NCBI GenBank assembly: GCA_002269645.1
Contig: NIVC01001111.1
Span: 124,001 to 188,000, forward strand
Source: Macrostomum lignano
Lineage: Eukaryota
Direction of reading: 5' to 3'
DNA: 64,000 nucleotides
Position numbers and translations under genes: made by a program. The notes under the pieces are model-generated. The model was not told the origin of the DNA. It did no database searches and saw only the letters and a list, made by a program, of their open reading frames with translations. This document shows positions 1 through 64,000 of this stretch, piece after piece (within the stretch, counting starts at the first letter, position 1; the number at the start of each line of letters is the position of its first letter).

Positions 1-1845
1 GCCCCGAAACATGCCGAGTTCATGGAAACTTCGGGGAGCACGTTGATGAGACAGGGGTACGTGAATCCGCGAAGAGGCAAGGTCCACATCTGCACGTCGC
101 GAAACTAGATTGGGGTTATGCGCGTGGTACATGTCTGGTTTCTTAGGATGAAACAGCTGTTTCAAAATCCAGTGAACGAGTCCAAGATAGCACTGATGAA
201 GCAGACACGGTGGACACCCATGCATGTAGTCGAAACCGTTTAACTGGTCCAACACTGACACGCACATAACGCCCAGATAGTTGTCCTTGCCGACCGGGAT
301 GTTGTGCGCCAGTAGGCGCGTGTCTCGCAAGCTACGAGCGTGCGGTGTAATACAACCGACTGCGGTTGCCAGCGCAACCGCCTCTTCTTTGCCACTGACT
401 GGGTACCGATTGGCACCCAATGATCTCTGCGTCTTCACATAGCAGTTGTCGCAGCCGAACTCTGCATTGTGACGCTTTAGACCGACAACCTCAGCTCTCT
501 GTGGGGCATCCAAGACGAATAGGTACGGGTGCAGTCGAAGAAGACCAGGCGCGTCGCCTTCAGTGCCACCACCTGTGCTGTAGGTGATCCCGATAGACCG
601 GAGCTCATTCAGCTCTCTAACAAGGCCGGGAAGGAAGGTGGATGTCTTGACTTTCGACTTTGCAGCCCAGAAACCACATACGACGATGAAACGCGATTTC
701 ATTGCTTCGTGTACTTCGTTGATACTCAAGTACACTGGGCACATTTCCATCAGCGCGTCTGCAAATACTGGAAAGCCGTCGATGTTCACAGTATACGACA
801 GATCTTGCTTCAAGTGTAGCCGAACTGAACGCTTGAAATGCCGATACTCGTCGCAACTGGATACTGAGACAAAATTACGATCTTCAGATGACAAATCGAC
901 AGGGAAAGTTACGCTCTGTAGAAGCCGGCACTGTTCAATTAACTGTCTGATTTGCAATTTAAAGTCGGTGGTATAAAACTTGGATACGCCGGCCGGCGAC
1001 AGTTCCTTGTTACAATAAGTGCAATTTTCACGGTTCTGAGCCTGTGCTGACGTGACCTCAGCACTACAGGAGGAACAGAACAGTCGGGGTGGCGATGTAA
1101 AGTCGTTCGCGAATGCCTGGACTGTTTTCCGTAGTAAATATACACTACCAGGCAGGTTGCTACCGACTGGCACAGCTGCATGGAAGAGGCGAAGCAGGTC
1201 AGCTATGCCTTTCCTTGGCAGAGACTGGCGCTCGCTGAACAAATGCACATAGGCCGCAAACGAATCGTAGGTCAACGGAGAGTCTAGGAAAAGTGCGGCT
1301 CCATTTCTCCTACGCGGCTGCATATCCATAGCTTCTGGGTTATGGGTGGCTCCATTGCCAACACACGGTACATCCTCATCCTCTGGTGGGCGGTCATCTT
1401 CAGTGAAGTCCTCACAATCGTCGCACTGCTCGATGGCGTCCAACGCCATTGGAGCGCCACTCCAATAGTCGTCATCTGGAGCTTCTTCGCCTGGTTCCTC
1501 AACGATAGATCTAGAAGATACGTCCTCATCGTCGTTGTCTGAATACTGCGAGCCGGTAGGCTCGACGACCATGGGAGTCTGGACGCCACTGCTACATCCA
1601 CCTGTTGCCAATGCTGGCTGCCAGCTGCTGCCAACACTGGCTACACTGTTGCTTGTTTGCGCGTCATGAGTGGTTGGTACGTCATGAGTGGTCCGAGTTG
1701 CAGTTAGTAAATGGCTCACTGAAGCTTCTGCTCGTGTCGGACGGGCTGTCGCCGCAACTGTCTGTCTGAGTGATTCTTTGAGTCGACTGAAGCGCCGTGC
1801 GATGGCAACTGACTTCTTGTCGAGCTCTTTTAGTCGTTCAAGTGA
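1..1845 (-). CDS. CACTA/EnSpm (CMC superfamily) transposase, large exon, runs off the window edge
   Basis: Hand translation gives 615 codons with no stop from a ttttcag acceptor (1846-1847) to position 1. Motifs: CSSC...CTYC zinc-finger-like pair, TVNIDGFPVF (first Asp), CPVYLSINE, FVLDAPQRAEVVGLKRHNAEFGCDNC (second Asp, D-x-P-x-R-A...H-N-x-x-x-G-C-x-x-C), CLLHQCYLG (C/D-x2-H). Absent from the ORF track because there is no stop codon inside the window. Confidence 0.85.
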
Positions 1846-2252
1846 CTGAAAATGAAGAAATTGAATACCTGTGTGACTAGGAGAGAATCCGTACTAAAAT
1901 TGTTAATTAACAAATACCATCATTCTACTATCAGTTTAAATCAGTTTGCTATCTTAGCCCAAGAGCCAACAAAGGGCGAAGCAATGGTTTCACACTAAAC
2001 TGGGTGATATCTGAAGTACATACGTCACAACGTAGCGCGATATACAAATTGCTGTGGGCGTATAAGGCGATAAAAATAAATAAAATTGACACACTCATTG
2101 TACATGTCATCATGAAATTTGTGTATGCACAGTTTATTGGACAGCATTAGTGCTCTACAAATCAAATAATTGCCCGAGCGCCAAGACACCGCAAAAGTTT
2201 ACACGTACAAGTTTATACACCATTTGATAAGATTATCACGTTCACAACAAGT

Positions 2253-3310
2253 CAGCGGGCCGGTTTAGAACGGACCATTGAGCGGGCCAACCAGCGGGCC
2301 AACCAGCGGGCCGGTTTAGAACGGGCCAACCAGCGGGCCAACCAGCGGGCCAACTAGTGGGCCGAGCAGCGGGCCGGTTTAGATCGGGCCAGTGAGCGGG
2401 CCAACCAGCGGGCCGTGCAGCGGGCCGGTTTAGAACGGACCATTGAGCGGGCCAACCAGCGGGCCAACCAGCGGGCCGGTTTAGAACGGGCCAGTGAGCG
2501 GGCCAACTAGTGGGCCGAGCAGCTGGCCGGTTTAGAACGGACCATTGAGCGGGCCAACCAGCGGGCCAACCAGCGGGCCGGTTTAGAACGGGCCAATCAG
2601 CGGGCCAGTGAGCGGGCCAACTAGTGGGCCGAGCAGCTGGCCGGTTTAGAACGGACCATTGAGCGGGCCAACCAGCGGGCCAACCAGCGGGCCGGTTTAG
2701 AACGGGCCAACCAGCGGGCCAGTGAGCGGGCCAACTAGTGGGCCGAGCAGCTGGCCGGTTTAGAACGGACCATTGAGCGGGCCAACCAGCGGGCCAACCA
2801 GCGGGCCAACCAGCGGGCCGGTTTAGAACGGGCCAACCAGCGGGCCAGTGAGCGGGCCAACTAGTGGGCCGAGCAGCTGGCCGGTTTAGAACGGGCCATT
2901 GAGCGGGCCAACCAACGGGCCAACCAGCGGGCCGGTTTAGAACGGGCCAACCAGCGGGCCAGTGAGCGGGCCAACTAGTGGGCCGAGCAGCTGGCCGGTT
3001 TAGAACGGGCCATTGAGCGGGCCAACCAACGGGCCAACCAGCGGGCCGGTTTAGAACGGGCCAACCAGCGGGCCAACCAGTGGGCCGCGCAGCGGGCCGG
3101 TTTAGAACGGGCCAGTGAGCGGGCCAACCAGCGGGCTAATCAGCGGGCCGATCTGCGGATCGGTTTCGAGCGGGCCATTAGCGGGCTAATCAGCGGGCTT
3201 CAGAGCAGGCCGAGTTTCAGCGGGCCAATTTGTTGTAAAAGGCCTGTAATACGGGCCGATTCGCTTCGGCCCGCTAATGGCCCGCTCAAAAGCCCACTGA
3301 GGCCCGCTAA
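2253..3310. repeat. GC-rich subterminal array built on the core GCGGGCC
   Basis: Many spaced copies of cagcgggccaac / gcgggccggtttagaac with blocks of about 120 bp repeated; the core flips to ggcccgct near 3265-3310. Confidence 0.9.
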
Positions 3311-3373
3311 GTTTTTCAACCGGGTTTGTGCGTTTATTGCCTCGTAGTCTCAAAATGTCTTTGAAAATGTTTT

Positions 3374-3815
3374 TCAATTATCAATAATTGTGGCGCCTCA
3401 TCAATTATCTAAAGCAGTTTCAATTATCAATAATTGTGGCGCCTCATCAATTACCTAAAGCAGATCTAATTATCAATAGTTGTGGCGCCTCATCAATTAT
3501 CTAAAGCAGTTTCAGTTATCAATAGTTGTGGCGCCTCATCAATTATCTAAAGCAGTTTCAATTATCAATAGTTGTGGCGCCTCATCAATTACCTAAAGCA
3601 GATCTAATTATCAATAATTGTGGCGCCTCATCAATTACCTAAAGCAGATCTAATTATCAATAATTGTGGCGCCTCATCAATTACCTAAAGCAGATCTAAT
3701 TATCAATAATTGTGGCGCCTCATCAATTATCTAAAGCAGATCTAATTATCAATAATTGTGGCGCCTCATCAATTATCTAAAGCAGATCTAATTATCAATA
3801 ATTGTGGCGCCTCAT
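3374..3815. repeat. Minisatellite, 46-bp unit, about 9.5 copies
   Basis: Unit ttatcaataattgtggcgcctcatcaattacctaaagcagatctaa. Confidence 0.92.
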
Positions 3816-4317
3816 AATTCATGTGAATTAGATTTTATGAGTCCGAATAATCGCCAGAGCAAAGTTTTCATCCAGATTGGAAGTATCTGTGTAAGCAAAG
3901 TCAGAAGTCGAGAGAGAGAGAAGTAGCAAAATCTTCCAGGAGCAGCAGATCTGGCTGCCACTTGCCAGGCATTTGATAACAGCAAGAGAGTTGATGGGAG
4001 TGACAAGAAGCAGGTTCCGAGGTCCTCCTGCATGAATTGCATGGCTCTGCTTAGCCAAGATAATGCATGGTAAAATCATTGGATGCATGGCTGCAGTGGT
4101 GAAGACGTTACAAAACATATCTGCAGAAGTTAAGGAAAAGTGCTTCGAGATTGCAACATTTTAACTGTTTATCAGTGTTGTTTACTTTGATTTAGCAGAG
4201 GCTAATAAGTAATTCTGCTTCCATGGGAATTGTTCTGCATGCATGGAAGATTAAGATACATTAATATTTCCTGAAAACATTTTGTCATGAATAGCTTTCT
4301 GGAAGTTATCATGTAGC

Positions 4318-5515
4318 AATCAGTGTTCCTGGAATCATCAGTTATTCTTGGAATCATCAATCAGTGTTCCTGGAATCATCAAGCTGTGTTCCTGGAGTCA
4401 TCAGTTATTCTTGGAATCATCAATTATTCTTGGAATCATTAATCCGTGTTCCTAGAATCATCAGTTATTCTTGGAATCATCAGTTATTCTTGGAATCATC
4501 AATCAGTGTTCCTGGAATCATCAAGCTGTGTTCTGGAGTCATCAAGCTGTGTTCTGGAGTCATCAAGCTGTGTTCCTGGAATCATCAGTTATTCTTGGAA
4601 TCATCAAGCTGTGTTCTGGAGTCATCAAGCTGTGTTCTGGAGTCATCAATCAGTGTTCCTGGAATCATCAGTTATTCTTGGAATCATCAGTTATTCTTGG
4701 AATCATCAATCGGTGTTCCTAGAATCATCAGTTATTCTTGGAATCATCAGTTATTCTTGGAATCATTAATCGGTGTTCCTAGAATCATCAGTTATTCTTG
4801 GAATCATCAGTTATTCTTGGAATCATCAGTTATTCTTGGAATCATCAGTTATTCTTGGAATCATCAATCGGTGTTCCTAGAATCATCAGTTATTCTTGGA
4901 ATCATCAGTTATTCTTGGAATCATCAATCGGTGTTCCTAGAATCATCAGTTATTCTTGGAATCATCAGTTATTCTTGGAATCATTAATCGGTGTTCCTAG
5001 AATCATCAGTTATTCTTGGAATCATCAGTTATTCTTGGAATCATCAGTTATTCTTGGAATCATCAATCGGTGTTCCTAGAATCATCAGTTATTCTTGGAA
5101 TCATCAATCGGTGTTCCTAGAATCATCAGTTATTCTTGGAATCATCAATCGGTGTTCCTAGAATCATCAGTTATTCTTGGAATCATCAGTTATTCTTGGA
5201 ATCATCAATCGGTGTTCCTAGAATCATCAGTTATTCTTGGAATCATCAGTTATTCTTGGAATCATCAATCGGTGTTCCTAGAATCATCAGTTATTCTTGG
5301 AATCATTAATCGGTGTTCCTAGAATCATCAGTTATTCTTGGAATCATCAGTTATTCTTGGAATCATCAATCGGTGTTCCTAGAATCATCAGTTATTCTTG
5401 GAATCATCAGTTATTCTTGGAATCATCAATCGGTGTTCCTAGAATCATCAGTTATTCTTGGAATCATTAATCGGTGTTCCTAGAATCATCAGTTATTCTT
5501 GGGATCATCAATTGG
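4318..5515. repeat. Minisatellite of mixed 19- and 22-bp units
   Basis: Units gaatcatcagttattcttg and gaatcatcaatcggtgttccta; explains the repetitive ORFs at 4364-5322. Confidence 0.93.
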
Positions 5516-8503
5516 TGTTCCTGAAACATCAACTGCTACATGCCAAGAATTATGTACAAGTGCTGGAATTATATATCAACGTCGATTGCTCGTACAGGAA
5601 CTCAAGTCCATGCTAATGAACAAATACGGCGATTCATTACCAATCAAGTCAGTTAGATCTGAAGTAGTTAACTTATATAGCTTTCGCTACTTTGAGTAGG
5701 CAGTTCTGCTTTTAAACTAAAAAAAGATTTGAATTATAGAAAAAAGCAAGACCAAAAAACAAGAAATCACAAGTATTTTTTTTCCACAAATAACAACCAA
5801 ACAGAATCAATAAATGATCTTTCAGTCCCGGCGATGAGGCGGGCTTCAATCAGGATCAGTCCACAGCGTTGCTGTATAATCACACAGGTGTAAACAGGCA
5901 TATACAGCAATATTTCTGTCTGGAGCAGTAGACTACCCCAGGTCCACAAGCGCACCAATCAGACATACAGGTGTTAAAGGTTAAGCGCTTTATTATTTTA
6001 ATTATACATTAGAAAACTGATGACAACTCGGCACCAAAAAACTGACAGACATACTTAGCGCTAAAAATCATTAGAAACTGACTTAAAAACGCAGAATATA
6101 TTAAATAAGAGGGGTTACTAGTGGGGGCCGATTTCAATTATACACAATTAGACCGGTTCCGCGATCTGGCAAAGGCTTTGAAAGGAAATTTATTAACAAT
6201 GGTAGCTTATTATAATATATGTATATATGTGCATATATAGCAATTTATAAATATTACCCAAAACAAGTCGGTGACGTTAGTAAGGCTCAATTAACACGAG
6301 ACACAAGTTACACAGATATACGCATTAAAGCCTATAATAACAAAATGAAACGGCTATAATGTACAGTCCATTCTTCATTAAACATTATTACCTCGAAAGT
6401 TCACAGATGCTAGAATAACTAGATGGGCAACTCAGCACATTTGCATGTAAGCTACTTTCAGTTCAGTAGTAAGTTAAACAGAAGTATTTTAATGTATTTT
6501 TAAAGCCAAGGCTTATTTATTGGCTCTTACGAGTATCCCAACTTAAACCCTCCAACCGCGCCTTTCCACACTACCCTCCACGCCCATGCAGCTGCCATGT
6601 ACATTTCAGTGGACTGGCCAATGTACATTATTGCTGAACCAATTACCAAGCTGTTTACGCCTGCAAGCTTGGGCTTCTAAAATTATCAAAGTCATTTCAG
6701 CTGGCTTTATTCTTATAAAATAGCTTATGTATTCTTCTTTGCTACTGAACTGAAATAGAAAGCTGCTTTACTAAGTAAAAATGCCTGAGTGGCCCATCTG
6801 GTTATTTAGGTATCTGTGCCTCGAACTAAACTTACCTTGACAATTGCTGGCTATAAATTGAATAAAATTATACAGGATGACTCCGCGGGGGGGCTTTGAC
6901 TCTCTGTACACAGGCAATAGATAAACATGCAATTTATACTACTTACAATAGTTACAAAGCAGCTTTAATGATATAAATAACAAGCATTAAATTAAATGTT
7001 TTGTTAGCTTTTTAAAAAAGTGTCGCCAGAATAGAGAGACATAAATTAACGGAGACAAGATGAGCTATATATATAACTGGCAAAGAAAAGAGTACAGTAT
7101 GAAATACAAGGCGTGCTGAAATAGTTCATCTTGGATAATATAAGGTTAACGCACACAAAATCTCTAATAGTGAAAGATGGACTGCATTGTCTATTGGCTA
7201 TGTTATGAAAGCCGAACTGGCTACTAAATATGCAGTAGTGTAGCAGGGTAGTGTGAAGCACTTTTTATTCAAGGTGATTCTAAATCAAAGAGAAAAATAT
7301 TTATTAAAAACCAAATATTTATGTTTCATCGATCATCACTGACAGGATAGTTAGAAACGCATAAAAATATACACTAAGGCGATCAGGTGCAAAAAAGGGT
7401 AAAGCAAAATAATACAGCAAACTAACAAATCAAATAGGGATGTATACTATAATTATAAAATATATATAAATGAAAAATTTATTATTTATTTTGCAGCTAA
7501 ATCAGCCAGTCTAACAGTTGACAGTAATGTTAGTAATGAGCGAGCCGAGAGGGCAGATGACCGTACAGAAATATAAGAGTACACAGCACAGTTTTCACTC
7601 AAGGAAATGGCAAAAATCAAGAGAAAAAAGGAGAAAGCGAAAAAAACAAAAAGACTGTTTATATATGATCAAAAAAGGCATAAGAGCCAATTTAGTTAAT
7701 TAATTCTAGTTTCAAAAGCATCGACAAAAATTAGCGGGACATTGTCCTAAACCACTAGCTGGCAAAACTATCAATGGATACAATAGACAGAGCCAAAAAA
7801 TTAAAATATGCGCAAAATTTTAACATAAGATTAAGACCAGAACCAGGTAAAATATATAAATAAACTTTTAGAATAATCAATTAATAAATTCCATGCTTCC
7901 CATTCTAGAGAACATGCTTCAACAATTTCACTACTTTAAGTAGCAAGGAAGAATGCGTAAGTTTGAGCGACTTGCAGACGTAATTAAACAGCTTGCTATT
8001 TATTCAGCCGTTAATGTACATTGGCCACAGCTCCGCTGAGAATGTACATTACACCAGCATTAGGCTCTAGAGGCGATAAGAGTCTTATGCTAAAATACGT
8101 TTAGAAAAAGACTTATTATTTAGTTTTCTACTGAAAGTAGCTTACACGCAAATTAGCATTTTTTGCCCTAAACGCAATAAAACAAACAATAAACACAAAA
8201 GTATCGAGCACAGTTTAACAATGAGTCCAAAAAACACTTCCCAATTTAACCGACTTTAAGTTTCGGAAATAAGCTTTGTTCACAGACAAATGAAGGTCAT
8301 ATAAGAAGACAGGGACATGCTGTCTCTCTCTCTTTTACAGCAATTTCTGCCCCAGTGCTCAAATCCAGTGTAAAGCCCATTATTATTGAAAGCAGCATCG
8401 AGGAAACAAAAAAGAAATTGAAACATACTAGAATCCCCAGACTCAGTCAGTCTGATCGGACAGGAAGACGAAAGAAACCCTTAGTCTACTAAAAATCAAT
8501 GAG

Positions 8504-8977
8504 TCAATTGTTCTGACCGTTGCTGCTGCGAGCGTCGGCCGCCTCGCCAGGCGATGACGGGGCAGAGGAAGCCGACGGCGAGCCCGACTGGTGCTGCATC
8601 AGATCTCCGCCGGCCTTCATAAAGTACTTCTCAATCTTGCCAATGATGTGCTTGCCGTAGGTGTACTTCCTCAGCGAGGCCATGTGCGGCCGGATCCGCA
8701 GCATGATAGCCTTGCGCTGCTGGGCATCAGCCGAGTCCAGAATGCGTTGGACAACGTAATTGGCGAATTGGTCCTTCATCATATTGTACAGCGCCTGCGG
8801 ATCCGGGTCGTCTAGGATCTCCGCCACCAGGGCCTGGCGCTCCTGCCGGCTGGCGTGGGTAACTACCTTCTCGATGACGTTGCTGGCGAACTTGTGCGTA
8901 GATAGGGACATGAGCTTGCCGCGGAGTACAGCGATCATGCGGGCTTTATCGTCAGGGCGGCCGTGCTCCAGGACGTG
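8504..8977 (-). CDS. pum: Pumilio (PUF family) coding exon 5, last; PUF repeats 6-8 and stop
   Basis: Acceptor ctttgaccag|CAC; [11 protein letters not shown]...[10 protein letters not shown]...[10 protein letters not shown]...YTYGKHI; stop at 8504-8506. Confidence 0.93.
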
Positions 8978-9048
8978 CTGGTCAAAGTTGGTTGGTTGGG
9001 GTACATTGACTGTCTAGTGTACATGGACTAGTGTGTACGTTTGAATGT

Positions 9049-9349
9049 TGGTGTACATTGGGGTGGGAAATCGGTGTACATTGGGGTAGGAAGATTGGTG
9101 TACGTTCGGGTAGGAAGATTGGTGTACATTGGGGTAGGAAGATTGGTGTACATTGCGGTAGGAAATCGATGTACATTGGGGTAGGAAGATTGGTGTACAT
9201 TGCGGTAGGAAGATTGATGTACATTGGGGTAGGAGGATTGGTGTACATTAGGGTAGGAAGATTGGTGTACATTGCGGTAGGAAATCGATGTACATTGGGT
9301 AGGAAGATTGGTGTACATTAGGGTAGAAATATCGGTGCACATTAGGGTA
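9049..9349. repeat. Intronic minisatellite, 24-bp unit (Pumilio intron 4)
   Basis: Unit ggtgtacattggggtaggaagatt. Confidence 0.9.
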
Positions 9350-9562
9350 GAATACTAGTGTATAAGAAGAGATTTTCGTATAGTAGATTAGAGTAGAAAT
9401 TCTCGCCTACATTCCCAGTCCCAGATACGAATCTAATTGTTTATTAGGGAATTTTAACAAATAAATTTAAGAAGCACATTAATGCAGTGAGAGCAAGTTT
9501 TGGGTGGAGAATAGTTCATATGTAGATGTCATATCTCTAGTAACAATACATTAAGAACCTAC

Positions 9563-9715
9563 CTGGACCACATAGTTGCCGTATTGATCCTGAACCAGCC
9601 TCTCAGTATATTGATGCAGCTCGTCTAAGATTGGCTGCGTTTGAGTAGCTGTGCAGTGCTCAAGAATGCGCTGAATGACCCGGCAGCCGTACGGATGGGT
9701 GGACAGCGAAAAGAC
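9563..9715 (-). CDS. pum: Pumilio coding exon 4 (PUF repeats 5-6)
   Basis: ttcag|GTC ... CAG|gtagg; [20 protein letters not shown]...DQYGNYVVQ; 51 codons. Confidence 0.93.
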
Positions 9716-9732
9716 CTGAAGGTCAAGTTGGT

Positions 9733-9810
9733 GTAGTAGTAGTAGTAGTGGTAGTAGTATTAATAGTAGTAGTAATAATAGTAGGAGTAGTAATAGCAGC
9801 AAGTAGTAGG
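9733..9810. repeat. (AGT)n microsatellite, imperfect
   Basis: gtagtagtagt tract; source of the spurious poly-Leu ORF start at 9802. Confidence 0.85.
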
Positions 9811-9812
9811 TA

Positions 9813-10177
9813 GCCGTAGCTTAGTGGTCTAGCGCGGCGGTCTGATGTGCCAGCGGCCCAGGCTCGATTCCGAGTGCAGTCGCAGTAATTTGAGGCTAAA
9901 TTGGAATCTCGGCTTGGCTCTGCTCGTGCAATTAACGCCATTGAGGGCCAACCCCCATGACACAGTGAAGTGTACATGCCTAACGATAAATAAAGTTAGG
10001 GCCGCTGTACACTCCTGTGTGAGTGCGTGCCTGTGCGTATGACTGCATACGTATCGGCGCGCTTGTATGCCTGCTCAGGGGAGTCGGCGGAATGGGCAGT
10101 AATGCCTCTCGCCGGTTGTGTGACAATGTCGCTTAAAGTGCGCCAGGGTGCACACAACCCTTGCCTCTAATAAAAAA
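9813..10177 (+). mobile_element. tRNA-derived SINE, family A
   Basis: Head gccgtagcttagtgg (A box) ... ggctcgattcc (B box), about 300-bp body and aataaaaaa tail; clearly homologous to the copy at 51337-51694. Confidence 0.8.
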
Positions 10178-10261
10178 GCACTAGTAGCAGTGCTAGTAGT
10201 TGTATTTCGTAAAATTCTGTAATAAAAAACAGCAAGTAAGCAAGAGTAGTAGAAGGCCCAC

Positions 10262-10399
10262 CTGATCTTTGAACGCCTCAATAATAAAGTCTAGATGAGC
10301 AGGGTCCACGCACTCGATGCATTTCTGCACAACGTGATTGCCGTTCTGATCTTTCACGCATTTCAACACGTGACCGTCGAGTTCGCGGACAATCTCAAC
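10262..10399 (-). CDS. pum: Pumilio coding exon 3 (PUF repeat 4); not in ORF track
   Basis: ctcgcag|GTT ... CAG|gtggg; [46 protein letters not shown]; 46 codons. Confidence 0.93.
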
Positions 10400-10607
10400 C
10401 TGCGAGCGCGGATTCGGAATGGAAAAGAGATGGTTTGATTAACCTCAACTATAAGCTGCACAAGTAATTAAGACTTTTGCGAAAATTCTCGTTTTACGAA
10501 ATCACAGACGGGCGTGTCGGGTAGCATACAGAATTGCAAAATGCGACACGCCCAGTACACGCCTGTAAAATGAGCTGGCATGAAAATTTAAGGGATCTTC
10601 AATTTTA

Positions 10608-13005
10608 TGGGATTGAAGGGTGATTCTCTATGAGATTGAAGGGCGATTCTCTATGAGATTGAAGGGCGATTCTCTGAGACTGAAGGGCGATTCTCCATGG
10701 GATTGAAGGGCGATTCTCTATGAGACTGAAGGGCGATTCTCTATGAGACTGAAGGGCGATTCTCCATGGGATTGAAGGGCGATTCTCTATGAGACTGAAG
10801 GGCGATTCTCTATGGGATTGAATGGTGATTCTCTATGAGACTGAAGGGCGATTCTCTATGAGACTGAAGGGCGATTCTCTATGGGATTGAAGGGCGATTC
10901 TCTGAGACTGAAGGGCGATTCTCTATGAGACTGAAGGGCGATTCTCTATGAGACTGAAGGGCGATTCTCCATGGGATTGAAGGGCGATTCTCTATGAGAC
11001 TGAAGGGCGATTCTCTGAGACTGAAGGGCGATTCTCCATGGGATTGAAGGGCGATTCTCTATGAGACTGAAGGGCGATTCTCTATGAGACTGAAGGGCGA
11101 TTCTCCATGGGATTGAAGGGCGATTCTCTATGAGACTGAAGGGCGATTCTCTATGGGATTGAATGGTGATTCTCTATGAGACTGAAGGGCGATTCTCTAT
11201 GAGACTGAAGGGCGATTCTCTATGGGATTGAAGGGCGATTCTCTGAGACTGAAGGGCGATTCTCTATGAGACTGAAGGGCGATTCTCTATGAGACTGAAG
11301 GGCGATTCTCCATGGGATTGAAGGGCGATTCTCTATGAGACTGAAGGGCGATTCTCCATGGGATTGAAGGGCGATTCTCTGAGACTGAAGGGCGATTCTC
11401 TATGAGATTGAAGGGTGATTCTCTATGAGACTGAAGGGCGATTCTCCATGGGATTGAAGGGCGATTCTCTATGAGACTGAAGGGCGATTCTCCATGGGAT
11501 TGAAGGGCGATTCTCCATGGGATTGAAGGGCGATTCTCTGAGACTGAAGGGCGATTCTCCATGGGATTGAAGGGCGATTCTCTATGAGACTGAAGGGCGA
11601 TTCTCTATGAGATTGAAGGGCGATTCTCTATGAGACTGAAGGGCGATTCTCTATGAGACTGAAGGGCGATTCTCCATGGGATTGAAGGGCGATTCTCTGA
11701 GACTGAAGGGCGATTCTCCATGGGATTAAAGGGCGATTCTCTATGAGACTGAAGGGCGATTCTCTATGAGACTGAAGGGCGATTCTCTATGGGATTGAAT
11801 GGTGATTCTCTATGAGACTGAAGGGCGATTCTCTATGAGATTGAAGGGCGATTCTCTATGAGATTGAAGGGCGATTCTCCATGGGATTGAAGGGCGATTC
11901 TTCATGGGATTGAAGGGCGATTCTCTATGAGACTGAAGGGCGATTCTCCATGGGATTGAAGGGCGATTCTCTATGAGACCGAAGGGCGGTTCTCTATGAG
12001 ACTGAAGGGCGATTCTCTATGAGACTGAAGGGTGATTCTCTATTAGACTGAAGGGCGATTCTCTATGAGACTGAAGGGCGATTCTCTATGAGACTGAAGG
12101 ATGATTCTCTATGAGATTGAAGGGTGATTCTCTATGAGACTGAAGGGCGATTCTCTATGAGATTGAAGGGCGATTCTCTATGAGATTGAAGGGCGATTCT
12201 CCATGGGATTGAAGGGCGATTCTCCATGGGATTGAAGGGCGATTCTCTATGAGATTGAAGGACGATTCTCTATGAGATTGAAGGGCGATTCTCTATGAGA
12301 TTGAAGGGCGATTCTCCATGGGATTGAAGGGCGATTCTCCATGGGATTGAAGGGCGATTCTCCATGGGATTGAAGGGCGATTCTCCATGGGATTGAAGGG
12401 CGATTCTCTGAGACTGAAGGGCGATTCTCCATGGGATTGAAGGGCGATTCTCTATGAGACTGAAGGGCGATTCTCTATGAGACTGAAGGGTGATTCTCTA
12501 TTAGACTGAAGGGCGATTCTCTATGAGACTGAAGGGTGATTCTCTATGAGACTGAAGGATGATTCTCTATGAGATTGAAGGGTGATTCTCTATGAGACTG
12601 AAGGGCGATTCTCTATGAGATTGAAGGGCGATTCTCTATGAGATTGAAGGGCGATTCTCTATGAGATTGAAGGGCGATTCTCCATGGGATTGAAGGGCGA
12701 TTCTCCATGGGATTGAAGGGCGATTCTCTATGAGATTGAAGGACGATTCTCTATGAGATTGAAGGGCGATTCTCTATGAGATTGAAGGGCGATTCTCCAT
12801 GGGATTGAAGGGCGATTCTCCATGGGATTGAAGGGCGATTCTCTATGAGATTGAAGGACGATTCTCTATGAGATTGAAGGGCGATTCTCTATGAGATTGA
12901 AGGGCGATTCTCCATGGGATTGAAGGGCGATTCTCCATGGGATTGAAGGGCGATTCTCCATGGGATTGAAGGGCGATTCTCCATGGGATTGAAGGGCGAT
13001 TCTTT
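10608..13005. repeat. Intronic minisatellite, 23-bp unit (21-bp variants), about 100 copies (Pumilio intron 2)
   Basis: Units gagactgaagggcgattctctat / gggattgaagggcgattctccat. Confidence 0.95.
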
Positions 13006-13092
13006 ATGGAGTTGGACTATACAGCTGGACTATACTATGGACTATACAGTTGGACTATACGAGTACTATAGACTATACACGAGAGCACTCAC

Positions 13093-14124
13093 CTGCACAT
13101 CAGTGGGCACAGACTCCAGAGCCTTCTGTATGACCCGGCAGCCGTACATCTGCAGGGCCAGAGGCAGTACCTGGCCGCGAAGGCGTTGCGCAAGAATCTG
13201 CTTCTGCTCTGGCGTACCAAATTCGAGCAGTTTTTGGATAACATAATTGCCAAACACGTCGGTCATGAGCGGATAGGCGGACTGCAGAATCTCTGTGAAT
13301 ACCAGAGTTTTATCACTGGCATTAGCCGACTCCAGCTTCTGCTGTATAAACCTGGACCCGTGCTGGTCCTGGGCGAACTCAACCACGTGACCAGTGAGGT
13401 CTTGAAGGCTCAGATTCGGCAGCCGATTCTGGCGGAAGTCTTCCAATAGGCGGGATCGACTGGCGGCGGCTGTTGAATCCTTGGACTGAGCCTGCTGCTG
13501 ATGGTGATGATGGTGATAAGCGGGGTGCTGATTGTGGTGGCCCCGCGGGTGCTGCTGCTGGCCGGGCATGTTGAAGAAGCCGCCAACAGAATTGGAAGGC
13601 GGAGACGAGCCATAAAAGCCTCCGCCGCCGCTACCGCCGTCAGGATTGCCGAACATCGGCGGGAACAACCCGAAGCCAACAGAGTCTTTGTTGTCGACTG
13701 CGGCGGCTTTGTAAGCGGCCGCCTGTTGCTGTTGCTGCTGCTGCTGAAACAGCAGGTGATAAGGCAAACCATAAGACATCATATTGCTCAACTGCTGCTG
13801 TTGCTGGTAGGAATCAGCGCCTCCTCCGCCGGTACCGCCAGTCATGTAGGGACCGAAGCCGAACTGAGGCGGCAGCATAGCTGGCGACTGTCCCCTTGTT
13901 GAAGACAGCAACGCCGCGGCGTCATCCGGCTGGTAGGCGTCTCCGGTGAAGGCGCCGCCGCCGAACTGATGACCCGGCAGGTGCTCCGATTGCTGACGAT
14001 AATTTAGGCCGCCAGTTAATTGCTGCTGCTGTTGCTGCTGAAGCAGATCGTAGTCGCTGCTGTAGTCCTGCGGGCCGCCAAGCATCATGCCACCGCCGAC
14101 GCTGGGCGAACCGCTGTCCAACAC
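13093..14124 (-). CDS. pum: Pumilio coding exon 2 (Q/G-rich region and PUF repeats 1-3)
   Basis: aactgtcag|GTG ... CAG|gtgag; [53 protein letters not shown]; 344 codons. Confidence 0.93.
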
Positions 14125-14126
14125 CT

Positions 14127-14937
14127 GACAGTTATTGGTTAATAGACTGGCTTGCATTTGGGATAGGCTTGGGGCAGTTATTGGTTAATAGACTGGCTTG
14201 CATTCGGGATAGGCTTGGGGCAGTTATTGGTTAATAGACTGGCTTGCATTCGGGATAGGCTTGGGGCAGTTATTGGTTAATAGACTGGCTTGCATTTGGG
14301 ATAGGCTTGGGGCAGTTATTGGTTAATAGACTGGCTTGCATTTGGGATAGGCTTGGGGCAGTTATTGGTTAATAGACTGGCTTGCATTTGGGATAGGCTT
14401 GGGGCAGTTATTGGTTAATAGACTGGCTTGCATTTGGGATAGGCTTGGGGCAGTTATTGGTTAATAGACTGGCTTGCATTTGGGATAGGCTTGGGGCAGT
14501 TATTGGTTAATAGACTGGCTTGCATTTGGGATAGGCTTGGGGCAGTTATTGGTTAATAGACTGGCTTGCATTTGGGATAGGCTTGGGGCAGTTATTGGTT
14601 AATAGACTGGCTTGCATTTGGGATAGGCTTGGGGCAGTTATTGGTTAATAGACTGGCTTGCATTCGGGATAGGCTTGGGGCAGTTATTGGTTAATAGACT
14701 GGCTTGCATTTGGGATAGGCTTGGGGCAGTTATTGGTTAATAGACTGGCTTGCATTCGGGATAGGCTTGGGGCAGTTATTGGTTAATAGACTGGCTTGCA
14801 TTCGGGATAGGCTTGGGGCAGTTATTGGTTAATAGACTGGCTTGCATTTGGGATAGGCTTGGGGCAGTTATTGGTTAATAGACTGGCTTGCATTTGGGAT
14901 AGGCTTGGGGCAGTTATTGGTTAATAGACTGGCTTGC
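14127..14937. repeat. Intronic minisatellite, 46-bp unit, about 17.5 near-identical copies (Pumilio intron 1)
   Basis: Unit gggataggcttggggcagttattggttaatagactggcttgcattt; directly abuts the exon 2 acceptor. Confidence 0.95.
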
Positions 14938-14949
14938 TAGAGATGAGAT

Positions 14950-15320
14950 CATAGAGATGATTGCTGAGTGGTGTGTGGGATAGATGGGAGATGATTGCTG
15001 AGTGGGATAGATGGGAGATGATTGCTGAGTGGTGAATGGGAGATGATTGCTGAGTGGGATAGATGGGAGATGATTGCTGAGTGGTGTGTGGGATAGAGGG
15101 GAGATGATTGCTGAGTGGTGAATGGGATAGATGGGAGATGATTGCTGAGTGGTGTGTGGGATAGAGGGGAGATGATTGCTGAGTGGTGAATGGGATAGAT
15201 GGGAGATGATTGCTGAGTGGGATAGATGGGAGATGATTGCTGAGTGGTGAGTGGGATAGATGGGAGATGATTGCTGAGTGGGATAGATGGGAGATGATTG
15301 CTGAGTGGGATAGATGGAGA
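14950..15320. repeat. Intronic minisatellite, variable 29-36-bp unit (Pumilio intron 1)
   Basis: Core gggatagatgggagatgattgctgagt with optional ggtgtgt / ggtgaat. Confidence 0.9.
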
Positions 15321-15341
15321 TGGAAGAACCGCAGAACGCAC

Positions 15342-15878
15342 CTGATCGACAATCTTCATGCCCATGGCAATGAGATCTTTGCTATTAGGCGACAGAGCCT
15401 GGTCCTGCGACTGCACCAAGCCGTGCCGGTGCTGCTGGGCCAACTGGCCGCCGCCGCCACCGACGCCGGTCGACATGTCGATAGGCTGCGAGACGGCGTG
15501 CTCGCTGCTGCCGCCGACAATATCGACAGCGGCGGAAACCGCAGGCGGCCAGCCAGACGAATTTGAGCCGGATGAAACTGCCGGATTGCGATTGGCAGCA
15601 GCGGCCGAGGTCGGAATATCCCAGGGATAGGCGGCCTGGCCCTCCCAGATGCCGCCGCCGCCGCCTCCATCCTGGCTAGTCAGGTGGAACCGGTCGAACC
15701 GACTGCTAAGATCGGCGACCCCGCCGCCGCCTACGCCGCTAAGAAACTCGAGCCCATTGTCTGGGCCCCATCGTTTATCAACATAGGCATTGATTGAGTC
15801 TAGCTGCTGGCGCTGGAACTGATACGATACCTGGGCGTCGTCCTGCGAACGCGACAGATAGGCTGTGCGGTCTGACAT
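15342..15878 (-). CDS. pum: Pumilio coding exon 1 (low-complexity N-terminus)
   Basis: ATG at 15878; donor GATCAG|gtgcgt; 179 codons, phase 0 joining exon 2. No recognisable domain, so assignment rests on frame and splice compatibility. Confidence 0.78.
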
Positions 15879-18800
15879 ACTACTTACTGGCCTGCGAAGT
15901 TTTTAACTGAATTCGGCGACTCTACAATGTTATTTTTAATAGGCAACGTTTAGTTAATCAATAATGACAATACAATATACATATAGACAACATACTGAAT
16001 GCTTTCCAAGTCTTCATTTTTATTCAAAATAACTCTAGACTAATATACAAGCAATGTACTACTAAGGCTTTATAGTATCTATAGGACAAATGTAGGACAA
16101 ATAGGCTAGATAGACTTAGGCAATCTCTTATATCTAAAGCTGAGTGGATTGATCGATTGACCATTAGACTGGGTTTAATGCGTATTACAACTATATCTAA
16201 ATTATTAATGGTAAACACTGCTAAGTACATACCAATGAACACTAAGGCATTCTTAGGCATACCAAAATAGGAATCTCTTGTGACAAAAAATTATCATTTT
16301 ACTACTTACAAGAAAAAATAAATTAAGTGTAATATTTTTTTTCAGTACTATCTTTATTTCAACTAAATTTTTTTCTAAGACTTTTATTAGGCCTACTGAA
16401 TACTTATAATTCAATTTATATTCAACTATTAAGACTACTTAAAACTTATAGATATATTAACCAAAACATACTGACTTAATATTGAAGTAATACAAATGAT
16501 TTATATACTATAAAATTCTAGAGTATACTAAATGAGATATACATAATAATCATATTATAGCCAAAATTTACTTTGTCTATATCTTGGCTATTATATATCA
16601 ATACTAATGATTAAAACTTGGGTATTTTTAGCCTTTAAACATTCATTATTACCTTATAACTAGCTCTTTATTATTTTATATTGTTTATTATTTACTTATA
16701 ATATATATTGGGTCTAGTTAGACTTGAAATCAGAATATCTATGCTATCAAATTGATACTATGATTGATTAATTAATTAATTTATATTTTGAAACATAAGT
16801 GCCAATTTTTTTTTATTTTCTAAAAACTAATTTTGGGATCTTCCCAAGCTTATGCCAAATAGGCTAAGATCTAGAGAATTTATGTTTAATACAAATTTGC
16901 ACCATGCCATAGTAATCACTACTGTGACATTGATAATTCTTTTGTCTCTTTAGTTCTTTGGTTGGTATTTGCTAGGAATTTTTAATGTATATTTTGATTA
17001 TTTCAATATGTTGTATTTTTATGTCTGCTGAAAATGGTTAGCAACACTTTGTTTTACTAGGTTGGCAATACCTTATTTGACATTTTAAATTCTTTGGCTT
17101 CAAAGGAGACAGTTTTTGGGAGCTTCGCCAATAGTCTTATTGCTAACAAGTTAATTATTACAAGCATTATCAAAGAATGCTATCTGCCAGATCTAGAACT
17201 GCATCTAACCTAAGTAGGCCCTACCATATTTTCTTATAAGATCATAATCTCCAAAGCCACTCCAACCTAATTCATTACTTTGTTTGCTTATTAATTATAT
17301 ATACATATAATAATACTATCTAATAATATACTAATTTACTACTATCTATTTGAGAGAAAATACAAATAATCAAATCAAATAATTAGCAAGTTGGTCATCA
17401 ATCACAATCAAGGTTCAATATGTTTATTACTAGTTTTTATATATAAAGCAACTATCAACATACAAATCTTATATTTAATTAGATATTTGTTATACTCTAG
17501 GTTTTTAGTGCAAAATATATGTATGTACCCTAAATTAAAAAAATGCACCTTGAAATTGAAAAGTGAATACAGTTTAGGTATAGTCTTATAACCTTTTTTT
17601 TCTTTGAAGTCTCATTTGCCTCATTTGCTTTAAAACAAGAAAAAAATAAATTATAGGCCTACTTTGAGCTTTAAAATTGCACCTTGAAATTGAGCATAAG
17701 GTATAATTTCAAAAAGTTTTCTTTGGCAAAAAACCTAGTTTACACCCATAGACATAGTCAGGAAGATGGCCTTTTCATGGAAAATTTTGATGCAAAAAGG
17801 GGTTGGACATGTGCCGCACTAGTGCATTCCAGTGCAAAAACAAGCAAGGAAGAAAAATCCGGTGCAGTACAGTGCAAGACAAAAAAATTGATATAACTTG
17901 GTACAAGAAAAACTTCCAATGAGACAATATTTTCTCTAATAGAAAATTAGCATGTAGGCCTATAATTTCTTATAATTAGCACTTTTTGTTTGCTAATGTA
18001 TTGACAGCTTTTTAATTGATTTACATTAACATTACATTTTCTATCAAACATGTTCATAGACAAATTTTACTGACATTTTTCAAATAGAAAATAACTGATT
18101 TTTGCATGGCACAATTAAACTTTTTTGATAGGAATAGGCCTAGTTCTGACACACAGTGTAAGCAAAGTTTTTTGATAAGATTTGTTGTGGTGTACAGCGC
18201 AATCAAACTTTTTTTGATAGGATTCATTCTGGCACAGGCATGCCATAATCCTGACTATCTATGGGTTTACACTAGAATAATAATACTAATATTTAATAAT
18301 ATGTTTATATACATTAATGATTAATAGCAGGGTTTTATATCTAAATAAAAATAAAAATTCCATAAAAAGTAGGCCTATTTATTATTATTTATAATAACAC
18401 AATACATGATAATAGAATAGTAATAGTACAATATAGTTTAATAATAAATATATTTTATAGAATTTTTATTTACATAAAAACAATTTTGATATATAATAAT
18501 AATAAAACTGTCTATGAATAGCTAGAATAGGAAGGCAACCTTAATAAAGAGCTAAATGTTCAAGTCGTCAACTACCAAAATTGAAATCTCACATCGTCAC
18601 ATGTCTAATCTAAGAAACCTAAAATGACTTGTTGCACTTTATTTAATCTAGACAATCCAATAAGTTAAGAATGGAATACTTACTTTTGGTTTTATGTATA
18701 CAGATCAGATGTACAATATATACAGCCTGTACAATACTTTGAAAGCTTGCACTAGCAGGATTCAGATGCTTCAGGCAATGTAGATGCCAGGCAAATTACA

Positions 18801-20579
18801 ATTATCAGCGTGAAATCGAACAATATGTTACAACAATCACCAGATTGTATTTATTGCACGTGGTATTTACAAATAGTCGTAAGTACGTTCTTAAATTTTC
18901 CGGAAATTTTTTCGACTGTCTTTCCACCCTAATGGCCTCCGATCTCCCATAAAATAAGATAATCTCTCTAAATTATAATAGGGATAATTTAGACATGCAG
19001 CACACTGTTGGGTAACCATCCCTCGCCCGTCAGTCATGTCGAGTTAGTATATCTACCCCTTGTGGTTTAGTATCCTATATTCGATTTAACCTTTCCACAT
19101 CGCAGTTTTTAGATAGTTCTTATTCAAGGCAATTTAATTATATTTACAATTATTATTTAAGCAGTCTTTGCTGCTGCAAGAGAGAAGTGTTGTTGCTTTA
19201 GCCAAGGACTACTCAATTAGAGTAGCTGAGTAGTCCTTGGCTTTGGCTTTAGAAGAGAAGAGGTTCAGTATAATGTGTGATCTTTACAACCAGTACATTG
19301 ATTGCTTTTTGGAGCGCACTTTTTCCTTTTACATGAATTTACTTTGTTTCAATCTTCTGAAAACTTCTTAAAAGTTTATTAACCTTAGTAGTACATGGGA
19401 TTTTAATAATTATCAGATCTGCATCCTACGCTCGTAAAGGCCAGAGACTCACACGTAACCAAGTTTTGCGTGCTGTCCATTTGAGGAGGAAACCATAAAC
19501 CCTTTAGGTCCCCTAAGTCGAAGCGACTTACTGTATAGTAACAGGTTGAGAGTCCCGTCTTATTTGCAAAAAAATCTCTTGGTTTAATTTTGCTCCGGTG
19601 ACTGGTGTCATGCCTCTGGCACTGGACTTAAAACACGTACTGGAGCCACGAATGAGATGAATTTATGCATAAATGTAAAAGGGAGCGAGCCAAACATGTA
19701 CAAAACCAACGCCGGCCCTAGCTTGTTCAGTCGCGTGGATCTGCATGGTTATTTCACAAAAATGTGCTTAATTGTACACAATGGCACCAATTAGCACTAC
19801 GGTCTTACCAAGTACTTCTAGACTAAACTAGTTAGACTAGTTAGTCTAGAAGTCCTTGGGTCTTACATACATCATGCAATCACTCACATGTTACATGTAC
19901 ATACATGTACTCGTATATGTACATGTAATTGTTAACATGTAGCTGAATATGATAAATATTTTAAACAGTCTCACATACATGTTTATTTATATGTACATAG
20001 ATCGTAATAATTAATATTTGAAAATCAGCCGTTTTGCATGTTGTTCCAATACATAAATTAACTTTTACTATGTACGTCTTATATGCATACAGGTGCATAT
20101 ATAAAGTTTTTAGATTACTAAAGGAAAGAGCAAGTCACACGACATATATGCATTCCTTCTACCCACACTTCCTTTCTTTTCGTTCTTTCACACCCTATAG
20201 CTCGTTAAAAGGTAAGCGCTTGGCTTTGTTAGGACACACAGCTGTGCCCGAATGTGAGATTCAACATGCATGTTGGAGGAACTAACGGGGGGAGGAGGTT
20301 GGAGGCTTTAGCTTAAGACATTTTGGCGCATAGCGGCATAATATTATATAAGTGCGCATTAGTCGCCAAATAATAATTAGCACAGCTATTCAGCTAAAAT
20401 TAGCAAAACGAATCACAATTGCGAAAGTTTTCTCTGCTCGTGAGAGCCTTATAGGGTCAGCTACAAATTTGTATTATAGCCAGCGAAAACTAAGGGTCTA
20501 AGGCTCTATTTTCTAGATAAATATATAGGATTTTTTTAGCTAACCAGTACCTAATTTCATAATAGTCGAATTTGATCGA

Positions 20580-22253
20580 ATGCTGGCCAACAGGCGGCGT
20601 CAGGTGCTCCGTCTGGCCACCTCGGACCAGGCGTGCGAGGAGCTGCCGTTGACTGTCGCCGGCACTCAAAGCCATAGCATCGGCGGTGCCGGCCAGCAGG
20701 ACGCCTGGCAGCGACTGACAGAGCTGGAGCATCGCCTTCATCAGCCAGTGACCAGCGAACTCATTCAAAATAACAACAATAAGCCTGCTCAAACTAATAC
20801 ACTGTGCTCAATTTGCCACCAGTTGGACCGTCATTACCTGGTGTGGCGCCTGCCACCGGAGTCCGTTCGGCTGAGCCCGCAGGTGGGCCCGACCACATCG
20901 GAGTGGGCAGGCGCGGTGACTCGGGCAGCTGAGCGGGGCAGTCCGGTGCTGCAGAGCCTCTTTGACGAGCTACAAAACGACAACGGCTCGCTCACTTTCG
21001 ACCAATCAGAGCCCACCAGCCGTCTTGTAGCCGACGTTGCCGGCTTCCTCAGCGAGCTGGTCAGCTGTCAGCTGAGCGCCGAGCTGCCCGCAGTGTTCGG
21101 CGACGCCTCCGTCACCCTAATCGGCGGCTGGGCTCAGGAGACGGCGCTGACCAGCGAATTCCCCGTGCTGGACTTTGTGGTCAACCTGCCCGGCTGGGCC
21201 CGCGCCAGCCTTCTCTGCCTGTGCCAGCTGGCACCGGGCCGGGCCAACGGAGTCGTCGTGCGGCACCGCGCAGCCGGCCCGGCCCAGCTGGTTGAAGCAT
21301 CCGCGCCGCACCGGGCCTGCGCGTCCGCCATCGAAACCGCCGTGCTGCAGCGAGCGCTCGGCCTGCTCGAACAGCAGCGCGGCGGTGCCGGCTGGCGGAG
21401 TCGCTTGACGCCAAGCCGCGAGCTCGGCTGGTGGCGCCAGACCGGACGGGACTGGCCTGCGGAGGCCGCCCAGCCCAAGCGGCTGCGGCTCAACCTGGCC
21501 TGGCGGGGGCCGGACGATGCCGCCGCCCGCCTCTGCGGCGTCAACGTCTGGTTCGGCGTCCCCGTGCTGTTGATGGTCGGCGGGCCGCCCGAGGCGGAGC
21601 AGCGGCAGCTGCGCGGCCACCTCCTGCTGGGCGCCGGAGAGCCGCGGCTGCTCCGGCTGGCGCTGGAGGAGCGCCAATGGGCGCTGAGCCGCAGCCGCGG
21701 CTGCCACGACCCGCTGCCGCTGCTCTGCCGGGCGGCCAAATTCGTGCTGAAGCTCGGCGAATACCTGGCCGAGGACGTCAGCATGACCGGCGAGCACCGG
21801 CGCCAGCCGGATCTGTCGTTCTGCGTCAACTCGGCGCTGCGCGAGCTGGCGCTGCGTTACGGCGACAGCGGCGTCCGGCAGGAGGCCTTCGCCAAAGGCG
21901 CGGGTCTGCAGGACCGCCTGCTGGACCTGCTGCGGGCGCTGCTCGGATCGAGGCTCAGCCGGGAGGAGCCGGCCGTCTTCACGGAGTCGCTGCGGCTCGG
22001 TCTCAGCCAGCAGCAGACGTCCTCCGCATCTGCTTCGTCAGTGACGCCGCTGTCGGAGTCAACGGTGTCGATCGTGCGGTACCTGGAGCGCGCGAACCAG
22101 CTGCCGCAGGGCACGGAGAACCTGCTGCCCACCATGCTGCAGTATTTTCAGCTGAAAAACCAGCCGGACCGCCTGCTGCGGGGCGATGAAGACGACAGGC
22201 TGCTGGGGCTGGCCACTCAGATCTCCTTCGACCTGCTGACCCTGTCGGACTGA
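20580..22253 (+). CDS. Intronless Mab-21/cGAS-like (cGLR) nucleotidyltransferase-fold protein, probably catalytically degenerate, 557 aa
   Basis: GC-rich ORF with AATAAA at 22349-22354. Segment FGDASVTLIGGWAQETALTSEFPVLDFVVNL resembles the hG[GS]x9-13DhDh motif; the C-terminal half (LCRAAKFVLKL, LQDRLLDLLRALL, ENLL) resembles the Mab-21 helical lobe. Family call is by eye. Confidence 0.55.
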   Translation: MLANRRRQVLRLATSDQACEELPLTVAGTQSHSIGGAGQQDAWQRLTELEHRLHQPVTSELIQNNNNKPAQTNTLCSICHQLDRHYLVWRLPPESVRLSPQVGPTTSEWAGAVTRAAERGSPVLQSLFDELQNDNGSLTFDQSEPTSRLVADVAGFLSELVSCQLSAELPAVFGDASVTLIGGWAQETALTSEFPVLDFVVNLPGWARASLLCLCQLAPGRANGVVVRHRAAGPAQLVEASAPHRACASAIETAVLQRALGLLEQQRGGAGWRSRLTPSRELGWWRQTGRDWPAEAAQPKRLRLNLAWRGPDDAAARLCGVNVWFGVPVLLMVGGPPEAEQRQLRGHLLLGAGEPRLLRLALEERQWALSRSRGCHDPLPLLCRAAKFVLKLGEYLAEDVSMTGEHRRQPDLSFCVNSALRELALRYGDSGVRQEAFAKGAGLQDRLLDLLRALLGSRLSREEPAVFTESLRLGLSQQQTSSASASSVTPLSESTVSIVRYLERANQLPQGTENLLPTMLQYFQLKNQPDRLLRGDEDDRLLGLATQISFDLLTLSD

Positions 22254-22925
22254 TGGGGCCGAAGAAGATTATCTTGCAATTTTGTATTCAGCTATAATTA
22301 CATCGGAAAGTTGACGGTATAGAAAGAATCAAGTAGTAATCACAAATCAATAAATATATATACATATTTGCATTCGATTGCGACCAGGTGATTAGAAGTC
22401 AAATATCAGAGAGGTACATCTTACGCACAGGTACATCAAAGGTCAATTTGGTACATACATTTATATGTATGTCACAATATTTAAACATTAAAAGGAACAA
22501 ATTCTAGGATAGTTAACAGATAATTATATACTGGGTAACAGATAATGAGTGTAAGCGTATCTCAGATTTCCAGCTACCGGTTGTACTTTTACAGTTGATT
22601 ATAAAATGCCTGTTTTTGCATCCCCTCGATATTGTTTGTTCTTCCTAATTGGTAGCCAGATTACCTCATTATCCTCGTATGGGGAAAATCCCTCAACAGA
22701 GATCAGTGAATAAGATTATCCTTTAAAATTGAAACTTTGCTCGGGAAATGCGCCTATGTATATCCCTTCTGGAAAGCAAGAGACCAATACTCATATCTCA
22801 AGGGACGTCGGCATGGATTTTATGATGGAGGGGGCAAGCCAAGAATTCTACATGCACATGACTAAATTCCTACATGTACATTGTTATGAGAATCAGTGTT
22901 CTTAGCACCCTTTTTTGCGCCCAGG

Positions 22926-25233
22926 CCCTCATTTTGGCGCCACAGGCAGACACTCATTTTGGCTCCACAGACAGGCACTCATTTTGGCTCCACAGACAGG
23001 CACTCATTTTGGCTCCACAGACAGGCACTCATTTTGGCTCCACAGACAGGCACTCATTTTGGCTCCACAGACAGGCACTCATTTTGGCTCCACAGACAGG
23101 CACTCATTTTGGCTCCACAGACAGGCACTCATTTTGGCTCCACAGACAGGCACTCATTTTGGCTCCACAGACAGGCACTCATTTTGGCTCCACAGACAGG
23201 CACTCATTTTGGCTCCACAGACAGGCACTCATTTTGGCTCCACAGACAGGCACTCATTTTGGCTCCACAGACAGGCACTCATTTTGGCGCCACAGGTAGG
23301 CACTCATTTTGGCGCCGCAAGCAGGCACTCATTTTGGCGCCACAGGCAGGCACTCATTTTGGCGCCACAGGCAGGCACTCATTTTGGCGCCACAGGCAGG
23401 CACTCATTTTGGCTCCACAGACAGGCACTCATTTTGGCGCCACAGGCAGGCACTCATTTTGGCTCCACAGACAGGCACTCATTTTGGCTCCACAGACAGG
23501 CACTCATTTTGGCGCCACAGGTAGGCACTCATTTTGGCGCCGCAAGCAGGCACTCATTTTGGCGCCACAGACAGGCACTCATTTTGGCGCCACAGGCAGG
23601 CATTCATTTTGGCGCCGCAGGCAGACACTCATTTTGGCGCCACAGGCAGGCACTCATTTTGGCTCCACAGACAGGCACTCATTTTGGCGCCACAGGTAGG
23701 CACTCATTTTGGCGCCACAGGCAGGCACTCATTTTGGCGCCACAGGCAGGCACTCATTTTAGCGCCACAGGCACTCATTTTGGCGCCGCAGGCAGACACT
23801 CGTTTTGGCGCCACAGACAGGCACCCATTTTGGCGCCGCAAGCAGGCACTCATTTTGGCGCCACAGGTAGGCACTCATTTTGGCGCCGCAAGCAGGCACT
23901 CATTTTGGCGCCACAGGCAGGCACTCATTTTGGCGCCACAGGCAGGCACTCATTTTGGCGCCACAGGCAGGCACCCATTTTGGCGCCACAGGCAGGCACC
24001 CATTTTGGCTCCACAGACAGGCACCCATTTTGGCGCCACAGGCAGGCACTCATTTTGGCGCCACAGACAGGCACTCATTTTGGCGCCACAGGCAGGCACT
24101 CATTTTGGCGCCACAGGCAGGCATTCATTTTGGCGCTGCAGGCAGACACTCATTTTGGCGCCACAGGCAGGCACTCATTTTGGCGCCACAGGCAGGCATT
24201 CATTTTGGCGCCGCAGGCAGACACTCATTTTGGCGCCACAGGCAGGCACTCATTTTGGCGCCACAGGCAGGCACTCATTTTGGCGCCACAGGCAGACACT
24301 CATTTTGGCTCCACAGACAGGCACTCATTTTGGCTCCACAGACAGGCACTCATTTTGGCGCCACAGGCAGGCACTCATTTTGGCTCCACAGACAGGCACT
24401 CATTTTGGCGCCACAGGTAGGCACTTATTTTGGCGCCACAGGCAGGCACTCATTTTGGCGCCACAGGCAGGCACTCATTTTAGCGCCACAGGCACTCATT
24501 TTGGCGCCGCAGGCAGACACTCGTTTTGGCGCCACAGACAGGCACTCATTTTGGTGCTGCAGGCAGGCACTCATTTTGGCGCCGCAGGCAGGCACTCATT
24601 TTGGCGCCACAGGCAGGCACCCATTTTGGCGCCGCAAGCAGGCACTCATTTTGGCGCCACAGGTAGGCACTCATTTTGGCGCCGCAAGCAGGCACTCATT
24701 TTGGCGCCACAGGCAGGCACTCATTTTGGCGCCACAGGCAGGCACTCATTTTGGCGCCACAGGCAGGCACTCATTTTGGCGCCACAGGCAGGCACCCATT
24801 TTGGCTCCACAGACAGGCACCCATTTTGGCGCCACAGGCAGGCACTCATTTTGGCGCCACAGACAGGCACTCATTTTGGCGCCACAGGCAGGCATTCATT
24901 TTGGCGCCACAGGCAGGCATTCATTTTGGCGCTGCAGGCAGACACTCATTTTGGCGCCACAGGCAGGCACTCATTTTGGCGCCACAGGCAGGCATTCATT
25001 TTGGCGCCGCAGGCAGACACTCATTTTGGCGCCACAGGCAGGCACTCATTTTGGCGCCACAGGCAGGCACTCATTTTGGCGCCACAGGCAGACACTCATT
25101 TTGGCTCCACAGACAGGCACTCATTTTGGCTCCACAGGCAGGCACTCATTTTGGCGCCACAGGCAGGCATTCATTTTGGCGCCGCAGGCAGACACTCATT
25201 TTGGCGCCGCAAGCAGGCACTCATTTTGGCGCC
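22926..25233. repeat. Minisatellite, 25-bp unit, about 92 copies
   Basis: Unit ggcactcattttggc(g/t)ccacag(g/a)ca; stop-free on the plus strand, producing the 141-567 aa repetitive ORFs. Confidence 0.95.
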
Positions 25234-25544
25234 CTGAAGCAAAATTATTGATTTCCACAACAGTTCAAAAGGTAAAAATAGCATTGGCATATTCCCCCCA
25301 CAGCTTTTACTGGGGGCATGTCATCCCCCCCCCCCCCGGTGGCGACGCCCTGCATATCTCTAGTGCATTAATTGATGAAGCATTATAGACTAATCTTCTA
25401 AACAGGTTTTACGAGTATTTAGTAGCCTTCAGCCAAAGTTGCAATAATGAGCCCAATGAAAGCAGATTATAGAATTGAAGTCAAGCAAGACTTCGAAAGT
25501 TTCAAAAAGAAGCAGCCATGCGCCGACAGTTGGTGTTTCGGGTG

Positions 25545-25796
25545 TCACTTTCTGAACAGGCAGAAGCAAATGCAGCAGAAGATGAATGCCATGCTAATTA
25601 GCAGGCTAATTATCAGCACTATCGAAGTGGCCTTCATTCCTTCGGTTGGCGCCGCCTGCGTCTCGTGACCGCCTCCGGCTGTGGTTGTCGGCGGATTTGT
25701 CCGAGCGCCGCCGCCCGATGACTCAGAGGCAGTGCGAGAAACCGCAGTGAGCAGAATTAGAAGCTTTAGAGCTTGAAGAAGATTGCTCGGCCTCAT
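25545..25796 (-). CDS. Candidate small type I membrane protein (83 aa)
   Basis: Signal-peptide-like N-terminus, S/T/G-rich linker, hydrophobic helix ending in CCICFC, basic FRK tail; gccATG context preceded by an acceptor and a possible 35-nt GT-AG intron (25805-25839). Confidence 0.5.
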   Translation of the reverse strand: MRPSNLLQALKLLILLTAVSRTASESSGGGARTNPPTTTAGGGHETQAAPTEGMKATSIVLIISLLISMAFIFCCICFCLFRK

Positions 25797-26018
25797 GGCT
25801 CCGACTGAATAGTGACCAGTTGAATTGTAAAATTTTCACCTGAACTCTTCTTTCCAGCATCCAACGCGATCTTGCAGGGCGGTGTGCTGCGAAGGCCGGT
25901 TTTCGGGAGGGGATGGTGGCTTAATTAATAATGCAAATTAGCGCCTTGCACCTAATTTCTTGGAACCGTGGGAATTGAGGCGAAATAAGATAAGGGCACG
26001 TGCAAAACAAAAGAAACT

Positions 26019-26778
26019 GTACCTGGGAGGTACATGTAGAGATGTCCTACCTGGGATGTACATGTAGAGGTGTCCTACCTGGGAGGTACATGTAGAGGTG
26101 TCCTACCTGGGAGGTACATGTAGAGGTGTCCTACCTGGGAGGTACATGTAGAGGTGTCCTACCCGGGAGGTACATGTAGAGATGTCCTACCTGGGATGTA
26201 CATGTAGAGATGTCCTACCTGGGATGTACATGTAGAGGTGTCCTACCCGGGAGGTACATGTAGAGGTGTCCTACCTGGGATGTACATGTAGAGATGTCCT
26301 ACCCGGGAGGTACATGTAGAGGTGTCCTACCTGGGAGGTACATGTAGAGGTGTCCTACCTGGGAGGTACATGTAGAGGTGTCCTACCTGGGAGGTACATG
26401 TAGAGATGTCCTACCTGGGATGTACATGTAGAGATGTCCTACCCGGGAGGTACATGTAGAGGTGTCCTACCTGGGAGGTACATGTAGAGGTGTCCTACCT
26501 GGGAGGTACATGTAGAGGTGTCCTACCTGGGAGGTACATGTAGAGGTGTCCTACCTGGGATGTACATGTAGAGGTGTCCTACCTGGGATGTACATGTAGA
26601 GGTGTCCTACCTGGGAGGTACATGTAGAGGTGTCCTACCCGGGATGTACATGTAGAGGTGTCCTACCCGGGATGTACATGTAGAGATGTCCTACCTAGGA
26701 GGTACATGTAGAGGTGTCCTACCTGGGAGGTACATGTAGAGGTGTCCTACCTGGGAGGTACATGTAGAGGTGTCCCAC
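26019..26778. repeat. Minisatellite, 28-bp unit, about 27 copies
   Basis: Unit ctacctgggaggtacatgtagaggtgtc containing the palindrome TACATGTA. Confidence 0.95.
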
Positions 26779-27398
26779 ATGGTTCGTATTCTTAGAGGAG
26801 AGCACAATCTAACAAAGAGCATATATGTATACGTTAAAGACTGTGAATACAGCGAGTCATGCAATACCGCTCCTCCACCTAAGTCTCCATGCTTGAATGC
26901 CAGAATAGACATGGATGGACTGACTCAGGACTACTAAATGTTCTTATGTAGTGGAACTTCGCCCCCAACAAACTTGTTTTCTGCATGCCTCTATTCTGTC
27001 CACTTCGTGCCAAGATTTGATGGGGCTTTTCATACGACTCGTTTCCAGTCCAGCGGAATTCTATACATGTTTATAGGAGTCCCTGGACTTTAACCCCTGG
27101 GATTTAGCGGCAGACAACAGCTGTTCCTGCCTTAGCTGGGTGGGGGGGGGGTGTTGAGCTCTGAGCGACTCTGGTTTTTGTACGAGTAGAATACCGCGCT
27201 ATATTGGAAGCCATACCGGATAGCCCAATAAACAATTAAAGATTGTCCGGAATGGGACCTGGGGATCCAGGGGAGCGCCAGATTTGGAATATTTGTGGTT
27301 TCATTAAAGTCAGAAATTTCTCAGAATTGAATTAACTCTCTGCCAGATAATTCAGTTGGCAGAGAGCGTAAATAAAATGAAAACTATAAAAGACTGAG

Positions 27399-27658
27399 GT
27401 GTGAGACAGTGAGAGAGTGTGAGACAGTGAGAGAGTGTGACACAGTGAGAGAGGTGTGACACAGTGAGAGAGGTGTGAGACAGTGAGAGAGGTGTGACAC
27501 AGTGAGAGAGGTGTGACACAGTGAAAGAGGTGTGACACAGTGAGAGAGGTGTGAGACAGTGAGAGAGGTGTGAGACTGAGAGAGGTGTGACACAGTGAGA
27601 GAGGTGTGAGACAGTGAGAGAGGTGTGAGACAGTGAGAGAGGTGTGAGACAGTGAGAG
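27399..27658. repeat. Minisatellite, 18-bp unit
   Basis: Unit gtgagacagtgagagag(g/t). Confidence 0.9.
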
Positions 27659-27910
27659 AGGGAGAGACAAGGGAGAGAGGGAGAGACAGAAGGGAGAGAG
27701 GGAGAGACAGAAGGGAGAGAGGGAGAGACAGAAGGGAGAGAGGGAGAGACAGAAGGGAGAGAGGGAGAGACAGAAGGGAGAGAGGGAGAGACAGAAGGGA
27801 GAGAGGGAGAGACAGAAGGGAGAGAGGGAGAGACAGAAGGGAGAGGGAGAGACAGAAAGGAGAGAGGGAGAGACAGAAGGGAGAGAGGGAGAGACAGAAG
27901 GGAGAGAGGG
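27659..27910. repeat. Polypurine minisatellite, 21-bp unit
   Basis: Unit gggagagacagaagggagaga, directly fused to the 18-bp array. Confidence 0.9.
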
Positions 27911-28459
27911 CGAGGGAAAGCAGTGAGCTGAGATGGAAGTCAAGTAGAATGAATAAGTAAGAAGCATTCACTGCTAAGTATACTCACAAATAAGTATATC
28001 CTGGCAAACAGTCAGCAGTCAACAGTCAACAGGATGCACTGAACGCGTAGACAAAGTAGGGCAAGACTGGCGGCTGGAGGGAGCAGCTTAGCAGAAATGG
28101 CTGCAGCAGCAAAAGCATCAATTGTTTTATAGCAGCAAATCTTGCAGCTATTATTGCCCTCCCTCTGTAGCCGCCTGTTGGATGGTAGGCAATTTTTAGC
28201 GAGACAGAGAATAAGGATTTAAACTGGTGCAGGCACGGGGGAGCGGGGAGCTTAGGATGTAGCATGAATAGGAAACAAGACGGGGATGGTGAAGTGTTGA
28301 GAAGAATTTGAATGAAGGCCCAGACTGCCCCCCCCCCCCCCAGCTGACAGTGCAGCTGTGGGGACTGAGTTAGGAGGGAGAGTGGCCAGGGTCTGCTTCA
28401 CAATTAACTAAAAGCGAGTTATAAATATTCATTTTGGAGATTATTACCGGGTACTTGGG

Positions 28460-28815
28460 TCGCTAGATTAGCAATCCGATACTAATTGTAAATTACACTA
28501 GTCGCTAGATTAGCAACCCATTACTAATTGCACACTACACTAGTCGCTAGATTAGCAATCCATTACTAATTGTACACTACACTAATCGCTAGATTAGCAA
28601 TCCATTACTAATTGTACATTACACTAGTCGCTAGATTAGCAATCCATTACTAATTGTACATTACACTAGTCGCTAGATTAGCAATCCATTACTAATTGCA
28701 CATTACACTAATCGCTAGATTAGCAATCCATTACTAATTGTACATTACACTAGTCGCTAGATTAGCAATCCATTACTAATTGCACATTACACAAGTCGAT
28801 AGTTTAGCAATCCAT
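28460..28815. repeat. Minisatellite, 42-bp unit, about 8.5 copies
   Basis: Unit gtcgctagattagcaatccattactaattgtacattacacta. Confidence 0.92.
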
Positions 28816-29480
28816 TTTTTATTAAAAAACAAACAATAGTGACAAATCAAAATTACTTTGCATTTCACTCCATCGGTGTTAAAGACTTGAACCGGTGCAT
28901 TTAGTTGTAGATAAGTTATTAATTTAATACCGGTTTAATAGTAGGCAGGTAATTCAATAGATTATTAATTAATTTAAGGTTTATTCAGCTTACTTTCTGT
29001 AGCCTCAACGCAGCAGGTTTTAAGATGACTCGCAAAATTTATAATCCAACAATCTGAAGACAGCGTTGAAAAGGTTAGATCAGAAAACAATTCAAGCAAA
29101 TTTGAAAACAAAGTTTCTAAGTTCATCGATAAGGTAAGCTGATAACAGCAGACTAACAATATGGCAAAGCATTATTTTTTATATATTTAAAGGAAATTTA
29201 AACTAACCCAAAACTCCAACGAACTTTGAGTAAGTACAAAACAATAAGAATAGCAGAGACAATAAAACAGATATTTGTAGTAAAAAATGCTCCACTAAAG
29301 CCAATAGGTATTTTATTTAGTCAGTTCTTGCGCTATACATTTCTGCATTCTGCATTCTGGTTTTCTGTGTCCAAATTGGGCTGGCAAGCTATCACTTAGA
29401 CCACTGGCTTTTATGTACATGCTCTTCACTATGATGTGATGAAAATCAGACAGCTTTTAATTACATTATACAAGTGTAAC

Positions 29481-29769
29481 ACCGACACTTCATATCTCCG
29501 ACACTTCATATCTCAACACTTCATATCTCAAACACTTCATATCTCCGACACTTCATATCTCAACACTTCATATCTCAAACACTTCATATCTCCGACACTT
29601 CATATCTCCGACATTTCATATCTCCGACACTTTATATCTCAGACATTTCATATCTCCGACACTTTATATCTCAGACATTTCATATCTCAGACACTTCATA
29701 TCTCAGACACTTCATATCTCAGACACTTCATATCTCCGACACTTCATATCTCAGACACTTCATATCTCC
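29481..29769. repeat. Minisatellite, 15-16-bp unit
   Basis: Unit c(a/c)gacacttcatatct, 160 bp downstream of the NOMO stop. Confidence 0.92.
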
Positions 29770-29929
29770 GTTAGGAATAGGTTATTAAGCTTGGTCGGAG
29801 AAAATTCTAATTATGAAACTGAATATTCAAACCGGCCAATATTAGAACGCAGAACAGAAATGGCAACTGCGCTATTATTAAAAGCATTGCTGCTCAGATT
29901 TTGATGGACAATAAGACGAGGCTAAAAGT

Positions 29930-30904
29930 TCAGGAATGACCGCCGCCCTGCTTCTTGCGCCTGTTAATATAATAGAGCGGCTTCTGCTGCTGCTGCTGAG
30001 CCCTGGACGGCTCCAGCAGCTCCTTCGGCACATCCGACAGCGGGTCCGCCCGGCCTCCGCCCCCAGAGCCGCCGTCGCCGCCGCTGGACCCGCCAGCCGA
30101 GGACCGCTTCGGGGAATCGCCGCCGCCGCCTCCGCCAGCGGCCGCTCTCAGTCGGGACAGCAGCCCGGAGAGCGCGGCGGCCACGGCCGGGCCAATCAGA
30201 TCGCGGTGGTGGGCCAGCAGCAGCACGAGGGCGGTGAATGGAATCAATAGGAACGAGCCAGTACTGATCTCGCGCTCCGATAAGCGCCTAGTGGCGGCAA
30301 AGTCGAAGTGCAAATTCACGGCGCTGCCGTTAGACAGGAAGCGGCGCTCCTCGGTGCCAAACGAATACAGGTGGCGGGGCAGGCGGCTGTGCAGGGTGAC
30401 CACGTACTGCTGATTGTCATTCGGCACGGCGCTGGAGTACATGAGGATGCGGTCGGCCAGGTCGCAGGCGTCCGTAAGGCGACCGGGGCTGAGCTCCGGG
30501 TGTACGGTCAGGTGCAGCGATTGACGCTGCTCGCGATTCTTGGCCGACACGGTGACAAACAGGTCGGTGTGGCCCGGCCGCGGCAGGCCGTAGAACACCA
30601 GGCCGGTGGCGTCGGCCGCGGCCACGGTGACGGACTCGGACGGCGGCAATGTCCGGTCTACGGCCGGCTGTCCGGGCCGCACGGAGACGTTATAGCGGCA
30701 GCCAGAGGCAAGGCCGCGCAGGCGGAACTCACCACCAGCGTCCGTGTCGGCCGTCTCGGTGCCCTGCTGGCAGGCCGAGTCGGGGACGCCCGTGACGGCA
30801 ATGTCAGCCAGCGGCGCGCCAGACAGGGAGACCACGCGGCCGTAGGCTGAGTAGCCGGTGCGGACTGGGCGTAGGGTGACCTCAGTGACCTCGCCCTCCT
30901 TCAC
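29930..30904 (-). CDS. NOMO: Nodal modulator (NOMO) coding exon 5, last; includes TM helix and cytosolic tail
   Basis: gcatccag|GTG; VKEGEVTEV...GYSAYGRVVSLSG...GEFRLRGL; TM FLLIPFTALVLLLA; stop 29930-29932. Confidence 0.88.
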   Translation of the reverse strand: MKEGEVTEVTLRPVRTGYSAYGRVVSLSGAPLADIAVTGVPDSACQQGTETADTDAGGEFRLRGLASGCRYNVSVRPGQPAVDRTLPPSESVTVAAADATGLVFYGLPRPGHTDLFVTVSAKNREQRQSLHLTVHPELSPGRLTDACDLADRILMYSSAVPNDNQQYVVTLHSRLPRHLYSFGTEERRFLSNGSAVNLHFDFAATRRLSEREISTGSFLLIPFTALVLLLAHHRDLIGPAVAAALSGLLSRLRAAAGGGGGGDSPKRSSAGGSSGGDGGSGGGGRADPLSDVPKELLEPSRAQQQQQKPLYYINRRKKQGGGHS

Positions 30905-31122
30905 CTGGATGCAGTTTAGCGAATAAATAGGTTTCAATTTGTAATAGAAAAATAACACTTTGTTCTACTGAAAGTAGGATGCACAAAGTGCCGATTCCAG
31001 TTGAAAATCAAAGAGAACTCATCGAGCATCAGATTTGCATTTTTTACGATTTCTCGCCCTTCCTTCTAAGAGCTACTTGGGATGGCATAAAACTGACTAA
31101 CTGGCCATCTATCTGGTTGCTT

Positions 31123-31258
31123 TTACACTTCAATGTGCCTTGGGGTTTGGCCCTTGAGGGCGTTAATTGCACGAGCAGAGCCAAGCCGAGATTCCAATTT
31201 AGCCCCTAATTAATGTGACTGCACTTGGAATCGAGCCTGAGCTGCTGGCACATAAGAG
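31123..31258 (-). mobile_element. SINE family A fragment
   Basis: Reverse complement matches the B box ggctcgattcc and following body (gctaaattggaatctcggcttggctctgctcgtgcaattaacg) of 9813-10177. Confidence 0.75.
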
Positions 31259-31299
31259 TTAGACTAATTAACTAATAATTAATAATTAATTAATTAATA

Positions 31300-31594
31300 A
31301 TGATTACACCTAGCCTAGTGAGCATATGTGCAACCGACAGCTCAGCCGCAGCTATTGCGCGGCGCATCTGAAGGCTGCATACGGCTGTTCAGTTCAAAGA
31401 CTGGGAGGTCGCCACACACACCCTCAATAACCCCAGCTAATGCTGGCACCAATTTTACAGCTGGATGAACTGAAGCAATGCAGAGTTATAAGTGTCTTGC
31501 TCAAGGACACAAATAGTTCCGAGTGGGATCGGGAATCGAACCCCCGACATTCAAATCGCAAATCTGACGCTCTGACTACTAGGCTACAACCCCC
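31300..31594 (-). mobile_element. tRNA-derived SINE, family B, with CORE-like central domain
   Basis: Head ggggttgtagcctagtag...ggggttcgattcc; central tgtgtccttgagcaagacactt...cagctgtaaaat; AT-rich tail; near-identical to 42130-42413. Confidence 0.82.
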
Positions 31595-31610
31595 TAACTA
31601 ACTAACTAAT

Positions 31611-31655
<45 letters not shown>

Positions 31656-31758
31656 GACTAACTGACTAACTGACTAACTAACTAACTAACCAACTAATCA
31701 ACTAACTAACTAACTAACTCACTAAATAACTAAATAACTAACTAACTAACTAACTAGT

Positions 31759-31829
<71 letters not shown>

Positions 31830-31845
31830 TTAGTTAACTAACTAC
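31595..31845. repeat. (AACT)n microsatellite (NOMO intron 4)
   Basis: About 60 copies of taac. Confidence 0.93.
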
Positions 31846-31899
31846 CTAATAACTAAAAATCCAACTCAGCCTCAGCCGCAGACACCCGGATCTCCTCAC

Positions 31900-33054
31900 C
31901 ATAACCTCGGCGCTGGCGGGCTCGAAGCGGAACTCCTTCACCATGCCTCTCACGTAGTACCGGCCGGGCATCAGATCCGAGAACACGGCCAGGCCGGCCG
32001 AGTCAGTGGCCTGATGAAACCTGGACGAGTCGCCGCTCATGGACACCAGCACGCTGGGCAGGCCACTCTGCACGTGCACGCCGGCCAGGCGGTGGGCCCG
32101 CAGGGTGCGCCGCTCGTCCGGCCGCTTGCACGGCCGCTCCTCGAACCGGTAGCCAGTCAGGCGGCCGGCCAGCTGGTAGGCCCGGTCCGCCAGCACCGGC
32201 CCGAATTCGAACCGGCCGTCCGGGCCAGTTGTCAGCGAAGCCACCGCCTCGACCTCGCCCTCCGACTCCGACGCCCCGCCGGCCAGTTGAAGCGACACCT
32301 CGACGCCGGACAGTGGCGGTTCGACTTGGCCGACAATTCGCTGACCGCGCCGGACAGTGAAGCGAAGAGTCTGCGGCTGGCAGGACAGCGGGTCCATGAC
32401 GGTCAGGCCGGCTGTGGCCGGCTCCAGCACCGAGTTGTTGGCCAGGATGCGAGCCTCCAGCACAGCGCCGGCCGGGTAGTGCATGTCGACAACTGCGACC
32501 GGCGGCTCCTGCGACTTGGCCGGCGGCTTCAAGTTAAACTGGCCGGCCGGTTTGCCGTCGGCTGTCAGATCGATTCGGACAGGCTCGCCGGATCTGCCGC
32601 CGATGTCCGGATAGTCGGCGGCCAGCCGGACAAGGAAAGCGGCGGCCGAGAAGCTGACTGAGTCGCCCGGCCGTTCCAGCTTGGCGGTGTCGGCGGCCAG
32701 CCGGTGGCAGGAGGCGGCCCGCAGCTGCAGAGGTGGAGTGGCCGGGCTGTCCAAGCAGATCTCGGTGCGGCCCTGGGCCACCCGAATCGTGTTCGGCTTG
32801 GCGCCAGAGGCGGGCGAGTAGCTCAACTCGAGGTCGTGACTAGAGGATACGAAGGCTTTGAAGCCGGTGACGCGAAATTCCAGGGTCTTGGGCTTGTTGG
32901 ACAGGTCGGTCACTTGGAGCTGGCGCGAGGCCCAGCATAGCAGGTCGCCGCCGGCCAGGGTGGCCGTGTAGGTGCCGGGCAGCTGGCCGGGTAGGCTAAA
33001 TGCGCCGTTGGCGGTAACCGGAGCGGTGCTAGTCTCCTCGCCGGATAGGGTCAC
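31900..33054 (-). CDS. NOMO: NOMO coding exon 4
   Basis: accaacag|GTG ... ATG|gtgagg; VSMSGD...FSDLMPGRYYVRGMVKEFRFEPAS matches the NOMO pattern; 385 codons. Confidence 0.88.
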
Positions 33055-33239
33055 CTGTTGGTAATGGTGAGCACAATTGATTGGAGACGGAAAATGCTAA
33101 TTCATGTCGGTAGTTGGGAGTTGAGTCACATAGGAACTTGTGAGAGGGTGTCACGCCGAAAATGGGGGAGGGAGTGATTCACAGAAGATAGGAGTGAGTC
33201 ACAGCGGAAGTTGGGAGAGTGAGCTACACCGGGTCATAC

Positions 33240-33700
33240 GGGGAGTAGGGAGAGTCGTGAGTCATACCGGAAGTTGAGAGTCATGGGAGTCATCCGGAAG
33301 TTGAGAGTCATGGGAGTCATACCGGAAGTTGAGAGTCATGGGAGTCATACCGGAATTATACCGGAAGTTAAGAGTCATGGGAATTATACCGGAATTTGAG
33401 AGTCGTAGGAGTCATCCGGAAGTTGAGTCATAGGAGTCATTCGAAAAATGGGTCATCGGAGTCAAACCGGAAGTTGAGAGTCATGGGAGTCATCCGGAAG
33501 TTGAGAGTCATGGGAGTCATCTGGAAATTGATCCATGGGAGTCATTCGGAAGTTGAGAGTCATGGGAGTCATCCGGAAGCTGAGAGTCATGGGAAGTCAT
33601 ACCGGAAGTTGAGAGTCATGGGAAGTCATACCGGAAGTTGAGAGTCATGGAAGTCATCCGGAAGCTGAGAGTCATGGGATTCATTCGGAAGTTGAGATTT
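33240..33700. repeat. Intronic minisatellite, 27-29-bp unit (NOMO intron 3)
   Basis: Unit ccggaagttgagagtcatgggagtcat. Confidence 0.85.
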
Positions 33701-33792
33701 TTCACACAGGATGACGGGCTCGTGGAGATAGGGAGGCAGGAAGACGCTGACACCTGAAAGAGCGGGCCAAATAATGAGTCCACAAATCTCAC

Positions 33793-34320
33793 CTGCAGAT
33801 CGGCGGGACACTGCCCCCCAGGACAGCCGACAACTTTGCCGTTAACTTCAACCCGCTGCTCCTTAAGCAACAGTCCAGTTGTCGGGCCGCTGACTGTGAT
33901 TTCTCGCTGCGCCCGGCCGCAGCGCAGAACGTGCCGGTCGGCCGTCAGGTAGATGCAAAACGTGCCGTCCTGCTCAGTTTCCGACGCTTCAATGTCCGGC
34001 ACGCTTAGGCTGGTCACCGGCCGGACGCCGAGGCCTTCGGCTCGGCCGCAGACGCGAAATTTATCAGGACGAATGTCGGTTGAGAAGGCCAGGGAGTCCG
34101 TGCGGCCAGGCAGGAACAGCATGTCCGGATAGGTCACCTGAACTGTCCAGCTGGAGCGTCGCTCCGGACAGTGCAGCAGGAATCGGCCGTCGGCGCCGGT
34201 GTCCGTTTCGATAGATGACGACGACGACGAGCCCTGGGGCTCAACAAGGCGGACGTGGGCGCCGGACAGGGCCGCGCCGTCTGGGCCGACTACGCGACCG
34301 CGGAGCACGACTCCGGTGGC
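33793..34320 (-). CDS. NOMO: NOMO coding exon 3
   Basis: cacgcacag|GCC ... CAG|gtgaga; ATGVVLRGRVVGPDG...FRVCGR; 176 codons. Confidence 0.85.
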
Positions 34321-34622
34321 CTGTGCGTGAGATGGAGAATTCAATAAGGACTAAGGAGGGCGGCGTCACGTGATACCCGGTGCAGTTTACACTGGGGTAG
34401 GTTGGAGATGGGAGAGAGTATACGAGTAGATGGTTAGGAAACTTTTGGGAGGGGGGGGGCAAAGGTATATGCAGAAGTTGGAAAGGAGTGAGAGGCACGA
34501 GCAGATACGGAGGCTGAAGACAGGCGAGAGGAGTGGCAGGTGGACCGGGATAGGTGAAAAGTACAGCAAGCTAGGCGAGATGGGGAGGTTAGCATTCCTG
34601 GAAACCAAAGCGAGCCAAACAC

Positions 34623-35243
34623 CTTGAACACGCTGCCCATGTGCAGGTCGGCGTGCCGCACCCGCAGGCTGAGCCGGTCGGGCTCGATCCGATAGTCCGG
34701 ATGGAACGGCACCAGAGTGTACTCGCCTCCGGGCACGTCAACAAATCGGCCAACCCCGTCGGCGCCGGTGACGGCCCGGCAGAGCGGTCGCTCGGTCGGC
34801 GGCAGAGGCGAGCGGAATTCCGGATGCGGTTTGCCGGGCTTCTCACATTTGACGCCGTCGGCCAGTGCGCCGTACAGGTAGAGCTGGGCGCCGGCGCCGA
34901 CATCGGCCAGGCCGGCCGACACGGCGAAGCCTTTCACAACCAGAGCATCGCCCGGTTTAGCGTTGTCATTGGCAACGTCCACGTCTAGGCGGTCTTTCTC
35001 GAAAGCGGCCGCCCCGCCGCCGGCAGGCAGATCCGGTCGGACAGTGTACTGGCCGGGCGGCACCCGGACGAACACAAATTTGCCATCGGCGTCGGTGGAG
35101 TTGGCCGCCAGTTTTGAGCCAGAGCGACGGTCGATTAGCGCCAGCGGCAGGTCGGGCGGCCCGGTGCGCAGGCCCCTGGTGTGCACGGAGCCGTATATGG
35201 CGTAGCCTAGCAGGCGGAAGTCGAGATCGCGCTGGCAGGAGTC
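34623..35243 (-). CDS. NOMO: NOMO coding exon 2
   Basis: Preferred acceptor ccccgagcag|GAC (nearby in-frame alternatives exist), donor AAG|gtgttt; DLDFRLLGYAIYGSV...DGKFVFVRVPPGQY...YTLVPFH; 207 codons. Confidence 0.8.
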
Positions 35244-35302
35244 CTGCTCGGGGTATTTGGTGGGTTGCTGGCGCTCGACTAACTATAATATACACTTTAC
35301 AG

Positions 35303-35970
35303 ACAAAGACATCAGGATTGAGATGGCAACTAACCACTTCACAAACAAAGACCTCAAGATTGAGATGCTAACTAAACATTTACCAAACAAAGACCTCAGG
35401 ATTGAGGAGATGCTAACTAACCACTTCACAAACAAAGACCTCAGATTGAGATGCTAACTAAAAATTTACCAAACAAAGACCTCAGGATTAAGATGCTAAA
35501 TAAATCCTTCTCAAAAAGACTTCAAGATTGAGATGCTAACTAAACACTTAACAAACGAAGACCACAAGATTGAGATGCTAACTAAACACTTAACAAACGA
35601 AGACCACAAGATTGAGATGCTAACTAAACACTTAACAAACGAAGACCACAAGATTGAGATGCTAACTAACCACTTCACAAACAAAGACCTCAGATTGAGA
35701 TACTAACTAAACAGTTCTCAAACAAAGACCTCAGATTGAGATACTAACTAAACAGTTCTCAAACAAAGACCTCAGATTGAGATACTAACTAAACAGTTCT
35801 CAAACAAAGACCTCAGATTGAGATGCTAACTAAAAATTTACCAAACAAAGACCTCAGCATTAAGATGCTAAATAAATCCTTCTCAAAAAAGACTTTAAGA
35901 TTGAGCTGCTAACTAAACACTTAACAAACAAAGACCTCAGATTGAGCTGCTAACTAAACCCTTCTCAAAC
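35303..35970. repeat. Intronic minisatellite, about 41-42-bp unit (NOMO intron 1)
   Basis: Unit aacaaagacctcagattgagatgctaactaaacagttctca with variants. Confidence 0.88.
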
Positions 35971-36003
35971 AAAGAGCTGAAGATTAGGCAGAGTCAGACT
36001 GAC

Positions 36004-36342
36004 CTGGTCCAGCACGGCCACCTGGTGATTCTCCGGTTCCAGATGCCAGCCGTCTGGCGCGGACAACCGAATCGTGTGCTGACCCCGCTCGTACACGGGC
36101 ACAGAGTAGGCGCCATTCGGACTAATATCGGACACAAATCGCAGGTTGCCCCGCTCATTGTACAGCTGCACCCGCATCCTGGCATAGTTAGGCGCCTTGG
36201 CTCCCTGCGGCAGGCGGACAAAGCCGCCGCAGCCAACTGGGTCCTGGCCGGCTGACAATCGCGGCGCTGCTAGAAGCAGCAAAAGCAGCGGAAGCAGCAA
36301 CGGCAGCGGCGGAGAAGGTTTCAACGACAAATTTTGAGACAT
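36004..36342 (-). CDS. NOMO: NOMO coding exon 1 (signal peptide, GCGGFV motif)
   Basis: ATG at 36342; Leu-rich signal peptide then DPVGCGGFVR...VQLYNERGNLRF...PNGAYSVPVYERG...APDGWHLEP; donor CAG|gtcagt. Confidence 0.88.
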
Positions 36343-36486
36343 TTGTTTCTCAGGCATGAGGTTAAACATTGGCATATTACAATACTGGCTGTCGATCCTA
36401 TTACTGCAAATCGGACCACCAGCCACATAAAGCGAAAATGGCAATCTATGAAGACTGGGATGTCCATGAATGGAATGAAGAATGAG

Positions 36487-37140
36487 ATAGATAGGTGTGG
36501 TTAGAAGGGAAATGAGGGGTAGATAGGTGTGTTTAGAAGAGAAATGAGAGGTAGATAGGTGTGTTTAGAAGGGAAATGAGAGGTAGATAGGTGTGTTTAG
36601 AAGGGAAATGAGGGGTAGATAGGTGTGGTTAGAAGGGAAATGTGGGTAGATAGGTGTGGTTAGAAGGGAAATGTGGGTAGATAGGTGTGGTTAGAAGGGA
36701 AATGTGGGTAGATAGGTGTGGTTAGAAAGGAAATGTGGGTAGATAGGTGTGGTTAGAAGGGAAATTAGGGGTAGATAGGTGTGTTTAGAAGGGAAATGAG
36801 GGGTAGATAGGTGTGTTTAGAAGGGAAATGAGGGGTAGATAGGAGGTGTGTTTAGAAGGGAAATGAGGGGTAGATAGGAGGTGTGTTTAGAAGGGAAATG
36901 AGAGGTAGATAGGTGTGTTTAGAAGGAAAATGAGAGGTAGATAGGTGTGTTTAGAAGGGAAATGAGAGGTAGATAGGTGTGTTTAGAAGAGAAATGAGAG
37001 GTAGATAGGTGTGTTTAGAAGGGAAATGAGAGGTAGATAGGTGTGTTTAGAAGGGAAATGAGGGTAGATAGGTTTGTTGAGAAGAGAAATGAGAGGTAGA
37101 TAGGTGTGTTTAAGTCAGTAGGTAAATGAGAGGTAGATAG
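36487..37140. repeat. Minisatellite, 31-35-bp unit, just upstream of NOMO
   Basis: Unit gtagataggtgtgtttagaagggaaatgagag. Confidence 0.92.
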
Positions 37141-37789
37141 AGATGCATAAGACAGTGACAAAAGTCACACAACGTCAAGAATGTTTTTCCTAGTTCGAAT
37201 TTCCTAGCTTATTAGCAAATAAAGTTATAAGACAGAAAATTAGCTTGTTAAAGACCACAACATCTTACGAGACGAGAAAACCTCAATATATTTATAGCTT
37301 TTTTAATCACAAAAATTTCAGTCATAATTTTTGAGATGACAATAGTACTTGACTATAGAAAAATTCACACAAAATCTGACATTAAAAGTTCACATTTATC
37401 ATATACCAGTGAATATAAAGTATACGAGAACACAAAATATTAAACAGAAAAAAAAACAATTAGAACTTCAAGAGATATTAGTAAGACGAAGCTTCTATAA
37501 AGGCGAATTATCAAAGCGAATATGCTACCATGCGTACAAATTGTATAAAGAAATCCAATTGCTATGAATGTATAAAATATTGTCAATATGCATAAGCATA
37601 ATATATAGTAATAATATTTGATTAGTCGAATTTCATAATTAATACACACTGATAATAAATGAGTACAACAGCAAAGTCAGACAGAAAGACGAGACAGAAA
37701 CATACAAGTTTAGCAGCGCTTCTTTAGCAATTAATTTCCAACTACAAGCGTCGCAGCTGCTTGCTGCTATAGAAAAGGCTAGTAAGATA

Positions 37790-38430
37790 GCTCCAAGTAA
37801 GACAATCTACAACCGAGTAAGACAATCTACCCCACGAGTAAGACAATCTACCCCGAGTAGGACAATCTTCCCCGAGTAGGACAATCTTCCCCGAGTAGGA
37901 CAATCCACCACTGAGTAGGACAATCTTCCCCGAGTAGGACAATCCACCACTGAGTAGGACAATCTTCCCCGAGTAGGACAATCTTCCCCGAGTAGGACAA
38001 TCCACCACTGAGTAGGACAATCTTCCCCGAGTAGGACAATCTTCCCCGAGTAGGACAATCCACCACTGAGTAGGACAATCTTCCCCGAGTAGGACAATCC
38101 ACCACTGAGTAGGACAATCTTCCCCGAGTAGGACAATCTTCCCCGAGTAGGACAATCCACCACTGAGTAGGACAATCTTCCCCGAGTAGGACAATCCACC
38201 ACTGAGTAGGACAATCTTCCCCGAGTAGGACAATCTTCCCCGAGTAGGACAATCCACCACTGAGTAGGACAATCTTCCCCGAGTAGGACAATTTACCCTG
38301 AGTAAGATAATCTGCCCCGCGTAGGACAATCTACCTCGAGTAGGACAAACTACCCCACGAGTAAGTCAATCTACCCCCGAGTAAGACAATCTACCCCTAA
38401 GAAACGGAGCGCCAGTAAGACAATCTACCA
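37790..38430. repeat. Minisatellite of mixed 19- and 20-bp units
   Basis: Units gagtaggacaatcttcccc and gagtaggacaatccaccact. Confidence 0.92.
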
Positions 38431-38578
38431 AGGACGCATGCTTCCATAAAGTTACAGGTGTAGTGTGCTTGAGTAGGGCCGCGACACTGTACAGTGTGAA
38501 ATACGAGCAGAAAAGAAAGCAATGGGAGGTCAGCGAACTGTGGAATCCAATACGCAGCAAAAACCGGCGATACATACA

Positions 38579-38611
<33 letters not shown>
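38579..38611. repeat. (TAC)n microsatellite
   Basis: About 11 perfect copies. Confidence 0.9.
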
Positions 38612-39186
38612 GACATAAAATTAGACAAACAGAACGTACAACGAAATTTATGCAGTAAAAGACATGCAAAAAAATTGCTAATAGAGGAGGCTTGCCATGA
38701 TACAGTTCGCTTTTTATTTCTGATTTCTATATAAGGCTAAATGAAAAGCGAATGCCGGGAGCAAATGTCTTCAAGTCGGCAATCAATCAACTGATTTTTG
38801 GTATATAATAATTGAATCCATTTGTAGCAAGTGTTGGGATCAAAGCCATTGTCAAGAAACATGAGTGGTGCACAGAGAACTATCAGAAAAGTTACGAATG
38901 AAGAGCAAACTATAAATAAACTAAAAAGTTAATACAAAATGTTAAGTTACGAAGAAACCAAGTCGGTTCATTGCTTAAAGTGCAAAAATCAAAACTAAAA
39001 ACAAGTGCTGACCTAAAAACGTGACTCAAAAATTGCTTTTGCTTTGCGTTTTGCAAAAAAAATAATCAAAAGTAAAAAATAGACCAGAAAACGTACATAT
39101 ACATAATGTATAATATATAGTATAGCCTTTGCCAAGTTAGAAAAACTGACACCCGAAGCTGAAATCCTGTAGAATAGTGGTGAGAG

Positions 39187-39340
39187 CCACTCGGAACAAT
39201 TTGTGTCCTTGACCAAGACACTTAACTCTGCATTGCTTCAGTTCGCCCAGTTGTAAAATGGGTGCCAGCATTAGCTGGGCTAATTGAGGCTGTGTGTGGC
39301 GACCTCCCAGTCCTTGGACTGAACAGCCATACGCATCCGT
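39187..39340 (+). mobile_element. SINE family B fragment (central domain)
   Basis: ccactcggaacaatttgtgtccttgaccaagacacttaactctgcattgcttcagttc...gtaaaatgggtgccagcattagctggg matches the family B copies. Confidence 0.8.
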
Positions 39341-39892
39341 GCAAAAGTCGCTTATCTTGAATCACGCTGGTCTCTCAGTCGGGTTTCTCAGCCAGAAATT
39401 TGAGTTTGTCTATGGCCCAAACTGTCTCTGCTCTATAATAGGCTTTCAAATACGAAATGTACTATTTTATAACCTAGCATGGCTAAAACAATATAACCTA
39501 ATAATAATCTAAAGTGCATGCGCGCCAGAGGCCATGGAGACTAGACAGCAGCAGACCAGATTTAATTACAGCAATATATATTATTTACTAATACTACAAC
39601 TTGCGGACAAGCGTGACGTAAAACACAAATCTGAAACAACTAATGTATATTAAAGCTACAAAGCAATCCACAATACAGCACTAACAATAAGCGATTAGCA
39701 TAAGTAAAGTTAGATTAAATTTCAAACAACAAATAATTAATATCGCGCCAATTATGAGGGAGAACTAAAACGGTTTTTTTACATTACAAAACAAAAACAC
39801 AAGCAAGCCAGAAAATATTAAAAAGCTGACAATATAATTAATGGCAATAATAAAATGACTGTTGATCATTCGATGAGAGCAAGTGGGGCGTG

Positions 39893-40590
39893 CGCTAACA
39901 TAGGGGGTAGGAAGTGGGGCTATCGATTGGGGAGAGTGTACATCGGGGGTAGGAAGTGGGGCTATCGATTGGGGAGAGTGTACATCGGGGTAGGAAGTGG
40001 GGCTATCGATTGGGGAGTGTGTACATAGGGGGTAGGAAGTGGGGCTATCGATTGGGGAGAGTGTACATCGGGGTAGGAAGTGGGGCTATCGATTGGGGAG
40101 TGTGTACATAGGGGGTAGGAAGTGGGGCTATCGATTGGGGAGTGTGTACATAGGGGGTAGGAAGAGGCTATCGATTGGGGAGAGTGTACATAGGGGGTAG
40201 GAAGTGGGGCTATCGATTGGGGAGAGTGTACATAGGGGGTAGGAAGTGGGGCTATCGATTGGGGAGAGTGTACATAGGGGTAGGAAGTGGGGCTATCGAT
40301 TGGGGAGTGTGTACATAGGGGGTAGGAAGTGGGGCTATCGATTGGGGAGAGTGTACATAGGGGGTAGGAAGTGGGACTATCGATTGGGGAGAGTGTACAT
40401 AGGGGGTAGGAAGTGGGGCTATCGATTGGGGAGAGTGTACATAGGGGGTAGGAAGTGGGGCTATCGATTAGGGAGAGTGTACATAGGGGGTAGGAAGTGG
40501 GGCTATCGATTGGGGAGTGTACATAAGGGGTAGGAAGTGAGGCTATCGATTTGGGAGAGTGTACATAGGGGGTAGGAATTGGGGCTATCG
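39893..40590. repeat. G-rich minisatellite, about 42-bp unit, downstream of SHOC2
   Basis: Unit gtgtacatagggggtaggaagtggggctatcgattggggaga. Confidence 0.93.
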
Positions 40591-40794
40591 ATTAGGGAGT
40601 AAGAAGTGGTGTCGGTTGGAGAGAATGTTGGTTAGGAAGTATGGGCTGTTAAAAAGGCAACAGGGGGTGTTTTATAATTTAGGGAAAGTGTAGTCTTCAG
40701 GTGACCGGCTTCGCACACGCATTCACAGCATGCCCTCTTGTGACTGCACAGAAGAACTGCGAGTAAAAAAAATAGCCTAATAAAAATAAAGTCG

Positions 40795-41328
40795 TCAGAA
40801 CTGGCAATAGGGCCCTTGAATTTTAAGGTACTGAATCACCAGAGACGGTCCGCCAGCCACAATTTCGGCCGGTATATGCGACAGCGGACAATTCTCAATG
40901 CTCATAATTTGCAGACTTTGACAGGAGGCCAACTCCACTGGCAGATTGTGCAAATTCACGTTGTCATTAAGATAAAGCGACTCTAATTTAGCCAGACTGC
41001 CAATCTCGGTTGGCAGGGAGTGCAGATCATTCTCACCGATGGCCAGATAGACTAAATGAGATAGCATGCCGATAGCCCTAGGCAGGTACTGCAGCCTGTT
41101 GCTCTGAACAATCAAGCGTTGCAAAGATTTCACGTAGCCAATCTCGGACGGTAGGGCCTCCAGCTGGTTCTCCTCGAGGTCCAGCACTCTGAGCTTGGCC
41201 AAATTGCGAATTGTCGATGGCAGGCGCTTCAGCTGATTGTTACTCAGTACAAGGACTTCTAGTTGCACCAGTTTTTCAACATCCTCGGGCAGTCGGGCCA
41301 GCTGGTTGGTGCCCAGGTTGAGCTCCAC
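40795..41328 (-). CDS. SHOC2: SHOC2/Sur-8 LRR scaffold coding exon 4, last
   Basis: gcgattcag|GTG; [10 protein letters not shown]...[36 protein letters not shown], the SHOC2 C-terminal signature. Confidence 0.95.
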
Positions 41329-41394
41329 CTGAATCGCATTTAGGCAGTGTATAATAAAAGCTGGGACTAACGGTAAACTAAACCATACCAGCCT

Positions 41395-41645
41395 CGGATC
41401 TAAACCAGTGCTACCCTCAGATCAGATCTAAACCAGTGCAACCCTCAGATCTAAACCAGTGCTACCCTCAGATCTAAACCAGTGCTAGCCTCAGATCTAA
41501 ACAAGTGCCAGCCTCAGATCTAAACCAGTGCTACCCTCAGATCTTAACCAGTGCCAGCCTCAGATCTAAACCAGTGCTAGCCTCAGATCTAAACAAGTGC
41601 CAGCCTCAGATCTAAACCATGCCAGCCTCAGATCTAAACCAGTGT
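41395..41645. repeat. Intronic minisatellite, 23-bp unit (SHOC2 intron 3)
   Basis: Unit tcagatctaaaccagtgctagcc. Confidence 0.9.
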
Positions 41646-41691
41646 TATTCTAAATCTCAACTATGCAATGCGGCAATGTAAATTCACGCAC

Positions 41692-42028
41692 CAAAGATGT
41701 CCAGCTGCTGAAATCGGGCGGCAGAGCTGTCAGCAAATTGTCACGCATGTTCAGCTTAGTGAGGCTGGCAGCCCGGCTGAAGATGCCAAACGGAATCTTG
41801 TTAACCTGGTTGTGGTCCAGGTTGAGCGTCTGCACCGAGATGAACTGCTGCGGCCCGCCGCCTGGAAATGCTTTAAAGTAGTTTCTAGACAGGGTGATGC
41901 TGGTCAGACGGTTGAGGTTCATCAACACGCTGTCTGGCAGAGTTTCCAAATTGTTGCCTTCAAGATTGAATTCGTCTAATAGGCCGCAGTTGGCTAACGA
42001 TTTGGGCACCTGCTTCAGGTGGTTGTAT
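41692..42028 (-). CDS. SHOC2: SHOC2 coding exon 3
   Basis: aaacacgcag|A (phase 2) ... TTG|gtgcgt; YNHL...LTSITLSRNYF...GGPQQF...NKIPFGIFSRA...WTSL. Confidence 0.93.
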
Positions 42029-42129
42029 CTGCGTGTTTGGAAATGCGAATGAATAGCAATGGAAAATTGCAGTTGCAACTAAAATATTGTAAATTAATTC
42101 AATTCTAGCGCCGTAATATTAATAATAAC

Positions 42130-42413
42130 TGATTACACCTGCCCTAATGGGCAGATATAAGCCGACAGCTCAGCCGCAGCTATTGCGCGGCGCATCTGAA
42201 GGCTGCGTACGGCTGTTCAGTCCAAGGACTGGGAGGTCGCCACACACACCCTCAATAACCCCAGCTAATGCTGGCACCCATTTTACAGCTGGGTGAACTG
42301 AAGCAATGCAGAGTTAAGTGTCTTGCTCGAGGACACAAATTGTTCCGAGTGGGTCGAGAATCGAACCCCCGACCTTTAAGTCGTGAGTCCCGACACTCTA
42401 AGGCTGCAACCCC
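42130..42413 (-). mobile_element. tRNA-derived SINE, family B, with CORE-like domain (SHOC2 intron 2)
   Basis: Near-identical to 31300-31594, B box ggttcgattc. Confidence 0.82.
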
Positions 42414-42499
42414 TCCGCCGTAACTAAGGCAAATTGGCGTTGCTATGTTCCATTTCTAGATCTTTGTAGCTGTAACTAAGCAAAACTGTCGTTGCCATG

Positions 42500-42722
42500 C
42501 GCTCAGGAAATTCTTCCCATTCCGCTGACTCCTGAGCAAATGCAAGCGCAAATACTGTACGCAGGCAAGCACTCATACACACTCTCACGCAGGGTGTACA
42601 GCGAGCCCTGGCTTTCTAATCGTCAGGCATGTACACTCTCTGTGACGAATGCGGCCGCGCACGGAATCGAACCAGGGGTCGCGGCCCGAGAGTCAGATGG
42701 GTTTGCCGCTGAGTTGCACTAC
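42500..42722 (-). mobile_element. tRNA-derived SINE sharing the family A body but with a different head (family C)
   Basis: Head caactcagcgg...ggttcgattcc, then gtgtacatgcctgacgat...gctgtacac...gctcaggagtcagcggaatggg homologous to the family A body. Confidence 0.65.
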
Positions 42723-42869
42723 TAATAGTACAGGATAGAATACCCGTAACAAAGGTAAACAGCTGTTGCTAGGGCCTCAATAATAATGTAGATAAGAAAG
42801 TCAATTGGACATACAGTTGCTAAGATCCATAATGAATGCTCTAACAAATGAGTTTAGCGGGCAACTCAC

Positions 42870-43279
42870 CTCAGGCCGAGGTGCTGCAAACTGCGCAGAC
42901 AGCCAATAGACTCGGGCAGAGATTTGAGCTCATTATGCTGCAAATTAAGCGTAGTCAGCTGCAGACACAGGCCAATATTATCCGGCAGTTCCACTAAATT
43001 ATTATGGGACACGTCCAATGTGACCAACTCCTGCAGCGAGTCCAGAGCCGGCAGAGATCGAATTTTATTCTCGCGCAGGCTAAGTATCTGCAGCTTAGTC
43101 AGCTGTCTAAGATCGTCTTCAACTTCTCGAATTCTATTGAATCGCAGTAGCAGGTGTGTAAGGCTGGTCAGCTTGAATATGACTGGCGGAATCTCGCACA
43201 GTTTATTGTGCCGCACGTCTAATAGGCGGAGACGGCTGCAGCTGGCCAGGGTGTCCGGCAGATTGGTTAGCGAGTTCTC
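42870..43279 (-). CDS. SHOC2: SHOC2 coding exon 2
   Basis: tggcgcag|GAG ... CTGAG|gtgagt; ENSLTNLP...[15 protein letters not shown]...RFNRI...LSLRENKI. Confidence 0.93.
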
Positions 43280-43596
43280 CTGCGCCAATGACGGTTTTTT
43301 AGGTGTTGAAGTAGTTTGCTACTATGAGTAGTAGTGTAGCGCGACTATGCGAACGTAAATGAGAAAACGGTGCATCTGTTCTAGGAAAGCGAACAAAATT
43401 TCGATTCTGATGCTTAACCCGCTAACCCCTGAGGATGTACACACTCACAAAGGATGTACAGCGACCCAGACCTTCTAATTGTCCTGCATGTACACTTGTT
43501 ACACCCTCACAGGGTGCCTTGGGGAATGGACGAAAATTGCACAAAAAATGCAAATTAGACCTATTTGGAGGTATTTTATTGTCTGCGACTCAAAAA

Positions 43597-43990
43597 TGAC
43601 TCTGGGGAAACTCTACTGACTCTGGGGCAACTCTAGTGACTCTGGGGCAACTGTACTGACTCTGGGGCAACTCTAGTGACTCTGGGGCAACTCTACTGAC
43701 TCTGGGGCAACTCTACTGACTCTGGGGAAACTCTACTGACTCTGGGGCAACTCTAGTGACTCTGGGGCAACTCTAGTGACTCTGGGGCAACTCTAGTGAC
43801 TCTGGGGCAACTCTAGTGACTCTGGGGCAACTCTAGTGACTCTGGGGCAACTCTAGTGACTCTGGGGCAACTCTAGTGACTCTGGGGCAACTCTAGTGAC
43901 TCTGGGGCAATTCTAGTGACTCTGGGGCAACTCTAGTGACTCTGGGGCAACTGTACTGACGCTGGGGCAACTGTACTGAATCTGGGGCCG
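43597..43990. repeat. Intronic minisatellite, 20-bp unit (SHOC2 intron 1)
   Basis: Unit gactctggggcaactctagt. Confidence 0.93.
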
Positions 43991-44388
43991 TAGAGTCGAA
44001 TCTGAGGCGTGCCACAGCCGCTGTACAATCCCTGAATTGCTGTCTAAAGCGAACGTTTCATAAAGCGAACTTTATGAATTAGAATCGCATTTCTCGTTTA
44101 TGGCAACTCTTTTTAGTCTACTTGAGTTAGTAGAAAGTTAAGCGCGTAACACAGCAACTTTTGGACAACTTCTTTGGCTATTTTTTACGATTCTGCAACT
44201 CACGCGATGCGCTCGCGTCCTAAAAGTCACCTCTCCGTCGCATTGCAGTCGTTAAAAAGTCACAAGAGTCGCCAGTAGAGCTGCTCTGCTACCCAATTCA
44301 AATTCATAAATAGGCATAAACAATGCTACAGTACTAAAAGAGCAAATACGATAGCATGTTAGCATTGACACTGACTGCAATAACTCAC

Positions 44389-44937
44389 CTGCAGCATGAG
44401 AATCTCCAAGCCGAACAGGTGGCCAATTTCCATAGGCAGACTGACCAGCTTATTAGAATAGAGGTACAGCTCTGTCAGGTTGGCGGCCAGGTCCTTGATG
44501 CAGCCCGGCAGAGCGGCAATCTGGCACTTGCTCAGGTCTAGCCGGCTGTCATTGTCCTCGCGGCATCGTTGAATCTCTTTCACGGCATCCTGATCGGTTT
44601 TCTTGCTCTTCTTGACCGGCACTGGGCCGCACATGACCGCCTTGACCTCGCCGGGCCGCTGCACCGTCACTTTGGTCTTCTTGGGATCTGGCGTACTGCC
44701 GCTGCACATTGAAGACTTTTTTGCTATGCTAAGCTGATCGAAATCTTGCATCAGGGCGTGCGTGTCCTCCACGGCGAACGGGCTGGTGCACTGGCTGCGG
44801 GACGGGTCCTCCGGCGAGCCGAGGGAAGCAGCTTCATCGCCTTGATTAGCTGCTGCGGCGGCTGCGGCGGCGGCTGCTGCGGCTGCGGCGGCCGAAGCTG
44901 CGGAGCCAGATGATGCACCGGGGCCGCCGGTGGCCAT
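44389..44937 (-). CDS. SHOC2: SHOC2 coding exon 1 (poly-Ala N-terminus, first LRRs)
   Basis: aaaATG at 44937; KKSKKTDQDAVKEIQRCRE...RLDLSK...LTELYLYSNKL; donor CAG|gtgagt. Confidence 0.92.
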
Positions 44938-45081
44938 TTTCGCTGCGGAGTAGAGCGGATGTCATCGCATGCCAGTAGTGCACGTGTAATAGGCAAAGAC
45001 TGGGGCTGCTACGGGACCTTTATTGTCATTTAGCACTAGGTATCAAAAATCATTTCTTAAATTAACATGACTTAATCCTCA

Positions 45082-46278
45082 TCAATATCTAAATCCCACA
45101 TGGCTAGCAATAGCCAATATCTAAATCCCACATGGCTAGCACTAGCCAATATCTAAATCCCATATGGCTAGCAATAGCCAATATCTAAATCCCACATGGC
45201 TAGCATTAGCCAATATCTAAATCCCACATGGCTAGCATTAGCCAATATCTAAATCCCACATGGCTAGCAATAGCCAATATCTAAATCCCATATGGCTAAC
45301 ACTAGCCAATATCTAAATCCCATATGGCTAGCAATAGCCAATATCTAAATCCCACATGGCTAGCATTAGCCAATATCTAAATCCCACATGGCTAACATTA
45401 GCCAATATCTAAATCCCACATGGCTAGCAATAGCCAATATCTAAATCCCATATGGCTAACACTAGCCAATATCTAAAAACCCATATGGCTAGCAATAGCC
45501 AATATCTAAATCCTACATGGCTAGCAATAGCCAATATCTAAATCTTACATGGCTAGCAATAGCCAATATCTAAATCCCATATGCCTAATAACAGCCAATA
45601 TCTAAATCCCATATGGCTAGCAATAGCCAATATCTAAATCCCATATGGCTAGCAATAGCCAATATCTAAATCCCATATGGCTAGCAATAGCCAATATCTA
45701 AATCCCACATGGCTAGCAATAGCCAATATCTAAATCCCATATCGCTAGCAATAGCCAATATCTAAATCCCACATGGCTAGCAATAGCCAATATCTAAATC
45801 CCATATGGCTAACAACAGCCAATATCTAAATCCCACATGGCTAGCAATAGCCAATATCTAAATCCCATATCGCTAGCAATAGCCAATATCTAAATCCTAC
45901 ATGGCTAGCAATAGCCAATATCTAAATCCCACATGGCTAGCAATAGCCAATATCTAAATCCCATATGCCTAATAACAGCCAATATCTAAATCCCATATGG
46001 CTAGCAATAGCCAATATCTAAATCCCATATGGCTAGCAATAGCCAATATCTAAATCCTACATGGCTAGCAATAGCCAATATCTAAATCTTACATGGCTAG
46101 CAATAGCCAATATCTAAATCCCACATGGCTAGCAATAGCCAATATCTAAATCCCATATGGCTAGCAATAGCCAATATCTAAATCCCACATGGCTAGCAAT
46201 AGCCAATATCTAAATCCTATATGGCTAGCAAAAGCCATTATCTAAATCCCATATGGCTAACAGCAGCCAATATCTAAA
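45082..46278. repeat. Minisatellite, 32-bp unit, about 37 copies, upstream of SHOC2
   Basis: Unit ccaatatctaaatcccacatggctagcaatag. Confidence 0.95.
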
Positions 46279-47341
46279 TAAATCGGCAGTAAAAAAAGAC
46301 ACCCAATCAAGGAGGACCTAATCAATAGAATTATGATATATTAAAACAAAGGGCTCCATTGAGAAATCAGCAAAAACCATCATATAATGAAGATATCTAA
46401 ATATATAGATTTAATATTGTGACACAAACCTAATATAAAAAATCACCAGTTATAAAAGTACATAATGAACTAAATTCTAGAAAGGTACAAAAAATTTAAG
46501 CATCATCACATTGCAAGTGAAGCGGCTAAACCTTCAAAAATAGAAATGTTTATTTACGCGCAGAAATCAATCAGCAAGATTGGAGAACAAGAGCATTTAA
46601 CCGGATAAATAATGGCATACAAATTATTAATGGAAAAAACCAATTGCATGTAGAAGCGAGAAGAGAACAATAGATACACAGATAGTGCTCTAAATAATTA
46701 ACTAAACCAAGAGAGCAAATCAATAACACACAACAAAGTCTTGGTAGACACCCCGGACAGTGAATGATTAAAAACATCTTCTTTATTAATTAGGCACAAA
46801 CAAGAGAACGCGATTCTAAAAACCAGGTTAACGCCCTTCCGGCGTACCCTAAGTACACTAATGACTGCTGAGACAGACCCACGCTTAATCAGCGCTAAGC
46901 CTAATAAGTAGCTCACAGTTGCTGGATTAAGCCTGTTGCTACAAAGGCCGTATTGGGCAATGATTCCTTACTGAAAATTTCATTTAAATATAACACTATT
47001 TCATAGATAAAAAGTAACACAAAAGTTGAGCGATTAAAATGCTCATATCGCTCAGAGACGCGAAGAAGAACAAATGTAAATCACAACATTTTGCCCACTC
47101 TTAATTCTCTTAATAGACTTATTGCTAGAGCATGAAAAACAGACATGATCTAAACCATTTTACAATCATTAAGCTGGAAATTTCAAACTTGCCAGTAGGT
47201 GAAAACTGTTTTGTCATTTAGTTTAAGTTAATAATTGAATTTTCCGTCTTGTCGCGATTGTCGATAGAGAGAAAGAGAGAAAGGGGGTGTCGCTTTAGCA
47301 CCCATCACCCTGATAGTTAGGCTTTTCTCTTGCCCGCTTGT

Positions 47342-47673
47342 GTCTGACTTTGACCTCTCTCCTTACTGCTCTCTCATTGGCTGAGCTAGATTGGACCTGC
47401 GATTGGGCCTGCCCCCAGGCGAGTTTCGTCCGTCTGACTTTGACCTCTCTCCTTACTGCTCTCTCATTGGCTGAGCTAGATTGGACCTGCGATTGGGCCT
47501 GGCCCAGGCGAGTTTCGTCCGTCTGACTTTGACCTCTCTCCTTACTGCTCTCTCATTGGCTGAGCTAGATTGGACCTGCGATTGGGCCTGCCCCCAGGCG
47601 AGTTTCGTACGTCTGACTTTGATCTTTCTCCTTACTGCTCTCTCATTGGCTGAGCTAGATTGGGCCTGCCCCC
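47342..47673. repeat. Tandem repeat, 89-90-bp unit, about 3.7 copies, downstream of MPI stop
   Basis: Copies start at 47342, 47432, 47521, 47611 (gtctgactttgacctctctcc...). Confidence 0.92.
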
Positions 47674-47846
47674 TAGAGTCTATGGTAATGGGTCTACCTC
47701 CACATCCTTGCCCTTTACTCCCTCAATTCCCAATACCCATGCTTTAGGGTGTTATGATTATCTCTACTATATTTGTAGAAATTCATCGCAGCAGTCCCTG
47801 CTAGGATCAACTTGGAGCGGAGAATACTCTATACTTGTAGCCTGAG

Positions 47847-48413
47847 TTAAGTAGCAGCCACAGGCGCATACGCCAGATAGGCCTCCAGCTGAACAGATTC
47901 AATAGCGCGCAGCTGACAGCCGGCCGGCACAAACAACACGTCGCCAACGTTGACAGTCCGCTCGGCCGTTTGTCCGCCGTCGGCCATAGCGGCGCACAGC
48001 CGGCCAGATCCGGCCGTACAGATCAGAATGCCGGGCGACGCGGGTGGCAGCGGCGGGGGAGTCAGCTCCCCTTGGGTGCCAGTGCCGCACAGCCGGACAA
48101 CGCAGAATTCAGGCACAGGCGGCGCATAAGAGGCGACACCGCTGGCCAAGTCTACTGACTCGAATTTGCACGAGTCAGCTGATCGGCCTTCGTAATCCAG
48201 CATGGACAACAGAGTGTCGACATCCTTGAGCTTGGGAGTCAGGCCGGCGCGTACAACATTGTCCGAGCAGGCCATGCACTCGATGCAGTCGCCGCTAAGA
48301 TAGGCATGCGGCAGATTGGCAGCCAGGAAAATCGCTTCGCCCGGCTGCAGTTCGATCAGGTTCATGAAGAACACAGAGAGGCAGCCGATGTCCCCGGGAA
48401 AGTCCGCGTGGAT
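47847..48413 (-). CDS. MPI: Mannose-6-phosphate isomerase coding exon 3, last
   Basis: ataacag|ATC; IHADFPGDIGC...LQPGEAIFLAANLPHAYLSGDCIECMACSDNVVRAGLTPK. Confidence 0.95.
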   Translation of the reverse strand: MHADFPGDIGCLSVFFMNLIELQPGEAIFLAANLPHAYLSGDCIECMACSDNVVRAGLTPKLKDVDTLLSMLDYEGRSADSCKFESVDLASGVASYAPPVPEFCVVRLCGTGTQGELTPPPLPPASPGILICTAGSGRLCAAMADGGQTAERTVNVGDVLFVPAGCQLRAIESVQLEAYLAYAPVAAT

Positions 48414-48534
48414 CTGTTATTGGCGAAGTTATTTAGTTGCTATTCGACCATGAGAATATTTAATTGCATTATCATTCAACATAAAATTGCAACCTAATCA
48501 TGTGATATGGAATAAATTCTATAACGATTCAGTT

Positions 48535-49360
48535 AGAGGAATCGCTATCTAAGAGATAGGGAATCGCTATCTAAGAGATGGGGAATCGCTATCTAAGAGA
48601 TAAAGGAATCGCTATCTAAGAGATGGGGAATCGCTATCTAAGAGATGGGGAATCGCTATCTAAGAGATGGGGAATCGCTATCTAAGAGATAGGGAATCGC
48701 TATCTAAGAGATGGGGAATTGCCATCTAAGAGACGGGGGAATCACTATCTAAGAGAAGGGGGAATCGCTATCTAAGAGACGGGGGAATCACTATCGAAGA
48801 TATGGGGAATCACTATCTAAGAGACGGGGGATCACTATCTAAGAGATGGGAATCGCTATCTAAGAGATGGGTAATTGCTATCTAAGAGATGGGGGGATTG
48901 CTAAGAGATGGGGGATCGCTAAGAGATGGGGGAATCGCTAAGAGATGGGGGGATCGCTAAGAGATGGGGGAATCGATAAGAGATGGGGGAATTGCTAAGA
49001 GATGGGGGAATCGCTAAGAGATGGGGGGATCGCTAAGAGATGGGGGAATCGATAAGAGATGGGGGAATTGCTAAGAGATGGGGGATTGCTAAGAGATGGG
49101 GGATCGCTAAGAGATGGGGGAATCGCTAAGAGATGGGGGGATCGCTAAGAGATGGGGGAATCGATAAGAGATGGGGGAATTGCTAAGAGATGGGGGAATC
49201 GCTAAGAGATGGGGAATCGCTAAGAGATGGGGGCTAAGAGATGGGGGAATCGCTAAGAGATGGGGGAATCGCTATCTAAGAGATGGAGAATCGCTATCTA
49301 AGAGATAAGGAAATCGCTATTTAAGAGATGGGGGAGTCGCTATTTAAGAGATGGGGAATC
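48535..49360. repeat. Intronic G-rich minisatellite, 18-23-bp units (MPI intron 2)
   Basis: Units ggggaatcgctatctaagagat and gggggaatcgctaagagat. Confidence 0.92.
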
Positions 49361-49809
49361 ACGATCTTCTTATTTTGCTTAATAGTAAATCTACTTTAGC
49401 ATTTTGCAAGCTGGTTTCACGAAGGGTCGGGTGAAAAAAAACAGGCCATCCTAAGCAAGTTTTGTTTACAAACAGAATCGCAATAGGCACGTTATTATCG
49501 CTTGAATACACACACAGAGACAGAGACAGACAGAGAAAATGAGCACGCAGAAAAGTCGAAATGAAGGCTCTGTATTCATACTGTAGTTAGTTAGTAAAGC
49601 ATATGAGGATTGATGACAGACACGAAACAGATCGAATCTGGCCAATTATTGCTGACAGGCATGGCTGCGGTCTCCTTGACTACTAGGCATGGCTTCACCC
49701 TGCCTTGATCTCCCTAGCCTCTGCATGAAACAGATACAGCTTACAGGGGAGAGGAGAGAGAGACGGTTTATCGCTTTATCACTTGATAGCGACAGGCCAG
49801 GGATTCAAA

Positions 49810-50545
49810 CATCACGTGATTTTCCCGATGAAAACAGAAGCATCACGTGATTTTTTGGGATGAGAACAAAAGTATCACGTGATTTTCACGATGAGAACAA
49901 AAGCATCACGTGATTTTCACGATGAGAGCAGAAGCATCATATGATTTTCACGATGAGAACAGAAGCATCACGTGATTTCCACGATGAGAACAGAAGCATC
50001 ACGTGGTTTTTACGATGAGAATAGAAGCATCACGTGATTTTTAAGCTTAGAACAGAAGCATCATGTGAATTCCACGATGAGAACAGAAGCATCACGTGAT
50101 TTTTAAGTTTAGAACAGAAGCATCATTTGATTTTCACGATGAGAACAGAATCATTTGAGTTCCACGATGAGAACAGAAGCATCATATGCTGTTCAGGATG
50201 AGAACAGAAGCATCATGTGATTTTTTAAGTTTAGAACAGAAGCATCATGTGATTTTCACGATGAGAACAAAAGCATCATGTGATTTTTAAGTTAAGAACA
50301 GAAGCATCATGTGATTTTCACGATGAGAACAGAAGCATTATGTGATTTTCACGATGAGAACAGAAGCATTATGTGATTTTCACGATGAGAACAGAAGCAT
50401 CACGTGATTTTCACGATGAGAACAGAATCATCATTTGATTTTCACGATGAGAACAGAAGCATCATGTGATTTTCACGATGAGAACAGAAGCATCATGTGA
50501 TTTTCACGATGAGAACAGAAGCATCATGTGATTTTCCCGATGATT
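49810..50545. repeat. Intronic minisatellite, 31-bp unit (MPI intron 2)
   Basis: Unit gatgagaacagaagcatcatgtgattttcac. Confidence 0.92.
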
Positions 50546-50615
50546 TTCAAGGGATACTGCAGGAATCTGGAGAATGGGATGGGGAATAAAGCATCAGGTA
50601 AAATTCCCGCAGCAC

Positions 50616-51164
50616 CTCGCGCAGCAGCGGCAGCAGCCGGCACTGGCCATCGTCCAAAGCCAGCAGACTATCGAGGCAGGCTTTCACGGCCGACTCCGGC
50701 TGGCGCATCAGGTTGCTGTAGGCCAGCCGGATCGCCTCCTTGGCTCGGTCGCTGCCAGCAAAGGCGTTGACGGCGCCGCGCAGGGCGGCCAGCCCGTCGG
50801 CGCCAACCACCGGACCCAGCTGATCGGTCAGCTGTTCGCAATAGCCAGCAATTTGGCTGGCCTGACGAAAGCCGCACAGCGCTTTGAATGGAGTCAACGC
50901 GATGGCCATCTCCGGCTTGTGATTGGCGTCCTTGTACACGTCGGGCTGCTGGGCGTGCAGCCGGCCGGCTAGTGCTTTGTCCGGATGGGCCTGAATTGAT
51001 AGCGGCTTCGCCACGGCCAGCACTTTGAACAGGAACGGCAGGCCGTCCTTGGCCGCGACGCTGCCGCCGGCTAGTCGCGGATTAGCGGCCAGCCAGTCCT
51101 GCAGGGAGGTGTCCGGTCGGTCCAGCAGCTTCGACGGCCCTGAAGGGTGGCAGCCCATCCACAG
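50616..51164 (-). CDS. MPI: MPI coding exon 2
   Basis: ccgccgcag|CTG ... GAG|gtgctg; LWMGCHP...LPFLFKVL...LSIQAHPDK...YKDANHKPEMAIALTPF; 183 codons. Confidence 0.93.
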
Positions 51165-51336
51165 CTGCGGCGGGGCGCGGAGATGCTTGAACAATCAGCC
51201 AGGTAGTTGAACTGGGTGCATCGCCTACCCCAGCACTTGTTAATCCAGTACCCCAGCGCTAATCCAGCACCCCATAACTTGCTAATCCAGTACCCCAACA
51301 CTTGCTAATCCAGTACCCCATCACTGGGGGGGGGGG

Positions 51337-51694
51337 GCCGTAGCCCAGCGGTAGCGCAGCTGCTCTGGTGTGCCAGCGACCCAGGCTCGATTCCAAGTGC
51401 AGCCACATTAATTTGGGGCTGAATTGGAATTTCGGCTTGGCTCGCTTGTGCAATTAACGGCCTTGAGAGCCAACCCCCCAAGGCGCAGTGAAGTGTAAAT
51501 GCCTAACGATAATATAAAGTTAGGGCCGCTGTAAACTCCTGTGTGAGTGTGTGCCTGCGTAACGTATCCGCGCGCTTGTATGCCTGCTCAGGGGAGTCGG
51601 CGGAATGGGCAGTAATGCCTCTCGCCGGTTGTGTGCCTATGTCGCTTAAAGTGCGCCAGGGTGCACACAACCACCCTGCCTCTAATAAAAAAAA
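51337..51694 (+). mobile_element. tRNA-derived SINE family A with 13-bp TSD (MPI intron 1)
   Basis: A/B boxes, A-tail, flanked by gtaccccatcact on both sides (left copy followed by a G12 run). Confidence 0.82.
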
Positions 51695-52115
51695 GTACCC
51701 CATCACTTGCTAATCCAGTACCCCATCACTTGCTAATCCAGTACCCCATCACTTGCTAATCCACTACCCCATCACTTGCTAATCCAGTACCCCATCACTT
51801 GCTAATCCAGTACCCCATCACTTGCTAATCCACTACCCCATCACTTGCTAATCCAGTACCCCATCACTTGCTAATCCACTACCCCATCACTTGCTAATCC
51901 AGTACCCCATCACTTGCTAATCCAGTACCCCATCACTTGCTAATCCACTACCCCATCACTTGCTAATCCAGCACCCCATCACTTGCTAATCCAGTACCCC
52001 ATCACTTGCTAATCCACTACCCCATCACTTGCTAATCCAGTACCCCATCACTTGCTAATCCACTACCCCATCACTTGCTAATCCAGTACCCCATCACTTG
52101 CTAATCCAGTACCCT
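51695..52115. repeat. Intronic minisatellite, 23-bp unit (MPI intron 1; older copies also at about 51230-51325)
   Basis: Unit cagtaccccatcacttgctaatc. Confidence 0.93.
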
Positions 52116-52168
52116 ATGACTTGTTTAGTTGCTATGATTTGATAACATGCAAACAATAAAAAAATTAC

Positions 52169-52303
52169 CTCAGCAAATGGCTTGCTTATGTCACTGTCTT
52201 GAAAAGTGTACTGACCAGACTGTTTTAACAGGCTGAATACTTTGCTGTCAGTACCAATTTTACCCCAGGCATAGTTCTGGTAGGCGCACTTTAGTGGCTG
52301 CAT
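52169..52303 (-). CDS. MPI: MPI coding exon 1
   Basis: aaaATG at 52303; MQPLKCAYQNYAWGKIG...KPFAE; donor GAG|gtaatt. Confidence 0.9.
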
Positions 52304-52567
52304 TTTGGCTAAGTGTGTATAGCTGTAGAACAGGATTAAACTGAAGTGTCTTGCAACATGCATAAAAAAAATCATCAATTTTTTTAGTGGTAAGCTGGAT
52401 TACCCTTTCATTTTTAGATGGTCACATGGTAAAAACTTTGCAGTTATGATATAATATTTAGTTGTCAATTATAATGTGCAGACTCAAATTGATTTGATTT
52501 AGAATTAAATACACTAAGACTATAAGTCTTGCACTACCATAAGATTTTTTTATACTTATATAAAGTA

Positions 52568-53080
52568 GCAGTTGGAAGCAACCTACCATTGAAACCGCAG
52601 TAAGAGTACAGTGCAGCAAAGTAGATAATGGTCATTTTATCACAAAATCTAGTTATCTAGTGACTATGCCACTTGTGCAACAGTGCAATCACTGGCAACT
52701 GGTATACCAACTGCTACCTACTAGAATTGCCAAGTGCTTTCTCTAGTTACTACCCCAGAACTCAAGCTCAAGGGTGTGCTTCTTCATCACAACAATGCCC
52801 CTACCTACAAGTCTAGGCAAATAGTTGAATTCTTAGCTAGAGAACACATTCTAAAAACTTAGCAATCTACCTTATACTATTGACCTAGCCCTGTATTGCA
52901 TTTCTACAAATCAAGCAGAAGATGCATGATATTTGCTACTCATCAAGCTGCAGTCAAAGCCTTTTTGGATATGCCAAGGAGGTGCCATATTTGGATTGGT
53001 GGTCCAGCTGCTTCAATAAGTGGTTTAAGAGGATGCAACAATTCAGACTCTACTAGAAAGTATTGTCAAAAATCTAAGTT
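52568..53080 (+). mobile_element. Heavily decayed mariner remnant (3' half of transposase)
   Basis: Collinear similarity to 57058-57574 (cttcttcatcacaacaatgccc; caaatcaagcagaagatgcat; tccagctgcttcaataagtggttt). Confidence 0.7.
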
Positions 53081-54645
53081 GTCATAAGCCAATTCTATAG
53101 TCAGGAGTCAGATTTATATTTTTTAGAGAATTTTACCAAGCAAAAATTGATTTCTTACTCTAATTTCTATGCAGATGCAGATATTGTAAAGAATAGGTGC
53201 AACTCAGGTCAGTGATAAGTAATTTTTGTAATAAATATTTTGGTGGCAAAAAAGATTCAATATATGGTAATTTTTAGTTAAAGGAAATTATACAGTTTTA
53301 AACAAATTTTTTAATGAATATAAAATTATATACATAGTTTAAATTTCAATTTTCATTAAAATATCAATATATTTAGGAAAAATTCAATGGATATGTTTTA
53401 TTCTTATGTATACTATTTGAATTTATCCTGGAATATTCCTATTCTAGTTCTAGTTTCAAAAAAATATATATGGTTTATATAATACAATATTTTAAGTATT
53501 AAATAATAGTCAAAGTGACTGTTACTAAAATGTCTTGTTATTGAAATGATCATAATCTTTTAAAAACAAGATACCTATCAAAATTATTGGCATAGATAAC
53601 AGAGCAAGATATCTATTATATAATATTATATAATAAGTGAGCATTTTTAGCATAGGACTTGAAATAAAAATTTGGCCTAGATACTTAATGCAGCCAAAAA
53701 AAAAATTTATATAGATTATGTATCATCCTGACTTTAGATAAGTTAATTTTTGCTTAGTGTTGGCAACAATCTATTAAAAATCATTAATGAAAGTTACAAT
53801 TTTTTATTAATGTTCATAGAGTACCAAAATTTTTTGGCACTAATGAATCAACAATTTTGCATTAATAATTCTATGAGTTATTAACTAATACATTAATTAA
53901 TACATAATGACAAAGACAAAAATAAGACAAAGATGCAAAAGGAATGAAAAGGAATGAAAATATGTTAGACAAGAATTTATAATATTGCAACTATAATTTG
54001 TTTATAATTTTGCAGCACATTAATATAAATCATGGTTTTAGAACCAAAAAGTGCTTTGCTTTAGCTTATGATTGCATGAATTGCCTATTAAGTACTAGAT
54101 TTTATCCAAAGTTTCAGATTGAGTAGCTACATAACTAATTATTCTAAGAAGGCTATAATTAATTATTTAATGGCTAATAGAAAATGCAATGAAGACTACA
54201 ATTAAAAAGAGAAACAAAGATAGAAAAAGCCCTAAAATAGCACTAGCCTAAGAACATTTTTCTAATTATAACTTTATTGCCTATATATATGATTATGAGC
54301 ATCCCTGCTAATTCTTTTTATTTTCTAATCTTTTGTACATTTTTGCTATCTTTGCTATTGATTATTCTTTTTTATAATAATAATATTATTTATATTATAA
54401 TCCAGGATGGAATATATACATGCCCAATACCCGTCTGACCTATCTAAACTAGACAGGTGAAATGGCTGCCAGCCAAGGTAAGTCAAAAAAAGAAAATGCA
54501 AAAAAAAACAAAAAATTGGGAAAAGAAAGAAAGGAGAGGAAGAGAAAAGGAAAAGAAAGGAGGGAAAATAGAGGGGAAAGAGAAGAGAGAAAGAGAAAGA
54601 GAAGAAAAGAGAAAAGGGCAAGAAAAGTCATATACAAAGTGAAAA

Positions 54646-55300
54646 TTAAGTTGCAATTGGGGGAACTAAGTTGCAATTAAGAGGAACTAAGTTACAATTG
54701 AGAGGAACTAAGTTGCAATTGGGAGGAACTAAGTTGCAATTGGGAGGAACTAAGTTGCAATTAAGAGGAACTAAGTTACAATTGAGAGGAACTAAGTTGC
54801 AATTGGGAGGAACTAAGTTGCAATTGGGAGGAACTAAGTTGCAATTAAGAGGAACTAAGTTACAATTGAGAGGAACTAAGTTGCAATTGGGAGGAACTAA
54901 GTTGCAATTGGGAGGAACTAAGTTTCAATTGGGAAGAACTAAGTCGCAATCAGGAGGAACTAAGTTGCAATCAGGAGGAACTAATTCGCAATCAAGAGGA
55001 ACTAGCTTGTAAGTTGCAATTGGGAGGAACTAAGTCGCAATCAGGAGGAACTAAGTCACAATCAGGAGGAACTAAGTTGCAATTGGGAGGAACTAAGTTG
55101 CAATTGAGAGGAACTAAGTTGCAATAGAGAGGAACTAAGTCACAATCAGGAGGAACTAAGTCACAATTAGGAGGAACTAAGTCGCAATCAGGAGGAACTA
55201 AGTCCCAATTGGGAGGAACTAAGTCGCAATCAGGAGGAACTAAGTTGCAATTGGGAGGAACTAAGTTGCAATTGGGAGGAACTAACTTGCAATTGGGAGA
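54646..55300. repeat. Minisatellite, 21-bp unit, about 31 copies, preceded by a purine-rich tract (54470-54630)
   Basis: Unit gaggaactaagttgcaattgg; explains the TKLQLGG ORF. Confidence 0.93.
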
Positions 55301-55309
55301 TTTTTTGCC

Positions 55310-55500
55310 TGTTGTCTAGGCATTGCAATAGTATATCTAGGCATTGGATATATGGCAAATTTTTGAAGGCATGATACATAGAAGGCTCCAATTTGTGTGC
55401 AGCACAATGGTGTTGGAAGAAATTGTTTCTTGCCTATGGTTTTAGCAAACTTGTAAGTCCAACTCGACTTCCTGTCATCACAGATACTTTATCTGTTTTA
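55310..55500 (-). pseudogene. hAT transposase fragment (ZNF862-like)
   Basis: Translates to TDKVSVMTGSRVGLTSLLKP*ARNNFFQHHCAAHKLEPSMYHAFK, matching the hAT TDGASVMxG...HCxAHxLEL pattern; internal stop. Confidence 0.6.
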
Positions 55501-56348
55501 ACGCCCTATAGTCTTGCAAAACAACTGTCACAATACTATCTTGAGTAAATAAATATTTTAGCATATCATGCTTTGTCTTGTTTCTGTGACTGACAGTTGC
55601 TTAAATCTATAGAAGTACATTATTTGTTTGCTCTTCTCAAGCATCTGGAAATATATCATTAGGTAACTATTTGTAACTATTTGTATAACTATATATCTTT
55701 TTCTTGGAGGACTCTCACTTCTTTAGCCATCAGTCTCAGTCTCCAAATCTGAGTCCAAATGAATGACTATATGTGGTTGTTGGATCTGTGCTTCAATATC
55801 AGCATCAGTTGATAAGCAAGATTCTATAGCAATAGATTTAGCATAAGCATTGTCCCATCGTACAAATTCCGTCTTAAGATGTCTAGTTTTTTCATTCATT
55901 TCAAAAACAGCTTTGCTTTCAGCTGAAATTATTTGAGAAGAGCAATATGTGTGGGTTGTTGCATCTGCACCATGAATCTCAATTTTTGTATTCTGCACAG
56001 ATAGATCTCGATTAGAAGCAACAACCTCTGGATTTTGCACTGCCATTAACAGTCCCTCTCTGTGTGAGCTTGCTGAACATTGGGATGGTGGTACTTCTAG
56101 TTCCCTTGAATATGCTGCAGCTGCACCATCACATGATCCCTAGGCTACACTTAAGATTGCTAGTAAATTTTTCTTATAATATCCAATGTGCACCAAAACA
56201 ATCATTAACTTCTCTAGGAGTTACACAACCAAGTTTCCATTGTGTAAAGAGCAATGGCTTTTGCTCTTCAGCTGTAGAAAGGGGGCATGGGTTGATGGAA
56301 TAGTCTTCATGGCCTTTTTCATCCAAATTACATGCAGGATTCAGTATA

Positions 56349-57643
56349 CGAGGGCTGAGCAATAAGTTTCTGGATGTGCATAGTTGAGAGGCGGCTGACA
56401 AAATCTGACACCATAGGTGTCAAGTACATTATATAAGTACAATGTTTATAAAGTTTCAGACACACTTGTCATATATAGCCAGTGCAGCACCCAAACAAAG
56501 ATAGCATACCCACACTATCTATCAAATTCAAAATGAAGCTCAATATGAATCATTTAAGAGCAATTATTTATTACAATTTAAAGTGGTTTGTGGCAGCAAC
56601 AAAGTCTTGAGCAATTGCGAGGAGCTTTTGGGGATGAAGAACCTTCTAGATCCACCATTTTTATCTTTTTTGCCAAATTTCAACGCGGCAGACAGAGTCT
56701 CGATGATGAGTGCAGTGGCCAGTCTGTCTCCACAACAACTAAGGATAATGTTGCTGCTGTCTGGGCCATAGTTGAGGATGATGCCCAAGTGACTGTGGCC
56801 CAGATAGAGGCAGAGGTGGATAGCTCATCAGGATCTATCAGGACAATCCTGCATTCACAGCTCAACCTAAGCAAGATTTCAGCATGCTGGGTGCCTCATA
56901 AGCTGACTCCGGAGCAGGAGGCTTGGGTGACCATGCTCAACAGATTCTATGGAGGCAGCTTAAACTAGGATATTGGTCTAGGATATTGTCAGTGGTGATA
57001 AGTTCTGGATCTATAGTTTCAACCCAGAGACTAAGAAGCAGTCAGCCCAGTGGACTCCAGTTGGCAGCACTCTACCATCCAAGCTTCGGCAAGAGTGCAA
57101 AGCAGATGGTAGCCATTTTTGTGACAAAAACTGGTCATCAGGCCACAGTTCCACTTGTGCAGTAGCACACAGTCACTAGTGACTAGTATGCCAACGATTG
57201 CCTACCAGAAGTGCTGAGTGCTCTCTCCAGGTGTTGCCCAAGCACTCAAGCTTGGGGCATCCTTCTCAATCACAACAATGCCCCGGCCCACAAGGCTTAA
57301 TAGGTGGCGGAGTTCCTGGCTAGAGAGCGCATTCAAGAGCTCGGTTATCTACCCTACAGTGCCAACTTGGCCCCCCTGCAACTTTTTTGTGTTTCCACAA
57401 ATCAAGCACAAGATGCATAGAATCTGCTATGGATCACTAGAAGCTGCAATGGAGGCCTTCATCTAGTATGTGGAGGAGGTGCCTGCTTTAGGTTGGTCTA
57501 GCTGCTTTAGCAAGTGGTTTGAGCACATGAAAATTTGCATAGAATCTGCTGGAGAGTACTTTGAAAAGATGTAATTGTTTTTTCTCTCTAACCATTTCTG
57601 TCTAGGCACATCCGGATTCTGGAAACTTATTGCTCAGCCCTCA
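56349..57643 (+). mobile_element. Full-length mariner (Tc1/mariner) element, 1295 bp, transposase pseudogenised
   Basis: TA on both sides; TIRs cgagggctgagcaataagtttc / gaaacttattgctcagccctca; broken ORF about 56533-57574 with WVPHKL, IYSFNPETKKQSAQW, HNNA, PYSANLAPCNF. Confidence 0.92.
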
Positions 57644-58642
57644 TATAGTCAGGTGCAGGTTTATCTTTAAGTGGAGTATATAATGACTCAAAGAATGTAC
57701 ACCTATATATATAAGGTGTGCACAAGTGTACATATACAAGTTAGTTTGCCAGAAATATATAGTACAATATGCCACACTTGGGATCATGTATTATATGCCT
57801 GAAAATTTGGGCATGCATTGGCCTTGCATGCCAAAATTAGGTGTGCACAGTTGGTGTGCATCACTCCTAAGAAAATAATATACGTGCATACCTGGCGTGC
57901 ACTTGATAGAATCATGTGTAAGAGTTATTGTAAAGTAGTAAAACAATGAAAAAAGTTCATTTTTAACCCTAAATTTCAAGCTTTCCAGTTTTTTTATGCT
58001 TGTAAAAGAGCATTTAAACAAATCTTTTTGTGTATAAATTTTTTCACTGTAAATAGTATCACCAAAAGAGCATAAAAAGCAACCAAATTATCTATTAATA
58101 AGGGTCTATTACGCAACTTAAAAAATGTATTTTATTGTCACAATGTAAAAAAGGTCATTTGTTGTTGCAACATTGGCGTATTTTTGAGAATGGGCATGCA
58201 CTACATTTTTTTTCAGCGTGCATTTGTAATTATTCAATTTTTGTTTGGGCGTGCACCCCAGTGGCGGATCCTAGGGGGGGGGGGGGGCCAAGGGGGCCAT
58301 GGCCCCCCCTCAGCTGCCTCAAAAAAATTCTGCTCTTGGCCTTTGGCCCCCTTCTAAGTAAAGAAAGGGCTTGGGCCTTGGGATGGGTTCCTACTTGGGG
58401 CAGGGGCAGGGCTCAGACAGAGACCTGTTATCTCTAGAAGTCTCTGCCCCAGAGCCTGAGAAAAAGGTAAGTGCAGTGTGCAAAGCAGACTGGCAGATGA
58501 CAAAGTCAAAGAAATAGATATATAATAATTTTATTTCAGTAAATATAAGCAATATTTTCATTTTCCTTTTGTTTTTATATACAAGTAGTACAAAGCTGCC
58601 AAAGTTACCGCACAAGACCCAAGCATGGAAGTTATATCATAG

Positions 58643-61600
58643 TTGAACACTGAAGCTGAGTGCCAGCATGCTGCCAACCGGCTGAAGCTTGTGCAGATTA
58701 TAGATGCAGTCAAATTTCTAGCTAGCAATGGACTGCCATTCCGCGGACACTGTGACAACGGCCAACTCAATTTGGACAATCATTCATCAAATGAAGGCCT
58801 TTTTTGGGCCTTGATCAAGTACTCAGTAAGTATCTATGTACGAGGGGTGTCCGGAAAGTAGTGTTACTTTTGCTTGGTGTGGACGTATGGACAGTCACAC
58901 TTGCATGTGCTTGGTGTCATTTGAAAGTGGCAAGTCTCTTCTTTAAAATGACACCAATTGCAAGAGATTTGAATCTGTGCTTCAAGAGATATGGACGATT
59001 AAGTAGAGAAAGGTCAGTCATAGACTTACAGAACCTCAAAAATGTCAACAGAAAACTTTTACGAGTTTATCGATTTTTTCGTAATCATGGGCTGTCTATG
59101 GCCAAATGTGATGCAGTGAATGAGAGGGGCTGTCTCATAAAACTACGAGACTTGTAAAACTGCTTCTGCTGCGCCTGCAAAGTTTATTGACATTCAATTT
59201 TCAATTGTGAACTGCAAATGGATCTGCATTCAAAGACTGGGCAGCGACATGCCATCTTTACACTTTGGAGCTCCGGAACCAAATTGGCTGACATCCACAG
59301 GCAACTTTGCACAGCTCATGGCGACCATGCTGTCAGCAAGATGACAGTAAGCAGGTGGGTGGGCGAGTTTCAGGCTGGAAGAACTGACGTGAGCGATATG
59401 CCAAGGTCCGGATGCCCTGCAATTCGTGACAGCAGCAGCCTGACGGATCGCATTCTCGACTTGATTGATGAAGACTGCTGCCAGAGCATTGGGGAAATGG
59501 CCGATCGATTGGATTGCCCAAAGTCCACAGTTCACGAGTGCCTGCAGAAGATGAATCACGTCAAGCTGAGTGCCCGTTGGGTACCACGATTGCTCACTGA
59601 GGTCATGAAGCTGGATCGCAAGCAGAAATGTGTGAACAACCTGGAGCTGGTCAATCAACATGGAGGATGGGAAGCCTTTTGAGAGCTGATCGTAATTGGC
59701 GACGAGACATGGGTGCCATACTTCGACCCTCCAACGAAGCAGGAGTCAATGGTTTGGACCATTAGGGGATCTGATTCTGTACTGTACTGTTGTGTTTTTT
59801 GTTTTTTCTGGAGTAATTATGCTTGGGATAAAAGTTTTCTGTTGACATTTTTGAGGTTCTGTAAGTCTATGACTGACCTTTCTCTACTTAATCGTCCATA
59901 TCTCTTGAAGCACAGATTCAAATCTCTTGCAATTGGTGTCATTTTAAAGAAGAGACTTGCTGCTTTCAAATGACACCAAGCACATGCAAGTGTGACTGTC
60001 CATACGTCCACACCAAGCAAAAGTAACACTACTTTCCGGACACCCCTCGTACATACATGAGTCAATGGATGAAGTAGACAGTAGAAAAATAATTTGTCAA
60101 GTACATGTAGTATGCACATTTATCATTGTACATGCATTTATGAAGCAATAGTTCCATTATTATTTTATCCAACTTAGGCAAACTGCGGCAATGACATCTT
60201 GAAGCAACACATTGAAAGATGTTTTCGCCGTGCAACTTACTTGTCAAAAATCACACAGAACAGCCTGATTGACTGCCTCAAGCAATGTACTCGTACTCTG
60301 GAAAGGATCCTAGCAGATGTACGGGAAGCATTGTTTTATTTGTAAGTTATAATTTATTTGGTATCTTCTACAATTTTAAAATAAATATATAAGAGCTGAT
60401 AGAATATATCAGGCTTATCTGAGATTACAGCCATCAATCACCTGAGTGGGTGAGCACATTTTTGCAATTTTAAATTTCTTCATAGCTTCTTATGCAACCT
60501 TCATTACAGAATCATTGCTGACGAGACAACAGATTGTGCTAATCTTGAACAGATCGTTTACTGCTTGCAGTACTTCTCTCCTCAGGACAAAGTGATTACC
60601 AAGATGTTTGTTGGCTTTGAACTTGCTCCAGATCTGACTGGCAAAGGATTGGCTGCCCAGATTATTAACTTCATCAAAAGTCTTGGCCTTCAGCTACAAC
60701 ATCTTGTTGGTCAAGGCTATGATGGTGCAGCTGCAATGTCTGGCGAGCTCAATGGTGTCCAGAAGGCAGTTCGAGATAAAGCCCCACTGGCATCGTATGT
60801 ACACTGCAGCTGTCACTGCCTCAACCTTGCTTTAGCTAAGTGTGGCAATGTCAGTGAAATTGATTGCGTTATCACTACCATCAATGAAATATCAAAGTTC
60901 TTCAACAACTCACCTAAGTGAGCAGCTATACTCAAGCAACACATAGAAAAAGTGTATATGAATGCCACTCATTCGCCCTTGCAGAAGTACTGTGAAACAC
61001 ATTGGGTAGAATGCCACAATTCAGTAGCAATTTTTGCTGGAATGTTCAAAGCCATACTGCCTGCACTGGAAGAGATTGGCACCTGGCCAGCTGAGCAGAA
61101 TGGGTACAAAGCTCATTGTCACCTTAAAGCACTAGAAGATTTGTCATTTTACTTGCCATTCATTGTCCTGTGCAAGGTCTTGGCAATTACATCACCAGTT
61201 GTTGTTGCCCTGTAGGACTCAAGCATTGACCTGCTGAAGTGTGTTGAGACTGTCCATAGCATAAAAGCACAATTAGAAGAATGGTGCAATGATGACAATG
61301 AATACAGAAATTGGTTTGCCAAGGCTGAGCTGCTTCTAGGTGATGAGATAAGAATGCCTAGGCTGTGTGGTCGTCAGTGCAACCGTACTAACGTACCTGC
61401 TAAAACTGCTTCAGACTACTACCCTCGGGCTGTGTTCTATGCATATCTAGATGCTATCATTGTTGGACTAAAAAGCCAATTTGGCTCGCATGAAGCCCAG
61501 GTGTTGCAGCTATGTGCAATTGTTCTAACTTTTGCCATTAGCAATGGCTTTGAGAAGATTTGTGATGCTATGGAGTTTTATAGCTCGTTTCTCAGTGACA

Positions 61601-61962
61601 TGGACACAGTTGAGGGAGAGTTTCTCCTGTGGACTTGCAAATGGAAGGAGGCCAAGTCAAAAGGCTTTAATTTGCCAAATACAGTGACAGCCACTCTGTT
61701 AGACCTGGGCAACAATCCAACATTCCGAAACATGCGGACTTTGCTCCAAATCTTTGCCACCATCCCAGTGACAACTGCCATTGGTGAGCATGCTTTCAAC
61801 CACATTCGGCTTCTAAAGACATACCTATGCTCAACCATGACCGAAGAACATTTCTCTGGTCTTGCCATGGCATTTATTCACTGGTCTATTGCTATGAAAG
61901 TTCCAAGTGAAGAGGTGGTTGATCAATATGGTGCCAAAAACTGCCGGCTTGATTTTTGTTAA
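58643..61962 (+). pseudogene. Spliced hAT transposase pseudogene (exons about 58586-58825, 60178-60341, 60510-61962)
   Basis: LPFRGH, ATYLSKITQN, IIADETTD, GQGYDGAAAMSG, HCSCHCLNLAL, C-terminal dimerisation motif; GT-AG joins keep frame; in-frame stops at 60919 and 61213. 5' boundary uncertain. Confidence 0.85.
58841..60049 (+). mobile_element. Long-TIR mariner-like deletion derivative (1209 bp) nested in a hAT intron
   Basis: TA on both sides; 221-bp TIRs (58841-59061, 59829-60049); ORF from 59218 with HTH region, WVPRLL and IGDETWVPYFDP, premature TGA at 59680-59682, rest of catalytic domain absent. Confidence 0.9.
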
Positions 61963-63249
61963 CCGCATGACATTGCTCATTAACTATAAAGACTTGAATC
62001 TGCAATCTGAGTACTTGCTATTTTATTTGTTGTGTTGTGTTACTTAAACTTATTCATTTTCTAATATTCTCATACAATTTTTTACTATAACCTACTGAAA
62101 ATATTTTCATACTGTTATTATACTCATACTTGAATGATTGCTTCTGCCAGTTAATGCTTGTAACTTGAGAGCATGAAAAAAGTTGGCCCCCCCTCAAGAA
62201 ATTCCTGGATCCGCGCCTGGTGCACCCAGCATGATCCAGACTATGGACAATATATAGAGTGTAGCCTACAGGGTACAGGCTACAATGCAGTTTAGTACTG
62301 CAGTCTGCAATGCTGCATAAGTGAATAAGTAAATGATAAATCAATTGGGAGAGAGTGAGGGCAGGAGAAATGGAAGAGAAATGAGGTACTTCTATTTTTC
62401 AATAAGCACAAGCAGGTAAGGTATGCTACCCCCCTCCCCTGGTCCTTCAGTGTAGCAGTACATAGGTAAGTTGCAAATCTGGACAAAACAAAGTCACACT
62501 AGATGGGTAAAATTTTGAGGTTGGGCATATATGATGGAATCTTTGTATAGCAATTTTAAAATAGAAACTTATGTACAAACTTTTTGCAAGTTTCTAATTC
62601 CACAAAAATGCATAAATTTTTTATGTTGCTATAATAAAGGACCCTCTTGCAGTTTTAACAAAAGGCCTAAGCTACCTTTTTTGCAGTTTTAACTAAAAAT
62701 GACCTTTTTAGGAAGCAAGTTACCTTTTATATGCAAAAATTTGTTTTATATGTTACAAGTAGAATATAAAGCTTTTTAAATGAAATAAATAGTTCTAGGT
62801 AACTTCTAGTTTATTTATTGCAGAAGATTTTTATAAAAGGTCTAAACAACTATATAAGATTTTTTCAGTGTACATAGAAAACATTGAGAATTTTGAACAA
62901 AAAATTTTTTTCTAGTTTGTAATTTGTAATTTATTTTTTACCACTTTGATGACCTCTTTATCTGACCTAAAAAGACAAAAGCAAAGAGAAAAGTCTGATT
63001 TTTTTGTAAAAGGTCAAAAGTCTAGGGGCTCAGACAGTTAGACTATAAGTATTTTCTGAATTAGGCCTAATGTCAATGGATTAGCACTTATTAATGACTA
63101 TCAGTTGGCAAAATTTCAGACAACTTAACAGAATTAAGAGTTAAAAATTCACATTTTTTGCTTTAGGTTTAATGGCAATACTAGGTCTAATGCATGCAAT
63201 GCTTTTGTCATTGATTAATGAAATTTAGGATTTTTCCTTAGGCAGTGCT

Positions 63250-64000
63250 TATTTAGCCGGCACCGGTCGAATAAGTTCGCTACTATTTAGCCGGCACTGG
63301 TCAAATAAGTGCGTCACTATTTAGCTGGCAGTCCTGCCCTACTGCCAGTCAAATAAGTGCGTCACTATTTAGCCGGCAGTCCTGCCCCACTGCCAGTCAA
63401 ATAATCGTGTCACTATTTAGCCGGCAGTCCTGCCCCATTGCTGGTCAAATAAGTGCGTCACTATTTAGCTGGCAATTTTATAATTGCGCACTGCTCATCA
63501 TGACCTTAAATTAATAATTTAACATACTATAAGCAAACTTTTTATCCTACAATTTTGGAGTTTTTTCAATAAAGGTGTTTACAGTGGTTTTTTGGCTTTA
63601 ATGAGTGGTTTTGATTCAGAGATTAAAGTGAAAGTAAAACATGCATAATTAATTTTTAATTTGTTTATGTGTCTTCTGCTGCTATAAATAATTTCTGGAA
63701 TATGTAAGACTTCCAGAAACAATTAAACAAACTTGAAGACAAATAATAAATTGTACTAAATCTGCATTGATTTATATTTGCTGTACATACTTTGTATTGC
63801 CCAAAGTTTAAATATCTCAAATAAATATATATAATGGCTTGGCCATTGGGGGCCAGGATTGCTGGCTAAATAGTGATGAGCTTATTTGACCGGCAGTGGG
63901 GCAGGACTCCCGGCTAAATAGTGACGAGCTTATTTGACCGGCAGTGGGGCAGGACTGCTGGCTAAATAGTAGCAAACTTATTCAGCCAGTGCCGGCTAAA
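63250..64000. mobile_element. Foldback/MITE-like element with inverted arms made of about 48-bp tandem units; right end beyond window
   Basis: 63250-63475 (ctatttagccggcagtcctgccccactgccagtcaaataagtgcgtca) is the reverse complement of 63850-64000. Confidence 0.7.

Follow-up and report, generated by a model that had tools for sequence, protein, structure and literature searches.

A taxonomically restricted protein of the flatworm Macrostomum lignano with a possible degenerate nucleotidyltransferase-like core, outside the demonstrable Mab-21 family

We show that positions 20580–22253 of a stretch of the Macrostomum lignano genome (contig NIVC01001111.1; hereafter the window, meaning the whole 64,000-nucleotide stretch analyzed) contain a genuine, native protein-coding gene, single-exon in its coding sequence. 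An earlier, sequence-only reading had assigned its product to the cGAS/Mab-21 family; every statistical test of that membership failed, and judged by sequence the protein lies outside the Mab-21 family, where its membership is not demonstrable. We tentatively favor, with considerable doubt, the explanation that it is a degenerate, non-catalytic Pol-beta-type nucleotidyltransferase (NTase)-like protein of taxonomically restricted distribution.

Coding status and genomic setting

The open reading frame (ORF) encodes 557 amino acids on the + strand, running from ATG to TGA, and the ORF call gave exactly the coordinates of the clean 557-codon frame described earlier.

20531..20543, + strand: T7-AG followed directly by an in-frame TAA (read from the sequence; candidate acceptor)
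20580..22253, + strand: coding sequence, complete in one exon, with 557 codons and a stop (ORF, GC3, shuffles, codon use, homology)
22349..22354, + strand: AATAAA polyadenylation-signal consensus, 96 nt past the stop

GC content is 68.7% within the ORF versus 36–37% in both flanks, shifting sharply at the start and stop codons, and amounts to 0.73, 0.49 and 0.84 at codon positions 1, 2 and 3. An open frame of at least 557 codons arose in 0 of 2000 same-base shuffles, the longest shuffled frame being 539, and each of the five other frames of the ORF carries 6–17 stops. The shuffles and the codon-position GC rule out that GC-rich DNA produced the frame by chance. In GC3 and relative codon use the ORF agrees with the NOMO, Pumilio and PMI exons next to it (r = 0.89), and this native codon use, together with relatives confined to M. 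lignano among 1.84 billion proteins and lacking from the metagenome, prokaryote and viral contigs searched, rules out a foreign, bacterial or viral origin. The exact ORF protein sequence is absent from public protein sets, and our literature search returned nothing on this gene of M. lignano and nothing on Macrostomum nucleotidyltransferases.

The surroundings that had been described for the gene were also found. The downstream AATAAA is present, the neighboring Pumilio, NOMO, LRR and PMI genes are spliced, each in several exons, and the orientation toward Pumilio is head-to-head: the Pumilio gene (PUF repeats) lies on the − strand with its 5'-most recognizable coding exon beginning at 15878, so the two genes are divergent, with 4.7 kb between them. 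The term "intronless" holds for the coding sequence and is shown there only: the T7-AG at 20531–20539, which lies 40 nt before the ATG, has the sequence of a possible acceptor to which an untranslated leader could be joined by splicing or trans-splicing. The in-frame TAA at 20541 fixes the start codon at M1.

A family so far confined to M. lignano

An exhaustive phmmer scan of 1.84 billion representative proteins yielded two relatives only, both of them hypothetical proteins from M. lignano: BOX15_Mlig002013g1 (PAA90499.1 / UniRef A0A1I8HZX6; E 4e-29; hereafter P0001) and UniRef A0A1I8IYD4 (E 3e-24; hereafter P0002). A further match, P0003, was discarded as a low-complexity repeat artefact. 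Word-seeded homology searches with the protein or the three-sequence alignment gave no matches, and no relatives were found in the metagenome, prokaryote-genome and viral contigs searched. As far as sequence searches can tell, the family is thus far taxonomically restricted, comprising the window gene and two old paralogues in M. lignano.

Pairwise identity among the three proteins is 27–32% (BLASTP); they are about equally distant from one another, and the window protein therefore forms a deep branch of its own, the third, and is not a close orthologue. Synonymous sites are saturated between the ORF and these ~30% identical homologues. Both relatives are uncharacterized, with database names that derive from fused gene models, and their exons have the GC3-rich codon style of the window ORF. 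All three proteins have in common CxxC, LIG[SG]WA, LD[FY]V..P.W..LC.C and H.A...[IV]E, as well as FG.P, GHLL.G, LA.EE and a K-F helix.

Conserved residues and domain architecture

Residue conservation was read from an alignment of the ORF protein, P0001 and P0002 (A1), and structural elements were taken from an AF2 model of low confidence (m56a2d34cbe04; mean pLDDT 43.4, pTM 0.37).

20805..20816, + strand: CxxC (C76, C79), invariant in 3/3 members, the next His varying (alignment A1)
21009..21095, + strand: predicted long helix, aa 144–172, preceding the first core strand (AF2 model)
21114..21239, + strand: most conserved block, aa 179–220 (alignment), with predicted strands E179–185, E196–202 and E211–217 (AF2)
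21300..21374, + strand: conserved helix H.A....[IV]E..V, aa 241–265 (alignment, AF2, hhalign)
21474..21578, + strand: predicted strands, aa 299–333, including PK... and VNVWFGVP (alignment, AF2)
21600..21779, + strand: second conserved block, aa 341–400, with GHLL.G, LA.EE, D.P and the K-F helix (alignment)
21780..22250, + strand: helical C-terminal tail, aa 401–557 (alignment, AF2)

The strings on which the sequence-only reading was built are all present in the ORF: IGGWAQETALTSEFPVLDFVVNL at aa 181–203, VNVWFGVP at aa 321–328 and CSICH at aa 76–80. Its choice of a G[GS] and a single Asp as key residues was made before the homologues were known, and both proved conserved in P0001 and P0002: G182 and D198 are invariant, and position 183 is G or S. 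The metal pair proposed at CSICH fared less uniformly, the two Cys of the CxxC being invariant but the His variable among the three proteins; C213 and C215 are two more invariant Cys.

The most conserved block consists of the LIG[GS]WA..AL strand and the LD[FY]V strand with the single invariant Asp, followed by P.W and LC.C, and 15 of the 40 residues at aa 181–220 are invariant. The most confident part of the model is aa 151–160 of the preceding long helix (pLDDT about 75). Among the strands at aa 299–333, which include VNVWFGVP, taken in the earlier reading for the likely third-Asp strand, F325, G326 and P328 are invariant and acidic residues number 0 in all three proteins. The block at aa 341–400 opens the helical C-terminal half, and the tail beyond it (aa 401–557) has zero invariant columns, is weakly alignable to P0001 and is missing from the P0002 model. 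Cys (4 of 11) is over-represented among the invariant residues, as are Phe, Pro and Trp; further invariant acidic residues are E252, E363, E364, D377 and D399.

Predicted structure and the nucleotidyltransferase fold

The AF2 model places its elements in the order H144–168, E179–185, H187–190, E196–202, E211–217, E225–227, H241–265, four strands and helices, which corresponds to the helix-strand-(GS)-helix-strand(D) succession in a Pol-beta-type core. The places of G[GS] and D198 in the model also agree with this superfold, in which hG[GS] sits between strand 1 and helix 2 and the carboxylates sit on strand 2 and a neighboring strand. The AlphaFold and Foldseek comparison suggested with the sequence-only reading gave a divided answer. 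Rank 1 against the PDB was the CD-NTase CdnE (6e0k; E = 0.16, TM 0.24, rmsd 17 Å; not significant), and Pol-beta-fold NTases (CdnE, poly(A) polymerases, Pol mu, Tailor) made up 17 of the best 50, with all matches at E > 0.1, TM 0.15–0.24 and rmsd 15–17 Å; no cGAS, cGLR, OAS, MAB21 or MiD chain was among those 50, and the PDB includes dozens of distinct cGAS sequences. A single-sequence AF2 model (pLDDT 37.7) was rejected as unusable, its Foldseek list being helical noise with zero NTase matches, and Foldseek against viral structures returned noise. The AF2 model may merely echo the same GS...D pattern that the earlier reader noticed, and a dead nucleotidyltransferase-type core is, as modeled, a weak and unproven lead.

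Likeness to the CD-NTases is partial. The G-S-aromatic-A..T-A-L loop followed by a hydrophobic Asp strand presumably resembles the GS...DhD signature of CD-NTase/Pol-beta enzymes, and CdnE, from Rhodothermus marinus, is the best, non-significant structural neighbor of the predicted flatworm model. Unlike the CD-NTases, the flatworm protein lacks two of the three carboxylates, and the family matches no PADLOC, NCBIfam or Pfam CD-NTase model and has no relatives in the prokaryote-genome contigs searched.

It is a real possibility that this restricted protein instead has a fold unrelated to NTases, in which the G[GS]...D would be coincidental and the conserved Cys, Trp, Gly and Pro would serve a lineage-specific, perhaps zinc-stabilized structure. 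Sequence, profile and structure searches gave no significant link to known families, the G[GS]...D motif has few positions and is degenerate, hhalign scores Mab-21 no higher than the shuffled null (see below), and an enrichment of invariant Cys, Phe, Pro and Trp would suit any compact fold. Against this stand the residues picked a priori, which proved invariant in the homologues, the secondary-structure order, which matches an NTase core, and the Foldseek best 50, in which NTases of four independent families occur while no second enzyme fold of similar size recurs. Unlikely in our estimate is the reading that macrostomid flatworms have kept, out of sight, an extremely diverged offshoot of the cGAS/OAS/CD-NTase fold, which would act as a non-catalytic, possibly zinc-stabilized ligand sensor or adaptor and would form a new pseudo-enzyme family that no current sequence profile detects.

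Tests of cGAS/Mab-21 membership

The Pfam check proposed for the family assignment was negative: at E ≤ 10 none of the three proteins matched Mab-21 or Mab-21_C (the ORF protein and P0001 matched no family at that threshold, and P0002 none relevant), and both models (PF03281, PF20266) were found in 120/120 MAB21 control proteins among the matches listed. PADLOC, with its CD-NTase models, and NCBIfam scans of the three proteins returned nothing relevant at E ≤ 10. Searches of the PDB with phmmer and hmmsearch found no cGAS or cGLR at E ≤ 10; two weak matches, one to a TetR repressor and the other to the domain of a zinc protease, were set aside as spurious. With MAB21L1 as a control, plain phmmer recovered cGAS, cGLR1, MB21D2 and MiD51, with cGAS/cGLR found at 1e-19 to 2e-33.

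For profile comparison with hhalign, a large MAB21 search gave, among the matches listed, only close MAB21L1/2 orthologues, and cGLR1, mouse cGAS, MiD51 and OAS1 were added, their chain sequences verified against the PDB. Alignment A1 compared with a profile of ten MAB21 sequences, cGLR1 and cGAS (A2) reached a probability of 0.16–0.19%. Its score was 15.9, the null from shuffling averaged 15.0 ± 2.6, and profiles with shuffled columns scored as high in 33% of cases; global and low-mact modes did no better. The MiD51 control reached 98% (E 1e-13) against the Mab-21 profile, and the flatworm core reached 0.19%, or 0.69% with MiD51 added to the profile. Against MiD51 alone the core reached 1.9%, a score equalled in 1/400 shuffles of columns, yet in 5/200 shuffles of block-6 and 18/200 of block-12 type; the signal came mostly from one of the three members, and its register disagrees with the GS motif. 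This likeness to MiD51 was rejected as evidence of membership because it fades with block shuffles, single members and the combined profile and is out of register. MiD51 is the most divergent accepted pseudo-enzyme member, and OAS1 is a known structural relative; because OAS1 itself scored just 0.17% against the Mab-21 profile, the negative profile comparison leaves a shared fold possible. Homology across the NTase core and the bundle of C-terminal helices, a cGLR criterion of Li et al. 2023 (PMC9980059), was not found by hhalign, phmmer or hmmsearch.

True descent from a Mab-21/cGAS-like receptor, very divergent and now a MiD49/51-like pseudo-enzyme or sensor variant, appears improbable. By eye, a number of blocks can be paired with Mab-21 blocks without any change of sequence (GS strand, hDh strand, F..h helix, P.h.h strand, LA.EE, then [CV]R..KF helix), with no statistical support, and in two hhalign comparisons the FET.VHQA helix falls on its counterpart in Mab-21 or MiD51; this helix at aa 241–265 is the sole element so placed on Mab-21, again with no statistical support. 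These points are set against unmatched Pfam models, a profile probability of 0.2% that rises to 0.7% even with MiD51 in the profile, the ease with which MAB21L1 reaches its relatives, a best 50 in Foldseek free of any Mab-21-family chain, and cGLR motif and homology features that were not found (PMC9980059), the AF2/Foldseek likeness being of low confidence. Like the Mab-21 pseudo-enzymes (MiD51/MiD49, MAB21L1/2), the flatworm protein would, if the NTase-like reading is right, have an incomplete triad, bind rather than catalyze, and carry a helical lobe after an alpha/beta core. Unlike them, it has no detectable sequence or profile relationship to the group, a longer spacing from the Asp strand to the later strand (~124 aa), an N-terminal CxxC and internal CxC, and no N-terminal membrane anchor.

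The catalytic motif

The active-site motif of cGLRs is h[QT]GS [X8-20] [DE]h[DE]h [X50-90] h[DE]h, and active cGLR, CD-NTase and OAS enzymes all require the full triad (PMC9980059). Even with a relaxed regular expression allowing G[GS] and spacers of up to 40 and 140, which mouse cGAS and cGLR1 pass, the ORF protein, P0001 and P0002 fail, as does MAB21L1. The Asp-strand tetrads of the three proteins are V-L-D-F, T-L-D-Y and M-M-D-F, and the remaining two carboxylate positions are non-acidic in 3/3 proteins, in line with the earlier claim that one acidic residue of the motif was kept and the other lost. From D198 to the putative third strand there are ~124 residues, versus 50–90 in the cGLR definition (PMC9980059). 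Because two of three carboxylate positions are non-acidic, any NTase core would be catalytically dead.

An active NTase with non-canonical metal ligands, in which E252 or E363/E364, for instance, would stand in for the missing carboxylates, is very unlikely. The strict retention of G[GS] and one Asp and the invariance of all five further acidic residues would fit such an enzyme, but these residues are predicted by the model to sit in helices rather than on the strand beside D198, the known active enzymes need the full triad, and the NTase fold itself is still unproven.

The retrogene question

On the suggestion that the gene is possibly a retrogene, the evidence is mixed. P0001 has two introns inside its coding sequence, after about aa 186 and 361, whereas the window coding sequence is uninterrupted at both positions; but the window holds no poly(A) remnant or A-rich tract downstream of the ORF, no parent copy and no convincing target-site duplication. 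A 15/16-nt direct repeat does lie around the ORF (20387–20402 and 22285–22300, the downstream copy beginning 31 nt past the stop), with no adjacent A-tract, and by a rough estimate such a match is just marginally unexpected in AT-rich DNA. At an identity of about 30%, any retrogene hallmark would be gone by decay. Scarcely credible, and the least probable explanation of all, is a non-functional retrocopy or decaying, unexpressed ORF, which the missing introns, the repeat and the absence of the exact protein from public sets might recall, but which runs against 557 intact codons, strong codon-position bias and host-like codon use between flanks of 36% GC, where a dead copy would be expected to drift and gain stops, as well as against the missing poly(A) remnant, A-tract and parent copy.

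Proposed role and significance

On the degenerate NTase-like reading, the gene would encode a soluble protein of a restricted family whose conserved domain of ~260 residues (aa ~140–400) would begin with a long helix and a small beta-sheet, in which an invariant loop, G[GS]-W-A, is followed by a strand with a single invariant Asp, and would continue through a long helix and further strands into a helical lobe. Our best guess is a strongly degenerate Pol-beta-type core with two of three metal-binding carboxylates lost, in which case two-metal nucleotidyl transfer would be impossible. The protein might then bind a ligand resembling a nucleotide, or another protein, and so work as a scaffold or adaptor instead of making a signal, and its four invariant Cys (CxxC 76/79, CxC 213/215) may build a structural metal site. 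The NTase-like fold, the metal site and the binding of a ligand or partner are features that we infer.

Our results indicate that a clean ORF and a short GS...D pattern are an insufficient basis for a Mab-21 label, and the calibrated controls, with MiD51 detected and OAS1 missed, mark the limits of what these methods can exclude. Flatworm genomes commonly contain taxonomically restricted genes of this sort, so that the finding, without a fold or phenotype, is an ordinary one. Flatworms are not known to have cGLR signaling apart from Mab21-like proteins. If the NTase-like reading is true, the gene would belong to a new, profile-invisible pseudo-enzyme family in the cGAS/OAS/CD-NTase fold, and flatworms would retain a remodeled relative of that fold.

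A native single-exon gene from a family known only in flatworms

The window protein is encoded by a genuine, native, single-exon gene belonging to a family restricted to flatworms. Its open reading frame runs from 20580 to 22253 on the forward strand (557 codons, ATG to TGA), as the sequence-only reading had proposed, and includes the peptides quoted there, IGGWAQETALTSEFPVLDFVVNL (aa 181–203), VNVWFGVP (aa 321–328) and CSICH (aa 76–80); the downstream AATAAA lies at 22349–22354, 96 nt past the stop. An in-frame TAA 39 nt 5' of the ATG makes M1 the start codon. The T7-AG immediately 5' of this TAA could be an acceptor for a leader, so that the description of the gene as intronless is established for the coding sequence only, and a leader intron is possible.

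The frame stands out with sharp boundaries at 68.7% GC from flanks of 36–37%, and has GC of 0.73, 0.49 and 0.84 at codon positions 1, 2 and 3. None of 2000 shuffles of its own bases reached its open-frame length, the longest being 539; in the other five frames of the region there are 6–17 stops. This coding signal, together with a GC3 equal to that of the adjacent NOMO exons (0.84–0.85) and a relative synonymous codon use close to that of the pooled neighbour exons (r = 0.89), indicates a real, native coding sequence.

Word-seeded searches of 5.8 billion proteins, using the protein or the family alignment, gave no match, and no database record of the exact protein sequence was found. Exhaustive phmmer over 1.84 billion cluster representatives returned two true relatives; a third match was rejected as a low-complexity artefact.

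Relatives of the window protein (phmmer)
P0001, 538 aa, E 4e-29
P0002, 437 aa, E 3e-24

Both belong to the free-living flatworm Macrostomum lignano and are classed as hypothetical proteins, with database names that come from fused gene models; searches of metagenome, prokaryotic-genome and viral contigs found no relative. The three proteins share 27–32% identity (BLASTP) and are roughly equidistant, so that the window protein forms a deep third lineage within a small family. The P0001 gene, on a 973-kb contig, has three coding exons in the same GC3-rich style as the window gene (0.83–0.87). Taken together, these findings suggest a macrostomid-like flatworm as the source of the window. The N-terminus of the window protein, MLANRRRQVLRLATS (20580–20625, aa 1–15), is arginine-rich, has D16 as its first acidic residue and resembles a mitochondrial presequence; both relatives lack it, so that a feature of the family as a whole is improbable.

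The three-way alignment contains 70 invariant columns, clustered at aa 181–220 and 341–400, with none past aa 400. Conserved blocks are CxxC (C76, C79), LIG[GS]WA..AL, LD[FY]V..P.W....LC.C, H.A....[IV]E..V, PK, FG.P, GHLL.G, LA.EE, D.P and a K-F helix. G182, G/S183 and D198, residues singled out from the window protein before its homologues were seen, are kept in both of them. The retention of one of two acidic residues was likewise borne out, the position two before D198 being V, T or M across the three proteins, and the later "third-Asp" strand carries an acidic residue in none of them.

Predicted fold

AlphaFold2 was unusable from the single sequence (pLDDT 37.7); the three-sequence alignment gave a mean pLDDT of 43.4 and a pTM of 0.37, with 60–78 in parts of the core.

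Elements of the AlphaFold2 model, in order
144–168, long helix
179–185, strand with G[GS]
187–190, short helix
196–202, strand with D198
two further strands
241–265, long helix
four strands
helical C-terminal half

As a lead, this modelled order matches a Pol-beta-type nucleotidyltransferase (NTase) core with a helical lobe after it. When the alignment-based model was compared with the PDB by Foldseek, no match was significant (the best E was 0.16, and TM ranged from 0.15 to 0.24). The first-ranked, non-significant match was the CD-NTase CdnE, and Pol-beta-fold NTases accounted for 17 of the 50 best matches; they comprised four families (CdnE, poly(A) polymerases, Pol mu and Tailor), and cGAS, OAS, MAB21 and MiD were absent from the 50. 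Foldseek with the single-sequence model, or against a viral library, returned noise only. The model may echo the same short pattern that the sequence-only reading saw, and a fold with no relation to NTases is only slightly less probable than an NTase-like core.

Relationship to the Mab-21/cGAS family

Assignment to the cGAS/Mab-21 family could not be demonstrated in any test run (family models, PDB sequence, hhalign, motif). Pfam, suggested as a check, returned no family at E ≤ 10 with the window protein or with P0001, and nothing relevant with P0002; PADLOC (CD-NTase models included) and NCBIfam gave no match, and no NTase was found when all PDB sequences were searched by phmmer and by profile hmmsearch. 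In a control, plain phmmer with human MAB21L1 (a query essentially identical to 5EOG) retrieved cGLR1 at 2e-33, cGAS at about 1e-19, MB21D2 at 1e-8 and MiD51 at 4e-4. We aligned the flatworm alignment by hhalign to a Mab-21 profile of ten MAB21 orthologues across phyla, cGLR1 (8GJY) and mouse cGAS (4LEY), obtaining a probability of 0.16–0.19% and a score of 15.9; column-shuffled flatworm profiles scored 15.0 ± 2.6, and 33% attained the observed score. cGAS-like receptors (cGLRs) are defined as requiring h[QT]GS..[DE]h[DE]h..h[DE]h (PMC9980059); cGAS and cGLR1 matched a relaxed form of this catalytic motif, and none of the three flatworm proteins did.

MiD51 (verified against 4NXT) matched the same profile at 98% probability (E 1e-13), so the method is sensitive enough for the most divergent of the accepted pseudo-enzyme members. 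OAS1 (verified against 4IG8), which is known to be structurally related to cGAS, reached 0.17%. The negative results therefore exclude Mab-21 membership at MiD51-like divergence and are compatible with a shared fold at the OAS-to-cGAS distance.

Against MiD51 alone, the flatworm core scored 22.5 (probability 1.9%), a score attained by 1 of 400 column shuffles; twelve unrelated real proteins reached at most 17.9. We rejected this similarity as evidence of membership: it was attained by 5 of 200 block-6 and 18 of 200 block-12 shuffles, came mainly from the window protein (19.3, against 14.8 and 11.6 for its relatives), weakened to 0.7% with a combined Mab-21+MiD51 profile, and in local alignment placed LIGGW on the second strand of MiD51, not on the SGS loop. 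True Mab-21/cGLR descent is, on present evidence, distinctly unlikely.

Origin of the uninterrupted coding sequence

With regard to the suggestion of a retrogene, P0001 carries two introns, one following about aa 186 and the other about aa 361; the coding frame in the window is uninterrupted at both positions. No A-rich tract was found downstream and no parent copy within the window. The sole candidate target-site duplication is a 16-nt direct repeat flanking the frame, TATTCAGCTA[A/T]AATTA (20387–20402 and 22285–22300, 15/16 identical), whose copies lie 178 nt upstream of the ATG and 31 nt downstream of the stop, with no adjoining poly(A); it is most likely a chance occurrence in AT-rich DNA. 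The intron difference may have arisen by retroposition, by intron loss or, in the M. lignano lineage, by intron gain, origins that these observations do not distinguish.

Genomic surroundings

The gene is divergent from Pumilio, as described earlier, with 4.7 kb between them, and the neighbours are spliced, each with several exons.

Neighbouring genes and transposon remnants
exons between 8504 and 15878, −, Pumilio (PUF repeats), multi-exon
29930–36444, −, NOMO, multi-exon
40795–44937, −, LRR protein, multi-exon
47847–51194, −, phosphomannose isomerase, multi-exon
56588–56968, 59218–59682 and 61354–61962, +, transposon remnants (ORFs with domain matches)

Two of the remnant ORFs match Mos1/mariner HTH_48 (E 4e-3 and 1e-8) and one the hAT C-terminal dimerisation region (E 1e-3). 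An Rfam tRNA match in a NOMO intron (31524–31593, −; 40.6 bits, E 4e-5), not called by ARAGORN, adjoins a (CTAA)66 microsatellite (31594–31856) and is probably a tRNA-derived repeat or degenerate tRNA gene.

Minisatellites with 16–60-bp units occur throughout the window, chiefly in introns and intergenic DNA (22922–25233, 10606–13008, 14129–14937, 26020–26782, 45083–46279 and about 25 more); an array of 93 copies of 25 bp begins 670 bp past the stop. They yield spurious open frames of 500–567 aa in several frames (22915–25388), near the real gene's length, and are thus a trap when scanning by ORF length. The first recognisable Pumilio coding exon sits in a long open frame (14949–15878, −) whose 3' part (14954–15322, −) consists of a 34/61-bp tandem repeat, reading PSIPLSNHL... 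in translation. The exon itself probably stops near 15330, the remainder being intronic minisatellite.

NOMO lies downstream of the window gene, tail-to-tail with it. The tail-to-tail downstream neighbour of P0001 (15381–20819, −, on L001, the DNA carrying that gene) carries a Peptidase_M28 domain (E 5e-5) and looks to us like Nicalin, the partner of NOMO in the BOS complex. A minisatellite intervenes in both pairs. These neighbours of two family members may be coincidental, or may be what is left of an old linkage.

Proposed role

Our best, tentative mechanistic guess is that the window protein has a degenerate, catalytically dead NTase-like core that would bind a ligand or partner, and that a CxxC/CxC metal site would possibly stabilise it.
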